Assembly: GCA_045576595.1 (NCBI GenBank)
Contig: JAZNGV010000031.1
Span: 13,903-77,902, forward strand
Source: Paludibacteraceae bacterium
Lineage (GTDB): Bacteria > Bacteroidota > Bacteroidia > Bacteroidales > Paludibacteraceae
DNA: 64,000 bases
Direction of reading: 5' to 3'
Part shown: one piece after another, positions 1-64,000 of the stretch
How the letters are laid out: the number at the start of each line of letters is the position of its first letter
Position numbering within the stretch: position 1 is the first letter of the stretch
Made by a program: the position numbers and the translations under genes
Notes under the pieces: generated by a model
Databases searched by the model: none
The model's input: only the letters and a program-made list of their open reading frames with translations
What the model was told of the DNA's origin: nothing

Positions 1-364
1 CGAGCCATTTCCCAAATGCCATAAAGCACTCTATGAAATCAACCACAGAAGCCTCTTTGTCTAATTTGTTGATAGTTGCCGATAATTTAGATAGTTGATC
101 GGCAATACCACATACCATTGAAACATCCTCAACCTCTCCAAGTTTTTCGGCAAGTCGGTTAATCGAACGCAACACATTATTTACGACCTCTTTTCTCGTA
201 AGAATTTGTGCGGCGCGTTTTTCGCTCCAATGATTTTCTTTTACCCAACGGCTTACTGTGTTTGCGGACACGCCGACTTTTTCGGCAATGATGTTTTGGG
301 GTGTTCCCTGCATAAAAAGAGCTTCCGCGAACTCTTTAATGTCTGCGTTTGTTTTTGCTGCCAT
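1..364 (-). CDS. HTH DNA-binding protein, small-terminase-like (gpP/Terminase_5-type HTH); C-terminus runs off the window
   Basis: Own reverse-strand translation from ATG (complement of 362-364): MAAKTNADIKEFAEALFMQGTPQNIIAEKVGVSANTVSRWVKENHWSEKRAAQILTRKE... The HTH followed by W..W.ekR resembles phage small terminase / regulatory HTH proteins. Absent from the ORF track because it is truncated. Confidence 0.45.
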   Translation of the reverse strand, partial: MAAKTNADIKEFAEALFMQGTPQNIIAEKVGVSANTVSRWVKENHWSEKRAAQILTRKEVVNNVLRSINRLAEKLGEVEDVSMVCGIADQLSKLSATINKLDKEASVVDFIECFMAFGKWL

Positions 365-499
365 TCATAAGTTAAAATTGTTGTTTCGCGGTGCAAAATT
401 CCTACTTTTTTGCCAAATATGAAAATATAGTGTACAAACCTTACACTCTATTTGCTATACCCGCGAATTTTAACGAATTTTGCACCGCGAAACGAAAAC

Positions 500-571
500 T
501 GCGGGGTGGAGCAGCGGTAGCTCGGCAGGTTCATTCCCTGAAGGTCGCGGGTTCGATTCCCGCCCCCGCCA
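500..571 (+). tRNA. tRNA-Met-like (anticodon CAT), initiator-like acceptor stem, atypical anticodon loop; phage-borne
   Basis: Manual cloverleaf: acceptor 500-506/564-570 with a 1:72 mismatch, D arm GAGC-AGCGGTA-GCTC, anticodon arm GCAGG-TTCATTC-CCTGA (CAT at 532-534), T arm GCGGG-TTCGATT-CCCGC. Close to host tRNA-fMet at 38681-38755. Confidence 0.7.
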
Positions 572-665
572 CAAACCCCTTTTTGCGATTGGGAGGCAGT
601 GAGGCTGCCAAAACACAGGCTAACATTTGGCAGACCTCACGCCATTTTTTCAAAATTCAAAAACA

Positions 666-1619
666 ATGAGTAAAGAAGCAATTATTTCATCAAGCCGTTT
701 GAATTGTTACGGCACGCGTGTCTTGACAGAGGGTGGCGATTTAGAGCAATATCGCAAAAACCCTACATTATTGTATATGCACAGGCGCGGATCGCGTAAT
801 GATATGCCTATTGGTATTATTGAGAATTTGCGTGTAGAGGGAGATTTTATCTATGGTACACCTAAATTCGACACAGATACAGAGGAGGAGAAGATCATTG
901 CAGCTAAATGGGAGCGTGGTACATTGCGAATGCTGTCAGCAGGTATTGAGATTCTTGAATGGTCAGAGGATCCTCAATATCTCGTACAGGGACAGACGCG
1001 CCCAACTATTGTAAAGTGGAAACTTGAAGAGGTTTCGGTTGTTGATATCGGAGCTAATGATGACGCTTTACAACTTGCACAATTATATAAAGACGGTAAA
1101 CCTCTAACCCTTGCGATGGGGGAGGAAAATGAACACCTGCCATTGCTGAACACAAACACCGCTGTATCTATGGAAGATGGAGAAGCGGAAAAAATACAAA
1201 CCAATAAAACAACTTTTCAAATGAACAAAATTTTGCTTAAGCTCGGTTTGCCTACCAATGCTACCGAGGACGCTGTAGTTCAACAGATTGAAGCTCTGAT
1301 GAACGAAAACAAACAGTTGCGACTGGCTGCGATTAATGACGCGGTTGCTGCAGCTATTGCGGAACATCGTATCACAGAAGCGCAAAAAGCGCATTTCGTT
1401 AATCTTGGCGAAAAGGTCGGTATTGAGGAGTTACGCAATACCTTGTCTTGTTTCCAACCCGTAACCAAGCCAACTGACGTGATTCGCCAACGAACTGAAC
1501 ACGCTGAACTCAAGTGGGAGAACTGCACTCCTGAACAATTGGAAAAACTGCGTAATGAAAACCGCCAAGAGTACTGCAAGCTCTATAAAGAGCACTATGG
1601 AGTTGAGGCACAATTCTAA
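666..1619 (+). CDS. Prohead serine protease (HK97/S78-type) with C-terminal coiled-coil scaffold-like domain
   Basis: LLYMHRRGS...IG and GTLRMLSAGIEI motifs fit the caudovirus prohead protease. The C-terminal half is helical and charged (NKILLKLGLPTNATEDAVVQQIEALMNENKQLRLAAI). It lies directly upstream of the capsid gene. Start could also be 627. Confidence 0.7.
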   Translation: MSKEAIISSSRLNCYGTRVLTEGGDLEQYRKNPTLLYMHRRGSRNDMPIGIIENLRVEGDFIYGTPKFDTDTEEEKIIAAKWERGTLRMLSAGIEILEWSEDPQYLVQGQTRPTIVKWKLEEVSVVDIGANDDALQLAQLYKDGKPLTLAMGEENEHLPLLNTNTAVSMEDGEAEKIQTNKTTFQMNKILLKLGLPTNATEDAVVQQIEALMNENKQLRLAAINDAVAAAIAEHRITEAQKAHFVNLGEKVGIEELRNTLSCFQPVTKPTDVIRQRTEHAELKWENCTPEQLEKLRNENRQEYCKLYKEHYGVEAQF

Positions 1620-1649
1620 CAATCAATCAAACAAAACACATTTCAAAAG

Positions 1650-2711
1650 ATGAAACGACTTTTATGTGCCCTTATGGGCGTAATTGTAGCGGTTGCCTTT
1701 AATACCGTTTTTGGCGCAACGGTTGCAACCGTAGTAGGTGTAGCACCTATTGTAGGTGCTGTAGTAACTAATGGTGTAGGTGTTCTATCTACGGTTATCT
1801 CGGATGTGCCTGCAGGATTGCGCGCAGGCGTTTATACCGAAGTCTGGACAGGGGAGTTAATCAAAGCTTTCCGTACAGCAGCAGAGAGTGTAGGATGGTA
1901 TAACCGTATTCGTAGTTATGACGCATATGTAAAACATGATGTAATCCACCTCGTTGATGTTGGTGCAGATCCTACAGTTCTTGTTAATAACAACACATAT
2001 CCGCTGACCGTTGAAGATTTGCCTGATGGTGATAAAGCTGTTACGCTTGATAAATACCAATCCAATCCAACCCGAATTACAGATGATGAATTGCATGCTA
2101 TTTCCTATGATAAAATGAAGAGTGTAATTGATCGTCATAAAGAGTCTTTCTTCGAGGTTAAGTTTGCGCGTGCAATTCACTCGCTCGCTCCAAGTTCTAA
2201 CACAGACAAAACGCCTGTAGTTCTTACGAGCGGTGCAACTGTTAATGGTCGTAAGAAATTGGTACGAGCTGACATTATTGAACTTAAAAGAAAATTTGAT
2301 AATGCGGATATTCCTGATGGAGAGCGTATCTTGGTTTTGTGTCCTGACCATGTCGCAGATTTGCTGGAAATAGATCAGCAGTTCGCTAATCAGTTCTACA
2401 ATGCTCAAACAGGTAAGGTATATAACTTATTGGGCTTTGATGTGTACGAGTACTCAAAGTGTCCGTTCTTTAATCAAAGCACACAGACCAAGGTTGCATT
2501 TGGTGCAGTTCCAACCGATAATGATGTACGAGCTTCTGTAGCATTCACACTTCATCGCGCTATGCGTGCTGATGGTTCTACAAAGGCATATATATCTGAA
2601 GCTGCACAGGATCCTGAAAACCAAGCGAATCTATTCTCTATGCGCACTTATACATTGTGCTTGCCTACCAAAGCAGAGGGACAAGGTGCTATTGTAAGTG
2701 CCAAGGCATAA
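1650..2711 (+). CDS. Major capsid protein (probable)
   Basis: 353-aa ORF immediately after the protease/scaffold gene. Size and position are typical of a major capsid protein. The N-terminus is unusually Gly/Val/Ala-rich and hydrophobic. Confidence 0.6.
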   Translation: MKRLLCALMGVIVAVAFNTVFGATVATVVGVAPIVGAVVTNGVGVLSTVISDVPAGLRAGVYTEVWTGELIKAFRTAAESVGWYNRIRSYDAYVKHDVIHLVDVGADPTVLVNNNTYPLTVEDLPDGDKAVTLDKYQSNPTRITDDELHAISYDKMKSVIDRHKESFFEVKFARAIHSLAPSSNTDKTPVVLTSGATVNGRKKLVRADIIELKRKFDNADIPDGERILVLCPDHVADLLEIDQQFANQFYNAQTGKVYNLLGFDVYEYSKCPFFNQSTQTKVAFGAVPTDNDVRASVAFTLHRAMRADGSTKAYISEAAQDPENQANLFSMRTYTLCLPTKAEGQGAIVSAKA

Positions 2712-2728
2712 GAGTTAATTATCAACAA

Positions 2729-3199
2729 ATGAAAAAGGAGCTCAAATATCTTGTTATTCATTGTACTGCCACGCCTCAAAATCGCGAGGTATCATCCGCC
2801 GATATTCAGGCGTGGCATACCGCTCCTATCTCCAAGGGTGGTAGAGGGTGGAAGCAAGTTGGCTATACAGACCTTTTTCATTTGGATGGAACAATCGAAA
2901 GACTTGTTAATAATAACGAGGACGCGTGGGTTGATACATGGGAGATTACTAATGGAGCAAAAGGTTATAACAGCGTTAGTAGGCATATTGTATATGCAGG
3001 TGGCTGTGATAAACGAATGAATCCAAAAGATACTCGTACAGAAGCTCAATATCAAGCAATGAAAGCTTATGTGTTGGCTTTTCACGAAGAACACCCCAAT
3101 GTTCGTATCGTAGGGCATTGCGAGTTGTCCAATGTAAACAAAGCGTGTCCCTCGTTTGATGTTTCCGATTGGCTAAACGAAATCGGTATTAACCAATAA
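2729..3199 (+). CDS. N-acetylmuramoyl-L-alanine amidase (Amidase_2/PGRP, T7-lysozyme-like endolysin)
   Basis: YLVIHCTATP...GYNSVSRHIVYAGG...VGHCEL...KACPSFD pattern of zinc amidases. ATG at 2729 is chosen over the upstream in-frame 2657, which overlaps the capsid gene. Confidence 0.8.
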   Translation: MKKELKYLVIHCTATPQNREVSSADIQAWHTAPISKGGRGWKQVGYTDLFHLDGTIERLVNNNEDAWVDTWEITNGAKGYNSVSRHIVYAGGCDKRMNPKDTRTEAQYQAMKAYVLAFHEEHPNVRIVGHCELSNVNKACPSFDVSDWLNEIGINQ

Positions 3200-3213
3200 A
3201 ATCAAAACGCAGA

Positions 3214-3702
3214 ATGCAGGAAATATGGCAAATCGTATTGCCTCTCATATCCGCCATTATTACAGCTCCCATATCGGCATGGTTGATGGCAAAATTGCTA
3301 AAATCAAAACATGAAGCTGAAATTGCGAAACTCAAAACAGAGGTAGATCAAATGCGCTCCGATGTACGTTCGCGGGAGTTAGATAATGACCGAAAGGCTA
3401 TTGCAATTTTAATGGAACTGGTCGTAGAACCACTCCGTGTTGATATGACCTCACTGCAAAACACCGTAAAACGACTAACCAATGCTATTAACAAAATTCC
3501 ATATTGCCCTTATTCCGATGATTGTATTGTTGCTCGTGAGTTGCAAAACTCCGCAACAGACGACTGTACAGGATCAACAATCTCTACAAGAAAGCGTAAA
3601 GGAACAAGAGCAACAAATTCACAACCTGCAGCAGCAGATGAATCTGTTACGGTCTCAAATGGATCAACAGAAGACGGAAGCAAATCGCCACATGGAAAGT
3701 AA
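3214..3702 (+). CDS. Membrane protein with N-terminal TM helix and coiled coil (i-spanin-like or holin candidate)
   Basis: IVLPLISAIITAPISAWLMAKLL TM segment, then a charged helical region. It follows the endolysin. The last ~220 nt overlap the next ORF in another frame. Confidence 0.45.
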   Translation: MQEIWQIVLPLISAIITAPISAWLMAKLLKSKHEAEIAKLKTEVDQMRSDVRSRELDNDRKAIAILMELVVEPLRVDMTSLQNTVKRLTNAINKIPYCPYSDDCIVARELQNSATDDCTGSTISTRKRKGTRATNSQPAAADESVTVSNGSTEDGSKSPHGK

Positions 3703-4081
3703 GGCAAATGATGTGTCTGAAACTATTACAGAGGAATTTGACACAACACAACCTGTAGATAGTTCCACAGGAACGCCACCATTGAAAAGTAGGAAGACGG
3801 AAAAACATGATAGAAAGTCGCAAACCACCTCTACAGAAAAAGAGGAAACGCACACAACGCAACAAGCGACTTTCCAGTCTGATCTTCAACAATCGGTAAT
3901 GGATAGTATCACAAATGAAACTGATATTGATCGTGAAAAGGAGATCCAATCAGAAGCTATACAAAAAACAGGTCTTAATTGGTGGCAAACAACACTGTGT
4001 ACTATCGGCGGATTTTGCCTACTGGCACTCCTTGTATGGTTTGCAATCAAGATCATCAAACGCTATGTAAAACCCTTTTAA
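3482..4081 (+). CDS. Lipoprotein with lipobox (LLVSC) and C-terminal TM helix (o-spanin/u-spanin candidate)
   Basis: Signal peptide MLLTKFHIALIPMIVLLLVSC, Q-rich coiled-coil middle, and C-terminal WWQTTLCTIGGFCLLALLVWFAIKII. It starts inside 3214-3702 in the +1 frame. Confidence 0.55.
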   Translation: MLLTKFHIALIPMIVLLLVSCKTPQQTTVQDQQSLQESVKEQEQQIHNLQQQMNLLRSQMDQQKTEANRHMESKANDVSETITEEFDTTQPVDSSTGTPPLKSRKTEKHDRKSQTTSTEKEETHTTQQATFQSDLQQSVMDSITNETDIDREKEIQSEAIQKTGLNWWQTTLCTIGGFCLLALLVWFAIKIIKRYVKPF

Positions 4082-4094
4082 TGCACATTTAATC

Positions 4095-4418
4095 ATGGGA
4101 AAGAAACAAGAAAAGACTGCACAAACGCAGCAAGAAACACCTCAACAAGAAGCTTCACAGCAAGAGGTGTCAAAACAAGAAACTCCTAAGCAAGAGGTAT
4201 CTAAACAGGAAGAAAAAACAGGTGCAGTTACTAAAACAACTGCAATGGCAGCGGCTCAAAAAATTGCTAAAAGCATTTTCAAGGGAAATCCTGCCATGAA
4301 AGAGGTGCATGTTACTTCTGATGGTACAGCATTCTATACGCTCAATGACGCGAAGAATCATGCTCGCACCTTGTCCAACAAGGGAGTAATCACCCTCAAA
4401 CGCAAGGATGTACAATAA
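4095..4418 (+). CDS. Hypothetical phage protein with Q/E/K-rich tandem-repeat N-terminus
   Basis: 107-aa ORF with a repeated QQE(A/V)SKQETPKQEVSKQEE segment followed by a compact C-terminal domain. Lies between the lysis and tail modules. Confidence 0.4.
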   Translation: MGKKQEKTAQTQQETPQQEASQQEVSKQETPKQEVSKQEEKTGAVTKTTAMAAAQKIAKSIFKGNPAMKEVHVTSDGTAFYTLNDAKNHARTLSNKGVITLKRKDVQ

Positions 4419-4435
4419 CAAAAAAACTATCAACA

Positions 4436-5605
4436 ATGCAAAAACTAACTATCCAAAGAACAAATGGTAATGTCCCTCGTGCACTTGCGGGAGAGGATCA
4501 CATTTCGGCTTTGTTGTTTTATCACAACACTCTGCCTGATGGATTTACCACAAATGACCGAATTAAAGCTGTATCAAGTATTGAAACGGCAGAAGGGTTA
4601 GGAATCACAGCAGATTCATCTGATTGGGGAATCCGTGTGTTGCATTACCAATTGACCGAGATTTTTAATCTCAATCCTGCGATTAGTCTGTATGTAGGAA
4701 TTTATTCCCCCGCCTCAGAAACAAGTACCTTTGCAGAAATTAAGAAGATACAGAACTTTGCAGGTGGTAGAATCCGCCAAATAGGCGTATGGAATGGTTC
4801 TGTAGCCATGACCACTACAGATCTTAATAGCTTGCAAAGCATTCGTACAACTCTTGAGCAGCAAAACATGCCATTGTCAATTTGCTATGCTCCAAAAGTG
4901 GGCGATGTTACCCAACTTGCGCAGGACATTGCAGGATCAAACCGCAACGGCGTTTCTGTGATTATCGGACAGGATGGTGCAGGAACAGCAGCAACACTCT
5001 ATGCTGATGAAAGTAATACAAGTAAAGCTTCTGTTACTGCTATTGGTGAGTGGATTGGTATTTGCTCTGCAGCTTCTGTACATGAGAGTATAGCATGGGT
5101 GGAGAAATTCCCAACTAAAATAGCATTGCCAGCTTTTGCTGATGGTACATTGTTACGCGATTTAGATTCGGCTATTATTGAAACGCTTGATACTGCGCGT
5201 TATTTGTTTTTCGTAACTTATGACGGCATTGCAGGTGCATATTTCAATGATTCACACACGATGGATTCTGCAACGAGCGACTATGCGTATATTGAGAATG
5301 TACGCACAATGGACAAAGCTGTGCGTGGTGTCCGCACCTACACATTACCAAAACTTGGTCGCCCTCTCAAAGTAGATGCTACTACAGGTAAATTAGAGAC
5401 CTATGTTGTAGAGGATTTGCAACTCACTGCAAACCGTGCTCTTGAAGCAATGGAGAAAGCGGGAGAGTTGAGCGGGTATTCCGTAGAGATTGATCCTGAT
5501 CAAAATGTGCTTGCCACATCAACCGTGGAAATGGTAATTAAGAATGTCGCTGTCGGAGTTATGCGTCAGTTGAAAATCAAAATTGGCTTTGCACAAAGTG
5601 TATAA
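4436..5605 (+). CDS. Tail sheath protein (probable)
   Basis: 389-aa ORF directly upstream of a ~150-aa tube-like ORF, a chaperone and the tape measure. This is the canonical myovirus order. Confidence 0.6.
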   Translation: MQKLTIQRTNGNVPRALAGEDHISALLFYHNTLPDGFTTNDRIKAVSSIETAEGLGITADSSDWGIRVLHYQLTEIFNLNPAISLYVGIYSPASETSTFAEIKKIQNFAGGRIRQIGVWNGSVAMTTTDLNSLQSIRTTLEQQNMPLSICYAPKVGDVTQLAQDIAGSNRNGVSVIIGQDGAGTAATLYADESNTSKASVTAIGEWIGICSAASVHESIAWVEKFPTKIALPAFADGTLLRDLDSAIIETLDTARYLFFVTYDGIAGAYFNDSHTMDSATSDYAYIENVRTMDKAVRGVRTYTLPKLGRPLKVDATTGKLETYVVEDLQLTANRALEAMEKAGELSGYSVEIDPDQNVLATSTVEMVIKNVAVGVMRQLKIKIGFAQSV

Positions 5606-5624
5606 CCATTAAAATGAAACAACA

Positions 5625-6068
5625 ATGACAGGTGTAAATGATGGAGTACCGTTGATTAACGGTGTTGAGTACAGTTGGGGCGATATTGTAGTAGCCATAA
5701 ATGGAGTTCCTCCTGTTGGTATAACTTCAATCGCTTATGGCGATAGCCAAGATGTACAAAATAATTATGGAGCTGGTCGTCATCCTGTATCGCGAAGCAA
5801 GGGACGTATCACTCCGAGTGCCAAGATTACGCTTTACCAAAGCGAAGTGATTGCGTTGCAAAGTCAGTCCCCAACAGGGCGTTTGCAAGACATCCCTCCT
5901 TTTGACATTACCGTAAGTTATCTGCCAGATAGTGGCATAATCGTTACGGATAAAGTTCGTGATTGTCAGTTCAAAGAGAACAAACGCGATTGGAAAGAGG
6001 GCGATATGTCACAAGAGGTAGAGCTCGAACTTTTACCATCGCACATTGTGTGGGGAAAAACGAAATAA
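5625..6068 (+). CDS. Tail tube protein (probable)
   Basis: 147-aa ORF between the sheath and chaperone genes. A hairpin follows at 6092-6114. Confidence 0.6.
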   Translation: MTGVNDGVPLINGVEYSWGDIVVAINGVPPVGITSIAYGDSQDVQNNYGAGRHPVSRSKGRITPSAKITLYQSEVIALQSQSPTGRLQDIPPFDITVSYLPDSGIIVTDKVRDCQFKENKRDWKEGDMSQEVELELLPSHIVWGKTK

Positions 6069-6091
6069 TCAACAAAAAATGTTTAACCATC

Positions 6092-6114
6092 GGGGCGGGT
6101 AAAACGCCCGCCTC
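6092..6114 (+). terminator. GC-rich hairpin after tube gene (attenuator/terminator candidate)
   Basis: ggggcggg-taaaacg-cccgcctc: 8-bp stem with one G-U pair. The downstream T-tract is weak. Confidence 0.35.
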
Positions 6115-6133
6115 GATATAATTTTGAGCAATT

Positions 6134-6478
6134 ATGAATAACAAGGAAAAAGAGATCAAAGAGATTAACGGTGGTGTTACTGCCGATAACATTCAAACAT
6201 GGAAAAATACGCATGGGCGTATTAGTGAAGTGCGTGTTACTGACCCTGATGTATCAGAGTGTCATGTGGGGTATTTCAAACGCCCTGACATGAAAACAAT
6301 GCAAGCAGTATCTGCCATGAGCAAAACAAACGAAATGAAAGGCGCAGAAGTGATGTTCGATAATTGTTGGCTTGGTGGCTCTCCTGTTATGCAGTCAGAC
6401 GCGATTATTAAAATGCAAGCAATGACTGCAATGGGCAGTTTGTTAGGCTCTTGCATGCATGAGATAAAAAACTTGTAG
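6134..6478 (+). CDS. Tail assembly chaperone (G-like, zero-frame product)
   Basis: 114-aa ORF immediately upstream of the tape measure gene. It ends 6 nt after an A_AAA_AAC slippery heptamer. Confidence 0.65.
   Translation: MNNKEKEIKEINGGVTADNIQTWKNTHGRISEVRVTDPDVSECHVGYFKRPDMKTMQAVSAMSKTNEMKGAEVMFDNCWLGGSPVMQSDAIIKMQAMTAMGSLLGSCMHEIKNL
6466..6472 (+). promoter_or_regulatory. Programmed -1 ribosomal frameshift slippery site A_AAA_AAC
   Basis: Zero frame reads ata aaa aac ttg tag. The -1 frame reads aaa aaa ctt gta gag... and stays open for 74 more codons to TGA 6694-6696. Confidence 0.65.
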
Positions 6479-6696
6479 AGGCATACGCCCTTTGTAATGA
6501 AGAAACCGACAAGGATATACAATCATTTGCAAAGGGGTGTGCCTTAATTCGGGCTAATTTTCACATTGATCCAACATCATTATCGGATGAAGAATGGGCA
6601 ATGTTCTTTCAGCAAGCTGTTTGGTTGGAGGGATTCCGACTGAAAAAGCAAATGGAAATACTAACAAATATTCTACCTACAAAGGACGGTAAATGA
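6472..6696 (+). CDS. -1 frame extension of tail assembly chaperone (GT-like fusion C-terminus)
   Basis: Own translation: LVEAYALCNEETDKDIQSFAKGCALIRANFHIDPTSLSDEEWAMFFQQAVWLEGFRLKKQMEILTNILPTKDGK. It is protein-like, has no ATG of its own, and fills the otherwise empty 6478-6704 gap. Confidence 0.6.
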   Translation, partial: LVEAYALCNEETDKDIQSFAKGCALIRANFHIDPTSLSDEEWAMFFQQAVWLEGFRLKKQMEILTNILPTKDGK

Positions 6697-6703
6697 CCAC
6701 ATT

Positions 6704-8980
6704 ATGAGCAATTATTCTTTTAACTATTCTTTCAACATCTCGGGCAACTGTAATACGGTAGTCAATGAGATGGCAGAGGGTGTTAATACCCTCAAAAAGA
6801 ATCTATCAGAGGCAACCTCTTTTTGGGATTCTTTCGAGGGAAAATTGCTTGGTCTGAACCAATTTATAGAATACTTTGATCGGTTGGGTCAAAGCTTTGA
6901 GAATATGCAACGCCCTGGCGCAGAACTCAATGCTTCGCTTGCAGATCTACAAGCAATATCCAACGCTACAAGTAAAGAGTTAGAAACGATCGAGCGGTTC
7001 GCTCGTTCTACAGCAAAGGAGTTTGGCGGTTCTGCAGCACAATCTGTGGAATCGTACAAACTTTTGTTGTCCCAATTATCTCCTGAACTTACCAAGGATA
7101 GTGCAGCTCTTGCTGCAATGGGTAAGAATATCGCCATATTAAGTAAGACGATGGGTGGAGATACTACAGCAGCTGCTGAGGTCTTGACTACTGCGATGAA
7201 CCAATATGGTGTTTCGCTTGCGGATCCAATGGCTGCAAGTCGAAAAATGGCGGAAATGATGAACATCATGGCTGCCGCAGGTCGTGAGGGTTCTGCCGAA
7301 CTGCCAACAATAAAAGTTGCACTTGAGCAATGTGGTATGGCAGCCAAGGCTGCAGGCGTTTCATTTGCCGAAACTAATGCTGCGATACAGGTACTTGATA
7401 AAGCTGGTAAAAAAGGCAGTGAGGGTGGTGTTGCCTTGCGTAATGTTATGACTACACTTGCACGCGGGCGTTTCTTGCCTAAAGATGTACGCGAGGAATT
7501 GAATGCTGCAGGCGTTGATATTAACAAACTGACGGACAACTCCAAGAGCCTTGCAGATCGCCTTATATTCTTAAAGCCTGTAATGAATGACGCAGCTCTA
7601 TTTAGTAAATTATTTGGTCGTGAGAATACTAATGCTGCAATGGCGTTGATACAAGGCATTGATCAAGTAAAAGAATGGACAGAAGCCATTACAGGTACCA
7701 ATACTGCTGTAGAGCAAAGTCAAATCATTATGGAATCTTATAATGAACGACTTTCTCGCATACAATCCAATTTTGATAATTTCAAAATCTCCATTTTCAA
7801 TGTTACAGGAGATTTTGGTATTTGGATGTCCGTGATGATGAAATCACTAACCCCACTTGCCCAACTATCTCCTTTGATTATTGGTGTTGGAAAGGCAATG
7901 TTGTTTGTTCGTGCATTGGACTGGGGTGGTATGTGGAAAAAGATACGCAATCACATTATAGCGACTACAATTAGTCTTAACTCTCTTGGGATGACATTGG
8001 GATTGACCTCTATCAGTTTTACGGCATTCAAGACAGTTGCTGTTAATGCTTGCCGTGCCGTGAGTGTTGCGATTATGAATATCCCTATTCTTGGCTGGAT
8101 TGCAGCAGCTATTGCAGCTATCATTGCAATCATACAAACACTATGGAATAAATGCAAAGGATTTCGTGTGTTCATATTTACCACTTGGGAGGTTATTAAG
8201 CGAATCTTTGGAATGATAGGTATGCTGTTTAATAAGTTGTGGGGATGGATCACAGGTGGGGTAAAAGAAGCAACTGCAAAATTGACGGATTTCTTCCAAT
8301 GGTTTGTCGGGGCTATTCAAGAACCTATTGCAAAAGTAAAAGCTTTTTTTGGTTCTATTGGCGAATGGTTACGGAATGTGGGAACATTGATAGTTAATTC
8401 TATGCGAGGCGTCTTGGCGCGTTTTAAGGAACTTGGTCAGCGCATAAAATCTTGGGTATCTGGCATTGCTCAAACAATTGCCGATAAATTTTCTACAGTT
8501 TTCGAACCTTTGATAACCACATGCCAAGCTGCAATAAATAAGATTAAAGGATTTTTTGCAAAGGCGATTAATTGGATTCGTGATCAGTTTAATAGCGTCG
8601 TTGGTTGGATTGTTGAGGCATACAACAAAGCAGCAAAAGTATTCGGTTGGGAAGAAATTAAGGCGGCAGGTAAAGCACGAGCTGATGAAAGTTGGGGGGA
8701 AGATCACCCCGAGAATAATCCTGTAGGCGCAGGGACAGGTAGTTCTACAGTAGGTGGAGAGGGGTTTGTAGAAAATGATCCAATTGCAACAGGAATAAAC
8801 GGTATAGGTGGTTCTGCTGATAAAACTGATCGCATAAAGAACATAAACATTACCATTGATAAATTGATAGACACATTTACAATTCAAACAACGAACATGC
8901 AGGAAAGCACAGAACGCATAAAGGGTATGGTTGCCGAAGCCTTGTTATCTGCGGTTAATGATGTAAACCTTGCTTTGTAA
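6704..8980 (+). CDS. Tail tape measure protein
   Basis: 758 aa, the largest tail ORF, downstream of the frameshifted chaperone. It has an Ala/Gly-rich helical N-half (AKEFGGSAAQSVESYKLLLSQL), a central hydrophobic block and a Gly-rich C-terminus. Confidence 0.85.
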   Translation: MSNYSFNYSFNISGNCNTVVNEMAEGVNTLKKNLSEATSFWDSFEGKLLGLNQFIEYFDRLGQSFENMQRPGAELNASLADLQAISNATSKELETIERFARSTAKEFGGSAAQSVESYKLLLSQLSPELTKDSAALAAMGKNIAILSKTMGGDTTAAAEVLTTAMNQYGVSLADPMAASRKMAEMMNIMAAAGREGSAELPTIKVALEQCGMAAKAAGVSFAETNAAIQVLDKAGKKGSEGGVALRNVMTTLARGRFLPKDVREELNAAGVDINKLTDNSKSLADRLIFLKPVMNDAALFSKLFGRENTNAAMALIQGIDQVKEWTEAITGTNTAVEQSQIIMESYNERLSRIQSNFDNFKISIFNVTGDFGIWMSVMMKSLTPLAQLSPLIIGVGKAMLFVRALDWGGMWKKIRNHIIATTISLNSLGMTLGLTSISFTAFKTVAVNACRAVSVAIMNIPILGWIAAAIAAIIAIIQTLWNKCKGFRVFIFTTWEVIKRIFGMIGMLFNKLWGWITGGVKEATAKLTDFFQWFVGAIQEPIAKVKAFFGSIGEWLRNVGTLIVNSMRGVLARFKELGQRIKSWVSGIAQTIADKFSTVFEPLITTCQAAINKIKGFFAKAINWIRDQFNSVVGWIVEAYNKAAKVFGWEEIKAAGKARADESWGEDHPENNPVGAGTGSSTVGGEGFVENDPIATGINGIGGSADKTDRIKNINITIDKLIDTFTIQTTNMQESTERIKGMVAEALLSAVNDVNLAL

Positions 8981-8983
8981 GAT

Positions 8984-9646
8984 ATGAGAAACTATAATTT
9001 ACAAATAGTAAATGCTGCCTTGGTAGCTGCAAGTGTTGCGTCGCAGGTTGTGCGTCCATTACTGTATAAATTCAAGCCGTTAGATCAATCAGAAGCGACT
9101 GACTATAAACTTGGCGATTTGCGCAATCAGGTTGTATCATCCGCTGTTTCTACAGGAGATCGTTCTATTTCGCTTGCAGAAACAAAATGGCAAGGGAATG
9201 AGGATTATTGGCTGGGGCGTAATGTGCTAACAGATTTGGTTGTTCGTGTTCCTGAAAAGGGAGTACTAACAATCCCTGATGTAACAATCAATATATCAAA
9301 GCAGAAAGAAATTGTGAAGACTGCCATTGTGGGGCGTGCAGGAACCATTAAGGAATATATTACTGATGGCGACTATCAATTATCAATTAGTATTGGTATT
9401 GTGTCTGTTGATGAGAATAACCAAATCATTGACCAATATCCTGAAAGTGCTATCAGTACATTGCGCGAAGTCCTCGAAGAAAACCAATCGCTCGAAGCGA
9501 GTAGTACATTTTTGGATGTGTTTGGCATTAACAAAATTGTAGTGACTGGTTTTTCTGCAAAGCAAATGACATACGCCAATAGACAAGTTGTAGAGGTTTC
9601 TGCCTTGTCTGATGACGATTATATTATACAATCTACTGACTATTAA
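8984..9646 (+). CDS. Tail/baseplate-module protein, unknown function
   Basis: 220-aa ORF immediately after the tape measure gene. Called from position only. Confidence 0.4.
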   Translation: MRNYNLQIVNAALVAASVASQVVRPLLYKFKPLDQSEATDYKLGDLRNQVVSSAVSTGDRSISLAETKWQGNEDYWLGRNVLTDLVVRVPEKGVLTIPDVTINISKQKEIVKTAIVGRAGTIKEYITDGDYQLSISIGIVSVDENNQIIDQYPESAISTLREVLEENQSLEASSTFLDVFGINKIVVTGFSAKQMTYANRQVVEVSALSDDDYIIQSTDY

Positions 9647-9671
9647 ATACCGTTTAATCATTATTTAAGCC

Positions 9672-10631
9672 GTGCTTAAATTGTGTTCAAAAATAGAAAT
9701 TAAGGGTAGTAAGACATGGGTATTTGAAAAGATTACCTCATGTGAAATCGTGCGAGACATGGACGCACTGACTACGACTTGTACGCTTGTACTTCCTCGT
9801 AAAATACAATGGCAAGGAGAAAGTTCTAACCCTATCAAGCGCGGTGACCAAGTAACGGTATGGCTTGGCTATGATGATGATTTGCAATTGGCATTCCAAG
9901 GGTATGTGTTACAAAAGGGCTTTAAGGCACCTATAGAAATTAAGTGTGAGGATGAGATGTTTGTGTTGAAGCAAACACCTGCTGTCAAAAAGACATATAA
10001 GAATGTCACAGTTGAAAATCTGTTGAAAGATCAAAATCTAAATTACACACTCAAGGTGCTTGGGGAGCAAAATGTTGGGCAATATCGTGTAAATGTGGAC
10101 AATGTGGCTGAACTATTAGCACACCTTAAAGAAAATAGTATAAAAACATTCTTTCGTTTGGAAGATGAAAAACCTGTATTATATTGCGGTGTAATGTTTG
10201 ATCATAATACAGGCATACGACAAGTTTTTGAAACAGGTGTAAATATAATATCGGATAGTAGTCTTGATGAGCAAAATTCTGAAGATGTAAAGATAAAGTT
10301 AAAAGTCGTTAGTTTACAACCTGACAATAAGAATAAGATTAAGGTAGAGGTTGGGGATAATGACGGAGAACGTCGCACTATACATTGCTATGGAAAAAAT
10401 GAATCAGAGGCGAAAGCGTGGGGGGAGCAAGAATTGGAACGATTAAAGCGCGATGGACTTACAGGATCATTTACAACTTTCGGGCATGTGTTGCTTGATA
10501 GGCTTGACATTATTGGTGTAAAGATAAATGGTGAGCGCAAAGGTAAGTATCAAGTACAAAAGAATACAATCACATTTGGGGCGGGAGGATTCCGTCAAGA
10601 CATAACACTTGGAGCGAGGGTAGCAGAATGA
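9672..10631 (+). CDS. Baseplate hub / late-control-D (Mu P-like) tail protein (probable)
   Basis: 319 aa with GDQVTVWLGYDDDLQLAFQGYV-type N-terminal region. Its position matches gpD/Mu-P homologues. GTG start is uncertain. Confidence 0.5.
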   Translation: MLKLCSKIEIKGSKTWVFEKITSCEIVRDMDALTTTCTLVLPRKIQWQGESSNPIKRGDQVTVWLGYDDDLQLAFQGYVLQKGFKAPIEIKCEDEMFVLKQTPAVKKTYKNVTVENLLKDQNLNYTLKVLGEQNVGQYRVNVDNVAELLAHLKENSIKTFFRLEDEKPVLYCGVMFDHNTGIRQVFETGVNIISDSSLDEQNSEDVKIKLKVVSLQPDNKNKIKVEVGDNDGERRTIHCYGKNESEAKAWGEQELERLKRDGLTGSFTTFGHVLLDRLDIIGVKINGERKGKYQVQKNTITFGAGGFRQDITLGARVAE

Positions 10632-11230
10632 ATATAGCAGATATTATACGGCAGATAGTTTTAGGTGGGAACTTGGAACTGTATTTCAAAGTTTGCATTG
10701 TGGATGAGATAGATGAAGAGGCACGTACTATTGAATGTACACCTATTGATGAGAGCGCACCTTTTACAGGTGTAAATTTACAGGCAGATCAAAATGGAGA
10801 GGATGGTGTGGTTTTATTTCCTGCTAAAGATTCGTATGTGGTTGTCGGCTTTCTTAATCCATCAGTCGCTTGTGTGGTACTCACTACCAAAATAACCAAG
10901 GTAATACTAACAACAGAAAAAGTTGCTATTGAGGTAACGGATCAAACGGCAGAGATAAAGATCAACGATGGATCTGTGTTGAAATTAGAGGATGGTAAAG
11001 TTACTTTTAACGATGGTAGCGAAACTATGATTAACGGCAATGAGTTGAAGACACAGTTACAAACGATGTCGGGGCGAATAGACGCAATCATAAATGCTAT
11101 TTCATCGGCACCCATAGCCCCTATGGATGGCGGAGCTACTTTTAAGGGTGCATTAGTGGCAAGTCTTGCTCCTCATTTGGCAAACAAAGAGAACTTCACA
11201 CAAATAGTAGATGATAATATCAAACACTAA
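10628..11230 (+). CDS. Baseplate spike / gpV-like protein (probable)
   Basis: 200 aa, 4-nt overlap with the previous gene. N-terminal OB-like region is followed by beta-rich repeats (KVILTTEKVAIEVTDQTAEIKINDGSVLKLEDGKVTFNDGS). Confidence 0.45.
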   Translation: MNIADIIRQIVLGGNLELYFKVCIVDEIDEEARTIECTPIDESAPFTGVNLQADQNGEDGVVLFPAKDSYVVVGFLNPSVACVVLTTKITKVILTTEKVAIEVTDQTAEIKINDGSVLKLEDGKVTFNDGSETMINGNELKTQLQTMSGRIDAIINAISSAPIAPMDGGATFKGALVASLAPHLANKENFTQIVDDNIKH

Positions 11231-11436
11231 TGGCATTTAATAAAGAAGACATACAACAAGCTCTTGAAATTGGTTTTGCGAGGATTGAGTCCGAAGCGTC
11301 TGCAAATTATCCTGCTACTAAGATTGTTGCAGAAACAATCGTTGCAGCTATTGAGAAAGCATTCCAAGAAGCGGAGGTAACGGCAACAGCCACCATAGAT
11401 AATAAAACAATCAATATACAAGGAGAATTAAAATGA
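11230..11436 (+). CDS. Small baseplate-module protein
   Basis: 68-aa ORF translationally coupled on both sides (overlaps taATGg and ATGA). Confidence 0.4.
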   Translation: MAFNKEDIQQALEIGFARIESEASANYPATKIVAETIVAAIEKAFQEAEVTATATIDNKTINIQGELK

Positions 11437-11708
11437 TTGGACTTACAGTTGATACAGCTACAGGCGATTTGTTAGTAGAAAACGGTAGCCTTGTACTTTC
11501 GGAAATATCTTCGCAAGTCATTGAGCATGTTGTTCGCGCCAATCGCGGAGAATATCGAACTCAACCATTGGTAGGTGCCGAGGTTATTAAATTACAGCAT
11601 GGTTCTACCTCGCGTTTGTGGTGTGCGCGTGCAAAGAAGATGTGTCAAGCCGCAGGTGTAGAGGTAAAGCATGTAAGTGTAAACGGCAATAATATCAAAG
11701 TTGAATAA
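11433..11708 (+). CDS. Small baseplate-module protein (gpW/gp25 position)
   Basis: 91-aa ORF with overlapping start and stop codons with its neighbours. Confidence 0.4.
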   Translation: MIGLTVDTATGDLLVENGSLVLSEISSQVIEHVVRANRGEYRTQPLVGAEVIKLQHGSTSRLWCARAKKMCQAAGVEVKHVSVNGNNIKVE

Positions 11709-12067
11709 TGAAAGTTTTTGTACAAGATAGACAATGTATCGCCGATATTGCCTTGCAAGTTTGTGGATCGTTAGAGGCGGCATTAGTAATAGCAGAACGC
11801 AATGGTTTGTCTATTACGGATGATTTAGTTGTAGGGCAAGTGTTAGATTATGATCTTACAGATGTATTAAACAAGCAGGTGGTTAGCGTTTATAAGGTGG
11901 ATGGCGTAATTCCAGCAAGCATGGTGCATGATACGCTTACAGAGGAATTGAAAACCGTTATAGGAGAAGATACAGGTATGGAAGATATACAAGGTGTCGC
12001 AGATCCTACCAAGACACCAATATTTACAAATGTATTTACAAAGCAGTTTAACATTCAATTTGCATAA
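11708..12067 (+). CDS. LysM-like tail protein X (gpX-like)
   Basis: N-terminus VFVQDRQCIADIALQVCGSLEAALVIAERNGLSITDDLVVGQVLDY fits the LysM-type fold of P2 gpX-like proteins. Confidence 0.5.
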   Translation: MKVFVQDRQCIADIALQVCGSLEAALVIAERNGLSITDDLVVGQVLDYDLTDVLNKQVVSVYKVDGVIPASMVHDTLTEELKTVIGEDTGMEDIQGVADPTKTPIFTNVFTKQFNIQFA

Positions 12068-12069
12068 AA

Positions 12070-13215
12070 ATGAAAAACGAATTTAACACAGAGGAACTTC
12101 GCAATACAGCGGAGGAGATTCAAAATGCTGTAATGGCAAAAAGTATTACCCCCGAAATGGTCGGTGGCACATTGTTAGCGTTAGTTAATGCACAAGGCGA
12201 GGTAATCGAATCCTTTGGCAACTTTCAGCGCGAACGCGTAACGGTTAAGGTAAACGCTTACGATGGCAGTCAGCGTGCAGATGTGACAGGCGCAAAGGTT
12301 TATTTAGACATGTTCTCCGCAGGAACGCCAATTGTTAATGTGCCTCGTCAAGAGTTAGAGGTGGATGAAAATGGAGAGGTGTCATTTGAAGTTATACATG
12401 GATATCATTATTCTGTAGTGTCAAAGTTGGATGGCTTTGGAGCTTCGTTCCAACTTACATTTCAAGCTTCCCAAGAAAGTCGTATCATTGCATTATGGAA
12501 TTTGCCATTAGGTGTGTTCTATTTAGGTGCTGCTGGTTATTGGAGAGAAACAAATGAGGAGACAGGCGATGGTGTTTATCGCTACATTCCATACATAACA
12601 GAGGAATATATTAATGATTGGGATATGCGCAGAGAATATGCCGAATGGGGATTGACTGATGAAGAAACTTGGGACGATGATTATTATGGTTGGTTTATCC
12701 TTATATCTACAGAAAAAGGATCGTTTATGATAGACAGCGATTCTTATTCAGAAGACTATAAGACATGGACTTCAAATCGCTTCTATGGGAAAAATATCCC
12801 AACCATGCATGCATATGATTATGAAAATAGAGATTGGGAAATAGCTCAAGAGGAAGCTCGACAGGATATGGATGGCAATTTGAATACGGCAAAGCTACTT
12901 GCGTTCTGTGGATCAGAAGCCCCTGCAGCTGCATGGTGCGCAAATAGTCAGACCGATTATAGGATTAATCGTTGGCTTCCATCATGTGGCGAACTATATC
13001 TAATGTTCCTTAATGGATCAGTGATTGATTCGTTGATGGAACCTGCAATAGAGGATGGATATAACCTGCGTAAGATTCTTGATGATTATAACTGGCATTG
13101 GTCAAGTACTGAATGTAACGCGCGGTGTGCGTGGGGCGTGAGTATCGGCAACGGAGTCGCGGCAGCCGTAGGATTACCGCAACTATGTGCGTGCGGTGTC
13201 GGCTTTTCTCTTTGA
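12070..13215 (+). CDS. DGR variable (target) protein, DUF1566/C-type-lectin-fold-like C-terminus carrying the VR; probable receptor-binding tail protein
   Basis: C-terminus WLPSCGELYLMF...NWHWSSTECNARCAWGVSIGNG... The last ~30 codons are the VR. As read, the C-terminal 16 aa are out of frame relative to the TR-encoded motif. Confidence 0.8.
   Translation: MKNEFNTEELRNTAEEIQNAVMAKSITPEMVGGTLLALVNAQGEVIESFGNFQRERVTVKVNAYDGSQRADVTGAKVYLDMFSAGTPIVNVPRQELEVDENGEVSFEVIHGYHYSVVSKLDGFGASFQLTFQASQESRIIALWNLPLGVFYLGAAGYWRETNEETGDGVYRYIPYITEEYINDWDMRREYAEWGLTDEETWDDDYYGWFILISTEKGSFMIDSDSYSEDYKTWTSNRFYGKNIPTMHAYDYENRDWEIAQEEARQDMDGNLNTAKLLAFCGSEAPAAAWCANSQTDYRINRWLPSCGELYLMFLNGSVIDSLMEPAIEDGYNLRKILDDYNWHWSSTECNARCAWGVSIGNGVAAAVGLPQLCACGVGFSL
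13118..13215 (+). repeat. DGR variable repeat (VR) with IMH-like GC-rich 3' end
   Basis: Aligns to 13798-13900. 16 differences fall at TR adenines. The closing 20-mer ctatgtgcgtgcggtgtcgg (13183-13202) is identical. VR is 5 nt shorter than TR. Confidence 0.9.
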
Positions 13216-13235
13216 TTCTTAACCCTTTATCCTTT

Positions 13236-13262
13236 GCGCTTCGCTTTTTAGGAGCGAAGCGC
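13236..13262 (+). terminator. Perfect 10-bp hairpin + T-tract downstream of VR (terminator and/or DGR homing hairpin)
   Basis: gcgcttcgct-ttttagg-agcgaagcgc followed by ataaatttttttt, 21 nt after the VR/stop codon. Confidence 0.7.
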
Positions 13263-13307
13263 ATAAATTTTTTTTGAAAAATCTTTGATTATCCAACAAA
13301 AAAGCAG

Positions 13308-13315
13308 TACCTTTG
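13308..13315 (+). promoter_or_regulatory. Bacteroidetes -7 promoter box TAccTTTG for avd-TR-RT
   Basis: aaaaaagcagTAccTTTGcactcgaattATG. It shares its A-rich upstream context with other promoters in the window. Confidence 0.6.
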
Positions 13316-13325
13316 CACTCGAATT

Positions 13326-13691
13326 ATGGCAGCAAACACAGCAAAAGCATATAAGGATATGTATCAGATTATACAAATGATGTGTAGTCTGTCGGATAGT
13401 GTACCTGTAAAATGGCGACGTTGGTTGTGGGAAAAAGCACTTGATACAGCGAGTGATCTCATTGCGCTTATTGTGTATGCCTACGATGAGAAAAGCCTAC
13501 AAACAAAACTTGCATACATAGACAAGTGCCTTACCAAATTTACAGTACTTAATACTTATTTGCGATTGAGCAATGAGAATGCCATAATACCTACTCAAAA
13601 ATTTGTGAATATATCGGAACTAATGGCTGATATTTCCCAACAGTTAGCTGCGTGGCGCAAAGGCACGGCTGAGAGACTAAAAGGTGTGTAA
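13326..13691 (+). CDS. avd: Accessory variability determinant (Avd, four-helix-bundle protein)
   Basis: 121-aa helical, basic ORF (KWRRWLWEKALDTASDLIALIVYAYDE...AAWRKGTAERLKG) located between the target gene and the TR. Confidence 0.75.
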   Translation: MAANTAKAYKDMYQIIQMMCSLSDSVPVKWRRWLWEKALDTASDLIALIVYAYDEKSLQTKLAYIDKCLTKFTVLNTYLRLSNENAIIPTQKFVNISELMADISQQLAAWRKGTAERLKGV

Positions 13692-13797
13692 ACGAGTGTC
13701 CCAACGGTTACGGCTTTTGGGAGTGAGTAATTTTCTTAATGAAAAGGTCTGCGTACTCTCATTTAGAGTTAAGAGCAAGTTAATCGCAGAAGAAAAT

Positions 13798-13900
13798 GCG
13801 CGTGGTGTGCGTGGAACGTGAATATCAACAACGGAAACACGAACAACAACAATAGGAATAACAACAACTATGTGCGTGCGGTGTCGGAATTTCATTTGAA
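13798..13900 (+). repeat. DGR template repeat (TR)
   Basis: AAC/AAT-rich: it would encode CAWNVNINNGNTNNNNRNNNNYVRAVSEF. Non-coding position between avd and RT. It is the invariant partner of VR 13118-13215. Confidence 0.9.
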
Positions 13901-13901
13901 A

Positions 13902-15542
13902 ATGGAAAACATACAGGGAAATATCGCCATTACTTACGATAGCCTCGAAATAGCATATCGTGATTGCCGCAGAAATAAATCAGGTTCTGCAAATGCTATT
14001 GCGTATGAGATGTTCTATGAGGCTAATCTACTCCGTTTGCGTGATGAGATAAACGCACGCACATATACTCCCCAAGAATCCATTGCCTTTATTGTAAACA
14101 AGCCTGTGCAGCGCGAGATATTTGCTGCTAATTTTCGTGACCGTGTCGTTCATCATTGGATCGCTTTGCGCATTGAGCCGTTATTGGAGCGGGTTTTTAT
14201 AGATGAAAGCTTTAATTGTCGCAAGGGGAAAGGTACACTTGCTGGCATACTGTATTTGCGTGACGCTATTCGACAAAAGTCGGAGAACTATACGCGCGAT
14301 TGTTGGGTGCTTAAATACGATTTGAAAGGCTTTTTTATGTCAATTAACCGTGAGCGCGTCACAGATAAGTTGTGTCGGTTTATTGATGAGCGTTACAAAG
14401 GAAATGATAAAGATACGCTCATTTTTCTATGTCGCCAAATACTACTTAATGCCCCCGAAAAGAATTGCAAAATTAAGGGAACAAAGTCCGAATGGGTTGG
14501 TTTGTCAGCGGATAAAAGTTTGTTTACTGTGCCTGATGGATTTGGATTGCCAATTGGGAACCTGACATCGCAACTCGTAGCAAATTTCTTGCTGAATGAC
14601 GCGGATCACTATTGCAAGGAGGTGTTAGGTTTGGATATAGATCGCTATGTAGATGATACCTCAACTCCCGACACGGAAAAAGAGAAACTATTGGCTGCTA
14701 TGCCTCTTGTTCGACAATATCTTTTGGAAAGCGCAGGTGCTATTATACATCCGCATAAATTTTATTTACAACATTATACTAAAGGGGTTAAGTTTATTGG
14801 CTGTGTAATAAAAAAGGATAGATTATATCTTGCTAATCGCACTGTTGGTAATGCGTATAAACGCCTGCATAAGTTCAACGAATTAGCAGCTAATAATCCG
14901 CTGTTTGTGCGAAAACATGCCGAGTATTTTGTTAGTTGTATAAACTCCTATCTTGGTTTGATGAAGCATTGTAACGCGTATGGTTTGCGTCGTGATTTCA
15001 TTGCAGCTATAGGGAGTGAGTGGCATAAAGTTATAACTGTTGATCCTGATTATACTAAACTTATCGTAAAACCAAAATTCAAACATAGAGAGCGCATTCG
15101 TTATGTGCTCCGCCGTCAAAGGCATAAAATATCAATAACCAAAATTCAAAACAAACAAATGACAGCACGAGATTTTAGTACGGTTGATAAAGCCGTCGCC
15201 GTTGAGCAACTCAACATCAATCGCAAAAAGGGTTGTGTCGTGAGATGGGATTTCGAGCCTGTTAAGAACAAAATTCCTCTTAAACCTACAAACAAACCGA
15301 AACGGAGCAAGGGTAAGCCTGTGCCTAAAACCGACCAAGTACAAGTAGAGGGTCAAGACTACAAAGAAACAGTATCAAAGTTTGTTTCTTTCTCTGTTAA
15401 GTCTTATCCAATACTCCCAACAGCCGATGAGGTGATCGCGGATATTGAGGCGGATTTGACTGCACGCTATTCCGAAGATAATCGTCCTGCGATTGATCTT
15501 AATGCGTACCGCGAAGCTATTAACAAATTGCACACCTCTTAA
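13902..15542 (+). CDS. DGR reverse transcriptase with ~140-aa basic C-terminal extension
   Basis: PIGNLTSQLVANFLLN (DGR-type SQ motif) and IDRYVDD catalytic box. ATG 13902 is preferred because the track start 13818 lies inside the TR. Confidence 0.85.
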   Translation: MENIQGNIAITYDSLEIAYRDCRRNKSGSANAIAYEMFYEANLLRLRDEINARTYTPQESIAFIVNKPVQREIFAANFRDRVVHHWIALRIEPLLERVFIDESFNCRKGKGTLAGILYLRDAIRQKSENYTRDCWVLKYDLKGFFMSINRERVTDKLCRFIDERYKGNDKDTLIFLCRQILLNAPEKNCKIKGTKSEWVGLSADKSLFTVPDGFGLPIGNLTSQLVANFLLNDADHYCKEVLGLDIDRYVDDTSTPDTEKEKLLAAMPLVRQYLLESAGAIIHPHKFYLQHYTKGVKFIGCVIKKDRLYLANRTVGNAYKRLHKFNELAANNPLFVRKHAEYFVSCINSYLGLMKHCNAYGLRRDFIAAIGSEWHKVITVDPDYTKLIVKPKFKHRERIRYVLRRQRHKISITKIQNKQMTARDFSTVDKAVAVEQLNINRKKGCVVRWDFEPVKNKIPLKPTNKPKRSKGKPVPKTDQVQVEGQDYKETVSKFVSFSVKSYPILPTADEVIADIEADLTARYSEDNRPAIDLNAYREAINKLHTS

Positions 15543-15554
15543 ACGACAGACACA

Positions 15555-16532
15555 ATGGCACGTTCATTAAATGAGATAAAGGCGGAAATAGCCACCGCCT
15601 TTATCTCCCAAGAAGTGGTGCGTAATGCGTATGGTTTGGATGATAATGCTACTTTCGATAAGGTGTTTTCGCCTGTTAGTATTGAGAGTATTCTTTTCGA
15701 TGTCGTTGCTTCTTGTATATGGGTGGTTGAAAGCCTGTTTGATCGCCATAAGTTAGAGGTAGAAACAAGAATAGAAGCATTGCGTCCGCATACACTGCGT
15801 TGGTATGTTTCCAAGACGCTTGAGTATATGCACGGAAAAAGTCTAAAGCCTGTTTCAAAAGATGGAGTTGTGATCGCTGACTATTACGACACGAAAGATA
15901 TGCCCGAGAGTGAGATAGAAAAGAAACGTATCGTAAAATATGCAGTAGCAACGGAAAGTAATACGCATGTTCTGATAAAAGCTGCTGGCTCAAATGACGG
16001 TCGTCCCAAAAAACTCAATACAGAACAACTGAATGGTTTGAGTTGGTATCTTTCGCAGATTAAAGACGCAGGTGTTAATCTTCGGGTAATCAGTGAGGAC
16101 GCTGATCAGATGAATGTTGAGTTGTATGTTCGGTATGATCCAACCGTTTTGCAAGCAGAGCTCTTAACGGATAAAGAGAATGAATATCTCGCTACCGAGA
16201 ACACATTCTATACAAATGCCGATCGTGCGTCAGGGTATCACTTAATCCGTTTAAGCCCTATTGATGATGTACAAACAGACATTTTGGATAATGTTGTATG
16301 TGATGTCATTACCCACTTGCCTTTTAATGGAGAGTATAGGAACTCCGATTTGCTTGCTGCTATACAATCTATAAATGGCATAGAGGTGGCAGATATATGT
16401 AAGGTAGAAGTTTGCGCTGCAAGTGCAACAGGCGTATATACACCTGTCATCGGATATCGCCGTCCTTATAGTGGTTATTATGAATTAACAAACCTTGTTG
16501 TTAAGGGTAAACCTTACATTACAGCCGAATGA
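15555..16532 (+). CDS. Baseplate J-like protein (Mu gp47 position)
   Basis: 325-aa ORF following the baseplate genes. The N-terminus MARSLNEIKAEIATAFISQEVVRNAYGL resembles baseplate J family starts. Confidence 0.5.
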   Translation: MARSLNEIKAEIATAFISQEVVRNAYGLDDNATFDKVFSPVSIESILFDVVASCIWVVESLFDRHKLEVETRIEALRPHTLRWYVSKTLEYMHGKSLKPVSKDGVVIADYYDTKDMPESEIEKKRIVKYAVATESNTHVLIKAAGSNDGRPKKLNTEQLNGLSWYLSQIKDAGVNLRVISEDADQMNVELYVRYDPTVLQAELLTDKENEYLATENTFYTNADRASGYHLIRLSPIDDVQTDILDNVVCDVITHLPFNGEYRNSDLLAAIQSINGIEVADICKVEVCAASATGVYTPVIGYRRPYSGYYELTNLVVKGKPYITAE

Positions 16533-17065
16533 TTTATAAAGTAGATTTTGACAAATGGATTTTGTCTGTCTTGCCGTCATTTTTGCGAAAGAATGTGATA
16601 TTTGCCATACTCCGCGCAATGTGTGCACCTATCAAGTCAGAGAAAAGCGGTTTGTATGCTCGTTTTATCTTAGCCCGCAAGGATCATTTATATCGTCTAT
16701 CTCACAACGGACAAGTATGCTATCTGCGTGCAGCACTTAACGATGCATTTGGATTGCAACCGAGTAAAGGCTTCACGATAGAAGATTATGTCGAAATTGA
16801 TGGTGAGTGGCAATATGCCAAACATGAGGGCATGAATGATCATTTGTATCCTGTTGATGAGGGACTAAATCCTAATCTTCCAGAGGGAGAAACAGCTGAT
16901 CCTGCAATGCCTATTTTATACAGTGAGGATATCATCAATAGAGTGCAGTGCCATTTTGTTATAGGTGTTCCGTCTGCAATTTATTCGACAAGCCTCGACA
17001 AAGTACAAGCTATTGTTGAAAAATATCGCTTGCTATCAAAAATTCCAATTTATACACCAATCTAA
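16529..17065 (+). CDS. Baseplate/tail protein I-like (Mu gp48 position)
   Basis: 178-aa ORF with a 4-nt overlap with the J-like gene. Called from position only. Confidence 0.4.
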   Translation: MIYKVDFDKWILSVLPSFLRKNVIFAILRAMCAPIKSEKSGLYARFILARKDHLYRLSHNGQVCYLRAALNDAFGLQPSKGFTIEDYVEIDGEWQYAKHEGMNDHLYPVDEGLNPNLPEGETADPAMPILYSEDIINRVQCHFVIGVPSAIYSTSLDKVQAIVEKYRLLSKIPIYTPI

Positions 17066-17078
17066 AAAAAACAAAACA

Positions 17079-18371
17079 ATGAATAAAGCGCAATATTTAT
17101 CTACCGCTCCCGAACTGGGAGGAAACGGACGCTATCCTTTATCCACACAGGGACTTAATTTCGTGCAGTCGCAAATTGAATTGCTGCAAGAGCTTTCAAG
17201 AATCGGCGGAAAACGCTACATCCTTAAACAGCCCACTGATGGAGATGGATTGGTGGTTATTGATAACGAAATTATGCCATTATATGGTGCCATTCCTGAC
17301 AAAAGCGGTGGCATTAAAGTGTATCAAGAAACACAGGATATACAAGCTGACGGTGAAACTTATGTTGGAGCCCGCATTATACGATATGCACGATATCAGA
17401 CCGCTTACAGAAAAGGAGAAGATGGTTTATACCCAGTCAATGGGTTTGCTGTCATTCAGACAAATGCAGAACTGAACAGGCGCATTGACGAAATAGAGGG
17501 AGCAATGGGCGAAGTTTCCAATCGTCTTGAAATTCGTTCGGGTATATTTACTGCCGTTCAAATCAATAACCTTTTCGATAATGTTCGATTACAATGCCGT
17601 AAGGGTTCTGTAAAACTCAATGGCGCAGAAACATATAGTCTAAATGTATATCGCACAGGCAGTACTGCAGGCAATGGTGTTATTGAAAGCGTTACACAAG
17701 AGCAAATCTTGCCTGATTTGCGCCGCTTTACACGGCAGTATTCTCCTGATAGCAAAAAATGGAGCAAATGGACATACTGTACAGACAATTTTCATATAGA
17801 TGTCAAGGTTGTGGACGGCAATACAGTTTGGGTAAGGCATGGAGAGGTTCCTGTTGGTGTACAACTTGTGTTGTTGCGTAAGAAAAAACGTAGTAAATGG
17901 AGACGGTCATCAGGAAGTGAGGGCGGACAAGCGCGTCGCCAAGGTAAAAACCAATATGTACATCATAAAGGTATTGTACTTTCGCTGGGAGAACCTAATA
18001 AATGGTATGTGCCTAAATGTTTACAGGTGGATGATGATATACATAATTCGCTTATTGGTAAAGAACTTGGTACTATATGTAGAAGCTTTTTGAAAACAAT
18101 TTCTATTGGTGGCTATGAGGGATATCAGATTAAGGGAACAAGTATTTGTATCGTAGATCCCGTTCAATTAGGAATATTAAACCGCCGAGGTAGTACTGTG
18201 AATGCCGAGAATTGCAAATCAGCTGCTTATGTAAAAATAGCACTACAATTTGCGGCTGCAGGACAATCTTATAAAGGAGCTGGCGGTGAAATGGTGCAAA
18301 TGAAATATCGTATTTGGAACCAAAAGAATGGAGCTAATTATACAAAACGTCATACATTCTCTGTGGAATAA
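17079..18371 (+). CDS. Tail fibre-like protein
   Basis: 430-aa ORF after the baseplate genes. ATG 17079 (MNKAQYLSTAPELGG) is chosen because the track start 16965 overlaps the preceding gene. Confidence 0.45.
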   Translation: MNKAQYLSTAPELGGNGRYPLSTQGLNFVQSQIELLQELSRIGGKRYILKQPTDGDGLVVIDNEIMPLYGAIPDKSGGIKVYQETQDIQADGETYVGARIIRYARYQTAYRKGEDGLYPVNGFAVIQTNAELNRRIDEIEGAMGEVSNRLEIRSGIFTAVQINNLFDNVRLQCRKGSVKLNGAETYSLNVYRTGSTAGNGVIESVTQEQILPDLRRFTRQYSPDSKKWSKWTYCTDNFHIDVKVVDGNTVWVRHGEVPVGVQLVLLRKKKRSKWRRSSGSEGGQARRQGKNQYVHHKGIVLSLGEPNKWYVPKCLQVDDDIHNSLIGKELGTICRSFLKTISIGGYEGYQIKGTSICIVDPVQLGILNRRGSTVNAENCKSAAYVKIALQFAAAGQSYKGAGGEMVQMKYRIWNQKNGANYTKRHTFSVE

Positions 18372-18372
18372 A

Positions 18373-18402
18373 AAAAGAGGGGTAGTAAAAACTGCCTCTC
18401 TT
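18373..18402 (-). terminator. Intrinsic terminator, better formed on the minus strand
   Basis: aaaagagg/cctctctt stem. The internal mismatch is A-C on plus but G-U on minus. The T-run follows only on the minus strand (complement of 18366-18372). Confidence 0.5.
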
Positions 18403-18616
18403 GAAAGTCCCTGCGCCCGTGGGTCATTATGCGCTCATTCACTACGTTATATATACAGGGAAACACTATGTGCCATTATCCCTCGTTCAACGTTGATTCG
18501 AAGTGGACTATCATAATGCACATCCCAACGAATGGAGTCCAGCGAACTGGACATAACTTGTCAGGGAGTAGGATGTACTAATCGTAATTCCTCATGTTAG
18601 CAGGATATTACATGGC

Positions 18617-18624
18617 ACAAAGGT
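18617..18624 (-). promoter_or_regulatory. -7 box TAccTTTG (minus strand), orphan transcription unit 1
   Basis: Reverse complement reads aaaaaagcagTAccTTTGtgcc, nearly identical to the avd promoter context. Confidence 0.5.
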
Positions 18625-18741
18625 ACTGCTTTTTTGTGAGATATACAAATTTTTTACTAAAAAAATGAAGAAAAATTGCTAAAATACTGCACTTTGTCGG
18701 TTAAGGGTATAAAAAAGCCCCGCCGACTTCGTTAGAAAGTC

Positions 18742-18856
18742 CTCTTACCTACATTTCTAACAACAAACGCGAACAACCGCGAAGCCGTGGGGCGAAAGCC
18801 TTATAACTTCGGTTGTTCGTGTTTTTTATGCCTATACGAGGCTATGTAGGTAAGAG
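18742..18856. other. Nested hairpin element upstream of the Mom-like gene (candidate structured RNA / bidirectional terminator)
   Basis: Outer 13-bp perfect stem 18742-18754/18844-18856. Inner 13-bp stem 18767-18779/18810-18822 plus 3 more bp. Apical ggggc-GAAA-gcctt hairpin. T6 on plus and TTTGTTGTT on minus after the inner stem. Confidence 0.5.
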
Positions 18857-18861
18857 AGGTG

Positions 18862-18869
18862 CAAAATTA
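18862..18869 (-). promoter_or_regulatory. -7 box TAatTTTG (minus strand), orphan transcription unit 2
   Basis: Reverse complement reads aaaaaagcagTAatTTTGcacc, directly abutting the right arm of the nested hairpin element. Confidence 0.45.
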
Positions 18870-18926
18870 CTGCTTTTTTCTCAAATAACCAAATTTTCAA
18901 CCCTTAAAAATCTGTTTTTATGCTGA

Positions 18927-19775
18927 ATGTCAAGCAAAACAAATGAATCTGTGCAGATTTTCAAAGAATCTACTGCACTTGGTAGGCTTCTAATTAAGCC
19001 TGTAAGCAAAGCCGTTGCTCGCGAGATGATCATTGCAAATCACTACTCGCACAAATGGAACGATGGTGGCTTTGGAGTGTTTAATTTCGGGATATTCCAT
19101 GCTGATGAACCCGACCGTTGTCTTGGAGTGGCTGTCTATGGTTACATGAAGAACCCACGCGCAAAGACCTTTACGCACCCTAATCCTAAAGCGTGGGTGT
19201 GTGAACTTAATCGCATGTGGATAGATGATGAACTTGGACGCAATGCCGAGAGTATTTTAATAGCAGCGTCTATTAAGTTATTACGCCGCCTTGACCCTAA
19301 TTGTGTTGCTGTGCAAAGTTTCGCAGACGGTCGCCTTGGTTGCGGAACAATCTACAAAGCTTCAAACTTTCGGTATTTTGGTTTCCATCATACCATTTTC
19401 CTGCGCAATAAACGATCAGGCGAAATTATCCATCAACAGATATGCACTAATACAACCTCAAAGGCTGCTTATATTCGCGCAAATGTTGCGTATTTGATTG
19501 GCGATTTCGATGTACTTATTGTCAAAACATATCGTTATATTTATCCGCTATGCAAGCATTTTCGTTCTGTATTTAAGGAGCAACCTTATCCCGCATACGA
19601 TAAAGGATATGTCGCAGGCGAGTGGAAGCGTGATAAAGAAACAATCAGACAGCGTTGCGTTAAAATGCTTGCAGAATTAGATTTATCTGTTTATGAGAAA
19701 CCTGTAAAGCGTGTAGGTTCTTCAAAAGCCAAGAATCCAGCAAATAATGCAGAGAACTCTAAAGTAGCAGCTTAA
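18927..19775 (+). CDS. Mom-like GNAT-fold DNA-modification protein (adenine methylcarbamoylation family) - tentative
   Basis: ANHYSHKW...LGVAVYG...CELNRMW...QSFADGRLGCGTIYKASNFRYFG...YRYIYPL resembles my recollection of the Mu Mom-family pattern. It is the last gene of the prophage, as mom is in Mu. Confidence 0.45.
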   Translation: MSSKTNESVQIFKESTALGRLLIKPVSKAVAREMIIANHYSHKWNDGGFGVFNFGIFHADEPDRCLGVAVYGYMKNPRAKTFTHPNPKAWVCELNRMWIDDELGRNAESILIAASIKLLRRLDPNCVAVQSFADGRLGCGTIYKASNFRYFGFHHTIFLRNKRSGEIIHQQICTNTTSKAAYIRANVAYLIGDFDVLIVKTYRYIYPLCKHFRSVFKEQPYPAYDKGYVAGEWKRDKETIRQRCVKMLAELDLSVYEKPVKRVGSSKAKNPANNAENSKVAA

Positions 19776-19786
19776 TAGAACAAAGA

Positions 19787-19816
19787 AACCTCTCAACTTT
19801 TTGCGGTTGAGAGGTT
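19787..19816. terminator. Bidirectional intrinsic terminator
   Basis: aacctctcaac-tttttgcg-gttgagaggtt: 11-bp perfect stem flanked by A-run and T-run. Confidence 0.8.
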
Positions 19817-19963
19817 TTTATATGTTGGTTAAACAGCAATCAAATAGTGGTTAAACTTGCTTTATGATTCTCCACGAACAAATAAATATGACAAACCAGT
19901 CGTTGAAATAACGAGCATTTTTCTTATACACACCGCATGAAAAAGGGTGTAATTTTCACACTA

Positions 19964-19971
19964 CAAAGGTA
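19964..19971 (-). promoter_or_regulatory. -7 box TAccTTTG (minus strand), orphan transcription unit 3
   Basis: Reverse complement reads aaaaaaaagtagTAccTTTGtagtg. It points at terminator 19787-19816, and the ~150-nt unit has no ORF above 18 codons. Confidence 0.45.
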
Positions 19972-20414
19972 CTACTTTTTTTTGAAATATGCAAATTTTT
20001 AGGCAAAAAAATGCAAAAAAAAACACTATTTTTCACACCCTAAAAAACAGGGCAAAGATTGAAAAGAAAATGCAAGAAAATTACGAAAAATTGTACATTT
20101 CGTTTGGAAATGTTGTACAAATGGTTTTGCCGATTATATTAGCATATTCTTGGTATTATACTATTGCCATGCTTGAAGAAGTTTCCTTTACATAGCAAGT
20201 GCTAGATAAAAAAATCATTTTAATCAAATAATTTTCTACTAATAATTCTCATAGAATAAAAAGTACTAATCAAATTATGTAAACTAAATAGTAACTCTTC
20301 ATATACTCACAATAGTCTTAGTAGTGTTTTATCGTGTATAGTGAATATTTTGAAATTCACCACTCACTTTTAGCACAATCTTCGGCATGCGAAAACTTTT
20401 TTCAAAAAAATTAC

Positions 20415-20422
20415 TACCTTTG
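20415..20422 (+). promoter_or_regulatory. -7 box TAccTTTG, orphan plus-strand promoter upstream of the purD promoter
   Basis: aaaaaaattacTAccTTTGcagag, followed by ~150 nt without a long ORF (GCGG-ATAA-CCGC hairpin at 20434-20445). Confidence 0.4.
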
Positions 20423-20578
20423 CAGAGTAAAAATGCGGATAACCGCAGAAATACGCCACAAAGTATGAAAATCGAGCGGAAAGGACACCTGCAAGGATTT
20501 TTGCGCAACTGATTTGACAAAATAAAATTCCTTGCTAAACTTTCTAAGTTTTCACTTGCATATATGCAAAAAAATCAC

Positions 20579-20586
20579 TACCTTTG
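20579..20586 (+). promoter_or_regulatory. purD promoter (-7 TAccTTTG with upstream TTGCATATATGCAA palindrome)
   Basis: cacTTGCATATATGCAAaaaaatcacTAccTTTGcacccgaaatt, 44 nt upstream of the purD ATG. Confidence 0.6.
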
Positions 20587-20629
20587 CACCCGAAATTAGA
20601 ATGGTGGTTTTAGAACTCTTCTGAAATTT

Positions 20630-21895
20630 ATGAAAAAAGTATTAGTCGTAGGTGGCGGTGGACGAGAGCATGCTATCGTGCATGCGCTCTCGTGTAGCGT
20701 GAAAGTGGAGAAAATATACTGCGCACCAGGTAATGCAGGTATAGCACAACTCGCAGAGTGCGTGGCTATCAAAGATACCGATGTGGAGGGGTTGCTTCTC
20801 TTCGCCAAAGAGACAGAAGTGGACCTAACCGTTGTAGGACCAGAAGCAGCACTCGCCGCAGGCGTGGTGGACGCTTTCCGTGCCGAAGGAATGCCTATCT
20901 TCGGGCACACCAAAGCAGCTACACAGATTGAGTCCAGCAAGGAGTTTGCGAAAATCATCATGCAGAAATACCATGTGCCTACTGCTGCCTATCAGTCCTT
21001 CAGCGATTATGAAGAGGCATTAGCATATGTGCAGGCAGGACGATTGCCTATTGTGCTCAAATACGATGGACTAGCGGCTGGCAAAGGAGTGGTGATAGCC
21101 AATACCCTTGAAGAAGCAGACACTGCCCTGCAAGATATGCTATGCAATGAAGCATTTGGCAAAGGAAAAGTGGTGGTGGAGGAATACCTCGAGGGACCTG
21201 AGTTCTCTTTCATGTGTTTTGTGAACGGAGAGAAGGTTTATCCAATGCCTCTCTCGCAAGACCATAAGCGCGCATACGACAACGATGAAGGACCGAACAC
21301 AGGCGGTATGGGCGCCTATACACCGCTGCCTTTCGTGACCGAAGAAGACGAAGCGTTTGCAAAGAAGTATATCCTTGAGGCAGTAGCCAAAGGCATGTGT
21401 GCCGAAGGATTACCACTCACAGGTGTGCTCTATGGTGGACTGATGAAGACAGCACAAGGTATCAAAGTGATTGAGTTCAATGCACGCTTTGGTGACCCGG
21501 AAACCGAAGTCGTTCTTCCGCTCCTTGAGTCTGATGCCTACGATGTATTCTACGGCATTGCAACAAACACACTCCCCTACAAGAAAGAGCAGGGTGGAGG
21601 CTTGTCATGGCGTAACGAAGCCACAATAGGCGTGGTACTTGCATCCAAAGGTTATCCGGGAGATTATACCAAAGGTGCGGTGATTGAAGGCACAGAGGTC
21701 TTTGATGGTCCTATCTTCCATATGGGTACGCAGAACGAGAACGGGGTGCTGAAAACCAATGGCGGACGCGTAATGATGTGCATTGCTACAGGCAAAGATA
21801 TTAGTGCCGCACGCGAGAAAGTATATAACGAAATGGAGAAAATCCAATGCTCAAACCTCTTCTACCGCAAAGATATCGCCCACTGGGCGCTTTAA
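20630..21895 (+). CDS. purD: Phosphoribosylamine--glycine ligase
   Basis: MKKVLVVGGGGREHAIVHAL..., ATP-grasp core and VIEFNARFGDPETEV motif; 421 aa. Confidence 0.93.
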   Translation: MKKVLVVGGGGREHAIVHALSCSVKVEKIYCAPGNAGIAQLAECVAIKDTDVEGLLLFAKETEVDLTVVGPEAALAAGVVDAFRAEGMPIFGHTKAATQIESSKEFAKIIMQKYHVPTAAYQSFSDYEEALAYVQAGRLPIVLKYDGLAAGKGVVIANTLEEADTALQDMLCNEAFGKGKVVVEEYLEGPEFSFMCFVNGEKVYPMPLSQDHKRAYDNDEGPNTGGMGAYTPLPFVTEEDEAFAKKYILEAVAKGMCAEGLPLTGVLYGGLMKTAQGIKVIEFNARFGDPETEVVLPLLESDAYDVFYGIATNTLPYKKEQGGGLSWRNEATIGVVLASKGYPGDYTKGAVIEGTEVFDGPIFHMGTQNENGVLKTNGGRVMMCIATGKDISAAREKVYNEMEKIQCSNLFYRKDIAHWAL

Positions 21896-21951
21896 GTGCC
21901 GTAGGCACGAAAAGTGGTCGCACAACGAAGTAAATGGTCTTTGACGCAACG

Positions 21952-22014
21952 CCACCATTCGTGAGCCAAGGGCGAACCACTTTCGCGCAGCCACTATTCG
22001 TGAACAAAGTGAAC
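21952..22014 (+). repeat. REP-like intergenic repeat (two tandem units), copy 1
   Basis: ccaccattcgtgagccaagggcgaacca (21952-21979) is identical to 23423-23450. A degenerate second unit follows, and an inverted partial copy lies at 21908-21921. Confidence 0.7.
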
Positions 22015-22021
22015 TAAAAAT

Positions 22022-22873
22022 ATGATAATCGACGGAAAACAAATTTCGCAGTCCCTCAAGGATGCGATGAAAATAGAAGTAGAAGCACTGGAAGCGCAGT
22101 ATGGTCGCCGTCCATGCTTGATGGTCATTATTGTAGGCAACAATCCTGCCAGCCGTTCCTATGTAACAGGTAAGATCAAAGCCACCGAGTACTGCGGTTT
22201 TGATGGACACCTCGTGGAACTGCCAGAAGATGTGAGCGAAGCAACACTCCTGGCAGAGATAGATAAACTCAATAACGATAATCAAGTGGATGGAATATTG
22301 GTGCAACTACCTTTGCCTAAACATATCTCCGAGGATAAGGTCATCGCTGCTATCTCTGCAGAGAAAGATGTGGATGGTTTTCACCCGGAGAATGTGGCAC
22401 GCTTGTGGCTCAACCAACACTGCATCCTCCCATGCACCCCAAAAGGTATCATCGAACTCCTCGACCAAGCGGGCGTGGAGATAGCAGGCAAGAAAGCAGT
22501 TGTCATCGGTCGCAGTAATATAGTGGGTAAGCCTGTTTCTAAACTGCTGCTCGACCGCAATGCTACGGTTACTATTGCGCATAGCCGCACCAAGGACCTC
22601 GCTGCTGTATGCCGTGAAGCAGATATCTTAGTGGCTGCCGTAGGACGCGCCAAGATGGTGACGGCAGAGTTTGTCAAACCCGGTGCAGCGGTAATAGATG
22701 TGGGTATCAACCGCACCGAGGCAGGTAAATTGGTGGGCGATGTGGATTATGAGGCAGTATTGCCTATTGCTGGCGCTATCACCCCTGTGCCAGGCGGTGT
22801 AGGACCCATGACCATCACCATGCTCATGCGTAATACGATTGAGTGCTTTATTAATAGAATGAATAAGTTATAA
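22022..22873 (+). CDS. folD: Bifunctional methylenetetrahydrofolate dehydrogenase/cyclohydrolase
   Basis: 283 aa; VGNNPASRSYV, DGILVQLPLP, DVDGFHP and GRSNIVGKP motifs. Confidence 0.93.
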   Translation: MIIDGKQISQSLKDAMKIEVEALEAQYGRRPCLMVIIVGNNPASRSYVTGKIKATEYCGFDGHLVELPEDVSEATLLAEIDKLNNDNQVDGILVQLPLPKHISEDKVIAAISAEKDVDGFHPENVARLWLNQHCILPCTPKGIIELLDQAGVEIAGKKAVVIGRSNIVGKPVSKLLLDRNATVTIAHSRTKDLAAVCREADILVAAVGRAKMVTAEFVKPGAAVIDVGINRTEAGKLVGDVDYEAVLPIAGAITPVPGGVGPMTITMLMRNTIECFINRMNKL

Positions 22874-22885
22874 TAGTATATTTTC

Positions 22886-23353
22886 ATGAATTTCGGTACT
22901 CCCCTTACTTCTGTGGCTACTAAGGCGTTATTGCTTGGAAGTGGCGAATTGGGCAAAGAAGTAGCCCTCGAACTCCAGCGTTATGGCGTGGAAGTTATTG
23001 CGTGCGATAAGTACGCCAATGCGCCAGCTATGCAAGTGGCACATCGTAGTCATGTTTTCAATATGCTGGACGGTACTAAGCTTCGTCAAGTGATTGAAAC
23101 AGAACAACCATCATTGATTATCCCTGAAGTAGAAGCTATTGCTACCCCTACTCTCGTCGAATTAGAAAAAGAAGGTTACCGCGTTATCCCTACGGCTAAC
23201 GCGGCTTTTTTAACTATGAACCGTGAGGCCATCCGCCGTATGGCAGCCGAAGAGTTGGGTCTGCCCACCGATGAAAATACTGAAAAAGCCGTAGCGAAAG
23301 CTATTGAGGCTTTTGACCAACTTAAAGTCGCAGGCGAATTAAAGTTGGTGTGA
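22886..23353 (+). pseudogene. purT: purT remnant (formate-dependent GAR transformylase) with large in-frame internal deletion
   Basis: 155 aa. The N-terminal ~125 aa match PurT ([43 protein letters not shown]...[19 protein letters not shown]). They are joined directly to a PurT-like extreme C-terminus ([16 protein letters not shown]). The ATP-grasp core is absent. Confidence 0.7.
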
Positions 23354-23367
23354 ATGGCGGCAAAGCC

Positions 23368-23450
23368 GCGAATAGTGGTGCCGAGCCACCATTCGTGAGC
23401 GCAGCGAACCATTTTCGCGTAGCCACCATTCGTGAGCCAAGGGCGAACCA
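23368..23450 (+). repeat. REP-like intergenic repeat, copy 2
   Basis: Inverted arm cgcgaatagtggtg, then two units ccaccattcgtgagc-N-gcgaacca at 23386-23422 and 23423-23450. Confidence 0.7.
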
Positions 23451-23478
23451 AAAACGTAAACAAATTAACAACACATAT

Positions 23479-24771
23479 ATGATTGAACGTTACAGCCGCG
23501 CAGTCATGCGCAACATTTGGACAGAAGAGAATAAGTTCAATGCTTATCTCGAAGTAGAAATCTTGGCTGCTGAGGCGTGGAGCACCTTGGGTGTTATCCC
23601 AGCAGAAGATGTACAACTCTTGCGTGAGAAAGCTACATTCAATATCGACCGCATCCACGAGATAGAAGAAATCACTCGTCACGATATCGTTGCTTTCACC
23701 CGCACAGTGAGCGAGTCGTTAGGCGAAGAGAAAAAATGGGTACACTACGGACTTACCTCTACCGACATAGTGGATACCGCGAATGGATATTTGCTCAAGC
23801 AAGCCAATGAGGTGTTGCGCAAAGATTTGCACTCTTTCTTGGAAGTGTTGAAGCGCCGCGCGAATGAGTTCAAATACACACCTGTTATCGGTCGTACCCA
23901 CGGCATGCACGCCGATGTGAGCAGTTTTGGTCTCAAGTGGGCATTATGGTACGAAGAGATGCGCCGTAACTTAGAGCGCTTCGAGATGGCAGCCAAAGGT
24001 GTAGAGGCAGGTAAATTGTCTGGCGCGGTAGGTAACTACGCGAATATCCCACCAGCAATCCAAACCTATGTATGCGAGCACCTTGGCATTGAGTCGGCTG
24101 CGATAGCCACACAAGTGTTGGGTCGCGACCGCCATGCCTTCTACTTGGCTACGCTTGCAGTTATCGCCGGTACGCTTGAGCAAATGGCATTGGAGGTACG
24201 TAATATGCAGCGCCAAGAAGTGCGTGAAGTGGAAGAAGCTTTCCGCAAGGGACAGAAAGGTTCTTCGGCTATGCCACATAAGCGCAACCCTATTTCATCG
24301 GAGAATATTTGCGGTTGTGCGCGAGTGATGCGCGGATACATGTGTACTGCGAGCGAGAACATCGCCTTGTGGCACGAGCGTGACATATCCCATTCCTCTA
24401 CAGAACGCATCGTGCTGCCTGACGCAACCATGCTGCTCGATTATATGTTGGCACGCTTCGAGGGCATCCTCGATAACCTCGTAGTTTATCCAGAGAATAT
24501 GCTTCGCAATATTGGTCTCACCCACGGAGCTATCTTCGCACAGCGAGTGATGAATGCACTGATAGAGAAGGGTTTTGTGCGTGAGCAAGCATATGACCTC
24601 GTACAACCTGTGGCAATGAAGACGCTGATGGAAGGTGGCGAGATGCAAGAAAATCTCAAACTCACCGAAAGTGTGACAGCACATCTGAGCAACGAGGAGA
24701 TTGACGCATGCTTTAGTTTGGATTATTACATGAAGAATGTAGATTATATCTTCCAGCAAGTAGGTATCTAA
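23479..24771 (+). CDS. purB: Adenylosuccinate lyase
   Basis: MIERYSR..MRNIWTEENKF..., GLTSTDIVDTA and SSAMPHKRNP signature. Start moved to 23479 because the track start reads through the REP element. Confidence 0.92.
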   Translation: MIERYSRAVMRNIWTEENKFNAYLEVEILAAEAWSTLGVIPAEDVQLLREKATFNIDRIHEIEEITRHDIVAFTRTVSESLGEEKKWVHYGLTSTDIVDTANGYLLKQANEVLRKDLHSFLEVLKRRANEFKYTPVIGRTHGMHADVSSFGLKWALWYEEMRRNLERFEMAAKGVEAGKLSGAVGNYANIPPAIQTYVCEHLGIESAAIATQVLGRDRHAFYLATLAVIAGTLEQMALEVRNMQRQEVREVEEAFRKGQKGSSAMPHKRNPISSENICGCARVMRGYMCTASENIALWHERDISHSSTERIVLPDATMLLDYMLARFEGILDNLVVYPENMLRNIGLTHGAIFAQRVMNALIEKGFVREQAYDLVQPVAMKTLMEGGEMQENLKLTESVTAHLSNEEIDACFSLDYYMKNVDYIFQQVGI

Positions 24772-24774
24772 CCA

Positions 24775-24830
24775 CTAATCGCTAATCACTAATCGCTAAT
24801 CGCTAATCACTAATCACTAAACGCTAAACA
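24775..24830 (+). repeat. Tandem heptamer array (ctaatcR x8)
   Basis: ctaatcg ctaatca ctaatcg ctaatcg ctaatca ctaatca ctaaacg ctaaaca, starting 4 nt after the purB stop. Confidence 0.9.
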
Positions 24831-24845
24831 TAAATACAATAATAT

Positions 24846-25919
24846 ATGTCAAAAGTGACCTTGAAATTATCTGATGGTACATGCTTCGAAGGTGTATCTA
24901 TCGGGTATGAGAAAAATGTAACGGGAGAGGTGGTATTTAATACCACAATGATAGGTTATCCGGAAGTGCTGACCGATGCAGGCGCGCGAGGACAAATAGT
25001 AGTGATGACCTATCCGCTCATTGGTAACTATGGAGTGCCTGCATGCAGCGAACAAGAGAATGGTCTATCCGATTATCTGGATAGCAATGCTATTCACCCT
25101 GCGGCACTCATCATGACGGAATATAGTCCTGAGTACTCGCACTGGAATGCGAATGAGAGCCTCGCTCAATGGCTCATCCGCGAACAGATACCAGCCGTTA
25201 TGGGGATAGACACACGCGCCCTAACCAAACATCTGCGCGAAAAGGGGAGTATGCAAGCCACACTCTTTTTTGAGAACGATAACACGCTTCCAAAAGCGAA
25301 TGAAGAACATCTTGTGGCGCAAGTCAGTTGTACCCAACCCATCACCTATAACAGCGGTGCAGGGAAGAAAGTGGTACTCGTCGATTGTGGCGTGAAGCAA
25401 AGTATCATTCGCTATCTCATTGGGCGTGGCGTAGAAGTGATACGCGTGCCATGGGATTATGATTTCAATACACTCACCTTTGACGCACTTATCATCTCCA
25501 ATGGTCCGGGAAAACCTGAAGAATGCCAGCCAACTATCAATAACATACGGACTTTCCTTGCCAAAGGCGAAGATAAACCATTATTGGGATTGGATTTAGG
25601 CAACCAACTCCTCGCCCTCGCGGTGGGAGCGAAAGTGTCTAAGCATAAATATGGTCACCACGGTGCTACCCAACCTGTGCAACTTGCCAATGAGAAACGC
25701 TGTTTCATCACTGCGCAGAACCATGGTTATGTTGTAGAGGGTGATACCTTACCCGCTGAATGGAGGGAGTGGTTTATTAATATGAATGACAATACCAATG
25801 AGGGTATTCGTCACAACCAAAAACCATGGATGGCAGTTCAGTTCATACCGGAAATGAATTGCGGACCCATTGACACAGAGTTTGTATTCAATAACTTTAT
25901 CGAAATTCTTAATAAATAA
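24846..25919 (+). CDS. carA: Carbamoyl-phosphate synthase small-subunit homologue lacking the glutaminase Cys and His
   Basis: N-domain GEVVFNTTMIGYPEVLTD is typical of CarA. GLDLGNQ replaces GICLGHQ (Asp codon 25593-25595). VQFIPE replaces FQGHPE (Ile codon 25845-25847). Confidence 0.85.
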   Translation: MSKVTLKLSDGTCFEGVSIGYEKNVTGEVVFNTTMIGYPEVLTDAGARGQIVVMTYPLIGNYGVPACSEQENGLSDYLDSNAIHPAALIMTEYSPEYSHWNANESLAQWLIREQIPAVMGIDTRALTKHLREKGSMQATLFFENDNTLPKANEEHLVAQVSCTQPITYNSGAGKKVVLVDCGVKQSIIRYLIGRGVEVIRVPWDYDFNTLTFDALIISNGPGKPEECQPTINNIRTFLAKGEDKPLLGLDLGNQLLALAVGAKVSKHKYGHHGATQPVQLANEKRCFITAQNHGYVVEGDTLPAEWREWFINMNDNTNEGIRHNQKPWMAVQFIPEMNCGPIDTEFVFNNFIEILNK

Positions 25920-25924
25920 CAACC

Positions 25925-28900
25925 ATGGAGAAGAAAGAGATTAAGAAAGTGTTAGTGCTCGGTTCAGGAGCACTCAAAATTGGCGAAGCAGGTGAGTTTG
26001 ATTATTCGGGTTCACAAGCACTCAAAGCATTGCGCGAAGAGGGTATATACACGGTACTCATCAATCCGAATATCGCAACTGTTCAGACCAGCGAAGGAGT
26101 AGCAGACAAGATCTATTTCCTCCCGGTCAATCCATTCTTCGTGGAGCGTGTTATTAAGAAGGAGCGCCCCGATGGTATCCTCCTCGCTTTTGGTGGACAG
26201 ACAGCCCTCAACTGTGGTGTGGAATTGTACAAGACAGGTGTATTAGAGAAATATAATGTACAGGTATTGGGTACACCCGTACAAGCCATCATGGATACTG
26301 AGGACCGCGAACTATTCGTGGAGAAACTGGATGAGATAAATGTAAAGACTATCCAAAGCGAAGCCTGCGAGACTATTGAGGCAGCACGCGCTGCAGCGAA
26401 AGCACTGGGTTATCCTGTCATCCTACGCGCTGCGTATGCATTAGGTGGACTCGGTTCGGGTTTCTGCGATAATGAAGAAGAACTGAATAAACTCGCAGAG
26501 AAAGCCTTCTCGTTCTCACCACAAGTGCTTGTAGAGAAATCACTCAAAGGATGGAAAGAGATTGAATATGAGGTAGTGCGCGATAAATATGACAACTGTA
26601 TTACCGTATGTAATATGGAGAACTTTGACCCGCTTGGTATTCACACAGGAGAGTCTATCGTCATCGCTCCAACCCAAACGCTCACCAAATCCGAGGCATC
26701 CAAACTGCGTGCACTCGCTATCAAGATAGTGCGCCATGTGGGCATCGTGGGTGAGTGTAATGTGCAATACGCCCTCGACCCCAATTCAGAGGACTATCGT
26801 GTCATCGAGGTCAATGCACGCTTGTCACGCTCATCGGCACTCGCATCCAAAGCAACAGGTTATCCACTCGCTTTCGTGGCTGCCAAGATAGCACTCGGGT
26901 ACGGTTTGTTTGAACTGACAAACTCGGTTACAAAGAATACGCCAGCTTTCTTCGAACCTACACTCGATTATATTGTAGCCAAACTGCCACGCTGGGATTT
27001 GGGTAAGTTCCGCGGAGTGGATAGAGAGATAGGTTCATCTATGAAATCCGTAGGTGAAGTGATGGCTATCGGTCGCACTTTTGAGGATACTATTCAGAAG
27101 GGGCTTCGTATGATAGGCCAAGGCATGCATGGATTTACTGAGAATAAAACTCTTCATGTTGATGACCTTGACCACGCACTCGCAGCGCCCACCGACAAGC
27201 GTATATTCTTTATCTCACAAGCATTGCGCGAGGGATACACGATTGACCGTCTGCACGAACTGACCAAGATAGACCGTTGGTTCCTCGAAAAACTGCAGAA
27301 TATATGCCGCACCGACGCAGAGTTGCAAGCCGTTTCCAATATGCAATCCCTCAGTGCTGACCTCTTGCGCAAGGCGAAGATACAAGGTTTCTCTGACTTC
27401 CAAATAGCGAAGGCGATTGGTTTGGGCGAACAGATGGATATGGACCTGGCTGTGCAAGTAGCACGCAAATATCGTCAGTCATTGGGCATCAATCCAGTGG
27501 TGAAGCAGATAGATACACTCGCCGCAGAATTCCCTGCGCAAACCAATTATCTCTATCTCACTTATTCGGGTACAGAGCACGATATAGAATATGTCAATGA
27601 CCGCAAATCGGTAGTAGTACTCGGTTCGGGTGCGTACCGTATTGGCTCTTCGGTAGAGTTCGACTGGTGCGGCGTACAAGCCCTCAAAACCATCCGCGAG
27701 AATGGTTACCGCTCCGTCATGATCAACTATAACCCAGAAACGGTCTCTACCGATTACGACATGTGCGATCGCCTCTATTTTGACGAACTCACTTTCGAGC
27801 GCGTCATGGATATCTTGGAATTGGAGAATCCACACGGAGTGATCGTTTCTACAGGTGGACAGATACCGAATAACCTTGCCCTCAAACTTGATGCGCAGCG
27901 TATGCCTATCTTGGGTACTACCGCGCGCTCTATCGATAACGCTGAGGACCGAGATAAGTTCTCTGCTATGCTTGACCGAATTGGTGTGGACCAACCCGAA
28001 TGGAGCGCACTTACCTCAATGGAAGATGTGAAAGCTTTCGTAGACAAAGTGGGATTCCCAGTACTCGTACGCCCATCGTATGTGCTCTCAGGAGCAGCGA
28101 TGAATGTGTGCTTCAATCAGGACGAACTGGACCGCTTCCTCAAACTCGCTTCTACTGTCAGCAAGAAGCACCCAGTGGTCATCTCTAAGTTTATGCTTAA
28201 TACCAAAGAGGTGGAGATGGACGCAGTGGCAAAAGATGGAGAAATCATCGCTTATGCTATCTCCGAGCATGTGGAGTTCGCGGGTGTACACTCAGGTGAC
28301 GCCACTATCCAGTTCCCTGCGCAGAAACTATATGTGGAGACAGTACGCCGTATTAAGAAAATTTCCGGACAGATTGCACGCGAACTCAAGATATCTGGTC
28401 CATTCAATATTCAGTACTTGGCCCGTGATAACGAAATCAAGGTTATCGAGTGCAACCTCCGTGCGTCGCGTTCCTTCCCATTTGTGTCGAAAGTACTCAA
28501 GATTAACTTCATCGATATCGCTACGCGTATCATGCTTGGTTTACCAGTGGAGAAACCAAATAAGTCGCTCTTTGACTTTGACTATGTAGGTGTTAAGGCT
28601 TCGCAGTTCTCTTTCAACCGTTTGCAGAAGGCTGATCCAGTAATCGGTGTGGATATGACATCCACTGGCGAGGTAGGATGCTTAGGTGAGGACGCTAATG
28701 CTGCCCTTCTTACCTCAATGCTCTCTGTCGGAATGCGTGTGCCAAAGAAGAATGTACTCTTCTCTATCGGTTCGCCCAAACAGAAAGCACAGATGTTGGA
28801 AGCAGCGCGCCAACTCATCGCTAAGGGCTATAATATCTATGCTACGCAAGGAACAAGCAATTTCCTGAACGAAGCGAATGTGCCTAACACAGTGGTTTAT

Positions 28901-29152
28901 CAGCCATCTGAACAGGGTACACCACAAGCTATTGACCTCATGCGTGATGGAACGATTGAGTTCGTGGTGAGTGTACCAAAGGATATTGTGACCGACCCAC
29001 AACACGATGTGTGCTATCATGTGCGCCGTGCGGCTATTGACCTCAATGTACCTCTGCTCACGAATGCACGCCTCGCATCAGCATTCATCAATGCTTTCTG
29101 TACAATAGATATAGACCAACTCGCTATTCAATCATGGGACGAATATAAATAA
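25925..29152 (+). CDS. carB: Carbamoyl-phosphate synthase large subunit
   Basis: 1075 aa with duplicated ATP-grasp halves ([24 protein letters not shown] / [21 protein letters not shown]) and a C-terminal MGS-like domain. Confidence 0.95.
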
Positions 29153-29163
29153 ACTCATACTAT

Positions 29164-30111
29164 ATGAACGCTTTAACTTCAACAAACTTCAATTTTCCTG
29201 GTCAGAAACAAGTATATAATGGCAAGGTACGCGATGTGTACTTCATTGGTGATGACCAATTAGTTATGGTTGCTACAGACCGTATATCTGCTTTTGATGT
29301 AATCTTACCAAAAGGTATTCCTTTCAAGGGACAGATACTCAACCAGATTGCCGCTAAGTTCCTGGATGCTACAACGGATATCGTTCCTAACTGGAAACAA
29401 GCCACACCAGACCCAATGGTTACCATAGGTATCCGCTGCGAGGGTTATCCTATTGAGATGATTGTCCGCGGCTATCTGTGCGGTTCAGCATGGCGTGCCT
29501 ATAAGAGCGGCGTGCGCGAGATATGCGGTGTAGCGCTTCCTGAAGGAATGCGCGAGAATGAGCAGTTCCCTACACCTATCATCACCCCTACTACAAAGGC
29601 AGAGATTGGCGCGCATGACGAAGATATCTCTCGTGAGCAAATAATCAGCCAAGGACTCGTGTCCGAAGCAGAGTATGCACAGTTGGAGAAATACGCACTC
29701 GCACTCTTCCAAAGAGGACAAGAGATAGCTGCCAAACAAGGACTTATCCTCGTTGATACCAAGTATGAGTTTGGTAAAAATGGAGAACAAATCATCCTCA
29801 TGGATGAGGTGCATACCCCTGACTCAAGCCGCTATTTCTATGCCGATGAGTACGAAGAGCGTTTCCAAGCAGGACTACCACAAAAGCAGTTATCAAAGGA
29901 GTTCGTACGCGAATGGTTGATAGAGAATGGTTTCCAAGGCAAAGAGGGACAGCAAGTGCCTGAGATGACAGACGAAGTGGTAGCAGGTATTACTGACCGC
30001 TATATGGAGTTGTATGAGTGTATTACAGGCGAGAAACTTGTTATTGATGCCTCTTCCCAAGACCTCACCGCTCGCATTGAGAACAATGTGAATAACTATC
30101 TAACCCGATAA
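29164..30111 (+). CDS. purC: Phosphoribosylaminoimidazole-succinocarboxamide synthase (long form)
   Basis: 315 aa; [16 protein letters not shown] and [10 protein letters not shown] motifs. Confidence 0.9.
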
Positions 30112-30123
30112 CCACTACTCATT

Positions 30124-31548
30124 ATGGCTGGTTTTTTTGGAACTGTCTCAACAACCTCTTGCGTAACGGATGTTTTCTATGGCACCGATTATCATAGCCA
30201 TCTCGGTACACGCCGAGCTGGTATGGCTACTTTCGACCACGAGAAAGGATTCAAACGCAGTATTCATAATATACAAAATTCCTATTTCCGTACGAAATTC
30301 GAAGATGAATTAGACGAGTTTGCAGGAAACGCAGGTATCGGAATTATCTCAGATACAGATGCGCAACCGCTGCTTATCAATTCCCACCTTGGGCGCTTTG
30401 CTATCAGTACGGTAGGCAAAATAAATAATCTGGACGAACTGGTTAATCATCTTCTATCCCAGAATATGCACCTCACGGAGTTTAGTAGCGGTCGTGTCAA
30501 CCCTACTGAGTTGGTGGGACTGCTCATCGTGCAAGGCAAGGATTTCGTGGATGGAATAGAGTATATGTTCCGCCAGATAAAAGGCTCTTGCAGTGTACTC
30601 ATTCTAACCGAAGATGGGATTATCGCCGCCCGTGATGCATGGGGACGAACACCTATCGTGGTGGGTAAGAAAGATAATGCTTACGCGGTGGCCAGCGAGT
30701 CCTCATCGTTCTACAACCTGGGTTTTCAAACGGAGTATTTCCTTGGCCCGGGTGAGATAGTACGCATTCGTGCTAACCATATGGAGCAGTTACGCAAACC
30801 CAATGAGAAAATGCAAATTTGTTCTTTCTTGTGGGTTTATTATGGTTTCCCAACCTCCGATTACGAAGGGCGTAATGTGGAAGATGTGCGTAATGAATGT
30901 GGCCGAGCAATGGGAGCAAACGATGATGTGGAGGTGGATTGCGTGTGCGGCATACCGGACTCAGGTATCGGCATGGCTATCGGCTATGCACAGACTTCTG
31001 GCGTTCCTTATGCGCGCGCTATCACCAAATATACGCCTACATGGCCACGCTCCTTCACTCCCTCTCAACAGGCTACGCGTGAGTTAGTGGCGAAGATGAA
31101 ACTCATCCACAACTCCTCTCTGCTGAGAGGTAAACGCGTCCTTTTCTGTGACGACTCCATTGTGCGTGGCACACAACTGCGTGATAACACACGCTGCTTA
31201 CTCGAGTCGGGCGCCAAGGAGGTACATATGCGTATCGCATGTCCGCCTATTATGTACGGATGTCCGTTCACGAATTTCACCACTTCTAAATCCGACCTTG
31301 AACTCATCACACGCCGTTTTATTGCGGAGTTTGAGGGTATAGACGCGGCTAATGACCCAGAGCGAATAAAAGCGTATGCTGTTACTGACTCACCTGAGTA
31401 TCAGCGACTCATGGGAGCAATCAGAGACCGATTCGCTCTCAAATCACTCAAATATACCAAGATTGAAGACCTCATCGCTTCCATCGGACTACCTAAATGC
31501 CAAGTGTGCACTTACTGCTTTGATGGCGAGACACCTAAGGAAGAATAG
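30124..31548 (+). CDS. Amidophosphoribosyltransferase-like protein lacking the N-terminal Cys nucleophile
   Basis: PRTase region VLFCDDSIVRGTQL and overall PurF-like layout. The N-terminus is MAGFFG instead of MCG(I/V)(V/F)G. Confidence 0.65.
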   Translation: MAGFFGTVSTTSCVTDVFYGTDYHSHLGTRRAGMATFDHEKGFKRSIHNIQNSYFRTKFEDELDEFAGNAGIGIISDTDAQPLLINSHLGRFAISTVGKINNLDELVNHLLSQNMHLTEFSSGRVNPTELVGLLIVQGKDFVDGIEYMFRQIKGSCSVLILTEDGIIAARDAWGRTPIVVGKKDNAYAVASESSSFYNLGFQTEYFLGPGEIVRIRANHMEQLRKPNEKMQICSFLWVYYGFPTSDYEGRNVEDVRNECGRAMGANDDVEVDCVCGIPDSGIGMAIGYAQTSGVPYARAITKYTPTWPRSFTPSQQATRELVAKMKLIHNSSLLRGKRVLFCDDSIVRGTQLRDNTRCLLESGAKEVHMRIACPPIMYGCPFTNFTTSKSDLELITRRFIAEFEGIDAANDPERIKAYAVTDSPEYQRLMGAIRDRFALKSLKYTKIEDLIASIGLPKCQVCTYCFDGETPKEE

Positions 31549-31570
31549 AGCAGAAACTAACTAAAAAAAA

Positions 31571-31594
31571 ACAGAGCCTCACACGAGGCTCTGT
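31571..31594. terminator. Bidirectional terminator between purF-like and rubredoxin genes
   Basis: acagagcctc-acac-gaggctctgt: 10-bp stem flanked by A9 and T-rich runs. Confidence 0.8.
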
Positions 31595-31601
31595 TTTCTT
31601 T

Positions 31602-31760
31602 TTATGCTTGTGTGAATAGTTCTTTTCCTACACCGCAAACTGGGCATTTCCAGTCCTCTGGCAGTTCGGCAAAAGGAGTACCTGCTGCGATACCATTATC
31701 TGGATCGCCAATTTCTGGATCGTACTCATATCCGCATACTTCACAAATATACTTGTCCAT
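31602..31760 (-). CDS. Rubredoxin
   Basis: Own translation, 52 aa: [52 protein letters not shown], with two CxxCG knuckles. Too short for the ORF track. Confidence 0.9.
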
Positions 31761-31816
31761 AATTCTAAATTATAAAATCTAAATTCTAAATAGTACTTTG
31801 TACATTGTACATTTTC

Positions 31817-34054
31817 TTAATGTTTCTCAGGGCGTGGACCACGACGCTCTGGACGAGGACCGCGATCGCCGCGTGGCGCACGAGCAGGACGCTCTGGCTC
31901 TACATAATCCGCTGGTTTCTCTTTGAGCACCTTAGCACTGAGGCGGAACTTGCCGGTCTTAGGATCTACTTCCATCAGTTTGATAGTGATCTTATCACCC
32001 TCTTTGATGCCAGTCTCTTCCATCGTCTCGTAGCGCTTCCAGTCAATCTCGCTGATGTGGAGCAAACCTTCTTTACCAGGCATGAACTCAACGAAGCAAC
32101 CATAAGGCATGATGGATTTAACCACTGACTCATATACTTCGCCTACCTCTGGCAATGCCACGATAGCTTTGATCTTAGCCACAGCTGCAGCCATTGAATC
32201 GCCGTTGTTAGAAGCTACTTCTACCTTACCGCCCTCTTCTACCTCTTCGATAGAGATCACTGCGCCGGTCTCTGCTTGGATACCTTGGATAATCTTACCA
32301 CCAGGACCAATCACTGCGCCGATCATGTCTTTTGGAATCATGAAGGAAACGATGCGTGGAGCTTGTGGCTTGAGGTCTGCGCGTGGAGCAGGCATGCACT
32401 CGAGCATCTTGCCGAGGATATGCATACGCGCCTCGTGGGCTTGCGCCAAAGCGTTCTCTAAGATCTCGTATGATAGTCCGTCCACCTTGATATCCATCTG
32501 ACATGCGGTCAAACCATCCACAGTACCTGTGGTCTTGAAGTCCATATCACCGAGGTGGTCCTCATCACCGAGGATGTCGGATAAGATAGCATATTTAGTA
32601 CCTTTGCACTCAGAGATAAGACCCATCGCGATACCACTCACTGGTTTGATCATAGGCACACCTGCGTCCATGAGTGCGAGTGTTCCTGCGCATACAGTAG
32701 CCATAGAAGAAGAACCGTTAGACTCCAAGATGTCGCTCACCACGCGTACGGTGTATGGGAAATCAGCTGGAACCATATTCTTCAGCGCACGGCAAGCAAG
32801 GTTACCGTGACCTATCTCACGACGACCTACGCCACGGCTTGGGCGAGCCTCGCCTGTAGAGAATGGAGGGAAGTTATAATGCAATAGGAATTTATCATTA
32901 CCTTGGATAAGTGCCTCGTCAACAATCTTCTCATCGCGTTTGGTACCGAGTGTAACGGTAGAGAGCGATTGAGTCTCACCACGGGTGAAGATAGATGAAC
33001 CGTGAGGACCTGGCAGTGGGCTCACTTCGCACCAGATAGGACGAATCTCGGTAGTGGTACGACCATCCAAACGCTTACCCTCATCGAGCACAGCACGGCG
33101 CATAGCCTCTTTCTCTACATCGTGGTAGTATTTATCTACGAGCGCAGTGATATCATCCACATCAACACCTAATGCTTCGGCGCGAGCAGCCATGTATTCA
33201 GCCTTCTCTGCCTTGAAATCCTCGCGTATCTGTGTGAACATCGCCTCGCGGTGGTGCTTGTCAGTGTCCGCACTGGTAGCTTGCGCATAAGCGCGAGCAT
33301 AACTGTATTCGTGTACGGCTTGCTTGAGTTCGTCATCGTTAATCTCGTGGCAGTACTCGCGCTTAACCTCCTTGCCATAAGCCTTCATCATCTCATCGAT
33401 AGCCAAGCATTGTGGCTTGATAGCCTCGTGAGCTGCCTTGATAGCCTCAAGCATCACGCTCTCTGGCACCTCTTTCATCTCACCCTCAACCATCATGATG
33501 TTATCATAGGTAGCGGCAACCATCAACTCGAGGTCAGCTTGCTCGCATTGCTCGAAAGTAGGGTTGATAACCATCTCGCCATTCACACGAGCTACGCGTA
33601 CCTCGCTCACAGGACCCTCGAAAGGAATATCGGAGCAAGCCAAAGCTGCACCAGCTGCCAAACCAGCGATGGACTCAGGCATGTCAATGCCGTCAGCAGA
33701 GTACATGGTTACATTCACAAAAGTGTCTGCGTGATAATTAGATGGGAATAATGGACGGAGAGCGCGGTCGATAAGACGAGCGATAAGAATCTCATAGTCC
33801 GATGCTTTTCCTTCGCGGCGAGTGAAACCACCAGGGAAACGACCCGCTGAAGCGAACTTCTCTTTGTACTCCACGGTAAGAGGCATGAAGTCCGTACCAG
33901 GAACAGCGTCTTTTGCAGAGCAAACGGTGGCCAAAATCATGGTGTTACCAAGTGTTGCCATCACGGCTCCGTCTGCTTGTTTTGCTAATTTGCCTGTCTC
34001 CAGCGTGATAACACGACCATCAGGCAAAGCAATTTCTTTTCTTACAATATTCAT
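31817..34054 (-). CDS. pnp: Polyribonucleotide nucleotidyltransferase (PNPase)
   Basis: 745 aa with two RNase PH domains, KH and S1 domains and an Arg/Pro/Gly-rich tail. Confidence 0.95.
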
Positions 34055-34253
34055 TTGTTTAAATCGTTTATGAACGCCGTTTGCGTTCTGTTAATTATTC
34101 ATAGACCCAAAAAGTCGCACAAAGGTACTACAATTTTTGCATATACGCAAGTAATCACAATAAATTTCTATAAAAAAAAGAATTTTCTTTTTTATTATAC
34201 GCGAACTTTTTTATTTTATTGCTTAAATTCTTGCATATATGCAATATTTTTAT

Positions 34254-34261
34254 TACTTTTG
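34254..34261 (+). promoter_or_regulatory. ssrA promoter -7 box TActTTTG
   Basis: TTGCATATATGCAAtatttttatTActTTTGcacccgaaatt, the same architecture as the purD promoter. Confidence 0.6.
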
Positions 34262-34292
34262 CACCCGAAATTGGGTTGTTGTGCCCATGATC

Positions 34293-34682
34293 GGGGCTAT
34301 CTGGTTTTGACAGCAGGTAGATTGGATATGTAAGCACGCCGAGCTTTGAGGATATGCTCGTAAATATCATTCTTAAGCTATAACTGGCAACAATACTGTA
34401 GCTCTCGCTGCTTGATCGAAGTATAGTAGATCGCATTATTCGGGTACAAGGTGCCTGAACGGGACGTCGCTCCAAGCCGAGTTCGCGGGCTGATAGGACT
34501 AAGCGGCGCGGAAATACGCGAAATAGAATTCGTAGGCTGCGATGCGGATTTGAAACCTTAGCAGATAAGCCGATAGTTGGTGGCTTGGGTCTTGCTATCG
34601 GACGAAAATGAAGGCCAAGATAAGCGTGTAGAAAGCATATACGGTCCTTGTTTGGACGCGGGTTCGACTCCCGCTAGCTCCA
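34293..34682 (+). ncRNA. ssrA: tmRNA (SsrA), tag reading frame GNNTVALAA*
   Basis: 5' ggggctatctggttttgacagc pairs with 3' tagctcca. The T arm is gcgggttcgactcccgc. The tag ORF ggc aac aat act gta gct ctc gct gct tga lies at 34386-34415. A conserved aagataagcgtgtagaaagc block is present. Confidence 0.9.
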
Positions 34683-34718
34683 CTCGCGAATTAAAATTCG
34701 TCGGGGACCCCAAAGGGA

Positions 34719-34760
34719 TACATCGTACATTGTACATTGTACATTGTACATCGTACATCG
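34719..34760 (+). repeat. Tandem heptamer array (tacatYg x6)
   Basis: tacatcg tacattg tacattg tacattg tacatcg tacatcg. Related short runs occur at 31796-31818 and 43993-44013. Confidence 0.9.
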
Positions 34761-34784
34761 TCCTTGATATAACATTCAATCAAT

Positions 34785-35915
34785 ATGGCTTTAGAAATTA
34801 AAGAAATCACAACTCGCAAGGAGTTGAAACAATTCATTGAGTTTACAAACACATTATACCGCGAAAGCGAGTATTACTGTCCACCCCTCTTCTTTGATGA
34901 AGTGAATTGCTTCGACAAAGAGAAAAATCCTGCATTGGAAGTATGTGACTATAAGTTGTGGATGGCATTCCGCGACGGCAAAGCCGTAGGACGCATCGCG
35001 GGTATCGTTAACTACAAAGCCAATGAGAAATGGGGATGCAAGAATGCCCGTTTTGGTTGGTTCGACTTCATCGATGACCTGGAGGTGAGCAAAGCGCTCC
35101 TGGATACGGTTGCTGCGTGGGGTAAGGAGAAAGGAATGACGGCTATCAATGGTCCTGTAGGTTTTACCGATTTTGACCACCAAGGACTGCTTTTAGAGGG
35201 GTATGACTACCTCGCTCCAATGGCGTCGCTCTATAACTTCCCATACTATGTAAAGCATTTTGATGCGTACGGACTGACCAAAGATGCGGACTGGATAGAG
35301 ATACAAGTCTATCCTCCTACATGCTGCCCAGAGCGCTTAAATCGCATCGCAGAGATAGTAAAAGAGCGCTCTCATGTGCGCGTGGATAAGGTGAAAAATG
35401 CCCGTGAACTGGTTCGTAAATACGGCATTGAGTACATGGATGTGATTGATATCGCTTATCAGAAGTTATATAACTTCCAACCTATGACTATCAAGCAGAA
35501 GAACTACTACAAAGATATGTATTTCCCTATCCTTAACTTCGATTTCGTTACCCTCGTGGTGAATAATAAGGATGAGGTAGTAGGTGTGGGTGTAGGTATG
35601 CCAGATATCTCAGAGGCGCTCCGTAAGTGCGGTGGTCACCTCTTCCCATTCGGTTGGTACCATGTGCTTAAAGCGCTCAAAGCTAAGCAGATGGATGCGT
35701 TTAATTTCTTGCTCATTGCGGTGAGACCTGACTATCAGGATAAGGGTATCAATGCGCTCTTCTTCCAAGACCAAATACCATATATCAATAAATATAAGAT
35801 TAAACGCTTGGAGACAACTTCTATATTGGAAACCAATACAAAGAATATAGCTAACTTTACGCAGTTTGATCATAAGATGCACAAGCGTCGCCGTGCATAT
35901 ATCAAGCAGATTTAA
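34785..35915 (+). CDS. GNAT-like N-acetyltransferase family protein (tentative)
   Basis: 376-aa ORF. The call rests on overall resemblance to large Bacteroidetes acetyltransferase-like proteins and is weak. Confidence 0.35.
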   Translation: MALEIKEITTRKELKQFIEFTNTLYRESEYYCPPLFFDEVNCFDKEKNPALEVCDYKLWMAFRDGKAVGRIAGIVNYKANEKWGCKNARFGWFDFIDDLEVSKALLDTVAAWGKEKGMTAINGPVGFTDFDHQGLLLEGYDYLAPMASLYNFPYYVKHFDAYGLTKDADWIEIQVYPPTCCPERLNRIAEIVKERSHVRVDKVKNARELVRKYGIEYMDVIDIAYQKLYNFQPMTIKQKNYYKDMYFPILNFDFVTLVVNNKDEVVGVGVGMPDISEALRKCGGHLFPFGWYHVLKALKAKQMDAFNFLLIAVRPDYQDKGINALFFQDQIPYINKYKIKRLETTSILETNTKNIANFTQFDHKMHKRRRAYIKQI

Positions 35916-35927
35916 TTATTTCTACTG

Positions 35928-36383
35928 GTGAAAAAAACACTCTACAATAATGCAGTCGAACGCTTAAATGGCTATCTAAAAGCCAATGAAATGCGTCCAT
36001 CGGTGGTACGGAATGCCGTGCTGGAACAAGCATGCTATTTGCCACAACCTTTTACGGCAAAGCAGTTAGTAGAAGTGTGCAAGGAACAGCGAATATCTAT
36101 CGGAACGGTGTATAACTCGCTCAATTTATTTATTTCGGCACAGATTTTGCATGCTACAGAAAGGCAGAGAGGAAAAATGGCGACGGAATATGAACTGATA
36201 ACGGGCAATCAGCACCGTATGCAGATTATTTGCCAGAAATGTGGACGAGTATCTGATATACAAGATAGAGCAATCGCACGACTTATTCAAGAGCGCAAAT
36301 ATTCCAATTTTACCTTGCAGCATTACTCCTTATTTGTGTATGGTGAGTGTAAAGTCTGCCGTAGATTGAAAAGAAAGAACTAA
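35928..36383 (+). CDS. Fur-family transcriptional regulator
   Basis: 151 aa with a winged-helix N-domain and CQKCGRV...YGECKVC metal-binding Cys pairs. GTG start. Confidence 0.7.
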   Translation: MKKTLYNNAVERLNGYLKANEMRPSVVRNAVLEQACYLPQPFTAKQLVEVCKEQRISIGTVYNSLNLFISAQILHATERQRGKMATEYELITGNQHRMQIICQKCGRVSDIQDRAIARLIQERKYSNFTLQHYSLFVYGECKVCRRLKRKN

Positions 36384-36400
36384 TTAGAAATCAGCGAATT

Positions 36401-37072
36401 ATGTATTGGATTATTTTTATTGGATTTGCTTTATTAAGTTGGATGGTATCCGCTTCTTTGGAGCGTAAGTTTAAACGCTATTCGCAAGAAATGCTTCCGC
36501 TCACAGGTCGTGAGGTAGCGGAGCGTATGCTGCGCGAGAATGGTATTGACGATGTGCAGGTCACTTGTACGAAAGGTCATTTGACGGACCATTATAATCC
36601 CACAACCAAGACTGTCAATCTGTCTGAGGCAGTCTATCATGGTGCCAATGTGGCTGCGGCAGCGGTTGCAGCCCACGAGTGTGGACATGCTTTGCAACAT
36701 GCGACGGCATATGCTCCATTGCGTATGCGCTCAGCATTAGTACCTGTGGTATCGTTCGCAAGTAACTGGGTAATGTGGGTGTTATTGATTGGAATGCTTG
36801 TTATAAATACCTTTCCGCAATTGATGCTTATAGGTATTATTCTCTTTGGACTGACCACTTTGTTCTCTTTCATCACTTTGCCGGTAGAAGTGAATGCCAG
36901 TCAGCGTGCGGTGGCATGGTTGCGCAATACAGGTATTACCGATAATCACACCACAGAGATGGCAAGTGATGCGCTCCATAGCGCAGCATATACCTATGTG
37001 GTAGCAGCATTATCTTCGCTCGCGACATTGATTTATTACATCCTCATTTTCGTAGGAGGAAGCAGAAGATAG
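36401..37072 (+). CDS. Membrane zinc metallopeptidase (Zn_peptidase_2 family)
   Basis: 223 aa with the AAHECGHALQH zinc motif and N- and C-terminal TM helices. Confidence 0.75.
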   Translation: MYWIIFIGFALLSWMVSASLERKFKRYSQEMLPLTGREVAERMLRENGIDDVQVTCTKGHLTDHYNPTTKTVNLSEAVYHGANVAAAAVAAHECGHALQHATAYAPLRMRSALVPVVSFASNWVMWVLLIGMLVINTFPQLMLIGIILFGLTTLFSFITLPVEVNASQRAVAWLRNTGITDNHTTEMASDALHSAAYTYVVAALSSLATLIYYILIFVGGSRR

Positions 37073-37095
37073 TTTAGTGTCCTGCAAAGGACTAC

Positions 37096-37169
37096 GGCCC
37101 CGTAGCTCAACTGAATAGAGTGTCAGATTCCGGTTCTGAAGGTTCTGGGTTTGAACCCCAGCGGGGTCA
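37096..37169 (+). tRNA. tRNA-Arg (anticodon CCG)
   Basis: Acceptor GGCCCCG/CGGGGTC, anticodon arm TCAGA-TTCCGGT-TCTGA, T arm CTGGG-TTTGAAC-CCCAG. Confidence 0.85.
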
Positions 37170-37172
37170 CAG

Positions 37173-37198
37173 AGCGAGCAGCCAAACGGCTGCTCGCT
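37173..37198 (+). terminator. Terminator after tRNA-Arg
   Basis: agcgagcagcc-aaac-ggctgctcgct followed by ttatttg. Confidence 0.75.
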
Positions 37199-37204
37199 TT
37201 ATTT

Positions 37205-37270
37205 GTCCTAGTTCCCTAGCAATCCTGTAGGGCTTTGCCCGTCCTGTAGGCGCTTGTCGCCGTCCTGTAA
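37205..37270. repeat. Array of GTCCTGTAGG + mini-hairpin units, copy 1
   Basis: tcctgtagGGGCtttGCCCg tcctgtagGCGcttgtCGCcg tcctgtaa. The last unit supplies the stop codon of the minus-strand gene ending at 37273. Confidence 0.8.
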
Positions 37271-37272
37271 TC

Positions 37273-38565
37273 TTACTTCAATTCAATATCAACGATGATG
37301 GGATCGTGGTCGGCGTAGCGGTGTAGGGATTTATCCCGCATTTTGTATGCGCCGTGTGAGTAGTACCAGTCGGTATTGACATGCCAGGGCATGACGCGTA
37401 CTATTTGTTCTGCCATGCTGGGTGACGCGAAGCAACGGTCTAAGAAACCTACCAATCCTTTGTAATTATATGAATAGTCTTGTGCGCAGAATGCTTGTAG
37501 CATATCTGCGTAGCCAGCTCGCACAATTTTTTGTATGGGGGTCTCTTGGGTATAGCAGTTATAGTCTCCGAGGAGCAGTATGTCGCTATCTTCGAATCGC
37601 TCTATGGCTTTGGGTAGCATGATGAGCAGCGAGTCCGTGTTTGCCAATCGGCGCATATGTGTGCTGTATGCTTGTCTGCCTGCGCGTTTGGATTTGAAGT
37701 GATTGATATTGACAATCAGTTTTTTGCCTGTAGGTTGTCCTTTTTGGTCGAGCAGTTCAAATCCCTGTGCGATCAGTCGCGTATGGTAATGACTGGTAGC
37801 CGCAGAGTAAGCCGTTATCCACTCTTCGTACGGGCGCACGCGTTCCTTATTATATATGAATGCCCCGCTTATCTGGTCTTGGTTGGGTAGTCCAAGGTTG
37901 ACATAATCGTACTGTTTGCCTCTCTTATTGAGTTCGGCAAGGAGCATGAGCGGTGCTTTGTCGCCTTGTTGCATCTCGCAGATAGCGAAGATATCTGCGT
38001 CCATCTTGCGTAGTGCTTTTACCACTTTTTGTGTTTTTACTTGTTGCTGTGCGGGAGTGGTTTTGCGTGTGGCATAGCCGCCCAAGTCGGCGAAATAGTT
38101 CTCTATGTTCGCTCCCACCACGCGTAGGTGGTTTTTGTTTTTCTTGGGCAGTGGTGTTTGTTTGGTGTGCTTGGTGCGCAGTGATTTACCTGTGAGTAGG
38201 TGTCTCTCGCCAGTGACGCGTGCGGTGAAGTTTTTGATAATGTCTCCTGTGCGCACATCGTAATAGGCGTTGCGGCAATGCACGCATATGCTATTTTGTT
38301 TGTTTTGTTCGATGATTTGGTAGTACATGGTGCTGTCGCCATCCGCCAAACCCACTGCGAGTTCTTCGGGGCAATAGAGGCGTTGTGGTGCTAAGATGAG
38401 CGAGTCGTAGAAATTACCGCATACCACGAGTGGGGTGGTGAGTTGTACTACTTGGTTGTTGTACTTGTTCCAATTGGCTTGTAGTGCTTCCAGTGTTACT
38501 TTCTTTACTGCAAAAGCGAGTAGTGCGAAGCATAGAGCGAGGGTGATGAGAAATGTTTTCTTCAT
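37273..38565 (-). CDS. Endonuclease/exonuclease/phosphatase (EEP) family protein, secreted
   Basis: 430 aa with a signal peptide, and an EEP C-terminal signature ...SLHRYADHDPIIVDIELK. Confidence 0.7.
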   Translation of the reverse strand: MKKTFLITLALCFALLAFAVKKVTLEALQANWNKYNNQVVQLTTPLVVCGNFYDSLILAPQRLYCPEELAVGLADGDSTMYYQIIEQNKQNSICVHCRNAYYDVRTGDIIKNFTARVTGERHLLTGKSLRTKHTKQTPLPKKNKNHLRVVGANIENYFADLGGYATRKTTPAQQQVKTQKVVKALRKMDADIFAICEMQQGDKAPLMLLAELNKRGKQYDYVNLGLPNQDQISGAFIYNKERVRPYEEWITAYSAATSHYHTRLIAQGFELLDQKGQPTGKKLIVNINHFKSKRAGRQAYSTHMRRLANTDSLLIMLPKAIERFEDSDILLLGDYNCYTQETPIQKIVRAGYADMLQAFCAQDYSYNYKGLVGFLDRCFASPSMAEQIVRVMPWHVNTDWYYSHGAYKMRDKSLHRYADHDPIIVDIELK

Positions 38566-38602
38566 ATATAGTAAAAAAAACTAAAACCGTGCAATGATTA
38601 GG

Positions 38603-38646
38603 GTAAAAAAGTAGAGTCCCACATACATCACTGCATTTGGGACTCT
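38603..38646 (-). terminator. Terminator of tRNA-fMet (minus strand)
   Basis: agagtccca/tgggactct 9-bp stem, followed on the minus strand by acttttttaccc. Confidence 0.7.
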
Positions 38647-38680
38647 TGTTTTCTAAATTCTTTCCATGTTATGAAAAACT

Positions 38681-38755
<75 letters not shown>

Positions 38756-38774
38756 ATATATCTCTCTTATCGAA

Positions 38775-38900
38775 AGCGAGTGCAAAGGTACAACAAATTT
38801 TTCACATATGCAAGTTTTTTTGTGTTTTTTTGCAAATAGAATGAAATTCTATGTATAATAGGCGGCTTATATGCCGCATATGCTCGCATAAATGCGGCAT
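38775..38900 (-). repeat. Promoter-bearing ~110-bp cassette, copy A (drives tRNA-fMet)
   Basis: Reverse complement: atgcgagcatatgcggcatataagccgcc...acatagaatttcattctatttgcaaaaaaacac...cttgcatatgtgaaaaatttgttgTAccTTTGcac. Confidence 0.7.
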
Positions 38901-39105
38901 ATAGACGAATATTAAACGGAGTACGCAGTACTGGCAAAAAAACACCCATTCGCTTGTGTATGGGCTGCAAAGTGCGACTGTACCTTCGAAGGGGCCCCTG
39001 TTGAAAACAAGGGGGAGTAGGTCGAAGTACAACAAATTTTATGGGCGTGCCGAAGATTGCTTAGCAATAATCGTTTGAGCGAAGCGAGATAAGAAGTACA
39101 ACAAA

Positions 39106-40917
39106 TTATTGCACCTTATTGCCCATTACGGTGTATGTATGTTCTCCTTTTTGGATGTATAGTTGTCCGTTGTGGATGTATTTGGTGGGCGTTGGGGTAT
39201 AGTCTATGTTCTCCACTTCTGTGTGAACATATTTGAGTTTTCTATCGAACCATACGACGCGGTTTTCGATGTATTTCTTCAGGTAGTCCACTTCGGCTTG
39301 GTACGACCCGCGCGAGGTAGGGTTCATATGTACATTAGAGTTGAGGATGGGCCAGCGTAGGAAGTTGAGTCGTTGCGATTGTTGTAGTGTTTGTGCTTGT
39401 TGGTCTATATAGGCGCATAGGCTACCTGTGTCAATGCCTGTCCATCGTGCTTGTATCCATGTGATGAGTAGTTGGTCTGCTCCTTGCGAGGAGTTAATCA
39501 CTTTGTCGGTCAGTGTGCGCATATATCCCACGGTACTACCGCCTGAGCGATATACATAATCGTTCTTGTTATTCACAGGGTAGGTGCGATAGTCGTTGTC
39601 GAATGCGATATCGAAATCCCATACGGGTCCCACAAAGAGGGTGTCGTTCTCGCGCTGCTTGTACATGTAGGTGCTCCAATAAGTGTCGGTATTACCCGAT
39701 AACTCACCCACGATAAAATGGCGTAGGAAGGTATTGTAATCTAAGTACTGCGCGTACTTATTCTCCATGAGGCTGAAATGCGAAGCGATGTAATTCTTTT
39801 GCTCTGGAGTTATCTCTTCTTCGTCTGGTGATTTGATGGTGACGGGTGTACCTCGTTGCGAATAGAAATAGCTTATTTCTGTGTCGGCGTAGCCATCCAC
39901 TTCGATGAAGTAACCTCCTGTGAGTGCTTCGCCGCTGTTGTCGGTGGGTTCCATCTCTTTGATATTCACTCTGTTCTTATCCACTTCAATCTGGTCGCAC
40001 AACTGATAGCACCCTTTGTATTCGCCATTGAGCAGCACATTGACATGTGCGCAGAATGGCGTATAAGGCATATTCAGTCGTTTGCTTATTTCGTATGCTA
40101 ACGGGTTGCGCAGCAGTGTTTTATCGCCATAGTTATTGATGAGCGTCCATTTCTTGGCTTTGGCTGGTGAACCCAATACGGACTGCTTGTGTTCAAACTT
40201 AATACGGTATGGTTTTTTAGGGAATTGGCGTGAAGCGTTACCTCGTTCGCGGATGGTGATAGTATCCGATAAGATATGTTTGCCATCTTGCGAGATGATA
40301 GATACATAGCCCTCTATATCTGTTTCTTTGTCAAAAGGTATTTGGTTGTCTTTGGTGTGTATGGTGACGACGGGTATATTGGTCAGTTGGCATAACTGCG
40401 AGTCATCTCCTTCGCCTTGCTCTCCATAAAACTCCAATTCGGCTATTCCGCTTCTCATGCTGTATGGTCCTACATAGCGTACATACCTAAACCCTCGTGA
40501 ACATTTCACGGAGGTGTAGTTCATTTGTCCCACCAATGACTCGTTGTCTATGAGGTGTAGCGGTACGGCGTCCATAAAGTCGGGTCGGTTAGAGCCCTCA
40601 AAAATGCCTAAGAGCACGCCGTTAGGTCCTACGGAGTTCTTGCGTGGTGCCCATCCTACTATGGTGATGATATGTGGTGACCCGAGGTCCAGTCCTACCC
40701 ATCCGTAGGACACATCCCATGCTGCGAAATAGGAGTCCATGCTGCCGTCGAATGCCATCTGAGCGGTATTGACGCTGAAGGATGGATTGCCCGTGTTGTT
40801 ATAGTCGAAAGAACCATACGAACTGATGGGTGTGCCTGTTAGTTTCGTGTCAGCGTATAGAGAAGAAATGCCGCATAAGAGGGCAACGAGGAGAAAGGAG
40901 AGTGGTTGGAGTCTCAT
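39106..40917 (-). CDS. CotH-family protein with N-terminal discoidin (F5/8 type C)-like domain
   Basis: 603 aa with a signal peptide and a central YRIKFEHKQSVLG...WTLINNYGDKTLLRNPLAYE...VLLNGEYKGCYQLCDQIEV block typical of CotH. Confidence 0.6.
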   Translation of the reverse strand: MRLQPLSFLLVALLCGISSLYADTKLTGTPISSYGSFDYNNTGNPSFSVNTAQMAFDGSMDSYFAAWDVSYGWVGLDLGSPHIITIVGWAPRKNSVGPNGVLLGIFEGSNRPDFMDAVPLHLIDNESLVGQMNYTSVKCSRGFRYVRYVGPYSMRSGIAELEFYGEQGEGDDSQLCQLTNIPVVTIHTKDNQIPFDKETDIEGYVSIISQDGKHILSDTITIRERGNASRQFPKKPYRIKFEHKQSVLGSPAKAKKWTLINNYGDKTLLRNPLAYEISKRLNMPYTPFCAHVNVLLNGEYKGCYQLCDQIEVDKNRVNIKEMEPTDNSGEALTGGYFIEVDGYADTEISYFYSQRGTPVTIKSPDEEEITPEQKNYIASHFSLMENKYAQYLDYNTFLRHFIVGELSGNTDTYWSTYMYKQRENDTLFVGPVWDFDIAFDNDYRTYPVNNKNDYVYRSGGSTVGYMRTLTDKVINSSQGADQLLITWIQARWTGIDTGSLCAYIDQQAQTLQQSQRLNFLRWPILNSNVHMNPTSRGSYQAEVDYLKKYIENRVVWFDRKLKYVHTEVENIDYTPTPTKYIHNGQLYIQKGEHTYTVMGNKVQ

Positions 40918-40937
40918 GGGGTATTTGTTCTTTATGA

Positions 40938-41849
40938 TTAATCAAAAAGTGATAAGTCTTTGCTTGTGCAAGTGGCGTTTTTTGCCGTCTTGGCAGTGCG
41001 TGGTTTACCATTGGAGGACTTTAATGGTTTAGAAGGCTCTATGCTCTTTGCCTCTTGTCCGCGGTGGTTCGCCGCCGCTCTGCCGCCCATTCGTTCGGTG
41101 ATGATGGCTCGTGTCTGGTTGTCCGTCCATTGGCATTTATTGATGATCCATTCCAGATAACTGCGGTCGATACGCATCATGCTCTCGATGGATTCGCCTT
41201 TGTGTCCTCCTTGGTTGAGGTAGTAATAGTTGCCTTTCTTGGTGAGCCATCTGTCGAAGCATATAAACCCGAAATCGTCTCTTTGTGCCCATGCCCATCC
41301 GTGCTCTTGTATCTGTGCTTTGAAAACCTCGATAGTAGCCATCACATCGTCGAGTGAGTTATGCGCTCCCTCGAATGGATGTCCATAATAGCGTGTGTAG
41401 GCGTCTGTGAGTGTGCATCGGTAGGGTTCGTTGGTCTGTGGGTCTATCTTGCCAGCCATGTGTTGGCGCTCCAAGAGGAGCGCGTCGTACCAAGTGCGTC
41501 CTTCGAAATTAAAGTCGCGTCCTATGCGTGCGAGGTTGTAATGCAAGATAGGTGCGTCAAACCCATTGCCGTTATAGGATAGCATGTCGCATCCATCGGT
41601 GAAAGCGATGAGGTCGTCGTATATGCTGCGCATAGATACGCCGTGCTCCAAGAGGTATGCTTTGGAGATGTGGTGAACAGCTTCCGCTTCGGCAGGGATG
41701 GTGAATTCTCCTTCGGGTAGTATGTACCAGTCGCGTGTGCCGAGTACTTCCCATGAATGGGTGTCAATCTTGACCAAAGAGAATTGGATAATATGGTCTT
41801 TTTGGGTACTTAATCCCGTTGTTTCTGTGTCAAAGCAAACGATAGGCAT
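40938..41849 (-). CDS. DEDDh 3'-5' exonuclease (DnaQ-like) with C-terminal extension
   Basis: VCFDTETTGL (Exo I), SYNGNGFDAPIL (Exo II) and HNSLDDVMATIEVF (Exo III). Confidence 0.75.
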   Translation of the reverse strand: MPIVCFDTETTGLSTQKDHIIQFSLVKIDTHSWEVLGTRDWYILPEGEFTIPAEAEAVHHISKAYLLEHGVSMRSIYDDLIAFTDGCDMLSYNGNGFDAPILHYNLARIGRDFNFEGRTWYDALLLERQHMAGKIDPQTNEPYRCTLTDAYTRYYGHPFEGAHNSLDDVMATIEVFKAQIQEHGWAWAQRDDFGFICFDRWLTKKGNYYYLNQGGHKGESIESMMRIDRSYLEWIINKCQWTDNQTRAIITERMGGRAAANHRGQEAKSIEPSKPLKSSNGKPRTAKTAKNATCTSKDLSLFD

Positions 41850-42037
41850 GGTAGTGTTCAGTTTTCAGTTGTCAGTGTCGCGTTCGGCAAATGGGTTGCA
41901 TTAGACGATACCGCTCTGCTAAATCGTAGGTGCAACCATTGCCTCCGCTCTTAACTCGGACTATCGCTTGCGCTAGCAGTCCTCGTTAGTATTATATTTT
42001 TATTTTGTTTTCTTTATTTTTGTATTAATAAGCACAT

Positions 42038-42120
42038 CGTCCTGTAGGCGCTTGTCGCCGTTCTGTAGCTCCGCGTCCTGTAGGGCTCTGCCCGTCCTGT
42101 AGGCGCTTGTCGCCGTCCTC
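42038..42120. repeat. Array of GTCCTGTAGG + mini-hairpin units, copy 2
   Basis: cgtcctgtaggcgcttgtcgc cgttctgtagctccg cgtcctgtagggctctgcc cgtcctgtaggcgcttgtcgc cgtcctc. It ends at the rlmI stop codon. Confidence 0.8.
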
Positions 42121-43337
42121 TATTCCACATACACTACCAGTCCTTTGAGGTATTCGCCTTCGGGGTGGTAGATGTTAATGGGATGGTCTTGTGGTTGGTG
42201 TAGTTGGTGTAGGATACGCACTTTGCGTCCCACTTGCGCGGCAGCGCTAAAGACTGCCAGGCGGAACATCTCCTTGTCTATTGCTTGTGAACAAGAGAAA
42301 GTGAAGAGGATACCTCCTGGTTTGATCATCTCTATTGCTTTGGCGTTTATTCGTTGGTAGCCACGGAGTGCGTTGCGTATGGCGTCTCGGTGTTTGGCGA
42401 AAGCGGGTGGGTCCAAGATGATGAGGTCGTATGATAGTCCGCTGGTATGTTTCTCGCGCAAGTAGTCAAATGCGTCTTGTGTCACGGCCGTATGGCAGTG
42501 GCATTGCGGGAAGTTACGCGCTACATTGATATTCACCAGGTTGATAGCTTTCTGACTCACATCCACTGAGTCCACGCGTTGTGCTCCGCCGCGCAAGGCG
42601 TAGAGCGAGAAACCACCTGTGTAGCAGAACATGTTGAGTACCGTCTTATGGGCGGCATAGCGTTCCACGAGGGCTCTGTTCTCGCGCTGGTCGATGAAGA
42701 AACCCGTTTTCTGTCCGCGCAACCAATCAATACGAAATTCCAATCCGTTCTCTACCGACCAGAACTCCTCATTCGTGTTGGTGGCAGAACCAATCAGGTA
42801 TCCCACTTTATCGCCTGTGATAGGTGCTTTGTGAGGTAGTGTGTCGTCGGACTTATAATACACTGCTTCTATGCCGGGCACCACTTTTTGTATGGCTTGT
42901 GCAATCTCTTGTCGATGGAGATGCATGCCCACTGAATGGGCTTGTATAACGGCTGTATTGGCGTATATATCTACTATCAGTCCAGGTAAGAAATCTCCTT
43001 CTCCGTGGATGAGTCGGTAGGTGTTATTATCTGTGCTTATTAGCCCCATTGCTTGACGCATGGTGTATGCGGCTTGGATACGTTCTGCCCAGAAGTTCTC
43101 GGGCAACTGCTCCACGCCAAAAGCTAATATACGCACCGCTATGGAACCCATTTGCCAGTGCCCTACGCCTAATATGGTCTTGTCGTGTGCGCGCACGCAT
43201 ACTAATGCGCCCTCTTCGGGTGCGTCGTGTGGGTAATCTTTGTCTAAGGACACGCGTGCAATAGCACCGCTAAAAACCCATGGGTGTTGGCGTAAGAGAG
43301 ACTCTTCTTTTTTCGGTTTGAGATAGATAGTTATCAT
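42120..43337 (-). CDS. rlmI: 23S rRNA (cytosine-C5) methyltransferase RlmI-like (PUA + class I SAM MTase)
   Basis: 405 aa; N-terminal HPWVFSGAI, KTGFFIDQRENR, and the SAM site VLNMFCYTGGFS...ILDPPAF. Confidence 0.85.
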   Translation of the reverse strand: MITIYLKPKKEESLLRQHPWVFSGAIARVSLDKDYPHDAPEEGALVCVRAHDKTILGVGHWQMGSIAVRILAFGVEQLPENFWAERIQAAYTMRQAMGLISTDNNTYRLIHGEGDFLPGLIVDIYANTAVIQAHSVGMHLHRQEIAQAIQKVVPGIEAVYYKSDDTLPHKAPITGDKVGYLIGSATNTNEEFWSVENGLEFRIDWLRGQKTGFFIDQRENRALVERYAAHKTVLNMFCYTGGFSLYALRGGAQRVDSVDVSQKAINLVNINVARNFPQCHCHTAVTQDAFDYLREKHTSGLSYDLIILDPPAFAKHRDAIRNALRGYQRINAKAIEMIKPGGILFTFSCSQAIDKEMFRLAVFSAAAQVGRKVRILHQLHQPQDHPINIYHPEGEYLKGLVVYVE

Positions 43338-43852
43338 TCCACTCCGTTGGTTAGTTCGTGATAAGCATGTAGTGATAGGTTATCACTTATATATTTGATG
43401 CTATGTAGTTTATCAAAACCCAATGCGGCTATAAATGCCAATTCCATGTCGAAGACACAATCGGTATAGTCTGATTGCAGTACGAAATCGGTGTTCGTAT
43501 AGCAAACGGCTTTGTGCAGTGTGCTTTTTGGGAATAGTTCGGGTTGTGTTTGTTGTCCTTCCACTAATAGGAGTTGTGGTTCGTTATAGGTCACATTGGG
43601 GTGATTAAGTCTCACTTCTTGCACTTGAGCCCATGAACCCACTTCGAAATTGGCGCTACCTGCGTAACCTATATTGAATATCTCTGTATCTCGTGGCAGT
43701 TCTTGCAGTGCGCGTATCACATTGATGGCTCCCACTCCTGTGTAGATGATGGGTAGGTTGCGTAGGTCAATGCCCAACTGCTCGTATAACTTGTCTATTA
43801 AACTCACTTCGCCCTCTTCGGCTAAAACAACTATTTTATTCATATCAATCAT
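43334..43852 (-). CDS. Nucleoside phosphorylase-family protein (MTA/SAH nucleosidase-like)
   Basis: IIYTGVGAINV...NIGYAGS...FDMELAFIA pattern. Start set at MIDMNK (complement of 43850-43852) because the longer track ORF reads across its own promoter. Confidence 0.5.
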   Translation of the reverse strand: MIDMNKIVVLAEEGEVSLIDKLYEQLGIDLRNLPIIYTGVGAINVIRALQELPRDTEIFNIGYAGSANFEVGSWAQVQEVRLNHPNVTYNEPQLLLVEGQQTQPELFPKSTLHKAVCYTNTDFVLQSDYTDCVFDMELAFIAALGFDKLHSIKYISDNLSLHAYHELTNGVE

Positions 43853-43860
43853 TTTTCGTG

Positions 43861-43912
43861 CTGAAACCTTTGCGGCTGCTGAAACCTTTGCGCCGCTAAA
43901 ACCTTTGCGGCG
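43861..43912 (-). repeat. Three tandem 17-18-nt repeats in the 5' leader of the nucleosidase-like gene
   Basis: ctgaaacctttgcggctg ctgaaacctttgcgccg ctaaaacctttgcggcg, between the -7 box (complement of 43913-43920) and the ATG. Each unit contains acctttgc, complementary to the promoter's gcaaaggt. Confidence 0.8.
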
Positions 43913-43964
43913 CAAAGGTACTACTTTTTTTTGATATATGCAAAAAAATCGCCCCGAAGAGCGA

Positions 43965-44290
43965 TTTTTTAGTAGTGAGTACAGAGTAGTGAGTACTTTG
44001 TACATCGTACATCGTCCCTTTGTCACTTCGCCTTCCCGCATCCTATATGCTATCTATCTTATCCAGAAATCTAGAGATCCAGAAATCAGGAGTTCCAGCC
44101 CCTTTGTCACTTCGCCTTGCCCCTGTCCTTAAAGTCCTTAGAGACCTTAGAGACCTTACAGTCCTTACAAAAAAAATCACATATTCCACTCCATCAATTT
44201 GCATATGTCAAAAAAAAGTGCTATCTTTGCACTTATTTGTTATGTCATCGCGGGTGATTCACGGGATATTCACGGGATATAGTCGCGTTA
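43965..44290. repeat. Mosaic of short direct/tandem repeats in a 420-bp intergenic spacer
   Basis: agtagtgagtac x2; tacatcg x2; cctttgtcacttcgcctt x2 (44017, 44101); atccagaaatc x2; ccttaNaNN x5 (44128-44172); attcacgggat x2 (44257-44278). Confidence 0.8.
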
Positions 44291-44339
44291 TTCACTAATT
44301 ATAGTCTCGAAATAAAGAGGAAAATACTATAGGAGAAAA

Positions 44340-44450
44340 GGAATTTACGCGGCATATCACCGTCCATAAAACATAGAATTGCATTCTATTAGGCAAAAAA
44401 AATACCCATTTTCTTGCATATGTGCAATTTTTGTGGTAAATTTGCACCGA
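44340..44450 (+). repeat. Promoter-bearing cassette, copy B
   Basis: The 27-mer ccataaaacatagaattgcattctatt (44364-44390) is identical to 49274-49300. It continues ...ttcttgcatatgtgcaatttttgtggTAaaTTTGcaccgaaatt. Confidence 0.75.
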
Positions 44451-44471
44451 AATTCTTAAACATTTATCCTT

Positions 44472-45068
44472 ATGAAAAAACATATTGTATATATCATTCC
44501 TTTACTCTTCTGTATAGGTTGTCACACGCAGAAGAAGGTGGCTATTACCGAAAGTACAACGGCGTATCAATCTATGAATGGGACAGATAGCCTTCGTATA
44601 GAAAATAGTGGAGATTTTGCTGAAGTGTCTGTATCCAACTACGAAGAACTATTAAGCCAGACACATAATATGAACAATATTCCGCGAAAGGACGAATACA
44701 TTTACACTTCAATAAAGAAAACTGAGCGTACCCAAGAGGCTCTTCTTAACTATAGAAAGAGTGGTGAAATGCGTAAAAGAATAGATAAACTTATGCAAAT
44801 CCTTTCAGAGTCGCATGCTCAACAAATAAAAGAACAAAATCTCATACGAATGTTTATCACTTATTACATTCCATTGGATAATGTATCTCAAATGAAAATT
44901 GTCAAGGTAAGAGTAATAAACTTATCTCCAGACATTAGCAAAGTTGAGGCTAAAGCATTGTTTGATTTTGCAGAAAGCATACCTTTTGAATTTGAGTATT
45001 CGCAATACAAGGATTACACAACTGGTTCTATTGCACTTATGGTACCTTGTTACTGTAAAATAGAATAA
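44472..45068 (+). CDS. Lipoprotein, unknown function
   Basis: 198 aa; signal peptide and lipobox IIPLLFCIGC. Confidence 0.55.
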   Translation: MKKHIVYIIPLLFCIGCHTQKKVAITESTTAYQSMNGTDSLRIENSGDFAEVSVSNYEELLSQTHNMNNIPRKDEYIYTSIKKTERTQEALLNYRKSGEMRKRIDKLMQILSESHAQQIKEQNLIRMFITYYIPLDNVSQMKIVKVRVINLSPDISKVEAKALFDFAESIPFEFEYSQYKDYTTGSIALMVPCYCKIE

Positions 45069-45124
45069 ATGTATTTCATTCTCACTACTCACTACTAAAA
45101 AAGGGAGTCGCTAATTCATGCGGC

Positions 45125-45300
45125 TCTCTTCGTTGTTTTCATGCGAGCATATGCAGCATATTTCTGCCTACAAAAACATAGAAATTTATTCAATTTGCAA
45201 TAAAAAACACCCATTTGCGTCTTATTTTGCTACCTAAAACGATTAATTTTGCAATAAATTGCGAAAAATCTTGCGTATGTAAAAAAATATTGTACTTTTG
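45125..45300 (+). repeat. Promoter-bearing cassette, copy C (diverged)
   Basis: catgcgagcatatgcagcata...aaaaacatagaaatttattcaatttgcaataaaaaacacccatttgcg...cttgcgtatgtaaaaaaatattgTActTTTGcgcc. Confidence 0.55.
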
Positions 45301-45375
45301 CGCCGCAATAGATTCCTATTCCTATGTAATCAACCAATCCGCAAAGGTGTCAGAGCGGGCAAAATACTATCGAAC

Positions 45376-46155
45376 ATGAGAAAGTTTATTATTTTAGCAT
45401 TTACACTCGTTTGCAGTTTAAGCAGTATAATCGCTGCTGAGTATGATTTGATTATCAAGACCAACTCTGAGAAGATTGAGGCTCTCATCCAAGAGGTGAG
45501 TGATACGGAATTGCGCTACAAGAAGGCGAACAATCCTAATGGACCTATGTTCGTCATCAAGTTATCAGAAGTTTCTTCTATCGTTTATGCCAATGGTGAG
45601 GTGCAAGCTATCGAGCACAAGGCTCAGCCAGTACAGCAAGTTCAGCCACAAAACCAACAGGGTGTTTATGGTGTTGGACGCGGATATAATAACTATGGTT
45701 ATAATGCATATGGTGGTTATTATGGTGCACCCACAGGACAGGTAACCGGAGTGCTGCAGCGTGTGGATAATAATCGTTATATGATTGATGGCCATACTAT
45801 GGACGGCCGCGAACTTAAATATTTCCTTGCGCAGACTTGCCCTGTTGCGTATAATTATTATAAAACATGGGACAATGTGGAGATAGCAGGTTGGAGTCTT
45901 ATGGGTAGCGGCCTCGCATTTGTGATTATTGGTGCTGCTTTGATAGATACGGACGAGACTGCTGCTTTTTGTGTGGTGATTCCAGGGGTGGCACTTACCA
46001 TAGGTTCTGTGCCTTTGGTGGCTTGTGGTAATGTATATAAGAAGCGCGTGGATCAAGTATATAATGTGCGCTGCGGTAGTTCCCAAATGGCTAGTAATCT
46101 TGAACTCAAACTGAATGCGAGTTCGAATGGTTTAGGTCTTGCGTTAAGTTTCTAA
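45376..46155 (+). CDS. Secreted/membrane protein with N-terminal domain paralogous to the next gene
   Basis: Signal peptide MRKFIILAFTLVCSLSSIIA, then EYDLIIKTNSEKIEALIQEVSDTELRYKKANNPNGPMFV. C-terminal TM helices. Start moved from 45298 to 45376. Confidence 0.55.
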   Translation: MRKFIILAFTLVCSLSSIIAAEYDLIIKTNSEKIEALIQEVSDTELRYKKANNPNGPMFVIKLSEVSSIVYANGEVQAIEHKAQPVQQVQPQNQQGVYGVGRGYNNYGYNAYGGYYGAPTGQVTGVLQRVDNNRYMIDGHTMDGRELKYFLAQTCPVAYNYYKTWDNVEIAGWSLMGSGLAFVIIGAALIDTDETAAFCVVIPGVALTIGSVPLVACGNVYKKRVDQVYNVRCGSSQMASNLELKLNASSNGLGLALSF

Positions 46156-46167
46156 AACCTCTGCCAT

Positions 46168-47067
46168 ATGAAAAAGATTTTTGTTTTAGCGGTTTCTCTA
46201 TCGCTCTCTTTGGCGTTGGTGGCAGCGGACTTTGACCTTATAATAAAGACTAACTCTGAGAAAGTTGAAGCGCTCATTCAAGAAGTGAGTGATACGGAGG
46301 TTCGCTATAAGAAAGCCACTAACCCTAATGGTCCTACTTTTGTTCTATCCCTGACAGAAATAGCCACCATCATCTACGCCAACGGCGAGGTACAGGCTAT
46401 TGCGTCTTCCAAAACGACATCTACAGCGACAAAGACAACTACATCCACTTTGTCAAATGGAGGACAATTCGATCATATCTTTGCTTCTTATCAGCAGCAG
46501 AAGAAGGTAAAAGAACAGCGCCCAAAACGCACATACGAATGGGAGCATTTCTTGCTTGCTAACTATGCTTGTGCTTTCACTCCTTATCAGTATAACCAAC
46601 ATGCTTTCGGACTCACATATGGACATGTCAAATTATTTGGATGGTATGTCAATGCATTGTTGGGAACAGGATTTAACTATGCCTATACAGGCGTTGGACC
46701 TTATTTTTACAATAATTATTCGCTCACCTATCCTTTCTACACTGGCAAAATATCCCATAATCTCGTTTCTGCTACAGTTGGTGGTGTGGCACGGCTCGTT
46801 ATTCCGTTATATGTCTATACCGGTATAGGATACACTTATCACTCCACCACCGCGGAGATAGTAGGCGGAGATTGGGTGCTATTAGTTCCTTATCCGTACG
46901 AAGATGTTAACGGGCATCTACTCAATTTTGACATAGGTCTTCAAGGTCAATACAAGGGATTTACGCTCTCGCTTGGATATATGGCGATTATCAATGTAAC
47001 GGAAGAACATTCCCTTTTGCATACACTTAAGTTAGGTATAGGTTACACTTTCAAAACTAAAAAATGA
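46168..47067 (+). CDS. Outer-membrane beta-barrel-like protein sharing the same N-terminal domain
   Basis: DFDLIIKTNSEKVEALIQEVSDTEVRYKKATNPNGPTFV. The C-terminal half has aromatic-rich alternating strands ending GIGYTFKTKK. Confidence 0.5.
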   Translation: MKKIFVLAVSLSLSLALVAADFDLIIKTNSEKVEALIQEVSDTEVRYKKATNPNGPTFVLSLTEIATIIYANGEVQAIASSKTTSTATKTTTSTLSNGGQFDHIFASYQQQKKVKEQRPKRTYEWEHFLLANYACAFTPYQYNQHAFGLTYGHVKLFGWYVNALLGTGFNYAYTGVGPYFYNNYSLTYPFYTGKISHNLVSATVGGVARLVIPLYVYTGIGYTYHSTTAEIVGGDWVLLVPYPYEDVNGHLLNFDIGLQGQYKGFTLSLGYMAIINVTEEHSLLHTLKLGIGYTFKTKK

Positions 47068-48137
47068 TTATGAAACGATACATATATATTGCTGCTATTA
47101 TAATAAGTTGTTTATGTAGTTGCGAGCGAGATGATGGATTATTAATTACCTCTTTTGGTGACATATCCGTTGAAGCCATGTACACTACGGCAGATATAAC
47201 AATTCAAATGGAATATACTTCGGGGTATGTTTCCAATAATGATTGTCCTACTATTGAGCAATATGGCGTTTATTATTCAACCACACAGACGGAACCTACG
47301 GGACGAGATGGTTCCTGTATTGTTGAATGGGGATACGGTGTAAGGCCCAATTATATGGTTCTCACACTCACAGACCTCCAACCTAACACAACCTATTATT
47401 ATCGTGTTTTTGTGCGTAATTCGTTAGGCTCCCTCTATAGCGAAACGAAGCGATTTACTACAAAAGAAAGTGATGGTAGTGGCTATGTGATAGAAGATTT
47501 TATCGGCACTTATAGTCTTAATGCATGGAATGTGAATACGCAAAGATATGAAACATGGGGCAATATTAAAATCTATACTTGGACCAATTCTCAGACTAAT
47601 TCTGAATGGGTAGCCGTGTCAGGTCTTAATGAAGGATATGACTTCGAGGTGGCATTAGGAGAGTACGATGCCACATACAAAGCCATCAGACTCTATTCGG
47701 ACATTCATTTTACAGGTTATACTTATACAATAGATGATACTGGCACCGAATATATTTCTGCCTTTTATCCGGTGTATACCATGCGCGATAATTCAGGAGG
47801 AAAAATTATTTCAGATGGAAAAGGCTATGACAACTTAGGCGAAGCATGGCTTACATTCAATAGTCAAGGTCAACTCATATTGAGAGGATCGGAGTTCCCT
47901 GACTCCAATGGATATGTAGCCAACGGCTATGTTTTTGCATGTTATAATGCAGAGACATATGAATTTTATACCTGGTGGAATGTGTATATGGAAGTAGTAC
48001 TCACTAAAATCTCTTCATCCGTAGAAGCGCCTGCTAAGCAGAACTCAATGAAAGTAAATGTGCATCCTCAATCAAAACTAATTAAAACTTGTGATTTAAT
48101 TAAAACTTGTGATCTAATTAAAACTTGTGATTTATGA
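47064..48137 (+). CDS. Lipoprotein with fibronectin type III-like domain; C-terminus runs through an 18-nt x3 tandem repeat
   Basis: Lipobox IISCLCSC, FN3-like LTDLQPNTTYYYRVFVRNSLGSLYSETKRFTT, and C-terminal LIKTCDLIKTCDLIKTCDL. Confidence 0.5.
   Translation: MIMKRYIYIAAIIISCLCSCERDDGLLITSFGDISVEAMYTTADITIQMEYTSGYVSNNDCPTIEQYGVYYSTTQTEPTGRDGSCIVEWGYGVRPNYMVLTLTDLQPNTTYYYRVFVRNSLGSLYSETKRFTTKESDGSGYVIEDFIGTYSLNAWNVNTQRYETWGNIKIYTWTNSQTNSEWVAVSGLNEGYDFEVALGEYDATYKAIRLYSDIHFTGYTYTIDDTGTEYISAFYPVYTMRDNSGGKIISDGKGYDNLGEAWLTFNSQGQLILRGSEFPDSNGYVANGYVFACYNAETYEFYTWWNVYMEVVLTKISSSVEAPAKQNSMKVNVHPQSKLIKTCDLIKTCDLIKTCDL
48078..48131 (+). repeat. 18-nt tandem repeat x3 at gene junction
   Basis: ctaattaaaacttgtgat / ttaattaaaacttgtgat / ctaattaaaacttgtgat, followed by ttATGA (stop of 47064 gene, start of 48134 gene). 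Confidence 0.9.
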
Positions 48138-49237
48138 AGAAATTATTTACACTAATGTTTCTAATGTGCTGCGTGGCACTAACAAGCCAGGCAGAAGTGA
48201 TTAGCGGCAATTGTAGTGACACGACAGATGTGAGTTGGAATTATGACACAGAAACAAAAACTCTCACTTTTGTTGCTAACGGAACGAGAAACTTCATTCC
48301 TAATTTTGAAAATGAATCCAAGCCATGGAATGCCTACCGAGCAGATATCGAGTATATCTATTTATCTGATGGACTTACGGGTATTGGCGCATATGCATTC
48401 CATGCTCTTCCTGCATTGAAAGAAGTGCAGCTACCTCAGAGTGTAACTTGGATTGGTCAGTATGCTTTTCAGAATTGTATAGCATTACACACAGTAGGCA
48501 TGAGTAATGCTATTACCGAAATAGGTTCGCATGCTTTATCTAAATGTTACTCATTAACCACTCTGTCTATCCCCAATAGCGCCCAAGAGATTGGTTTTAG
48601 AGCCTTCCAGATGGTGCCTAACATCGCATATGCTGACGATAGAAAAACAGATTACGGTGCTCGTTGCGTGAATGGATATGTGGAGGATGATATTATTTAC
48701 ATGGATGATACCAAAAAGGTCATGGCGGCATGTTCTGCATACAAACAAGGTGCTTTGACTATAGACGCTCCCGTGGAGCAAATCAATGAGAGTGCGTTGG
48801 CAAACTGCTATCGCCTTACTTCCGTCACTTTTGGAGAAAGTATAAGCACCGTGCCTGCTAATGCCTTGGAGGACTGCAACGCACTGGAGTGTATCACACT
48901 GAGTGCCAATACGATACACCTTAAGATGTATTCCTTGGCGTGCAACAATCTGAAAGAAGTACATTGCCGAGCATTGGTTCCGCCAACGGATGTGAGCAGT
49001 TATTCCTTCTATGGGGTCGAACTGAAGAATGTTACGCTTTATGTACCGGCAGGAAGTGTGGAGGCATATAAAGAAGCAGATGTGTGGAAAGAGTTTGGTT
49101 CTATTCTTGCAGATACGGAAGGCATAGTGAATGTACAAGGTGACGAAGTACAAAGTACAAAGGTGATAAAAGACGGTCAAGTGCTCATCCTCCGCAATGG
49201 CAAGACCTACACCATGCAAGGACAAGAAGTGAAGTAA
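48134..49237 (+). CDS. Leucine-rich-repeat (BspA-type) surface protein with T9SS-like C-terminal sorting domain
   Basis: Repeated ...IG.YAF..C..L..V.LP.SV..IG..AF... units. The C-terminus KVIKDGQVLILRNGKTYTMQGQEVK is typical of Por/T9SS CTDs. Confidence 0.65.
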   Translation: MKKLFTLMFLMCCVALTSQAEVISGNCSDTTDVSWNYDTETKTLTFVANGTRNFIPNFENESKPWNAYRADIEYIYLSDGLTGIGAYAFHALPALKEVQLPQSVTWIGQYAFQNCIALHTVGMSNAITEIGSHALSKCYSLTTLSIPNSAQEIGFRAFQMVPNIAYADDRKTDYGARCVNGYVEDDIIYMDDTKKVMAACSAYKQGALTIDAPVEQINESALANCYRLTSVTFGESISTVPANALEDCNALECITLSANTIHLKMYSLACNNLKEVHCRALVPPTDVSSYSFYGVELKNVTLYVPAGSVEAYKEADVWKEFGSILADTEGIVNVQGDEVQSTKVIKDGQVLILRNGKTYTMQGQEVK

Positions 49238-49239
49238 TG

Positions 49240-49355
49240 TTGTTTTCATGCGCATATGCGGCATAAAAGCCGCCCATAAAACATAGAATTGCATTCTATT
49301 TGCAAAAAAAACACACATTTTCTTGCGTATGTCAAAAATTTGTTGTACCTTTGCC
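49240..49355 (+). repeat. Promoter-bearing cassette, copy D (drives rplS)
   Basis: ttcatgcgcatatgcggcataaaagccgcccataaaacatagaattgcattctatttgcaaaaaaaacacacattttcttgcgtatgtcaaaaatttgttgTAccTTTGcc. Confidence 0.75.
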
Positions 49356-49474
49356 CCGTTTTTCGCGTAGAGTCTCTGGCGATTGCATTAGGACGCGGAT
49401 GATTTTAGGATTCGCGTGCCGAATAGTAGTATATACTCTGCGTGCAGTACTAATCCATAAAAAAGAATAACGAA

Positions 49475-49828
49475 ATGGATTTAATTAAGATTGCTGAGCA
49501 AGCATTTGCCGGCGAGAAAAAAGAGTTGCCAGCATTCAAGGCAGGTGACCAAATTACAGTAGGTTATCGTATTAAAGAGGGTAACAAAGAGCGTGTGCAA
49601 GAGTTCCGTGGTGATGTAATCTGCATCCATGGTAGCGGAGACAAAAAGCGCTTCACCGTTCGTAAAATGTCTGGTAATGTAGGCGTTGAGCGTATCTTCC
49701 CTATGGACAGCCCATTTATCGAGAGCATCACAGTCAACAAGTATGGTAAAGTGCGTCGCGCTAAATTGTACTACTTGCGTGATCTTACAGGTAAGAAGGC
49801 TCGTATTCCAGAGCGCCGCGTGAAGTAA
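49475..49828 (+). CDS. rplS: 50S ribosomal protein L19
   Basis: 117 aa; FKAGDQITVGYRIKEGNKERVQEFRGDVI...RRAKLYYLR. Confidence 0.95.
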   Translation: MDLIKIAEQAFAGEKKELPAFKAGDQITVGYRIKEGNKERVQEFRGDVICIHGSGDKKRFTVRKMSGNVGVERIFPMDSPFIESITVNKYGKVRRAKLYYLRDLTGKKARIPERRVK

Positions 49829-49841
49829 AACGCAAACAGAT

Positions 49842-49868
49842 AGGAGTCTCCAAGCGAGGCTCCTTTTT
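49842..49868 (+). terminator. rplS terminator
   Basis: aggagtctc-caagc-gaggctcct 9-bp stem (one G-U pair) followed by TTTT. Confidence 0.7.
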
Positions 49869-51909
49869 GTATTTAAAGAGAGACGAAGTATTGTTTAAAT
49901 TAGAAAGCACATATAAACCCACAGGTGACCAGCCACAAGCGATAGAGAGTTTGGTGGCGGGAGTGCAGGCGGGCGCAGACGCGCAAGTCCTACTGGGTGT
50001 GACAGGTAGTGGTAAGACCTTTACCATCGCTAATGTCATTGCGCAACTCAACCGACCTACACTCATCATGAGCCATAACAAAACACTCGCGGCACAGTTG
50101 TACTCGGAGATGAAAACATTCTTCCCTAATAATGCCGTAGAGTATTTCGTTAGTTACTACGATTATTACCAACCCGAAGCATATATCCCATCCACCGACA
50201 CCTATATAGACAAAGATTTGTCTATCAATGAGGAGATTGACCGCCTGCGGCTCTCGGCTGTCTCGGCACTGCTGAGCGGCAGAAAAGATGTGATTATCGT
50301 CTCGTCGGTGAGTTGTATATACGGTTTGGGCAGCCCGCAGGATTTTAGCGATAATGCTATTCATCTTCGTCGCGGCGATGTGATTTCGATGGACGACCTG
50401 CTCAAGCAACTCATTGCCGCGCAATACATACGCAATGATATGGAACTCACGCGCGGACGCTTCCGCGTGAAAGGCGATACGATAGACCTCGCACTCGCAT
50501 ACGCAGACTATATAGTGCGCATCGAGTTCTTTGGCAATGAGATAGATAGTATCGCCACTGTTCATCCGCTCACAGGACAAGTATTAGAGGAATTTGATTA
50601 CTATAACCTCAGCCCCGCTACTATCTTCTGCACCAATAAAGACCGCATTACGGCAGCCAAAGAGCAAATCAAGGCGGACCTTAATAAACAGATAGACTAT
50701 TTCATCGGTTTGGGTGAAGAACTATTCGCACGGCGTATTGAGGAACGCGTCAAATACGACCTTGAGATGCTCGATGAATTAGGCTACTGCTCGGGCGTGG
50801 AGAACTACAGCCGCTATTTCGATGGACGAGAAGAAGGCACACCACCATACTGCCTGCTCGATTATTTCCCCGAAGATATGTTGCTCGTCATAGACGAGAG
50901 CCATGTGACTGTCCCGCAGATACGAGGTATGTACGGAGGAGATAAATCACGCAAGGATAACCTCGTTGCCTATGGTTTCCGCCTGCCCGCAGCACGCGAT
51001 AATAGACCCCTCACCTTCGATGAGTTTGAATCCAAAACAGGGCAGACTATCTATGTCTCTGCTACCCCTGACGAATATGAGTTGAAGAAGAGCGAAGGAA
51101 TAGTCATCGACCAGCTTATCCGTCCTACAGGACTCTTGGACCCTGAGATAGAAGTGCGACCCACAGAGCACCAAGTGGATGACCTGATGGACGAAATGCA
51201 AACACGCGCACACCGAGGCGAACGCGTATTGGTCACTACACTCACCAAACGAATGGCGGAAGAACTGGACGAGTATTTCCGTAAGTATGGCGTCTCTTCG
51301 GCGTATATACATAGCGATGTGGATACGATAGAGCGTATCAAAATCATGGAAGACCTACGCAAAGGAGAGTATGATGTGTTGGTGGGGGTAAACTTGCTAC
51401 GCGAGGGATTAGACTTGCCCGAAGTGAGCCTCGTGGCTATCTTTGACGCAGATAAAACGGGTTTCCTACGCGATAAACGCTCGTTGACACAGACCGTAGG
51501 TCGTGCCGCCAGACATGTGAATGGTAAGGCTATCCTCTATGGCGATAAGATAACACCCGCTATGCAAGCCACTATTGATGAAACGAACAGACGACGCACT
51601 ATCCAAATGCGTTATAACGAGGAGCATGGCATAATACCTACAGCCATCCGCAAGGAGATTAACACCACCGCTTTGGCTTCGCTCTACAAGGATGCCAACG
51701 AAGAGAAACAACGCGTGGAGCAGACGATACGCGAAGGATGGAAAACGGCTGACTGGCAGAAGATGGATGCTAAAGCATTAGAAAAAGCGATTGCCAACAA
51801 GAGCAAGCAAATGCTCGCGGCTGCCAAAGCGCAAGAGTACGAAATAGCTGCGCGCTTACGCGATGAATGGATAGAAATGAAAAATCGCTTGCAGGCAATG
51901 CAAGGGTAA
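49867..51909 (+). CDS. uvrB: Excinuclease ABC subunit B
   Basis: FKLESTYKPTGDQPQAI, GVTGSGKT and a C-terminal UVR domain. There is no in-frame ATG. TTG at 49867 overlaps the rplS terminator, so TTG 49891 (MFKLES...) is the more likely start. Confidence 0.92.
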   Translation: MYLKRDEVLFKLESTYKPTGDQPQAIESLVAGVQAGADAQVLLGVTGSGKTFTIANVIAQLNRPTLIMSHNKTLAAQLYSEMKTFFPNNAVEYFVSYYDYYQPEAYIPSTDTYIDKDLSINEEIDRLRLSAVSALLSGRKDVIIVSSVSCIYGLGSPQDFSDNAIHLRRGDVISMDDLLKQLIAAQYIRNDMELTRGRFRVKGDTIDLALAYADYIVRIEFFGNEIDSIATVHPLTGQVLEEFDYYNLSPATIFCTNKDRITAAKEQIKADLNKQIDYFIGLGEELFARRIEERVKYDLEMLDELGYCSGVENYSRYFDGREEGTPPYCLLDYFPEDMLLVIDESHVTVPQIRGMYGGDKSRKDNLVAYGFRLPAARDNRPLTFDEFESKTGQTIYVSATPDEYELKKSEGIVIDQLIRPTGLLDPEIEVRPTEHQVDDLMDEMQTRAHRGERVLVTTLTKRMAEELDEYFRKYGVSSAYIHSDVDTIERIKIMEDLRKGEYDVLVGVNLLREGLDLPEVSLVAIFDADKTGFLRDKRSLTQTVGRAARHVNGKAILYGDKITPAMQATIDETNRRRTIQMRYNEEHGIIPTAIRKEINTTALASLYKDANEEKQRVEQTIREGWKTADWQKMDAKALEKAIANKSKQMLAAAKAQEYEIAARLRDEWIEMKNRLQAMQG

Positions 51910-51917
51910 GGAAAATA

Positions 51918-52784
51918 TTATAAATCAATATGTTGAGCCTCAATGGAGGAGCCTAAGAAAGTGGATGCTGATTGCGCAAAGCGGTCAGCATCTTCTGTGG
52001 TTAGATAGACGCACGAACCCTCTTCGCTCAACTGCTCACGGTACTCCGCATGACGCTGCAGATAGTTCACTAAACTATCCGCCACTAATGTGCCCTGCGC
52101 GATAATATGCACACCTCCTTTGCCCATCGTGGTCAAGTGACGAGCAATAGCTTCTTTGATTAGAGGGTAATGGGTACAACCCAAAACCAAGGTGTCTATC
52201 GTCTCGTCTTGGGCAAAGAGCTTGCGCAGATAAAGGTCTATAAAATAGTCCGCCCCCGATTGGTTGTGCTCGCCTGACTCGATAAGCGGCACCCACATAG
52301 GACATTCTTGCTGACTAACTACCAATGCAGGTTGACCTGCTTGCTCACGCTCCGCGTTGATCTTGGCTAACTCCATGAGGTAGGACTGTGACTGCACTGT
52401 GGCGGGCGTGGCGAGAATACCAATATGTCCATTCGCGGTGATAGAAGGCACAGCCTCTACGGTAGGACGAATGACGCCCAACACATTCACTTTTCTGCCC
52501 GCAGGGCGCTGCGCGTTGATGAATGGTAAGTCGCGCTGCTGGATAGAACGGAGCGCTTTCGCACTCGCTGTATTACATGCCATGATAACCAATGTGCAGT
52601 CGTGCTCAATGAGGTAACGAATGGACTGCAAGGTGTATTTGTATATCACATCAAAAGAGTGGGTACCGTACGGCGCACGCGCATTATCGCCCAAGTAGAG
52701 ATAATCATACTGGGGAAGTGCTTGGCGAATAGCACGAAGTATCGTCAAACCGCCGTAACCGCTATCAAAAACACCTATTTTCAT
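51918..52784 (-). CDS. murI: Glutamate racemase
   Basis: IGVFDSGYGGLT, MACNTASA and LGCTHYP motifs; 288 aa. Confidence 0.92.
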   Translation of the reverse strand: MKIGVFDSGYGGLTILRAIRQALPQYDYLYLGDNARAPYGTHSFDVIYKYTLQSIRYLIEHDCTLVIMACNTASAKALRSIQQRDLPFINAQRPAGRKVNVLGVIRPTVEAVPSITANGHIGILATPATVQSQSYLMELAKINAEREQAGQPALVVSQQECPMWVPLIESGEHNQSGADYFIDLYLRKLFAQDETIDTLVLGCTHYPLIKEAIARHLTTMGKGGVHIIAQGTLVADSLVNYLQRHAEYREQLSEEGSCVYLTTEDADRFAQSASTFLGSSIEAQHIDL

Positions 52785-52921
52785 TTGTTCTGCTTGCCTA
52801 ATTTAGGAAAAACGCTGCAAAAGTACAAAAAAATTTTGTTATTTCAAAAAAAAGTACTAACTTTGTGCGCAATTTTAGTAAATAAATGCGATAATAGTAT
52901 TAATACCAAATAAAAAACATT

Positions 52922-54046
52922 ATGAAATTTAATGTATCCAGCAGTAAGTTATTTTCCCAATTACAGGCAGTAAGCCGTGTTATCAACAATAAGAATGCGC
53001 TTCCTATTTTGGATGATGTGTTGTTCGAGTTGGCAGGCAATGAACTTAAGTTGACCGCTTCGGATGGCGAGACTACAGTGCGCACTGCCATAGAGGTGGA
53101 AGGAGCCGAGGGCGGTGGTAAAGTAGCGAGTGCTGCTAAGTTATTATTGGAGACGCTGAGAGAGTTCTCAGAGCAGCCTTTAGCATTCACTATTGACGAG
53201 AATAATTTCGCGGTGAACATGGTGAGCCAGAATGGTACATACTCTTTCGTGGGTGTGAATGGCAATGAGTATCCTGAAATGCCACAGGATGAGGTGGACG
53301 CACAAGTGCTGACCTTGCCTGCTACTACGCTCCAAAGCGCGATAGAGAAAACGATTTTCTGTACTGCCGATGATCCTCTCCGTCCAGTGATGAATGGTAT
53401 TTATTTCGATATTTTGGAGGATAACCTCACTTTGGTGGCTACCGATGCACACCGCCTCGTTCGCTATTCGAATACAAGCGTGAAGCCGGGTATCGTTTCT
53501 AATTTCATCCTTCCTAAAAAGCCTGCAGCGCTCTTGAAGAACCTTTTGGCGAAGGAGGAAGCAGAGGTGAAGGTGACCTTTGGTCAAAAGAATGCTCGTT
53601 TTGAGTTTGATAAGACCATCGTGCTATGCCGCCGCATTGAGGGCCGCTTCCCTAACTATAACGCCGTTATCCCACAGAGCAATCAGAATGTAGTGACAGT
53701 AGATCGTCAAACGATGGTTAATGCCTGCAAGCGCGTGGCTGTCTTTGCAAATAACGGTACTGCACAATTACGCTTGGCGCTTTCTGAAAATCAGATAAAG
53801 ATTTCTGCGCAAGATATAGACTTCTCTACCAGCGCAGAGGAGATGATACAATGTGATTATCAAGGAACGGCTATGGCTATCGGTTTTAAGGCTCCATTCC
53901 TTATCGATCTGCTCTCTACCGTAGGCACGACAGATGTGCAATTGAAACTGGCTGACCCTGCTCGTGCAGGTCTTATCTTGCCGGTTGGCGAAGAGAGTGA
54001 GGAGGATGTATTGATGTTGTTGATGCCTATGTTGCTCAATGACTAA
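52922..54046 (+). CDS. dnaN: DNA polymerase III beta sliding clamp
   Basis: 374 aa; MKFNVSSSKLFSQLQAVSRVI..KNALPILDDVLFE, three-domain length, C-terminal MLLMPMLLND. Confidence 0.92.
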   Translation: MKFNVSSSKLFSQLQAVSRVINNKNALPILDDVLFELAGNELKLTASDGETTVRTAIEVEGAEGGGKVASAAKLLLETLREFSEQPLAFTIDENNFAVNMVSQNGTYSFVGVNGNEYPEMPQDEVDAQVLTLPATTLQSAIEKTIFCTADDPLRPVMNGIYFDILEDNLTLVATDAHRLVRYSNTSVKPGIVSNFILPKKPAALLKNLLAKEEAEVKVTFGQKNARFEFDKTIVLCRRIEGRFPNYNAVIPQSNQNVVTVDRQTMVNACKRVAVFANNGTAQLRLALSENQIKISAQDIDFSTSAEEMIQCDYQGTAMAIGFKAPFLIDLLSTVGTTDVQLKLADPARAGLILPVGEESEEDVLMLLMPMLLND

Positions 54047-54151
54047 AAGCACGAAAGCAAAGCTCAATTAGTATATAAAGTCTTCCCCCTCGGTATCGCC
54101 GTAAGGGAAGGCTTTATTATAGGATAAAAATTTCCTATTGCATATAGATAT

Positions 54152-56137
54152 ATGAAATATAGACCATTAACACCCATAGAGATTGAGCAACTTCAATCAC
54201 AGGACTGCTCTGCAAAAGATTGGAATGCTATTGAAGTGGCGGAGGGGTTTGACCCTCGTTATGTGCGCGATACGAATTTCTCAGGTTTCAATCGCTTGGG
54301 CGTATTCGAAAAAGAAACGATGCTGCCCGGTGGACTGACCGTCCATTCGGGTATCTACCATGCTACATTGCATAACTGCGAGATAGGTAACAACGCTCGC
54401 TTATACAATGTGCATAATTATATTGCTAACTACTGCATAGGCGATAATACATGTATTGAGAATGTGAATGCTATCTTGGTGGACGGGCGCTCCACTTTCG
54501 GTAATGGTGTGCGCGTGCCAGTGATGAACGAGGGAGGAGGTAGAGAGATACCTATCTTCAATGAGTTGTCCGCCAGTTTGGCATATATACTCACGCTCTA
54601 TCGTCATCGTCCGAAGATGATTAAGCAGTTGGAGCAGCAGATAGATGCCTACGCAGAGCAACAAGCCTCGGAGCGAGGACAGATAGGATGCAATGTGCGT
54701 ATCCTCAACTGCGGTAGTATAAAGAATGTGAAGATAGGCGATTGTGCCGAATTGATAGGTGTGAGTCGCCTTAAGAATGGTACTATCAATAGTAATCCGC
54801 AAGCGCCTGTCTATCTCGGTAGCGGTGTGAAATGTGCGGATTTTATCATCGCCTCAGGCGTTAAAATAGGGGACTCAACACTGGTGGATAAATGTTTTGT
54901 GGGGCAAGGATGTGTGTTCGATAAGCATTACTCGGCAGGAGAGTCACTCTTCTTTAGTAACTGCCAAGGAATGCACGGCGAGGCATGTGCCATCTTCGCA
55001 GGACCATACACCGTGACACACCATAAGTCCACACTGCTCATCGCAGGTCTCTTCTCCTTCCTCAATGCGGGCTCGGGTAGTAATCAATCCAACCATATGT
55101 ACAAACTCGGTCCTATTCACCAAGGTATAGCCGAGCGAGGTACGAAGACTACCAGCGATAGTTACCTCTTATGGCCCAGTAAGATAGGCGCTTTCTCACT
55201 CGTAATGGGGCGACATACACATCATGCCGATACATCCGAACTGCCGTTCTCATACCTTATAGAGAATAACTCGGAGACCTATATAGTGCCAGGCGCTAAC
55301 TTGCGTACCGTGGGTACTATCCGCGATGCACAGAAATGGCCCAAACGCGATAATAGAAAAGACCCGAAGAAATTAGACCAAATCAATTTCAATCTACTCA
55401 GTCCATACACCGTGCAGAAAATGTGGCATGGACGCGAAGTGCTCACCCAAGTGGCAGAGCAAGCTGGCAGTCCACAAGAAGTGTATGACTATAAGAACTG
55501 CAAGATACGCCATTCGTCGCTGCACCATGGCATAAGCCTCTATACGATAGGTATTCAGAAATTCCTGGGAAATAGTCTTATCAGCCGATTGGAAGATAAA
55601 CCGCTACATAGCATGGCGGATGTCTATGCTGCGCTCCAACCTAATGTGCAGGTTGGTTTGGGCAATTGGGTGGATTTGGCGGGACTCATCGTACCTAAGC
55701 ATGCTGTGAGTGCCCTCTTGGACGAGATAGAGCAGCAGAAACATAGTTTATCGGATATTCAATCCATCTTTGAGCATATGCATCAGCAGTACTATGAGTA
55801 CGAATGGGTGTGGGCGCTCGATAAGTTGGAGCATGTTTGGGGGTGCTCGTGGACAGAAGTGACTCTATCCCAATTACGCGAGACGGTAGAGCAATGGAAA
55901 GAAGCGGTGGTGTCGCTGGATAAGATGGTGTACGAAGATGCGCGTAAGGAGTTTAACCTCAATAGTCAAACAGGTTTTGGTGTGGATGGCGATAGCAAGC
56001 AAGCGGAAGCAGACTTTGAAGAAGTGCGGGGCAGCTTTGAATCCAATGCTTTCGTGCAAGCCGTACTCAAGCATATCGAACGCAAATCAGCATTGGGCAA
56101 TAAGATACTCCAACAATTAGCGGCAGTAGATGAGTGA
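54152..56137 (+). CDS. Conserved Bacteroidetes protein (DUF4954-like, beta-helix repeats)
   Basis: 661 aa with an N-terminal half of hexapeptide-like turns. The family name is recalled from memory, not searched. Confidence 0.45.
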   Translation: MKYRPLTPIEIEQLQSQDCSAKDWNAIEVAEGFDPRYVRDTNFSGFNRLGVFEKETMLPGGLTVHSGIYHATLHNCEIGNNARLYNVHNYIANYCIGDNTCIENVNAILVDGRSTFGNGVRVPVMNEGGGREIPIFNELSASLAYILTLYRHRPKMIKQLEQQIDAYAEQQASERGQIGCNVRILNCGSIKNVKIGDCAELIGVSRLKNGTINSNPQAPVYLGSGVKCADFIIASGVKIGDSTLVDKCFVGQGCVFDKHYSAGESLFFSNCQGMHGEACAIFAGPYTVTHHKSTLLIAGLFSFLNAGSGSNQSNHMYKLGPIHQGIAERGTKTTSDSYLLWPSKIGAFSLVMGRHTHHADTSELPFSYLIENNSETYIVPGANLRTVGTIRDAQKWPKRDNRKDPKKLDQINFNLLSPYTVQKMWHGREVLTQVAEQAGSPQEVYDYKNCKIRHSSLHHGISLYTIGIQKFLGNSLISRLEDKPLHSMADVYAALQPNVQVGLGNWVDLAGLIVPKHAVSALLDEIEQQKHSLSDIQSIFEHMHQQYYEYEWVWALDKLEHVWGCSWTEVTLSQLRETVEQWKEAVVSLDKMVYEDARKEFNLNSQTGFGVDGDSKQAEADFEEVRGSFESNAFVQAVLKHIERKSALGNKILQQLAAVDE

Positions 56138-56939
56138 AGCAAAAGTGACCATATTAGGATGCGGTAGTGCCAAACCCACGCGTACCACCTCTCCGTCAGG
56201 ACAACTGGTGGAGATGTGCGATAAGTCGTTCTTGGTAGATTGTGGCGAGGGAGTGCAGATAGCCATGCAGCGATTAGGTGTGCATACCTCACGCCTATAC
56301 ACCATTTTTATCTCTCATCTGCATGGCGACCATTGTTTTGGGCTCATCGGACTGCTCACCACGCTCTCGATGCTCAAGCGTACCCAACCTATGCATATCT
56401 ATGCCCATCCCGATTTGGAAAAACTGCTCACACCGCTATTACAATACCATTGTGCCGATAGAGAGTATGAGATCATTTTCCATCACATCAACCCACGGAA
56501 GCACGAAGTGATCTTCCAAGACCGCACCGTGAGTGTGGAGACTATCCCACTTAAGCATAGCGTGCCATGCTGCGGCTTTCTCTTCAAAGAGACACGCAGG
56601 GTACGATTGGAAGACGGTTCGTTCGATAGAGTAACCACCAAGCGTTATGCCTATTGCTCCGACACCATGTATAACGAGAAAATGGTGCCCATTATCGAGG
56701 GAGTGACTACACTCTACCACGAGTCCACTTATCTGGAGAGCAATGAGAAACGCAACCGAAAAGTAAAACATTCTACAGCACTCGAGGCGGCTAAAATAGC
56801 CCAGTTGACGAAGGCGAAGAAACTGATTTTAGGGCATTATAGCGCTCGAATAGAGGACCATAACCTCTTTAAGATAGAAGCCGAAACACTATTCGAAAAT
56901 GTAGTCTTAGCGGAGGAATATAATACAATAGACTTGTAA
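56130..56939 (+). CDS. rnz: Ribonuclease Z / MBL-fold hydrolase
   Basis: TILGCGSAKPT and the ISHLHGDHCFGLIGLL metallo-beta-lactamase motif; 269 aa. Confidence 0.75.
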   Translation: MSEAKVTILGCGSAKPTRTTSPSGQLVEMCDKSFLVDCGEGVQIAMQRLGVHTSRLYTIFISHLHGDHCFGLIGLLTTLSMLKRTQPMHIYAHPDLEKLLTPLLQYHCADREYEIIFHHINPRKHEVIFQDRTVSVETIPLKHSVPCCGFLFKETRRVRLEDGSFDRVTTKRYAYCSDTMYNEKMVPIIEGVTTLYHESTYLESNEKRNRKVKHSTALEAAKIAQLTKAKKLILGHYSARIEDHNLFKIEAETLFENVVLAEEYNTIDL

Positions 56940-56942
56940 TCT

Positions 56943-58310
56943 ATGGCAAAGCAAACCATTCAATATGTATGTTCGTCCTGCGGTGCAAAAGCTCCGCAGT
57001 TATTAGGTCGCTGCCCCATATGCGGAGAGTGGGGAACATACGAAGAAGAGATAGTCACTTCTTCTTCCTCTTCATCCAAACACACCTTGTCCGTCTCCTT
57101 AGGAGGACATGCTAAAGCACAACGATTACACGAAGTGTCGGCAACGGAAGAGATGCGTATCGACATGCATAATGGAGAACTCAATCGTGTGTTAGGCGGA
57201 GGACTGGTGCCGGGTAGTCTGGTACTTATCGGGGGCGAGCCTGGTATAGGTAAGTCCACACTTGCTTTGCAAGTACTGCTCCAGATGGGCGATAAACGCA
57301 CTTATTATGCGAGTGGAGAAGAGAGCGTGAAGCAAATCAAACTGCGGGCAGAACGATTGGCAGGAGACGCAACGAACTTATTCATCTCAAGCGATACATC
57401 CCTCGAACATATATTGGAGCAAGTAGCAGAAATACAACCCGAAGTGGTGGTGATTGACTCAATACAAACGATTGGTACTGAGACGATTGACGCTACTATT
57501 GGTAGTCTGTCACAAGTGCGCGAATGTGCCGCTAAAATACTGGAGTTTGCCAAGACTCGCAATGTGCCTTTCTTGCTCATCGGACATATTAATAAAGAAG
57601 GTGCTCTCTCGGGACCCAAAGTGCTGGAGCATATAGTGGATACGGTATTGCAGTTTGAGGGCGACCAACATTATATGTATCGTATGCTGCGCGCGCAGAA
57701 AAACCGCTTTGGTTCTACCTCCGAATTGGGTATTTATGAGATGAGACAAGATGGTTTGCGTGAAGTGACCAATCCATCCGAACTGCTCCTTTCTACAGCC
57801 AGGGAAGGGCTCTCAGGCGTTTCTATCGCGGCGGCAGTAGAGGGAGTGAGACCTTTCCTTATCGAAGTGCAAGCATTGGTTTCTTCTGCTGCCTATGGTA
57901 CGCCTCAACGCTCTTCCACAGGATTTGATGCCAAGCGACTCAATATGCTTCTCGCAGTACTCGAGAAACGCGTGGGATTCAAACTATTGCAAAAGGATGT
58001 ATTCCTTAATATAGCGGGCGGAATGCGCGTGCAGGATCCCGCGATCGACCTTGCGGTACTCGCGGCAGTGCTCAGCAGCAATATGGATATAGCGCTCGAT
58101 GCCAGTACATGCTTGTGCGGAGAGGTTGGGCTCGCAGGAGAAGTGCGTTCGGTCAATCGCATTGACCAACGCATACAAGAAGCACAGAAATTGGGCTTCA
58201 AACGCATACTCATTCCTGCAGAACAAAAAGTCGATTCAAAACGATTCCAAATAGAAATTATTCCTGTAAAAAAAGTAGTGGATGCCTTCCGCCTATTAAT
58301 AAAATCATAG
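56943..58310 (+). CDS. radA: DNA repair protein RadA/Sms
   Basis: Zinc finger CSSCGAKAPQLLGRCPICGEW, Walker A GGEPGIGKST, KNRFG motif and a Lon-like C-domain. Confidence 0.93.
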   Translation: MAKQTIQYVCSSCGAKAPQLLGRCPICGEWGTYEEEIVTSSSSSSKHTLSVSLGGHAKAQRLHEVSATEEMRIDMHNGELNRVLGGGLVPGSLVLIGGEPGIGKSTLALQVLLQMGDKRTYYASGEESVKQIKLRAERLAGDATNLFISSDTSLEHILEQVAEIQPEVVVIDSIQTIGTETIDATIGSLSQVRECAAKILEFAKTRNVPFLLIGHINKEGALSGPKVLEHIVDTVLQFEGDQHYMYRMLRAQKNRFGSTSELGIYEMRQDGLREVTNPSELLLSTAREGLSGVSIAAAVEGVRPFLIEVQALVSSAAYGTPQRSSTGFDAKRLNMLLAVLEKRVGFKLLQKDVFLNIAGGMRVQDPAIDLAVLAAVLSSNMDIALDASTCLCGEVGLAGEVRSVNRIDQRIQEAQKLGFKRILIPAEQKVDSKRFQIEIIPVKKVVDAFRLLIKS

Positions 58311-58412
58311 GATTTTGTTAAAAAACTAACTTTTTTTTGCGTATCCCAATTATTTTTTGTATCTTTGCACGCTTGATTTGTTGAGCGCGCGTATATACGC
58401 GTGTGACTTGGA

Positions 58413-59105
58413 ATGATTAAATGCGTCAAATATAGTGTAATCTGCTTGTTTCTTCTCTTGGGTGTCTATGCTCAGGCGGATGACCGTCCGTATTTATGCG
58501 AGTTCGGCGTACAGGGCGGTTGCGGTTATTATGTAGGCGATGCCACGCCGCATATCTTCATGAATGTGCGTGAGGCATATGGTGCGCATTTCAGGTATAA
58601 GTTCACATCCCGCTGGGCACTGCAGGTAAAGGGGTTGTCGCAGCGTATTGTAGGCTCGGATTATACAATCAGAGGCGAGCAATTGGATACGCAGTGGGAG
58701 AATCAGATGATAAACATCGATGTGATGGCAGAGTTCAATTTCTTCCGCTACGGAATGGGGAAAAGCTACACACGCGTCAAGCCTTACACGCCCTATATAT
58801 TCTTGGGAGTAGGCGCAGCAGTGTATGGTTATGGTCAGGAGAACTTTAGTATCAATAATGTGGCTTGCTATGTGCCATTAGGCATCGGATTTAAGTGGAA
58901 ATTTGCAGAGTGGTGCGGGCTTAATATTGCATGGCAGCATAATATTTACATGACGGATAATATTGAATGTAGGGAGACGCTCGATAATAAACATCAGCTC
59001 AATGGGTGGAACTGGATGAACTGTGATGTGACGGGCCAGTTAACACTCGGATTAGTGTTTGAGTTCGGACGCGCTCCGGGAGATTGTAGAATTTGTAATT
59101 ATTAG
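58413..59105 (+). CDS. Outer-membrane beta-barrel protein (DUF6089-like)
   Basis: 230 aa with a signal peptide and aromatic-rich alternating strands. It lies upstream of uppS, as is common in Bacteroidetes. Confidence 0.5.
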
Positions 59106-59109
59106 TACT

Positions 59110-59850
59110 ATGACATACAAAGAGCAAATAGACTTGTCGCGTCTGCCACGCCATATAGCTATCATTATGGATGGCAACGGGCGTTGGGCTAAAAAGCAGG
59201 GCCTTGCGCGCATGTTTGGTCATAAGCAGGGCGTAGAAACGGTGCATAATATCACCGTAGCTGCCACCAAAATGGGCATTGAATACCTCACCCTCTATAC
59301 TTTCTCTACAGAGAACTGGAATAGACCCAAGGAGGAAGTGGATGCGCTCATGATCTTATTGGTGGATACTATCGCCAAAGAGACGCCTACGCTCATGGAG
59401 AATAATGTGCGTTTGCAGACTATCGGAGATATAGACCGATTGCCTGAGACAGCCCGTAATAAGTTCTTGCAATGTATAGAGCAGACGAGTAAGAATACAG
59501 GCCTCACTATGGTGCTCGCATTGAGTTACTCCGCACGATGGGAGATTACGAGAGCCATGCAAGTGGCTGTGCAAAGAGCAAAAGAGCAAGGCTTGCGTAT
59601 AGAGGATATAAATGAGCAATTCGTATCGTCATGTATGACGACTGCAGAAATGCCAGACCCTGACTTGCTTATCAGAACAAGTGGAGAGTACCGTATTAGT
59701 AACTTCTTGTTATGGCAGTTGGCGTATTCGGAATTATACTTCACTGACTGCCTGTGGCCGGAGTTTACAGAGGAGGAGTTTTATAAAGCTATTATTGATT
59801 ATCAAAAACGCGAACGGAGGTTCGGAAAGATAAGTGAACAGATTAAGTAA
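59110..59850 (+). CDS. uppS: Isoprenyl transferase (undecaprenyl-diphosphate synthase)
   Basis: [24 protein letters not shown] and [16 protein letters not shown]. Start set at MTYKEQ (59110). Confidence 0.92.
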
Positions 59851-62440
59851 AATAGTATTGTTTCTATTGCTTTCTATGCCGTTGATGGCACAGGAGGACA
59901 CGATAATATCGCATGCAGAAGATACAATGTATGCCGATGCGCCTACTATCGAATATACACTCACACGCAAAACATACGAAATCGCTTCTATCGAGGTGAA
60001 GGGTGCCGATAGCTATGAGGATTTTGTGCTCATCGGTTTCTCTGGACTCGCAGTGGGAGATAAGATAGAAGTGCCGGGTGACCAGATAACCAAAGCAGTA
60101 AAACGCTTTTGGAAGCAAGGATTGTTCTCTTCGGTGAAGATAAGAGCAAAGAAGATTGAAGATAACAAGATTTGGCTCGTTATTGAATTGGAGCAAAGAC
60201 CGCGTATCAGCGAAATGCAGTACGAGGGGCTCAAGAAAAGCGAGAGAGAAGAGGTGGAAGTGAAACTCGGCATACGACCGGGTTCGCAGATGACACCAAA
60301 CCTCGTGGACCACTCCAAGGTGGTTATCAAGAAATACTTCGCAGAAAAAGGATTTCATAATGCGAATGTGAATATCATCCAGCGCAACGACCCTGACCAT
60401 CCTGGGTATGTCAAAGTGCTATGCGTGGTGGATAAAAAAGAGAAAACAAAAGTAGGAAAGATTTATATAACGGGTAATGAAGCGCTCACCGACCTTGATA
60501 TTAACAAGGCGATGAAAAAAACCAATGATAATAACATTATCAACCTCTTCCGTACCAAGAAATTCGTGGCAGAAGAGTTTGAAAACGATAAGAAAGCCGT
60601 CATTGAGAAATACAACGAATGTGGTTACCGCGATGCGTATATTGTTTCAGACTCTATCGCACCTAACCCTGAGGACCCTACGCGCGTCGATGTCTATATG
60701 ACTATCAGCGAGGGAAATAAATACCATGTGCGCTCTATCAAATGGGTGGGAAATACTGTCTATCCATACGAGATACTTGACGCTTCATTGGGTATCAAAC
60801 CAGGCGATGTGTATAATCTCAAGACACTCAATGACCGCCTACAGAATGACGATGACGCAGTGTCCAAACTATATACCGACCGAGGATACCTCTTCTTCAA
60901 TGTGGAACCCGTGGAAGTGAATGTGGAGAATGATTCTATTGATTTCGAGATGCGTATGTACGAAGGTAAACCTGCTACCATCAATGAGGTGAAGATTGTA
61001 GGTAATACGCGCGTATATGAGCATGTAGTGCGCCGCGAGTTATATACCAAACCGGGACAACTCTATTCGCAATCGGATATCATGCGTTCGCTACGCGAAT
61101 TGGCGCAAATGGGACACTTCGACCAAGAGAGACTCGTGCCGGATATTCAACCTAATCCGGAAGAAGGAACGGTGGACATCACTTATCAATTGGAAACGAA
61201 AAGTAGCGACCAGATTGAGTTCTCACTCGGATGGGGAGCAACAGGTCTTGTCGGTTCGCTCGGACTTAAGTTCACCAACTTTGCTATACAAAACCTTTTC
61301 AATAAGAAATCTTATCGCATCGTGCCGCAAGGTGAAGGACAAACTTTCTCTGTCAATGCGCGAACGAATGGTAAACTGTATAACTCCGCGTCTATCTCCT
61401 TCCTCGAACCATGGTTGGGCGGCAAGAGACCAAATAGCTTGAGCGTGAGTGTCTATTTCGCTAATCAAACAGGATACTCCAAACGCTACGAGAATGCATA
61501 CCAAAACCTCTATAATACCTATTCGAACTATTATTACTACTCAGGTAACTCGAATTACTACCAGCAATTATTAGAAACCGAAGCAGATGAGGACCGCTAT
61601 TTGCGTACTCTTGGTGTGTCTATCGGATATGGAAAGCGTCTGCGTTGGCCGGATGACTACTTCACATTCTATGGCGAATTGAGTTATCAGATGTATATGA
61701 TGAAAGATTGGCCATACCTACTTCTCACAGATGGTACATCGCATAACCTATCTATCAACCTCCAATTGTCACGCTCATCCATCGATAACCCAATATACAC
61801 ACGCCGAGGTTCGCAGTTCACACTCGGACTGAAAATAACACCGCCGTGGAGTATTATCAATGGTAAAGACTATTCGAAGATGACCACCTCAGAGAGGTAT
61901 AACCTCATTGAGTACCATAAGTGGAAATTCTCTGGAAAAGTGTTTACACCGCTTACACGCGATAGTAAACTCGTGCTCATGACACGCGCCGAGTTTGGCT
62001 ACTTAGGGCACTATAATGAGTACGCTAAATCACCTTTCGAAACCTTCTTTATGGGTGGCGACGGAATGTCCAGTTATACCAGTTACTCCACAGAATATGT
62101 GGCAATGCGTGGTTATCCATCGGGCTCACTCACTCCATATGACGCTACTATGGGACGAAACATGGGTTACCTATACAATAAGTTCACCATGGAATTGCGT
62201 TACCCTATCTCCCTCGAACAGTCAGCTACCATCTGGGCACACGCCTTTATTGAGGCTGGTAACTGCTTCGCAGATATAAAGGAGTATAATCCATTCAAAC
62301 TCAAGCGCTCTGCGGGTGTCGGAGTGCGTATATTCCTGCCTATGTTCGGTCTGTTAGGTATCGACTGGGGATATGGATTTGACGAACCAAATAAGAAGAA
62401 TCGCAGCCAGTTCCACTTCGTTCTTGGACAAGAATTGTAA
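59834..62440 (+). CDS. bamA: Outer membrane protein assembly factor BamA
   Basis: 868 aa with a signal peptide (GTG start), POTRA repeats and a C-terminal Omp85 barrel ending FHFVLGQEL. Confidence 0.9.
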
Positions 62441-62500
62441 CTAACAGGAACTAAAAGAATAAAAGAACGCAACCTTTGGTTGCTGAAAGATAAAGACTAT

Positions 62501-63034
62501 ATGAAAAAAACATTCATTATTCGTTATGCACTGTGTATTATAGCAGCTCTGCTGCTTTCTGGCATGGCTTTTGCTAAAGACCAATCAATAGCCTATGTGG
62601 ACATGAAATATATACTCAAAAATCTACCGCAGTACGAGCAGGCTAACGAGCAACTCGCTATGCTCTCCAAGCGTTGGCAGAAAGAGATTGACGCAGCACA
62701 GCAGGAAGCGCGCGTATTACTCTCTAACTACCAAACGGAACAAATCTTCCTTTCTGACGCAATGAAGCAGCAACGAGAAGAAGAAATTGTGCAGAAAGAG
62801 CAACAAGTACTCGAACTCAAACGCAAATACTTCGGACAAGACGGGGAATTGTATAAGAAGCGGGAAGCACTTATCAAACCGATACAAGAAGAGATATACA
62901 ATGTCATTCAAGAACTTGCAAGCGAGAAGAAGATTGAGCTCATCAAAGACCGCTCGGCAGACCCATCACTCATCTATATGTCCTCTAAATTGGATGTATC
63001 AGACCAAGTGCTCATTAAGTTAGGTGCAAAGTAA
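62501..63034 (+). CDS. OmpH/Skp-family periplasmic chaperone
   Basis: Signal peptide followed by a long Q/E/K-rich coiled coil. It follows bamA. ATG 62501 is preferred over TTG 62480. Confidence 0.8.
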   Translation: MKKTFIIRYALCIIAALLLSGMAFAKDQSIAYVDMKYILKNLPQYEQANEQLAMLSKRWQKEIDAAQQEARVLLSNYQTEQIFLSDAMKQQREEEIVQKEQQVLELKRKYFGQDGELYKKREALIKPIQEEIYNVIQELASEKKIELIKDRSADPSLIYMSSKLDVSDQVLIKLGAK

Positions 63035-63129
63035 CTCCAATACCGACGGTCCCCCGACGGCTGACCGACGGTCGAAGCGAAGATAAGTATAAGACAACAC
63101 TAAGATAAACTAAAATTAATTATATAAGT

Positions 63130-63621
63130 ATGAAAAAAATTATTATTGCAATCATGCTGATCCTGCCAATGGCAATCAGCGCACAGAAGTTTGGTCACAT
63201 CAACACACAAGAACTCTTTGTACAAATGCCGGAAATGGCGCAAGTGAAACTCAAAATGGATACTATCCAATCGCAATATGAGTCTCAATTCACTATGATG
63301 TACGAGGAGTTACAGAAAAAACTACAAGATTATCAAGCACAAGAGGCTACTATGGCGGACGCTATCAAGCAAATCCGTCAACAAGAACTGCAAGAAATGC
63401 AACAACGCATCCAATTGTTCAATCAAACAGCAGAGCAAGATGTGCAACGCAAACAACAAGAGTTGTTAGCGCCAATCCATGAAAAAATGGCGAAAGCAAT
63501 TAAAGCGGTTGGTGAGCGCGAAGGATATACATATATCTTCGATTCAGCTGCAATGGTGCATGTTGGCGCGGACGCAAAGGACCTTATGCCTGCAGTAAAA
63601 GCAGAACTCGGCATTAAATAA
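63130..63621 (+). CDS. OmpH/Skp-family periplasmic chaperone (second copy)
   Basis: 163 aa; KFGHINTQELFVQMPE, coiled coil, and a C-terminal GYTYIFD motif. Confidence 0.8.
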   Translation: MKKIIIAIMLILPMAISAQKFGHINTQELFVQMPEMAQVKLKMDTIQSQYESQFTMMYEELQKKLQDYQAQEATMADAIKQIRQQELQEMQQRIQLFNQTAEQDVQRKQQELLAPIHEKMAKAIKAVGEREGYTYIFDSAAMVHVGADAKDLMPAVKAELGIK

Positions 63622-63624
63622 TCC

Positions 63625-63765
63625 ATGGCTGACGGCTATTTAGAAAAACGCTATGCGGAATACGAAAAACGCAAAGCGGAATGGCTAAAAAAGAAAAATA
63701 AATCACTACGATTACAAACTAAGCCTCGTCCAATGGTTGAAAAACCAGAGGACGAAGCATTGTAA
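63625..63765 (+). CDS. Small basic protein (46 aa), hypothetical
   Basis: Own translation: MADGYLEKRYAEYEKRKAEWLKKKNKSLRLQTKPRPMVEKPEDEAL. It starts 4 nt after the skp stop. Confidence 0.3.
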   Translation: MADGYLEKRYAEYEKRKAEWLKKKNKSLRLQTKPRPMVEKPEDEAL

Positions 63766-63791
63766 ATACTCATAATACAAAATTCTCAATT

Positions 63792-64000
63792 ATGACAAAA
63801 ACTATGCAATCATTGCTTCGTGATAAAGCATGGGCACGATGGACGGTACTCGTCTTGGTGGCGTCAATGATGTTCTTTGCCTACATGTTCGTGGATATGT
63901 TATCTCCATTAGCATCTACACTCAATCAGACACTTGGTTGGGACCAAGGCGTATTCGGTACATATGCAGCAGCAGAGTACATCCTCTGTGTGTTCGGCTT
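63792..64000 (+). CDS. MFS-type transporter, N-terminal fragment (continues beyond window)
   Basis: MTKTMQSLLRDKAWARWTVLVLVASMMFFAYMFVDMLSPLASTL..., with hydrophobic helices typical of an MFS N-terminus. Confidence 0.45.
   Translation, partial: MTKTMQSLLRDKAWARWTVLVLVASMMFFAYMFVDMLSPLASTLNQTLGWDQGVFGTYAAAEYILCVFG

Follow-up and report, generated by a model that had tools for sequence, protein, structure and literature searches.

The stretch of DNA analysed here, 64,000 nucleotides from a Paludibacteraceae bacterium and referred to below as the window, carries a genuine diversity-generating retroelement (DGR) at positions 12070-15542, among the tail genes of a Mu-like prophage whose host is a gut bacterium of the Bacteroidales. 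Its parts, which are directly observed, come in the canonical order of target gene, VR, IMH, hairpin, avd, TR and reverse transcriptase (RT). The element is a textbook example of an already known system; what is distinctive about this copy is a VR that is 5 bases short and out of frame.

12070..13215, + strand: DGR target gene, an ORF (381-aa allele) with the VR at its C-terminus
13119..13202, + strand: VR core from the TR/VR alignment, 84 nt, 5 nt less than the TR
13183..13215, + strand: IMH, a GC-rich 20-mer the same as in the TR, then CTTTTCTCTTTGA, unlike IMH*
13235..13263, + strand: hairpin, a perfect 12-13 bp GC-rich stem followed by a T run, 33 nt past the IMH core
13285..13318, + strand: promoter-like elements of Bacteroidetes type (TTTG ... 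TACCTTTG), just upstream of avd
13326..13691, + strand: avd, accessory variability determinant, 121 aa, from HMM matches
13799..13887, + strand: TR core from the TR/VR alignment, 89 nt
13868..13899, + strand: IMH*, the GC-rich 20-mer as in the VR, then AATTTCATTTGA
13902..15158, + strand: DGR reverse transcriptase proper, ~419 aa, with IGNLTSQ and YVDD
15159..15542, + strand: conserved 127-aa module, fused in frame to the RT here and starting at a conserved Met

Parts of the retroelement and their prophage setting

The DGR belongs to a Mu-like, contractile-tailed prophage integrated beside purD of a Bacteroidales bacterium, whose purD protein shares 96% identity with that of a Paludibacteraceae MAG. 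Upstream of the cassette come sheath, tube, tape measure and two baseplate-hub PHROGs, in line with the tail/baseplate setting proposed in a preliminary description of this DNA. The window also contains a Mom-like gene (PHROG 1384, 2.7e-42), and relatives that are 99.4% identical over window positions 1-1700 are annotated with Portal_Mu and Phage_Mu_F (the Phage_Mu_Gp36 match is weak and that to Mu-like_Pro_N faint); portal, F protein, Mom and contractile tail together identify a Mu-like myovirus whose transposase lies outside the window. The same description had called the flanking genes LysM gpX-like and baseplate-J-like, labels that our searches left with gene order as their sole basis. The ORF at 11708-12067 had no Pfam match at E ≤ 10, LysM and Phage_tail_X included, and no PHROG match. 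For the ORF at 15555-16532, neither the protein nor 30 homologues matched Pfam (PF04865 included), no precomputed Pfam domain was found among its 120 best-listed homologues, its family profile retrieved nothing from the PDB, and its sole match was PHROG 38413, of unknown function; NCBIfam and PDB profiles lent support to neither label. The diversified protein may be attached to the baseplate, as was also proposed.

The RT contains both IGNLTSQ and YVDD in translation, as first described, and matches Pfam RVT_1 (E = 6e-15) and the PHROG 1423 RT (E = 4.9e-82). In the PDB its best phmmer match is 8ub7_A, the BPP-1 brt (E = 1.5e-20), whereas the top-scoring chains of retron-type and group II RTs reach 1.6e-8 and 2e-7. 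NCBIfam gave no DGR-RT match, its top model being a group II RT far below cutoff; the DGR-clade affinity comes from the motifs ([ILV]GxxxSQ, YxDD) and from PDB and tblastn similarity, the phage matches by tblastn including Bordetella phage records and Bacteroides phages. The RT gene had been taken to run to 15542, but that ORF ends in a conserved gene in its own right, of 127 aa, joined to the RT in frame: in three other contigs (L017-L019) an in-frame stop parts it from the RT, in four (L030-L033) it is called as its own 130/131-aa gene downstream of a 417-aa RT, and in a search of 1.84 billion representative proteins 10 of 12 matches were stand-alone (90-139 aa). The module has no match in Pfam or PHROG.

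As supposed, the ORF of 121 aa that precedes the TR is Avd-like. Three HMM libraries agree on this, although the Pfam and NCBIfam scores are below cutoff: Pfam bAvd (E = 2.2e-9, 38.2 bits, cutoff 40), PHROG 3206 "Avd protein of DGR" (E = 1.2e-11) and NCBIfam DivGenRetAVD (E = 7.4e-6). Between the VR and avd, the hairpin is a candidate DGR cruciform/hairpin and/or target-gene terminator, and other lineages have a GC-rich hairpin of different sequence at the equivalent position. The elements just upstream of avd may function as a promoter, judging from their sequence: all 9 of the 9 relatives examined have a single TAnnTTTG between the VR and the avd position, and the TACCTTTGCA box also occurs ahead of the host purD at ~20580.

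The GC-rich 20-mer that ends both repeats, CTATGTGCGTGCGGTGTCGG, occurs exactly twice in 64 kb (13183 and 13868; 0 expected), and the divergence noted earlier follows directly, with CTTTTCTCTTTGA in the VR and AATTTCATTTGA in the TR. After GTGTCGG, CT in the VR versus AA in the TR is fixed in every relative, including lineages with RTs only 55-79% identical, so that an IMH at the VR 3′ end is paired with a non-identical IMH* at the TR 3′ end. The 89-nt TR has 31 adenines, 30 of which occupy the first or second position of a codon, and 13 of its codons are AAY; no A-to-N change in it can reach a stop codon. Around the TR, the RNA folds no better than shuffled sequences (z = -0.22), and no Rfam intron or retron RNA was found.

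Adenine-restricted diversity in the window and in sister copies

The TR/VR pair of the preliminary description is real, but its 16 adenine-only substitutions are not: over its intervals we compute 15 substitutions, all at TR adenines, plus indels, and since those intervals differ in length (82 nt for the TR, 13806-13887; 77 nt for the VR, 13126-13202), substitutions alone could not have accounted for the alignment. Just upstream of where that alignment began lies the single non-adenine difference (T13803 in the TR, C13123 in the VR, Trp to Arg). The window total is thus 15 of 16 substitutions at A (P for at least 15 of 16, 1.5e-6), and the alignment proposed as a check shows mismatches that are not spread over the four bases.

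A comparison between samples of sister copies of the element extends this to natural populations. The TR was found on 18 contigs of the same phage and is identical in 17, the other (L040) having one C>T; ten of the contigs, aligned over ~12 kb, are 96.8-98.9% identical to the window. Among the 15 distinct 89-nt in-frame VR alleles, we directly observe 238 differences from the TR, 233 of which are at TR adenines, and all 31 TR adenines vary; for the first ten relatives, the probability of such A-restriction is ~1e-71. Two pairs of contigs, each consisting of one from Logan and one from ENA, have identical VRs. TR and VR are of equal length in every other sampled copy except L044, where the VR is duplicated in tandem and the loss of 1 nt at an A run brings the reading frame back; together with the window's allele, this makes 2 of 17 distinct alleles of this phage non-canonical. 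Six more distant relatives from IMG/VR (RTs 55-79% identical) show mismatches almost only at A, and a TR/VR core without indels. The core reading of the preliminary description, a DGR of the form target-avd-TR-RT, is therefore borne out by the HMM matches, the affinity of the RT to BPP-1 bRT and this population-level adenine-only diversity.

A shortened, out-of-frame VR

Relative to the TR, the VR of the window lacks 4 nt of the AACAACAACAAT run and 1 nt of an AAT (after ~13161 and ~13172, respectively), and all five deleted bases can be placed on TR adenines. Rather than the canonical state, an in-frame VR equal in length to the TR, we thus find 84 versus 89 nt, and this 5-nt deficit throws the final 19 codons of the 381-aa ORF out of frame. 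In intact alleles, which encode 385 or 386 aa, the stop codon is the TAA at 13220-13222. Most of the 131 target homologues end ...YVRAVSAF(L/H)F.., and V375-F381 and F383 are near-invariant among 65 of them; in the window, the near-invariant YVRAVSAF ending is lost and out-of-frame residues stand in for the conserved C-terminal strand. The DGR had been described as complete, which holds for its parts and their order but not for its function, given that the VR allele is out of frame.

The short VR is either a product of RT slippage, a known non-canonical outcome of DGR activity, or a consensus artefact, with slippage on AAC repeats during a past retrohoming event the most likely cause of the 5-nt loss. 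TR and VR differ in length in 25 of 372 DGRs, 11 of them with a frameshift, and 74% of such indels adjoin AAC (Wu et al. 2018, PMC5758913). The allele described here resembles those non-canonical DGRs (Wu et al. 2018, Fig. 4C-E) in its indels beside AAC repeats and in its frameshift. It differs in that 15 distinct alleles found in other samples show the same element in frame; the frameshift is thus an event in one allele rather than a property of the element. As the TR, IMH, avd and RT are intact, another retrohoming event would restore the frame.

A real DGR whose 5-nt deficit arose when mixed VR alleles were collapsed during assembly or consensus calling (for example, in a long-read consensus), the true VRs being 89 nt and in frame, is an explanation that we consider a genuine possibility, if short of an even one. 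The closest named relatives of the host are MAGs, the exact 381-aa protein is a singleton from one NCBI contig, and the window's deletion is absent from every other copy of the phage sampled, be it the 15 in-frame 89-nt alleles or the in-frame duplication of L044; hypervariable VRs within a sample may well disturb consensus calling. On the other hand, every missing base is at an adenine in an AAY repeat, which is what RT slippage predicts, and a 4-nt deletion is atypical of sequencing error. A bubble in a short-read assembly graph would be expected to yield one chosen path and no indel, because the VR has no long internal repeat. The two Logan/ENA contig pairs imply that assemblies of this locus can be reproducible, and the duplication in L044 with its frame-restoring deletion looks like the result of selection on real DNA.

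The target protein, related systems and the meaning of the frameshift

The product of the target gene is modeled, with weak hits to relatives, as N-terminal helices, beta-sandwich domains and a VR-bearing C-terminal domain of DUF1566/Lcl_C type. For the window protein itself, the DUF1566 C-terminus claimed earlier was not recovered (no Pfam match even at E ≤ 10), but its intact homologue P0002, 96% identical, has a weak match to Lcl_C (PF07603; E = 0.0047, 17.6 bits, below the cutoff of 34.9). Several other homologues bear precomputed PF07603 matches, and the family profile matches the Lcl_C-type structure 8q4e over the VR (E = 0.002). The AF2 model of P0002 has a pLDDT of 89, whereas that of the isolated C-terminal domain is poor (pLDDT 61). 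With Foldseek, the BFVD matches are tail fibre proteins and DUF1566 phage proteins (target-normalised TM-score 0.55 for DUF1566); neither Mtd nor TvpA is among the 50 best PDB matches listed for the full model, which are mostly pilins and other beta-sandwich proteins. From the tail-fibre-like fold matches, it is reasonable to infer that the protein may bind a receptor and that its diversification may switch tropism.

It is rather unlikely, though worth considering, that the protein is instead an accessory adhesin for glycans or mucus, or benefits the lysogen, and that tropism is not switched. A separate 429-aa ORF (17082-18371) occupies the expected place of a tail fibre gene, after genes for 325 and 178 aa, the out-of-frame allele is tolerated in the lysogen, and 8q4e comes from a paper on Legionella Lcl, described there as a glycosaminoglycan-binding adhesin. 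Against this, phage tail fibre proteins head the structural matches, the gene is kept at the equivalent place in the baseplate module of all relatives, and the BPP-1 precedent is one of tropism switching (PMC5758913).

Decay of the target gene, with the frameshift and the change at 13123 as ordinary mutations in a prophage or DGR no longer selected, appears improbable. Tail genes of a prophage are not under selection during lysogeny, and this one has lost its reading frame and carries one non-adenine T>C change. Both indels, however, are on adenines inside the 89-nt stretch that the RT rewrites, Avd is identical to that of contigs with diversified VRs, the RT reading frame is unbroken and as long as theirs, and 17 of the 18 contigs have the identical TR. 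Elsewhere in the 12-kb tail region, at 96.8-98.9% identity, gaps are few and ORF lengths match those in relatives, and at its left end the window is collinear with complete relatives. As for a chance or recombinational repeat beside a retron or group II intron RT, the group II model topping the NCBIfam search is outweighed by the avd gene, the [ILV]GxxxSQ motif and the failure to find an Rfam intron or retron RNA, and the reading is effectively ruled out by the A-restricted alleles (P ~1e-6 for the window, ~1e-71 for the first ten relatives) and by an RT closer to bRT than to any retron-type or group II chain.

The BPP-1 DGR (mtd-avd-TR-brt) shares with this element its gene order (avd, TR and RT following a target whose VR is C-terminal), a GC-rich start of IMH and IMH*, an inverted repeat after the VR, an AAY-rich TR and a tail-associated target, and its bRT is the best match among solved structures. 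It differs in that RT identity to 8ub7_A is low (phmmer E = 1.5e-20), in that the target here is of DUF1566/Lcl_C type (CLec2 class of Wu et al.) rather than like Mtd, in the hairpin (here a 12-bp stem ~33 nt past the IMH core) and in the phage, here a Mu-like myovirus of Bacteroidales. The TR-RT spacer of BPP-1 is also absent: only 2 nt separate the end of IMH* from the RT start codon, so that an Sp-like priming RNA, if there is one, would have to lie within the RT coding sequence.

Among cultured phages, the closest RTs are those of Bacteroides uniformis phages F1 (Bacuni_F1), F2 and F4, 48-50% identical over residues 10-398; the match stops at about residue 398, leaving the 127-aa module unmatched, and the window has no nucleotide-level similarity to these phages. 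They too are Bacteroidales gut phages but, unlike ours, siphoviruses (Hedzet et al. 2021, PMC8143477, a paper that mentions DUF1566). In the Legionella pneumophila DGR (LdtA; category "d"/CLec2), the VR likewise lies in a DUF1566-type C-terminal domain and the post-IMH hairpin is important for homing (Wu et al. 2018, PMC5758913); LdtA itself is a lipoprotein encoded on the chromosome or on an ICE, whereas the protein here belongs to a phage tail module and has N-terminal helices and beta-sandwich domains.

Taken jointly, these data are very probably best explained by a prophage DGR that rewrites a tail-fibre-like protein and whose VR was here shortened, most likely through RT slippage. We envisage transcription of avd, TR and RT, probably driven by a Bacteroidetes-type promoter of their own past the hairpin, after which an RT-Avd complex would reverse-transcribe the TR RNA, misincorporating opposite the 31 template adenines. 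The cDNA would then take the place of the VR, from the upstream homology to the IMH, rewriting up to 17 codons (~4e17 peptides, with no stop reachable) in the DUF1566/Lcl_C-type domain, and the rewritten 385-aa tail-fibre-like protein would be likely to alter virion binding. A far more speculative idea, to which we give little credence, is that out-of-frame indel VRs, produced by RT slippage on AAC repeats, are a reversible OFF state of the tail adhesin; a related one is that the 127-aa protein, which in every case comes after the RT and in this lineage is joined to it, could be an undescribed DGR accessory factor. If the first idea were true, the next retrohoming event would reset the OFF state, and the DGR would combine phase variation with diversification.

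The TR/VR pair and its alleles in related phages

The DGR described here belongs to a family of uncultured Mu-like myoviruses from gut Bacteroidales. Both local alignment and a repeat search recovered the TR/VR near-repeat reported in the preliminary description, and the GC-rich 20-mer said to be shared by the two copies (CTATGTGCGTGCGGTGTCGG) has exactly two occurrences in the 64-kb window, still two when 3 mismatches are allowed (0 expected). The relevant features are as follows.

Features of the cassette and its surroundings in the window
12070-13215: target gene
13119-13202: VR core, 84 nt (local alignment and repeat search)
13235-13263: GC-rich hairpin, perfect over 12-13 bp, with a T run, 33 nt past the IMH core
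13311-13318: TAnnTTTG box, TACCTTTG, upstream of avd
13326-13691: avd
13799-13887: TR core, 89 nt (local alignment and repeat search)
From 13902: RT
15159-15542: conserved 127-131-aa gene, always 3′ of the DGR RT in this phage family
18927-19775: Mom-like DNA modification gene, the last phage ORF
20630-21895: host purD

All 15 substitutions within the repeat fall at TR adenines; with 31 A in 89 nt, the probability that at least 15 of 16 would do so is 1.5e-6. The one non-adenine difference, T13803 in TR versus C13123 in VR (Trp to Arg), lies just 5′ of where the repeat had previously been taken to start, and the earlier statement that all substitutions are at TR adenines holds within the repeat, although it overlooked this upstream position and the unequal lengths of the copies. 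The two cannot be a pure-substitution pair, as even the coordinates first assigned to them span 82 and 77 nt. VR is 5 nt short relative to TR, and dynamic-programming alignment puts all five gaps on TR adenines, 4 nt in the AACAACAACAAT run and 1 nt in the next AAT. No second VR was found in the window, either with the IMH at up to 3 mismatches or with the 3′ half of TR with A read as N. Thirty of the 31 TR adenines occupy codon position 1 or 2, 15 amino acids are attainable from each of the 13 AAY codons, and no A-to-N change can create a stop codon, for a theoretical repertoire of 3.7e17 peptides.

Through exact look-ups of the window's Avd and of a 91-aa tail protein, the same phage was traced to 18 distinct metagenome contigs; the ten found through Avd are 96.8-98.9% identical to the window across about 12 kb. 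TR is the same as the window's in 17 of the 18, with a single C>T in the other (L040). Seventeen contigs carry 15 distinct VR alleles, each 89 nt long and in frame, with 10-20 changes per allele; 233 of the 238 differences between these alleles and TR are at TR adenines, and each of the 31 adenines is changed in at least one allele. By this population evidence the element appears to be an active DGR, between-copy VR diversity being almost confined to TR adenines, and the near-invariant TR, the 15 canonical VR alleles and the use of all template adenines make for an unusually clean series. Six distant IMG/VR relatives (RT 55-79% identical) also have a TR/VR core without indels, with mismatches nearly all at A.

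The copies of this phage species all came from the ENA/Logan protein index; the phage family is frequent in ENA and Logan assemblies, with 242 index blocks listing its tail-tube protein. Pattern scans of JGI metagenomes and IMG/VR gave zero further VR alleles, and exact-protein look-up found no record for the exact 119-aa protein encoded just upstream of the target or for the major capsid protein. At TR position 66 (window 13865), some VRs (contigs L013/L039 and L043) have T where their own TR has C, and the TR of L040 itself has T there, which hints at past TR polymorphism or inter-phage recombination. A related DGR in an Alistipes MAG (L025, JAVBNV010000012.1, 6933-7974) seemingly has two VR copies 5′ of one TR; its RT is 56% identical, 401 aa long and lacks the 127-aa module.

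The out-of-frame window allele

The 381-aa target of the window is a frameshifted allele. In the TR frame the repeat translates as AWCAWNVNINNGNTNNNNRNNNNYVRAVSEF, whereas the window's target ORF reads ARCAWGVSIGNGVAAAVGLPQLCACGVGFSL and then stops, departing from the TR frame after GNG, and it never reaches the usual target ending, YVRAVSAFLFDS, or the stop codon at 13220-13222. The cassette had been called complete, a description that does not fit a VR allele that is out of frame and has lost the normal end of its target. Among 65 aligned homologues, V375, R376, A377, V378, S379, A380, F381 and F383 each reach at least 90% conservation. Because this ending is lost, and because an intact relative has a strand at residues 378-381 in its AF2 model, the C-terminal domain encoded by the window allele is predicted not to function.

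RT slippage on AAC repeats is, with modest confidence on our part, the best explanation of the 5-nt deficit. TR and VR lengths are unequal in 25 of 372 DGRs, with a frame shift in 11, and 74% of such indels adjoin AAC (Wu et al. 2018, PMC5758913). A consensus artefact is a less probable but serious alternative: the −5 nt allele was found in the window alone among the copies sampled, and the window's exact target protein is recorded just once, on an NCBI contig of 86,678 bp. Identical VRs do occur in two contig pairs, each consisting of one Logan and one ENA contig, so assemblies of the VR locus can agree. Decay unrelated to retrohoming is improbable, and prophage truncation was rejected as a cause of decay: over window positions 1-1700 the sequence is collinear, at 99.4% identity, with relatives that extend leftwards into packaging genes (Portal_Mu, Phage_Mu_F and Mu Gp36). 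This match indicates that the prophage runs past the window's left edge without truncation.

Since the element keeps its IMH, upstream homology, TR, avd and RT intact, further retrohoming would overwrite the defect in the window's VR. A second unusual allele is found in the eighteenth contig, L044 (ENA ERZ1767644 NODE_86, 4660-4880), in which VR is tandemly duplicated and a 1-nt deletion at an A run returns the frame to the native stop, giving a 410-aa target. The duplication junction lies between the IMH-like GTGCGTGCGGTGT and a TR-5′-like GCGTGG, and the allele looks like an aberrant retrohoming product.

Avd, the RT with its fused small gene, and flanking signals

Three libraries bear out the earlier suspicion that the 121-aa ORF is Avd-like, with matches to bAvd in Pfam (2.2e-9), "Avd protein of DGR" in PHROGs (1.2e-11) and DivGenRetAVD in NCBIfam (7.4e-6). 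The first and third of these score under the curated cutoffs, yet they agree. The RT matches RVT_1 (6e-15) and PHROG 1423 (4.9e-82), and its translation contains both IGNLTSQ and YVDD, as had been claimed. Its top solved-structure relative is 8ub7_A (E=1.5e-20), which is BPP-1 brt (100% identity to AY029185.2), ahead of the best retron-type (1.6e-8) and group II (2e-7) structures. The nearest cultured RTs are DGR RTs of the Bacteroides uniformis phages F2, F4 and Bacuni_F1 (48-50% identity). The grouping with group II or retron RTs that would have counted against the preliminary description is not seen in these comparisons.

The 546-aa ORF previously assigned to the RT as far as 15542 combines an RT with a small gene that is fused to it in the same frame: the RT assignment stands, but the 127-aa end belongs to a separate conserved gene. 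Known phage RT matches end near residue 398 of the window ORF. In three Alistipes/Rikenellaceae MAG relatives (L017-L019) an in-frame stop follows residue 415 and a separate ORF begins at a conserved Met (MT[AV]R..), and in four other related contigs (L030-L033) the RT (417 aa) and the small gene (130/131 aa) are two distinct gene calls; in the window and in Muribaculaceae/Bacteroides-type relatives the two are fused in frame. When the 127-aa tail was run with HMMER against all 1.84 billion representative proteins, only 12 matched, 10 of them stand-alone proteins of 90-139 aa and one a 552-aa protein aligned over its last 126 residues, like the fused window ORF. The module has no Pfam and no PHROG match; its product might serve in the baseplate as a small structural protein, or else assist the DGR as an accessory factor.

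TR is also open in the VR frame, without a stop through to the RT (13818-13901). Because this frame runs unbroken into the RT, ORF finders put the RT start at a GTG within TR, which is 13818 for the mechanical ORF list (574 aa) and the counterpart of 13872 for gene calls on related contigs (556 aa). The true RT start is likely the ATG at 13902. The end of IMH* is then only 2 nt from the start codon, so the window DGR, unlike that of BPP-1, is without a spacer between IMH* and RT.

The hairpin past VR fits a DGR inverted repeat and/or a terminator, and other lineages have a GC-rich hairpin of unrelated sequence at the same position. Between hairpin and avd, exactly one TAnnTTTG, the Bacteroidetes −7 promoter box, is present in 9 of 9 relatives examined, and the TACCTTTGCA box found ahead of avd recurs 5′ of host purD (about 20580), with a third site at about 20417. 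From this retention 5′ of avd and the occurrence 5′ of purD, we infer that avd-TR-RT may be transcribed from its own promoter and not solely within the late operon.

Rfam (E<=1, 11-21 kb) gave nothing at the DGR, and the predicted fold of the avd-3′/TR/RT-5′ RNA is not above that of shuffled sequences (z = -0.22). For an alignment of 11 TR regions (A3), RNAalifold proposes one stem only, pairing the TR 5′ end (window 13799-13815, GGTGTGCGTGG) with IMH* (13870-13882; A3 columns 33-48 and 96-111). The stem loops out the A-rich mutagenic stretch and has a single compensatory pair, and coding constraint on both segments confounds the signal. Similarity between the TR 5′ end and IMH* may lie behind the L044 duplication junction.

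The analysis shows the parts, how they are ordered, their family affinities, VR variation restricted to adenines across natural copies, and a VR that is out of frame in the window. On the BPP-1 paradigm (PMC5758913), RT-Avd would copy TR RNA, misincorporating opposite A, and the cDNA would replace VR from the IMH upstream.

The target protein and its place in the phage

For P0002, an intact relative 96% identical to the window's target, AF2 gives a model (pLDDT 89) in which low-confidence N-terminal helices are followed by beta-sandwich domains (about 54-221) and then by a C-terminal alpha/beta domain with VR at its end. A Foldseek search of BFVD returned phage tail fibre proteins as top matches (E=1.4e-16) and also several "DUF1566 domain-containing" phage proteins (target-normalised TM-score 0.55). 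The DUF1566-like C-terminus proposed earlier finds no Pfam Lcl_C (PF07603, formerly DUF1566) match in the window protein itself, but P0002 has a weak one (E=0.0047), many target homologues have precomputed PF07603 matches, and a profile of the family finds 8q4e, a structure of Lcl_C type, across the last 40 residues (E=0.002). On these matches the target would belong to the class that Wu et al. 2018 (PMC5758913) term "category d / CLec2", with DUF1566 domains. Modeled in isolation, the C-terminal domain is poor (pLDDT 61, <50 across VR); it evidently needs the beta-sandwich before it. The 50 best matches listed for the full model in a PDB Foldseek search are mostly pilin/Ig-like, with no CLec assignment and neither Mtd nor TvpA among them. 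In a related phage with a 63% identical homologue of the window's 325-aa protein, the target is called as 353 aa on two contigs (L031/L032, 2572-3633) versus 386 aa on a third (L033, 2473-3633) with a common 3′ end, which suggests a start-site or 5′ frameshift difference.

As first described, the DGR sits within a phage tail/baseplate module: upstream are genes for a prohead protease, major head protein, sheath, tube, tape measure, a DUF6046/baseplate hub and a second baseplate hub (PHROG 4930, 1.1e-79), plus small ORFs, and downstream are 325-aa, 178-aa and 429-aa ORFs and the Mom-like gene. The names suggested for its neighbors fared less well. The 119-aa protein, labeled LysM gpX-like, has no match in Pfam (E<=10) or PHROGs, and the 325-aa protein, labeled baseplate J-like, has none in Pfam (E<=10), NCBIfam, a PDB profile search or the precomputed Pfam annotation of 120 homologues; neither "gpX" nor "gpJ" should be propagated in annotation. 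The order hub-200-68-91-119-target-avd-RT-130-325-178-429-Mom is kept in the relatives with the 63% identical 325-aa homologue, and this conservation at a distance indicates that the DGR is an old, fixed part of the baseplate module, not a recent insertion.

Just 5′ of the prohead protease gene is a tRNA-Met (CAT; 500-572), which appears to be phage-borne, as it lies within the stretch closely matching related phage contigs. A weak Rfam match to Yfr10, a cyanobacterial sRNA, lies between genes ahead of the Mom-like gene (18731-18836; 37.4 bits, gathering threshold 43, E=0.009) and is probably chance. About 850 nt of AT-rich DNA with few ORFs (19776-20629) separate the Mom-like gene from purD, whose protein is 96% identical to a Paludibacteraceae MAG protein; further into the host are a tmRNA (tag GNNTVALAA; 34293-34683), a tRNA-Arg (CCG; 37096-37170) and a second tRNA-Met (38681-38755).

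Megablast of the cassette against the INPHARED phage set (50,697 phage records) gave no nucleotide-level match. As a well-documented natural case, the element extends the list of known phage DGRs; it holds no surprise for a specialist and leaves the understanding of DGRs unchanged. Its useful details are the clean allele series, the small gene fused to the RT and the two aberrant alleles, out of frame and with a duplicated VR, which would represent failed or aberrant retrohoming as seen in nature, in a form still repairable by the DGR itself.

Follow-up and report, generated by a model that had tools for sequence, protein, structure and literature searches.

The 64-kb stretch of DNA analyzed here, referred to as the window, holds a complete DGR with target gene, VR, avd, TR and RT, located in the tail/baseplate module of a Mu-like prophage whose host is an uncultured member of the Paludibacteraceae. 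The Mu-like character of the phage is seen in the Mom gene at its end and in its variable flanks. The window contains one VR and one TR, and a second, remote VR for this TR was not found within it at ≤3 mismatches. The 19-mer TATGTGCGTGCGGTGTCGG is present in exactly two copies, compared with 0.01 expected, and hence the VR/TR repeat is not a chance match. The features of the element are compiled in the table.

Table. Features of the DGR locus, with positions counted from the first nucleotide of the window
Feature	Position	Strand	Basis
DGR target (variable protein) gene, 381 aa, frameshifted allele	12070..13215	+	ORF listing; relatives 385/386 aa
VR, 5 nt shorter than TR	13119..13203	+	anchors, repeat finder, gap enumeration
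Non-adenine substitution in VR, T->C, W->R	13123	+	private in alignment with L001-L010
Junction interval of 4-nt deletion	13158..13164	+	gap enumeration; MAFFT gap after 13161
Junction interval of 1-nt deletion	13171..13181	+	gap enumeration; MAFFT gap after 13172
VR invariant 3' end and imperfect repeat past last A-to-N site (IMH-like)	13184..13215	+	read from sequence
G+C-rich 12-bp hairpin, then T-rich run, 3' of VR	13235..13263	+	folding
avd accessory gene, 121 aa	13326..13691	+	PF22296 bAvd
TR (core to 13888) with IMH*-like 3' end; A-rich, (AAC)n codons	13799..13899	+	sequence; relatives
DGR RT, 546 aa from ATG, intact	13902..15542	+	RVT_1

The Avd protein matches PF22296 (bAvd) with E = 2.2e-9 and 38.2 bits, just below the curated cut-off of 40; the identical protein occurs in 81 blocks of a public assembly index, where it carries a precomputed Pfam match. 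The RT was identified by its RVT_1 match (E = 6e-15), and its translation (13818-15542) contains the motifs IGNLTSQ and YVDD. Gene callers place its start at a GTG at 13872, inside the TR, which gives 556 aa, and its length is that found in the relatives. At the 3' end of the VR, the IMH-like element reads GG-CT-TTTC-TC versus GG-AA-TTTC-A in the TR counterpart; the VR copy is intact, and this invariant end is identical or nearly so in all relatives. By analogy with Bordetella phage BPP-1, it probably acts as the IMH. The hairpin downstream folds with −17.7 kcal/mol (z = −3.9; 0 of 200 shuffles fold as well) and could be the stem-loop/cruciform of DGRs, the position of which it occupies, or alternatively a terminator.

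The target is a tail-fibre-like protein with a C-terminal variable domain that is probably of the Lcl_C/DUF1566 type. The window protein itself gave no match to Pfam Lcl_C/DUF1566 (PF07603) at E ≤ 0.01. P0002, the protein of an intact relative, has a weak Lcl_C match (E = 0.0047, 17.6 bits versus a cut-off of 34.9), 31 of 64 homologues match PF07603 weakly (best 4.1e-6), and some homologues carry a precomputed match to this family. An AF2 model of full-length P0002 reached a pLDDT of 87.8; for the C-terminal 136 residues alone, a cut which took away part of the domain, the value was 49.6. Compared with BFVD, the P0002 model matched phage DUF1566 and tail-fibre models (best E-value 4.4e-16), including the DUF1566 protein A0A7M1S0D6 with a TMt of 0.51. 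Its top PDB match was 4EPS, with pilin-like β-sandwich domains, and among the matches listed for it there was no solved Mtd or TvpA chain. In this model the sequence VRAVSAF forms the last strand (residues 378-381). The corresponding motif, lost from the window protein, can be aligned to ...AAVRAVRAF at the C-terminus of the solved structure 8q4e ('HbP1', a name which in the literature led only to an unrelated human transcription factor). Across 64 homologues, down to an identity of 40%, VRAVSAF shows a conservation of 90% or more, and nearly all of 120 homologues retain the canonical (V)RAVSAF-type ending. Part of this conservation at the protein level may mirror a constraint on IMH/TR homology at the DNA level instead of folding.

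The special feature of the locus is the length of its VR. The anchor TGTGCGTGG is found at 13126 in the VR and at 13806 in the TR, the anchor CTATGTGCG at 13183 and 13868, so that the spacing amounts to 57 nt in the VR and 62 nt in the TR, and the two repeats are of unequal length. In line with this, the repeat finder splits the VR/TR pair into two families with start-to-start distances of 680 and 685 nt, that is, with a shift of 5 nt. All gap models were enumerated with every non-adenine position of the TR required to be kept. The sole two-gap solution combines a 4-nt deletion from TR 13838-13844, inside AAC ACG AAC AAC AAC and ambiguous in its exact placement, with a 1-nt deletion at TR 13855-13865, inside AAT AAC AAC AAC. 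A single 5-nt gap as well as 3+2, 2+3 and 1+4 models were rejected, as none keeps all non-A positions. Under the 4+1 model, the window VR carries 15-18 substitutions, all at adenines of the TR core, and no mismatch at a non-A position of the core. A further substitution, T to C at 13123, changes NAWCAW to NARCAW; the TR and all relatives have T at this position, and the C is private to the window.

The frame of the TR reads ...NINNGNTNNNNRNNNNYVRAVSEF, and the ORF of the VR ends with ...CAWGVSIGNGVAAAVGLPQLCACGVGFSL and a stop codon at 13213-13215. Read in frame, the VR would end with YVRAVSAFLFDS and TAA 13220-13222, which is the stop site of the genes in the relatives. The net loss of 5 nt moves the 3' end of the VR to the +1 frame, so that the ending R...YVRAVSAFLFDS is swapped for ...VGLPQLCACGVGFSL, and the tail of the target is ...LCACGVGFSL in place of ...YVRAVSAFLFDS. 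The closing strand ...(Y/D)VRxV... is thereby absent from the window allele, and the frameshift costs the domain its invariant Arg and, as modelled for the intact relative, its final β-strand. The +1 frame runs on to a stop 7 nt short of the normal one, and the protein is just 4 aa shorter. The original prediction of a VR shorter than its TR, with the canonical C-terminal motif out of frame, holds: its spacings of 62 and 57 nt are borne out by the anchors and the repeat finder, its translations of the TR frame, the VR ORF and the in-frame end stopping at 13220-13222 agree with ours, and its alignment, with a 4-nt gap in the AAC tract and a 1-nt gap at TR 13855-13856, is one of the placements permitted by the enumeration.

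Twelve close relatives with a full-length VR were available for comparison (L001-L010, an IMG/VR contig and one JGI contig), 96-98.5% identical. Comparing VR lengths in related prophages, as had been proposed, gave a uniform result: in all twelve the VR matches the TR in length and keeps the ending ...VRAVSAFLFDS before the stop, and with it the closing strand. The interval from GGTGTGCGTGG to GTGCGTGCGG measures 57 nt in TR and VR of every relative, and 52 nt in the window VR alone. The VRs of the relatives are changed at 11-20 of 31 TR adenines and at 0-1 of 53 other positions. L001-L011 and L014 have the TR of the window unchanged, and that of L012 differs by one SNP (AAC to AAT), which is mirrored in its own VR. 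Because the twelve VRs vary at TR adenines and the SNP of L012 reappears in its VR, the DGR is active in this phage species; as L012 is the only relative whose TR deviates, the TR is the ancestral side and the VR the derived one. An alignment of 6.3 kb with 10 relatives shows no indel private to the window apart from the two in the VR, and all neighbouring genes equal their counterparts in length, which speaks against a generally indel-prone assembly and against a decayed prophage. P0001, an NCBI protein identical to the target, forms a singleton cluster, and the exact allele was found nowhere else. Looked up as exact proteins, the target, the RT from its ATG, the 119-aa upstream protein and purD gave no match. 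One contig was matched in IMG/VR and two in the JGI metagenomes; megablast and blastn searches of 12070-15600 against the INPHARED phage collection gave no match, nor did an exact VR/TR pattern scan of the GTDB species-representative genomes, which therefore include neither the source genome nor the phage. The exact RT protein is also present in L011 (Logan SRR30782170), a different strain with 13 synonymous differences, whose contig starts just upstream of the TR, 55 nt short of the TR core, and is without a VR.

Within the wider protein family, independent frameshifting VR/TR mismatches occur in three other members, L016 (+1; SRR30592956), L017 (+4; ERR14038614) and L105/L106 (−2; SRR22923215/16), all of them from Logan-collection assemblies. 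The +4 allele is compatible with re-copying of GAAA and independent A-mutagenesis, and the −2 allele was seen in two sequencing runs. The frameshifted proteins P0064, P0076 and P0035 each have an own TR of canonical length, and P0064 has an in-frame sister allele, P0121; P0064 and P0076 share +1-frame tails of the type ...RAGGVGFSF before the stop. In L104 (P0052), the VR is in frame and 18 nt shorter, and the product lies 6 aa below its cluster mate P0122; the contig ends before the TR. Frameshifted alleles make up 4 of about 118 full-length representatives of the family, close to the 11 of 372 DGRs reported by Wu et al. (2018, PMC5758913), and from the sequences their tails are sporadic. In the latter survey, TR and VR differed in length in 25 of 372 DGRs (7%), so that unequal length does not remove the window element from the DGRs, and 74% of the TR/VR indels adjoined AAC. 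The original prediction took retrohoming to preserve length normally, which is true, with these published exceptions; the novelty of a length mismatch was overrated. A slip in TR/VR length is a real and already documented kind of copying error.

Among the three explanations offered at the outset, an aberrant, slippage-prone retrohoming event is the one best supported by the comparative data, and it is, with some reservation, the probable origin of the window VR: a faulty retrohoming product, probably a non-functional allele, carried by the lysogen and presumably repairable at the next retrohoming. It can be rationalized as follows. In an otherwise intact and recently active DGR, whose target of diversification is the putative Lcl_C/DUF1566 (C-type-lectin-like) domain at the C-terminus of a tail-fibre-like protein, the RT would have lost register twice while copying the A-rich (AAC)n part of the TR RNA into cDNA, skipping 4 nt in AAC ACG AAC AAC AAC and 1 nt in AAT AAC AAC AAC, either within a single cDNA or through two homing events that followed one another and overlapped in part. 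This cDNA, shortened and mutagenised at adenines, would then have replaced the VR, and the frameshifted target would presumably be a receptor-binding allele without function. Such an allele can persist, since a prophage tail protein is unselected in the lysogen. Both flanks of the indels conform to the adenine rule, and the indels themselves lie within AAC tracts. Wu et al. (2018, PMC5758913) attributed indels adjoining AAC to template slippage, and a slippage model for errors of the bRT has also been proposed (PMC12875486). As TR, avd, RT, the 5' and 3' homologies of the VR and the hairpin are intact, the next retrohoming should restore a full-length, in-frame VR; this is plausible because the reconstituted DGR of BPP-1 can use its TR to fill in an 18-nt deletion in the target (PMC12875486). 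Two observations speak against slippage as the cause. If such indels are rare and independent of each other, a single VR is unlikely to acquire two of them, and simple repeat slippage gives no direct explanation, as −4 and −1 are not multiples of the 3-nt AAC unit. The singleton status of the exact allele likewise counts against a faulty retrohoming.

That status also fits a rival in which no such molecule exists and the consensus over the many in-frame VR variants of a lysogen or phage population dropped five bases in the hypervariable columns during assembly or polishing, a possibility which is rather unlikely but deserves serious weight. The contig is most likely metagenomic, given its uncultured host and a PNPase that matches only MAGs (88-92%); with a source that is almost certainly a MAG, the VR is the consensus of what may be a mixed population. 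It is known that assemblies can be broken or confused by the VRs of DGRs (PMC8008677), the contig of L011 breaks off near the TR core, and the bases are missing exactly in the hypervariable, A-derived columns. However, a de Bruijn chimera of in-register haplotypes needs a shared (k−1)-mer at a 4-nt offset, and at shift 4 the TR has no more than 20 compatible positions, even these requiring many variable bases to coincide, which excludes k > 21 and makes k = 21 very unlikely. The lack of any other private indel in 6.3 kb and the intact neighbouring genes argue against indel noise of the long-read type, and comparable indels recur in three further members of the family, in one case in two runs, albeit all in assemblies of the Logan collection.

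It is improbable that −4, −1 and the T-to-C change at 13123 arose by ordinary decay after the last retrohoming, through errors or repair unrelated to the RT. The private non-adenine substitution would fit such a course, as would the presumed lack of selection on a prophage tail gene in the lysogen. On the other hand, two indels and one substitution would have to fall within about 60 nt, next to 6.3 kb free of private indels and an otherwise intact DGR and prophage module. The present VR is not repetitive and offers replication slippage no substrate; the indels lie opposite AAC tracts of the TR, not of the VR, as in the cases of Wu et al. (2018, PMC5758913).

Loss of register in (AAC)n might also be a built-in, reversible OFF switch, a few percent of retrohomings giving a frameshift which the intact TR resets, although this is regarded as quite improbable. 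If true, it would allow phage or lysogen to silence and re-express the tail protein in a manner akin to phase variation, and the non-triplet steps would point to a slippage rule other than multiples of three in AAC repeats.

Very improbable is a tolerated or useful variant whose ...LCACGVGFSL tail folds and widens the diversity within reach of the DGR, in keeping with the usefulness of non-canonical mutagenesis raised by Wu et al. (2018, PMC5758913), the open +1 frame, the small loss of 4 aa and the like tails of P0064 and P0076: nearly all of the 120 homologues have the canonical end and four have frameshifted tails, so that a naturally tolerated alternative ending is unlikely, all twelve close-relative VRs end canonically, the frameshifted tails occur sporadically beside TRs of canonical length and the in-frame P0121, the invariant Arg and the final strand of the modelled domain are gone, and the window protein lacks even the weak Lcl_C match of its intact relative.

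Faulty retrohoming thus being the preferred reading, the window element, which is not part of the set of Wu et al. (2018, PMC5758913), can be placed alongside known systems. With the cases of that study (Fig. 4C-E) it shares the TR/VR length mismatch, indels at AAC codons of the TR, a change which is not a multiple of 3 and frameshifts the end of the variable protein, and one accompanying non-A substitution. In contrast to them, the window VR has two separate deletions, −4 and −1, and the 12 near-identical in-frame relatives make the polarity explicit. Like BPP-1 (mtd-avd-TR-brt), the element has the order target, avd, TR, RT, a VR at the C-terminus of a tail protein of the receptor-binding type with adenine-specific changes, and a G+C-rich invariant VR 3' end followed by a hairpin downstream. 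Unlike in BPP-1, the target is not Mtd but combines a 4EPS-like, pilin-type β-sandwich with a variable domain probably of the Lcl_C/DUF1566 type, the host belongs to the Bacteroidales, the phage is Mu-like and the VR is out of frame. In domain layout, the element resembles the Bacteroides 'domain group 1' of Macadangdang et al. (bioRxiv 10.1101/2024.11.15.621889), with a C-terminal VR in what is probably a variant C-type-lectin-like fold, an N-terminal part resembling type V pilins such as 4EPS, and a location on prophages of gut Bacteroidales; here the host family is Paludibacteraceae, and the likeness is drawn from these features. Macadangdang et al. make no mention of frameshifted VRs, their single mention of indels being generic background.

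For annotation, a flag as probable frameshifted allele, or possible consensus error, is appropriate for the 381-aa product, which should not be recorded as a new C-terminal variant. The window opens no new question; the phenomenon and its proposed cause have been in print since 2018. Its VR is, on the preferred reading, a clean natural example of an error of mutagenic retrohoming with a defined ancestral state, given by the unchanged TR and by 12 sister VRs in frame. With the three further frameshifted alleles of the family, it forms a small set of non-triplet register shifts (−4, −1, +1, +4 and −2), which bears on the engineering of TRs for DGR-based mutagenesis without frameshifts and could inform models of how the DGR RT loses and regains register on A-rich templates.

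The variable repeat (VR) of the target gene is shorter than its template repeat (TR): the spacing of the shared anchors TGTGCGTGG and CTATGTGCG amounts to 57 nt in the VR and 62 nt in the TR, and an independent repeat finder broke the pair into two blocks with offsets of 680 and 685 nt. All gap models were enumerated under the rule of diversity-generating retroelements (DGRs) that every non-adenine TR position is conserved. The sole fitting two-gap class combines the loss of 4 nt, beginning at TR 13838-13844 in the tract AAC ACG AAC AAC AAC, with the loss of 1 nt from AAT AAC AAC AAC (TR 13855-13865); a single 5-nt gap and the splits 3+2, 2+3 and 1+4 all broke the rule. The 4+1 alignment leaves 15-18 core substitutions, depending on gap placement, every one at a TR adenine, and one non-adenine change near the 5' edge of the VR, T to C at 13123 (W to R), is private to the window. 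The target ORF terminates with ...VGLPQLCACGVGFSL and a stop at 13215, while the canonical frame would read ...YVRAVSAFLFDS with its stop at 13220-13222. The anchor spacing, the 4-nt plus 1-nt gap and the frame consequences of the original prediction were thus all borne out, the last by translation of both frames.

Features of the DGR cassette and of the surrounding prophage and host DNA (window positions)
Feature	Position	Strand	Remarks
Tape-measure protein	6704-8980		tail/baseplate module
Baseplate-hub proteins	8984-10631		tail/baseplate module
Target ORF	12070-13215	+	381 aa; VR at 3' end
VR	~13119-13203	+	3' end of target ORF
Hairpin	13235-13263		12-bp, G+C-rich; -17.7 kcal/mol, z = -3.9 (folding)
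avd (accessory gene)	13326-13691	+	PF22296, E = 2.2e-9
TR	~13799-13888	+	adenine-rich
Reverse transcriptase (RT)	13902-15542	+	RVT_1, E = 6e-15; IGNLTSQ and YVDD read in translation
Mom-family gene	18927-19775		PF25680; last gene of prophage module
purD, folD, purB, carAB, pnp	from 20630		host genes

The complete DGR (12070-15542, plus strand), with a single VR and a single TR in a search of the whole 64-kb window, lies within a prophage, in its tail/baseplate module. The TR is in frame with the RT, the open frame running from a GTG at 13818 (13818-13901), and public gene calls place the RT start at GTG 13872 within the TR (556 aa), not at ATG 13902. Across metagenomes (loci L018-L023) the Mom gene has differing downstream neighbours, purD in the window and aspartyl-tRNA synthetase in L023. 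Such changing flanks point to a transposable, Mu-like Bacteroidales phage with the DGR inside its baseplate module. A tRNA-Met at 500-572, upstream of the tail module and within the apparent prophage, may be phage-encoded; a second tRNA-Met, encoded on the other strand in the host part (38681-38755), shows 80% complementarity to it across 75 nt. The host PNPase matches solely uncultured Paludibacteraceae/Bacteroidales MAGs (88-92% identity). The host part further contains a CotH kinase-family protein (PF08757, E = 4.6e-46; 39106-40917, minus strand), unusual for Bacteroidales. Tandem heptamers (GTACATT/GTACATC)n occur immediately past the tmRNA gene (34293-34683) at 34711-34777, and also at 43979-44031 and 31765-31817; (CTAATCG/CTAATCA)n immediately follows a purB-like ORF, at 24768-24837. 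Three copies of a ~50-nt repeat of GTCCTGTAGG-type units (37223-37272, 42021-42125) adjoin tRNA-Arg (37096-37170) and lie upstream of an ORF at 42120-43337.

Many public assemblies encode an identical Avd protein. The window was compared with ten such loci that include flanking sequence (L001-L010; 96-98.5% identity over 6.3 kb), with one contig from IMG/VR and with two from JGI. Their TR is the same as the window's throughout, bar one SNP (AAC to AAT) in the IMG/VR contig L012 (IMGVR_UViG_3300045988_165945; TR 4737-4832), which is reproduced at the matching position of its own VR (4055-4150); this natural marker transfer directly shows information flow from TR to VR. All 12 full-length VRs (the ten loci, the IMG/VR contig and one JGI contig) equal the TR in length, have changes at 11-20 of its 31 adenines and 0-1 of its 53 remaining positions, and end in ...VRAVSAFLFDS and a stop, in proteins of 385 or 386 aa. 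It follows from these sequences that the DGR is active in this phage species, that the TR length is ancestral and that the window VR is a derived, exceptional state. Alignment edges aside, no indel in the 6.3 kb is private to the window except those two in the VR, and every neighbouring gene is as long as its counterpart in the relatives.

A homology search with the target protein yielded 120 cluster representatives with identities as low as 38%, nearly all with the ending (Y/D)VRAVSAF(H/L)F..; across the 64 that were aligned, each residue of V-R-A-V-S-A-F is at least 90% conserved. Frameshifted tails occur in 4 of ~118 full-length representatives, a proportion inflated by the tendency of such alleles to form clusters of their own. 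P0064 and P0076 end with ...RRAGGVGFSF and a stop, in the +1 frame as in the window, and P0035 with ...YVRGVRFSFQILGF; their VRs deviate by +1, +4 and -2 nt, respectively, from TRs of canonical length on the same contigs. The +1 and +4 insertions satisfy the adenine rule on both sides, and the -2 deletion requires one extra non-adenine mismatch. The +4 insertion is compatible with the template GAAA having been copied again, both copies being adenine-mutagenised independently; in L017 (Logan ERR14038614, VR near 2860-2900) one copy reads GAAC and the other GCTA, a difference in adenine substitutions that suggests duplication at the RT level rather than at the DNA level. The -2 allele was recovered from two separate sequencing runs (L105/L106, Logan SRR22923215/16). 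Its deletion is located in GCGCGC of the invariant 3' part of the VR. The VR also has a non-adenine G to C change, and the RT ORF is shortened to 417 aa, with a separate ORF of 121 aa after it; this DGR may be decaying. P0121, a cluster mate of P0064, has the normal in-frame ending, and P0052 is an in-frame length variant whose VR is 6 aa shorter than that of its mate P0122. The possibility that homologous targets naturally end in the window-type tail was not borne out: by this comparison the frameshifted tails appear as sporadic defective alleles, each with a VR/TR mismatch, not as an alternative C-terminus.

The AF2 model of P0002, the closest intact relative (96% identical), is of high confidence (pLDDT 87.8, pTM 0.85) and ends in the successive strands WHWSSTE and CAWxVx, the variable loop and AVSAF (residues 378-381). 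Its BFVD matches are tail-fibre and DUF1566 proteins of phages (best E = 4.4e-16; TMt 0.51 for the DUF1566 protein A0A7M1S0D6), and in the PDB it matches 4EPS, which resembles type V pilins; among the DGR variable proteins of Bacteroides, Macadangdang et al. (10.1101/2024.11.15.621889) named this class domain group 1. In the solved structure 8q4e, the C-terminal ...YWSS...AAVRAVRAF is the segment to which the last 41 positions of the family profile align (E = 0.002). Weak Lcl_C (PF07603) matches in P0002 and in 31 of the 64 homologues have no counterpart in the window's frameshifted protein. Loss of the invariant Arg and of the final strand would probably destroy the domain. Part of the VRAVSAF conservation may reflect a nucleic-acid constraint, the same DNA being the 3' homology/IMH region.

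We consider it probable, though well short of certain, that the window VR is a real product of aberrant retrohoming, one of three explanations offered by the original prediction and the one best supported by relatives, family indels and literature. An assembly artefact takes a distinctly smaller share of our belief. The exact allele is a singleton on a contig that is probably metagenome-assembled, its dropped bases fall in hypervariable columns, and the hypervariability of VRs is known to interfere with assembly (PMC8008677). A de Bruijn chimera of in-register haplotypes, however, would require identical (k-1)-mers at a 4-nt offset, for which the TR allows at most 20 positions, and only when many randomised bases coincide; moreover, nearby private indels are otherwise absent, and similar indels occur in three other family members, albeit all Logan-collection assemblies. 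Ordinary post-homing mutation and a tolerated variant are unlikely even when taken together.

For aberrant retrohoming, the best-supported mechanism is loss of register by the RT on the adenine-rich tract, where two thirds of incorporations can be mispairs; the shortened cDNA would then be integrated at the VR. Both deletions may stem from one cDNA, or from two events of which the later converted the 3' part only. Both the phenomenon and its proposed cause are already published, at a similar frequency: Wu et al. (PMC5758913) reported TR/VR length differences in 25 of 372 DGRs, 11 of them frameshifting, with 74% of indels adjoining AAC, and proposed register loss. Template slippage was likewise invoked for the bRT error spectrum in the reconstituted BPP-1 system (PMC12875486). 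The window adds a further well-controlled case, from a Mu-like prophage of Paludibacteraceae, and not a new kind of system; its modest added value lies in the explicit polarity given by a constant TR and 12 in-frame sister VRs, and in the short list of non-triplet shifts (-4, -1, +1, +4, -2) collected across the family. The null allele could persist in the lysogen, which needs no phage receptor-binding protein, and the next retrohoming should reset the VR, since the window retains TR, avd, RT, the 5' and 3' VR homologies and the hairpin in intact form, and the reconstituted BPP-1 DGR was able to restore an 18-nt deletion in its own target (PMC12875486).

What the first reader, a model, noticed from the sequence alone, without database searches (positions are those of the whole stretch)
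24846..25919. CarA homologue without the glutaminase catalytic Cys and His
Seen by hand alignment to E. coli CarA:
- FGICLGHQLLALA corresponds to LGLDLGNQLLALA. Cys269 becomes Asp (codon 25593-25595), and the adjacent His becomes Asn.
- FSFQGHPEASPGP corresponds to MAVQFIPEMNCGP. His353 becomes Ile (codon 25845-25847), and Glu355 is kept.
- The rest of the protein, including the CarB-interaction N-domain, is well conserved, and carB follows 6 nt downstream.

Established: Cys269/His353/Glu355 form the triad that hydrolyses glutamine. Ammonia-dependent CPS I of vertebrates has an inactive glutaminase-like domain.

Inference: this may be a bacterial CPS that uses free ammonia, with CarA kept as a structural or allosteric subunit. 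That would make sense in an ammonia-rich gut, oral or rumen habitat.
Basis: partly seen in the sequence, partly recalled or inferred. Interest (0 to 1): 0.6.

Follow-up and report, generated by a model that had tools for sequence, protein, structure and literature searches.

The report
Glutaminase-dead CarA in sole CPS
A hindgut Bacteroidales bacterium keeps a strongly conserved small subunit of its only carbamoyl-phosphate synthase even though that subunit can no longer split glutamine, so the enzyme most likely runs on free ammonia, which the literature I could search has not shown for a bacterial CarAB.

Summary
Computed alignments put Asp at E. coli Cys269 (codon 25593-25595) and Ile at His353 (25845-25847). 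Glu355 is kept, and the oxyanion residue Ser47 is also lost.

This is not an error or a pseudogene:
- The same losses occur in all 15 species-level Paludibacteraceae MAGs of one subclade (ruminant colon, cecum and faeces). All 65 more distant relatives checked keep Ser/Cys/His/Glu.
- dN/dS within the subclade is 0.05-0.11.

This carA is the only one in a 100%-complete genome. No carbamate kinase was found, and pyrB, pyrF and an argF-like gene are kept. Genus members without carA also lack pyrB and pyrF. CarB is almost unchanged (8 of 621 conserved columns replaced).

The same subclade has a GuaA whose glutaminase domain is truncated, and no CTP synthase was found in it. No GOGAT was found in any genus genome sampled, Amt in only one, and GDH in all.

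Best reading (about 0.75): an ammonia-dependent CarAB with CarA kept as a non-catalytic subunit. No assay exists.

His272Asn is ancestral in Bacteroidales and is not part of the inactivation.

This scan has noted glutaminase-dead CarA before in other phyla. I found no paper describing one in bacteria.

The parts
24846..25919 (+). carA homologue (357 aa) without glutaminase catalytic residues. CPSase small-chain N-domain plus a class-I GATase-like domain.
   Evidence: TIGR01368 391.7 bits; PF00988 and PF00117 full length. AlphaFold model pLDDT 85.5; TM 0.93 to the human CPS1 N-terminal moiety and 0.87-0.88 to E. coli CarA.
24978..24989 (+). Residues 45-48 (AGAR), replacing the conserved P-S-Y-A loop. 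The Ser47 equivalent (oxyanion/glutamine site) is Gly.
   Evidence: this column is S in 14/14 intact relatives and G or N in 8/8 triad-less. One search gives the same for 15 against 65 genomes.
25593..25595 (+). GAT = Asp250 at the position of the nucleophile Cys269.
   Evidence: Sister species have Gly here, so no conserved substitute nucleophile exists.
25845..25847 (+). ATA = Ile334 at the position of the general base His353.
   Evidence: Ile in all 15 clade genomes; Val in one metagenomic cluster.
25851..25853 (+). GAA = Glu336, the retained Glu355 equivalent.
25925..29152 (+). carB, complete large (synthetase) subunit, 1075 aa, starting 5 nt after the carA stop.
   Evidence: TIGR01369 1536.9 bits. 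It is the only full-length carB in the genome. Only 8 of 621 conserved columns are replaced in the triad-less clade. It is 75% identical to a carA-linked CarB and 64% to a second, CarB2-like copy in a Bacteroides-labelled genome.
20630..21895 (+). purD, first gene of the co-directional block.
   Evidence: TIGR00877 501 bits.
22022..22873 (+). folD.
22886..23353 (+). purT remnant. Only the first ~130 of ~390 residues are present.
   Evidence: NF006766 matches profile positions 3-131 of 396, below cut-off.
23479..24771 (+). purB (adenylosuccinate lyase).
   Evidence: TIGR00928 519 bits, starting at residue 44 of the ORF that begins at 23350.
29164..30111 (+). purC.
   Evidence: NF009251 494.9 bits.
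30124..31548 (+). PurF-like amidophosphoribosyltransferase starting MAGFFG (Cys1 replaced by Ala). It is the only PurF homologue in the genome.
   Evidence: TIGR01134 196.5 bits, below the 350 cut-off. The MAGFFG/MGGFFG start also occurs in relatives with intact CarA. phmmer finds no paralogue.
31568..31597 (+). Strong hairpin plus T-run, the likely end of the purD...purF-like transcription unit. It is bidirectional with pnp on the minus strand.
   Evidence: 13-pair stem. It is the only strong + strand terminator-like site between 20000 and 32200.

Best explanation
The window encodes the organism's only carbamoyl-phosphate synthase, a CarA-CarB pair. CarA has lost the nucleophile Cys, the general base His and the oxyanion Ser, so it cannot hydrolyse glutamine.

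Inferred: CarB makes carbamoyl phosphate from bicarbonate, 2 ATP and free NH3 taken from an ammonia-rich hindgut. CarA is kept as a non-catalytic partner. It may stabilise or activate CarB, and it may still supply the first half of the ammonia path. Ammonia could enter through the emptied glutamine pocket, where the Gly293-equivalent tunnel position is a small Ala. It could also enter through a CPS1-like side entrance, whose residues Glu82 and His142 are conserved here as Glu40 and His99.

The loss happened once inside one genus. The same genomes have a GuaA with a truncated glutaminase domain and no detectable CTP synthase, so the lineage seems to have shifted nucleotide synthesis from glutamine to free ammonia.

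Shown: the residue losses, uniqueness of the gene, purifying selection, retention of downstream genes, and the co-losses. Inferred: ammonia as substrate, the role of CarA, and the entry path.
For: - Residue losses by computed alignment, fixed in 15 of 15 clade genomes against 0 of 65 outside it.
- Only one carA and one carB in a 100%-complete genome. No arcC.
- dN/dS within the clade is 0.045-0.11 overall and 0.03-0.175 in the GATase-like half. Intact CarA gives 0.04-0.07.
- The fold is predicted intact: pLDDT 85.5, TM 0.93 to the human CPS1 N-terminal moiety.
- CarB is essentially unchanged: 8 of 621 conserved columns, all conservative. Gate residues Cys229, Ala248 and Ala307 are present (read with PMC4655335).
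- pyrB and pyrF occur in all 7 genomes of the triad-less subclade and in 4 of the 5 genus genomes with intact carA (not found in 68%-complete G218). Neither was found in the 9 genomes without carA (one weak sub-cut-off pyrF hit in G217).
- Among genus genomes where both genes were found, GuaA is truncated at the nucleophile elbow wherever CarA is triad-less and full length wherever CarA is intact.
- PyrG was not found in 7 of 7 subclade genomes and was found in 11 of 14 others.
- No GOGAT was found in any of the 21 genus genomes, Amt in only one, and GDH in all.
- Precedents from papers: isolated bacterial CarB works with ammonium, and CPS1 has an inactive glutaminase-like domain (PMC8121099, PMC4655335).
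Against: - No biochemical, genetic or expression data exist.
- From my own knowledge, E. coli CPS has a poor apparent affinity for ammonia. The 8 CarB replacements are conservative and show no obvious adaptation.
- Several glutamine-pocket residues are kept (Gly241, Gly243, Gln273, Asn311, His312, Gly313). The pocket may therefore still bind a ligand, and CarA may do more than scaffold.
- PurL, GlmS and an AsnB-like enzyme keep their catalytic Cys, so the lineage has not given up glutamine as a donor in general.
- How CTP is made without PyrG is unexplained.
Confidence: 0.75

Rival explanations
1. CarA is a functionless relic. CarB alone is the enzyme, as proposed for the orphan CarB2 of B. 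thetaiotaomicron, and carA is on its way to being lost.
For: CarA is the fastest-evolving gene of the operon: 75-94% identity within the clade against 93-99% for CarB. Isolated bacterial CarB is active with ammonium, and an orphan CarB2 is proposed to work alone (PMC8121099). Model confidence is lowest in the remodelled active-site loops.
Against: The full-length ORF is kept in 15 species-level genomes with dN/dS of 0.045-0.11, in the GATase-like half as well. The tight 5-nt carA-carB junction is kept. No frameshifts or truncations were seen in the complete genes; two loci are cut by a contig end.
Confidence: 0.1
2. CarA has become a ligand sensor. The retained part of the glutamine pocket still binds glutamine or a related metabolite and allosterically tunes an ammonia-using CarB. 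This is a refinement of the best explanation rather than an alternative to ammonia use.
For: Gly241, Gly243, Gln273 (7 of 8), Asn311, His312, Gly313 and Glu355 equivalents are kept while the chemistry residues are lost. Purifying selection acts on the GATase-like half. From my own knowledge, E. coli Cys269 mutants still bind glutamine, and this stimulates the large subunit's partial reactions.
Against: The Ser47 loop and the His loop that close the pocket are remodelled and are predicted with low confidence. No direct evidence of binding exists.
Confidence: 0.1
3. CarA still releases ammonia from an amide donor using different catalytic residues, for example Asp250 as nucleophile.
For: Asp occupies the nucleophile position in this genome.
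Against: In 12 of the 15 named clade genomes, and in most metagenomic clusters, this position is Gly, so it is not a conserved nucleophile. The general base and the oxyanion Ser are also gone.
Confidence: 0.03
4. Artefact: hand-alignment error, sequencing or assembly error, or a pseudogene in one MAG.
For: The genome is a 45-contig assembly.
Against: Three alignment methods agree. The same state is found in independent assemblies from different animals and studies, and in about 1,900 member sequences of metagenomic clusters.
Confidence: 0.01

Closest known systems
Vertebrate mitochondrial carbamoyl-phosphate synthetase I (human CPS1, PDB 5DOT/5DOU)
   Same: - It has a glutaminase-like domain of the same fold that lacks the catalytic Cys, joined to a complete synthetase that uses free ammonia.
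- CPS1 is the best sequence and structure match: 352.9 bits and TM 0.93, against 206 bits and TM 0.87-0.88 for E. coli CarA.
- Ser47 is lost in both.
- The proposed CPS1 side-entrance residues Glu82 and His142 are conserved as Glu40 and His99 (PMC4655335).
   Different: - Here there are two separate genes, not one 1500-residue chain.
- Cys is replaced by Asp or Gly, not Ser.
- His353 is also lost here; CPS1 keeps His and Glu.
- The tunnel-blocking Gln318 of CPS1 (E. coli Gly293 position) is a small Ala here.
- N-acetylglutamate dependence is unknown.
- The loss is independent and recent, inside one bacterial genus.
E. coli CarA-CarB (glutamine-dependent CPS, PDB 1JDB, 1A9X; C269S mutant 1C30)
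   Same: Heterodimeric gene pair with the same domain order. CarB is complete with conserved gate residues. Engineered Cys269 or His353 mutants are the laboratory equivalent of this natural protein.
   Different: The natural protein lacks Cys269, His353 and Ser47. It is only about 35% identical to E. coli CarA. It belongs to the eukaryote-like Bacteroidales lineage with Asn at His272.
Orphan CarB2 (BT3866) of Bacteroides thetaiotaomicron, proposed ammonium-dependent CPS (Liu et al. 2021, PMC8121099)
   Same: A Bacteroidales solution for making carbamoyl phosphate directly from ammonium when ammonium is plentiful.
   Different: CarB2 has no CarA partner and coexists with a glutamine-dependent CarAB. 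Here the single CarB is the orthologue of the carA-linked CarB (75% against 64% identity) and keeps a dead CarA. No second CPS exists.
Other triad-less CarA homologues in metagenomes
   Same: About 20 of the 150 nearest 50%-identity representatives lack the Cys, mostly as Gly and often without the His. They include a Porphyromonadaceae MAG, Candidatus Egerieousia equi, Treponemataceae MAGs, a rotifer and a euglenid. A tree needs at least 7 independent changes of triad state. Earlier notes of this scan report the same in Omnitrophota, Margulisbacteria-type bacteria and Clostridia.
   Different: These are separate lineages. Some of those noted earlier are second copies beside a normal CPS. Here it is the only CPS, and intact sister species in the same genus give a before-and-after comparison.

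Membership tests
CarA / CPSase small subunit (TIGR01368; PF00988 + PF00117) | Profile score above the curated cut-off over the full length | tested here: met
   391.7 bits against a 307.35 cut-off, positions 2-360 of 361. PF00988 matches 1-125 of 126 and PF00117 1-189 of 190.
CarA / CPSase small subunit (TIGR01368; PF00988 + PF00117) | Encoded next to and co-directional with a complete carB | tested here: met
   carB starts 5 nt after the carA stop. The synteny is conserved in relatives.
CarA / CPSase small subunit (TIGR01368; PF00988 + PF00117) | Glutamine-hydrolysing activity (the family name is 'glutamine-hydrolyzing') | not testable with these tools
   Activity cannot be assayed here. The residues needed for it are absent (see the next family).
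Class-I (triad) glutamine amidotransferase, as an active enzyme | Nucleophile Cys in the G-x-C-x-G elbow | tested here: not met
   GLDLG here; Asp or Gly in all clade members.
Class-I (triad) glutamine amidotransferase, as an active enzyme | General-base His two residues before the Glu (H-P-E) | tested here: not met
   I-P-E here; Ile in 15 of 15 clade genomes.
Class-I (triad) glutamine amidotransferase, as an active enzyme | alpha/beta GATase fold | tested here: met
   AlphaFold model with TM 0.87-0.93 to CarA and CPS1 structures.
CPS I (EC 6.3.4.16, ammonia-dependent, vertebrate type) | Glutaminase-like domain lacking the catalytic Cys | tested here: met
CPS I (EC 6.3.4.16, ammonia-dependent, vertebrate type) | Single polypeptide joining the small and large moieties | tested here: not met
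   There is a stop codon at 25917-25919, and carB is in another frame.
CPS I (EC 6.3.4.16, ammonia-dependent, vertebrate type) | Obligatory activation by N-acetylglutamate | not testable with these tools
   The MGS-like C-terminal domain is present (PF02142). Ligand dependence cannot be inferred from that.
CPS I (EC 6.3.4.16, ammonia-dependent, vertebrate type) | Free ammonia as the physiological nitrogen donor | not testable with these tools
   Inferred from a sole CPS with a dead glutaminase and retained downstream genes.
Orphan CarB2-type CPS of Bacteroides | carB without an adjacent carA, and closer in sequence to CarB2 than to the carA-linked CarB | tested here: not met
   carA is adjacent. 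The window's CarB is 75% identical to the carA-linked copy and 64% to the second copy.

The most novel reading that the evidence does not exclude
A hindgut Paludibacteraceae lineage has rewired nucleotide and arginine precursor synthesis to draw nitrogen directly from free ammonia.
- Its only CPS has a dead CarA.
- Its GMP synthetase has lost the glutaminase domain.
- Its only PurF homologue lacks Cys1.
- CTP synthase is gone.

CarA would persist as an ammonia entry and tunnel subunit, or as a ligand-sensing subunit. This would be one of many convergent cases, making ammonia-dependent CarAB an unrecognised but common bacterial enzyme class that annotation pipelines mislabel as 'glutamine-hydrolyzing'.
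Probability: 0.5. Interest if true: 0.75.

Novelty: new variant of a known kind. Interest (0 to 1): 0.62.

Why it matters
A 2021 functional-genetics paper states that all eubacterial CPSs characterised so far are glutamine dependent (PMC8121099). The only proposed bacterial exception I found in the literature is an orphan CarB2.

A CarAB pair with a conserved dead glutaminase would be the bacterial counterpart of animal CPS I. Here it arose recently enough that intact sister species allow a direct before-and-after comparison.

It would also show that ammonia-rich gut habitats can select for removing the glutamine step from several amidotransferases at once.

In practice, annotation pipelines name these proteins 'glutamine-hydrolyzing'. 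Metabolic models of gut and rumen communities built on those names would misassign the nitrogen donor.

Tried and rejected
- **Hand-alignment error:** rejected by MAFFT and HMMER alignments.
- **Sequencing error or pseudogene:** rejected by 15 independent species-level genomes and by dN/dS.
- **Second canonical carA, separate GATase subunit, or carbamate kinase in the genome:** none found.
- **Asp250 as a replacement nucleophile:** rejected, because most clade members have Gly.
- **His272Asn as part of the inactivation:** rejected, because it is shared by all intact Bacteroidales CarA.
- **The window's CarB being a CarB2-type orphan synthetase:** rejected.
- **The distant CarA type of four other genera of the family (35-40% identity) being triad-less as well:** checked in 16 genomes, and all are intact.
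- **Adaptive changes in CarB's ammonia tunnel:** only 8 conservative replacements were found, none at the gate residues. This gives no support either way.
- **Expression and habitat from sequencing runs:** Habitat therefore rests on MAG record names only.
- **Literature:** five searches found no description of a bacterial triad-less CarA.
- **Not done:** I did not look up genomic contexts of the independent triad-less lineages, because the look-up tool does not accept proteins from that source.

Full report
**The observation**

The ORF at 24846-25919 (+) encodes a 357-aa protein. It scores 391.7 bits on the CarA model TIGR01368 (cut-off 307.35). It matches the CPSase small-chain domain and the class-I GATase domain over their whole lengths.

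A MAFFT alignment with E. coli CarA and 120 database homologues, two further alignments, and HMMER alignments to PDB chains all agree:
- Asp250 (GAT, 25593-25595) sits at Cys269.
- Asn253 sits at His272.
- Ile334 (ATA, 25845-25847) sits at His353.
- Glu336 sits at Glu355. The DNA was read.

carB (25925-29152) follows a 5-nt spacer.

Two things need correcting. The Asn at His272 is present in every Bacteroidales CarA that keeps the Cys (motif GICMGNQ), so it is ancestral and unrelated to the inactivation. A third active-site residue, Ser47, is also gone: the conserved P-S-Y-A loop reads A-G-A-R here.

**It is real and under selection**

A scan of species-level genomes returned 15 loci at 75-94% identity. 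All carry (Gly/Asn)-(Asp/Gly)-Ile-Glu at the Ser47, Cys269, His353 and Glu355 positions. All 65 loci at 53-57% identity carry Ser-Cys-His-Glu.

Most of the 15 are labelled Paludibacteraceae MAGs; three are labelled only Bacteroidales and one Alistipes sp. Their record names point to sheep colon, roe-deer colon, yak cecum, water-buffalo cecum and faeces.

Metagenomic clusters with the same state hold about 1,900 member sequences.

Pairwise dN/dS inside the clade is 0.045-0.11 overall and 0.03-0.175 for the GATase-like half. Intact CarA of sister species gives 0.04-0.07.

An AlphaFold model is confident (pLDDT 85.5). It superposes on the human CPS1 N-terminal moiety at TM 0.93 and on E. coli CarA at TM 0.87-0.88. 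Confidence dips only at the remodelled active-site loops.

**A recent, single loss inside one genus**

In the window's genus some species have the triad-less CarA, some an intact one, and some no carA at all.

| Comparison | Identity |
|---|---|
| Intact CarAs within the genus | 68-93% |
| Triad-less CarA to any intact CarA | 54-60% |
| N-terminal half of CarB between the two groups | 82-86% |

Across the operon, CarA is the outlier. Against one intact relative (L106), purB is 93% identical, carB 80%, purC 80%, the PurF-like gene 77% and carA 56%.

Of 152 columns invariant in intact relatives, 26 are replaced in all triad-less sequences. They cluster at the Ser47 loop, the nucleophile elbow, positions 274-275 and the His loop.

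In CarB only 8 of 621 conserved columns are replaced, all conservatively. The tunnel gate residues are kept (gate residues as named in PMC4655335).

Gly is one base change from both Cys and Asp. Gly was therefore probably the first replacement, and the Asp of this genome came later.

**The enzyme must still work**

The genome is 100% complete by marker genes. It has one carA, one full-length carB, no other PF00117 domain and no carbamate kinase. It keeps pyrB, pyrF and an argF-like transcarbamylase.

Across 21 genomes of the genus:
- pyrB and pyrF are present in all seven genomes of the triad-less subclade. In two of these (83% and 85% complete) carA itself was not found.
- They are present in four of the five genomes with intact carA. 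They were not found in the fifth, which is 68% complete.
- The nine genomes without carA lack both, apart from one weak pyrF hit below the cut-off.

So in this genus, loss of CPS is followed by loss of the pathway. The triad-less lineage has kept the pathway, which argues that its CPS delivers carbamoyl phosphate. With no glutaminase, the nitrogen must come from free ammonia. This last step is inference.

**Context: a wider move away from glutamine**

- **GuaA:** in the triad-less subclade GuaA is 422 aa. Its GATase domain stops at the nucleophile elbow (PVLHIAKGEQ where sister species have PILGICYGAQ). About 100 residues, including the His and Glu, are deleted. Species with intact CarA have full-length GuaA.
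- **PyrG:** CTP synthase was not found in any of the seven subclade genomes, including ones 100%, 99% and 96% complete. It was found in 11 of 14 other genus genomes.
- **PurF:** the only PurF homologue starts MAGFFG, without Cys1. This state is older, because relatives with intact CarA share it.
- **Ammonium assimilation:** no GOGAT was found in any of the 21 genus genomes, Amt in only one, and glutamate dehydrogenase in all. This fits life at high ammonia.
- **The shift is not total:** PurL, GlmS and an AsnB-like enzyme keep their catalytic Cys, and a type-III glutamine synthetase is present.

**Mechanism and rivals**

Best reading (about 0.75): an ammonia-dependent CarAB in which CarA is a non-catalytic partner.

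What CarA does is open:
- It may stabilise or activate CarB.
- It may still form the ammonia path. The position that blocks the old tunnel in CPS1 (Gln318, E. coli Gly293) is His in intact relatives and a small Ala in the triad-less clade.
- Alternatively, the residues at the proposed CPS1 side entrance (Glu82, His142) are conserved here as Glu40 and His99 (PMC4655335).
- Several glutamine-pocket residues are kept, so a ligand-sensing role is possible (about 0.1).

A functionless relic (about 0.1) is hard to square with the dN/dS values. A new nucleophile is unlikely because the position varies between Asp and Gly. An artefact is excluded.

**Comparison with what is known**

The closest analogue is vertebrate CPS I. 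CPS1 is also the best sequence and structure match. That partly reflects the general likeness of Bacteroidales CPS to eukaryotic CPS.

It is not a member of that family. It has two genes, a different replacement of the Cys, and has lost the His as well. It has no tunnel-blocking Gln, and the loss arose independently.

It also differs from the orphan CarB2 that Liu et al. (PMC8121099) proposed as an ammonium-dependent CPS in B. thetaiotaomicron. The window's CarB is the orthologue of the carA-linked copy. That paper states that all eubacterial CPSs characterised to date are glutamine dependent. My searches found no later report of a triad-less bacterial CarA.

The phenomenon is not unique, however:
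- About 20 of the 150 nearest 50%-identity representatives lack the Cys. They include other Bacteroidales, Treponemataceae and some eukaryotes.
- A tree needs at least 7 independent changes of triad state.
- Earlier unchecked notes of this scan describe the same in Omnitrophota, Margulisbacteria-type bacteria and Clostridia.

**Verdict**

It has not been tested biochemically. This is a new bacterial variant of a known kind (CPS with a dead glutaminase). It is notable for being the sole CPS of its genome, and for the clean within-genus contrast with parallel loss of the GuaA glutaminase domain and of PyrG.

Noticed in passing
G000 contig C8:18699-19964 (outside the window): GuaA (GMP synthetase) is 422 aa. 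Its glutaminase domain is cut off at the nucleophile elbow (PVLHIAKGEQ instead of PILGICYGAQ), and about 100 residues including the His and Glu are missing. Among genus genomes where both genes were found, this co-occurs exactly with the triad-less CarA. It probably marks an ammonia-dependent GMP synthetase.
   Followed up: yes
whole genome G000 and sister genomes G207, G208, G210, G212, G213, G214: No CTP synthase (PF06418, TIGR00337) was found in any genome of the triad-less subclade, although it is present in 11 of 14 other genomes of the genus. How these bacteria obtain CTP is unexplained. Salvage or an unknown enzyme are possibilities.
   Followed up: partly
window 30124-31548: The PurF-like amidophosphoribosyltransferase starts MAGFFG (Cys1 replaced by Ala) and scores below the purF cut-off. 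It is the only PurF homologue in a genome that has purD, purB, purC and purL. The same start (MAGFFG or MGGFFG) occurs in relatives with intact CarA, so this state is older and wider than the CarA loss.
   Followed up: partly
window 22886-23353: A purT remnant lies between folD and purB. Only the first ~130 of ~390 residues of formate-dependent GAR transformylase are present.
   Followed up: no
loci L013, L015, L017-L032, L035 (family relatives): In many Paludibacteraceae genomes carA and carB lie in one open frame of about 1450 aa, a fused CPS like the eukaryotic enzymes. In the window they are separate genes in different frames.
   Followed up: partly
window 24846-29152: Bacteroidales CarA and CarB are closer to human CPS1 than to E. 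coli CarAB. CarA scores 352.9 against 206 bits; a 221-residue stretch of CarB scores 366.5 against 308.6 bits. In the tree, vertebrate CPS1 groups near the Bacteroidales sequences with weak support.
   Followed up: partly
window 24768-24827: A tandem heptamer array (CTAATCR, about 7.6 copies) fills most of the 74-nt spacer between the purB stop and the carA start.
   Followed up: no
genus-wide (G201-G220): No GOGAT was found in any of 21 genus genomes, an Amt transporter in only one, and GDH in all. Nine genomes lack carA, pyrB, pyrF and guaA together, so they look like nucleotide and arginine auxotrophs.
   Followed up: partly
locus record titles (L094, L099, L122): Several contigs that clearly carry Bacteroidales carAB operons are labelled Acidaminococcaceae, Lactococcus garvieae or Christensenellaceae in their records ('cleanbin' assemblies). 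These are probably mislabelled or contaminated bins.
   Followed up: no
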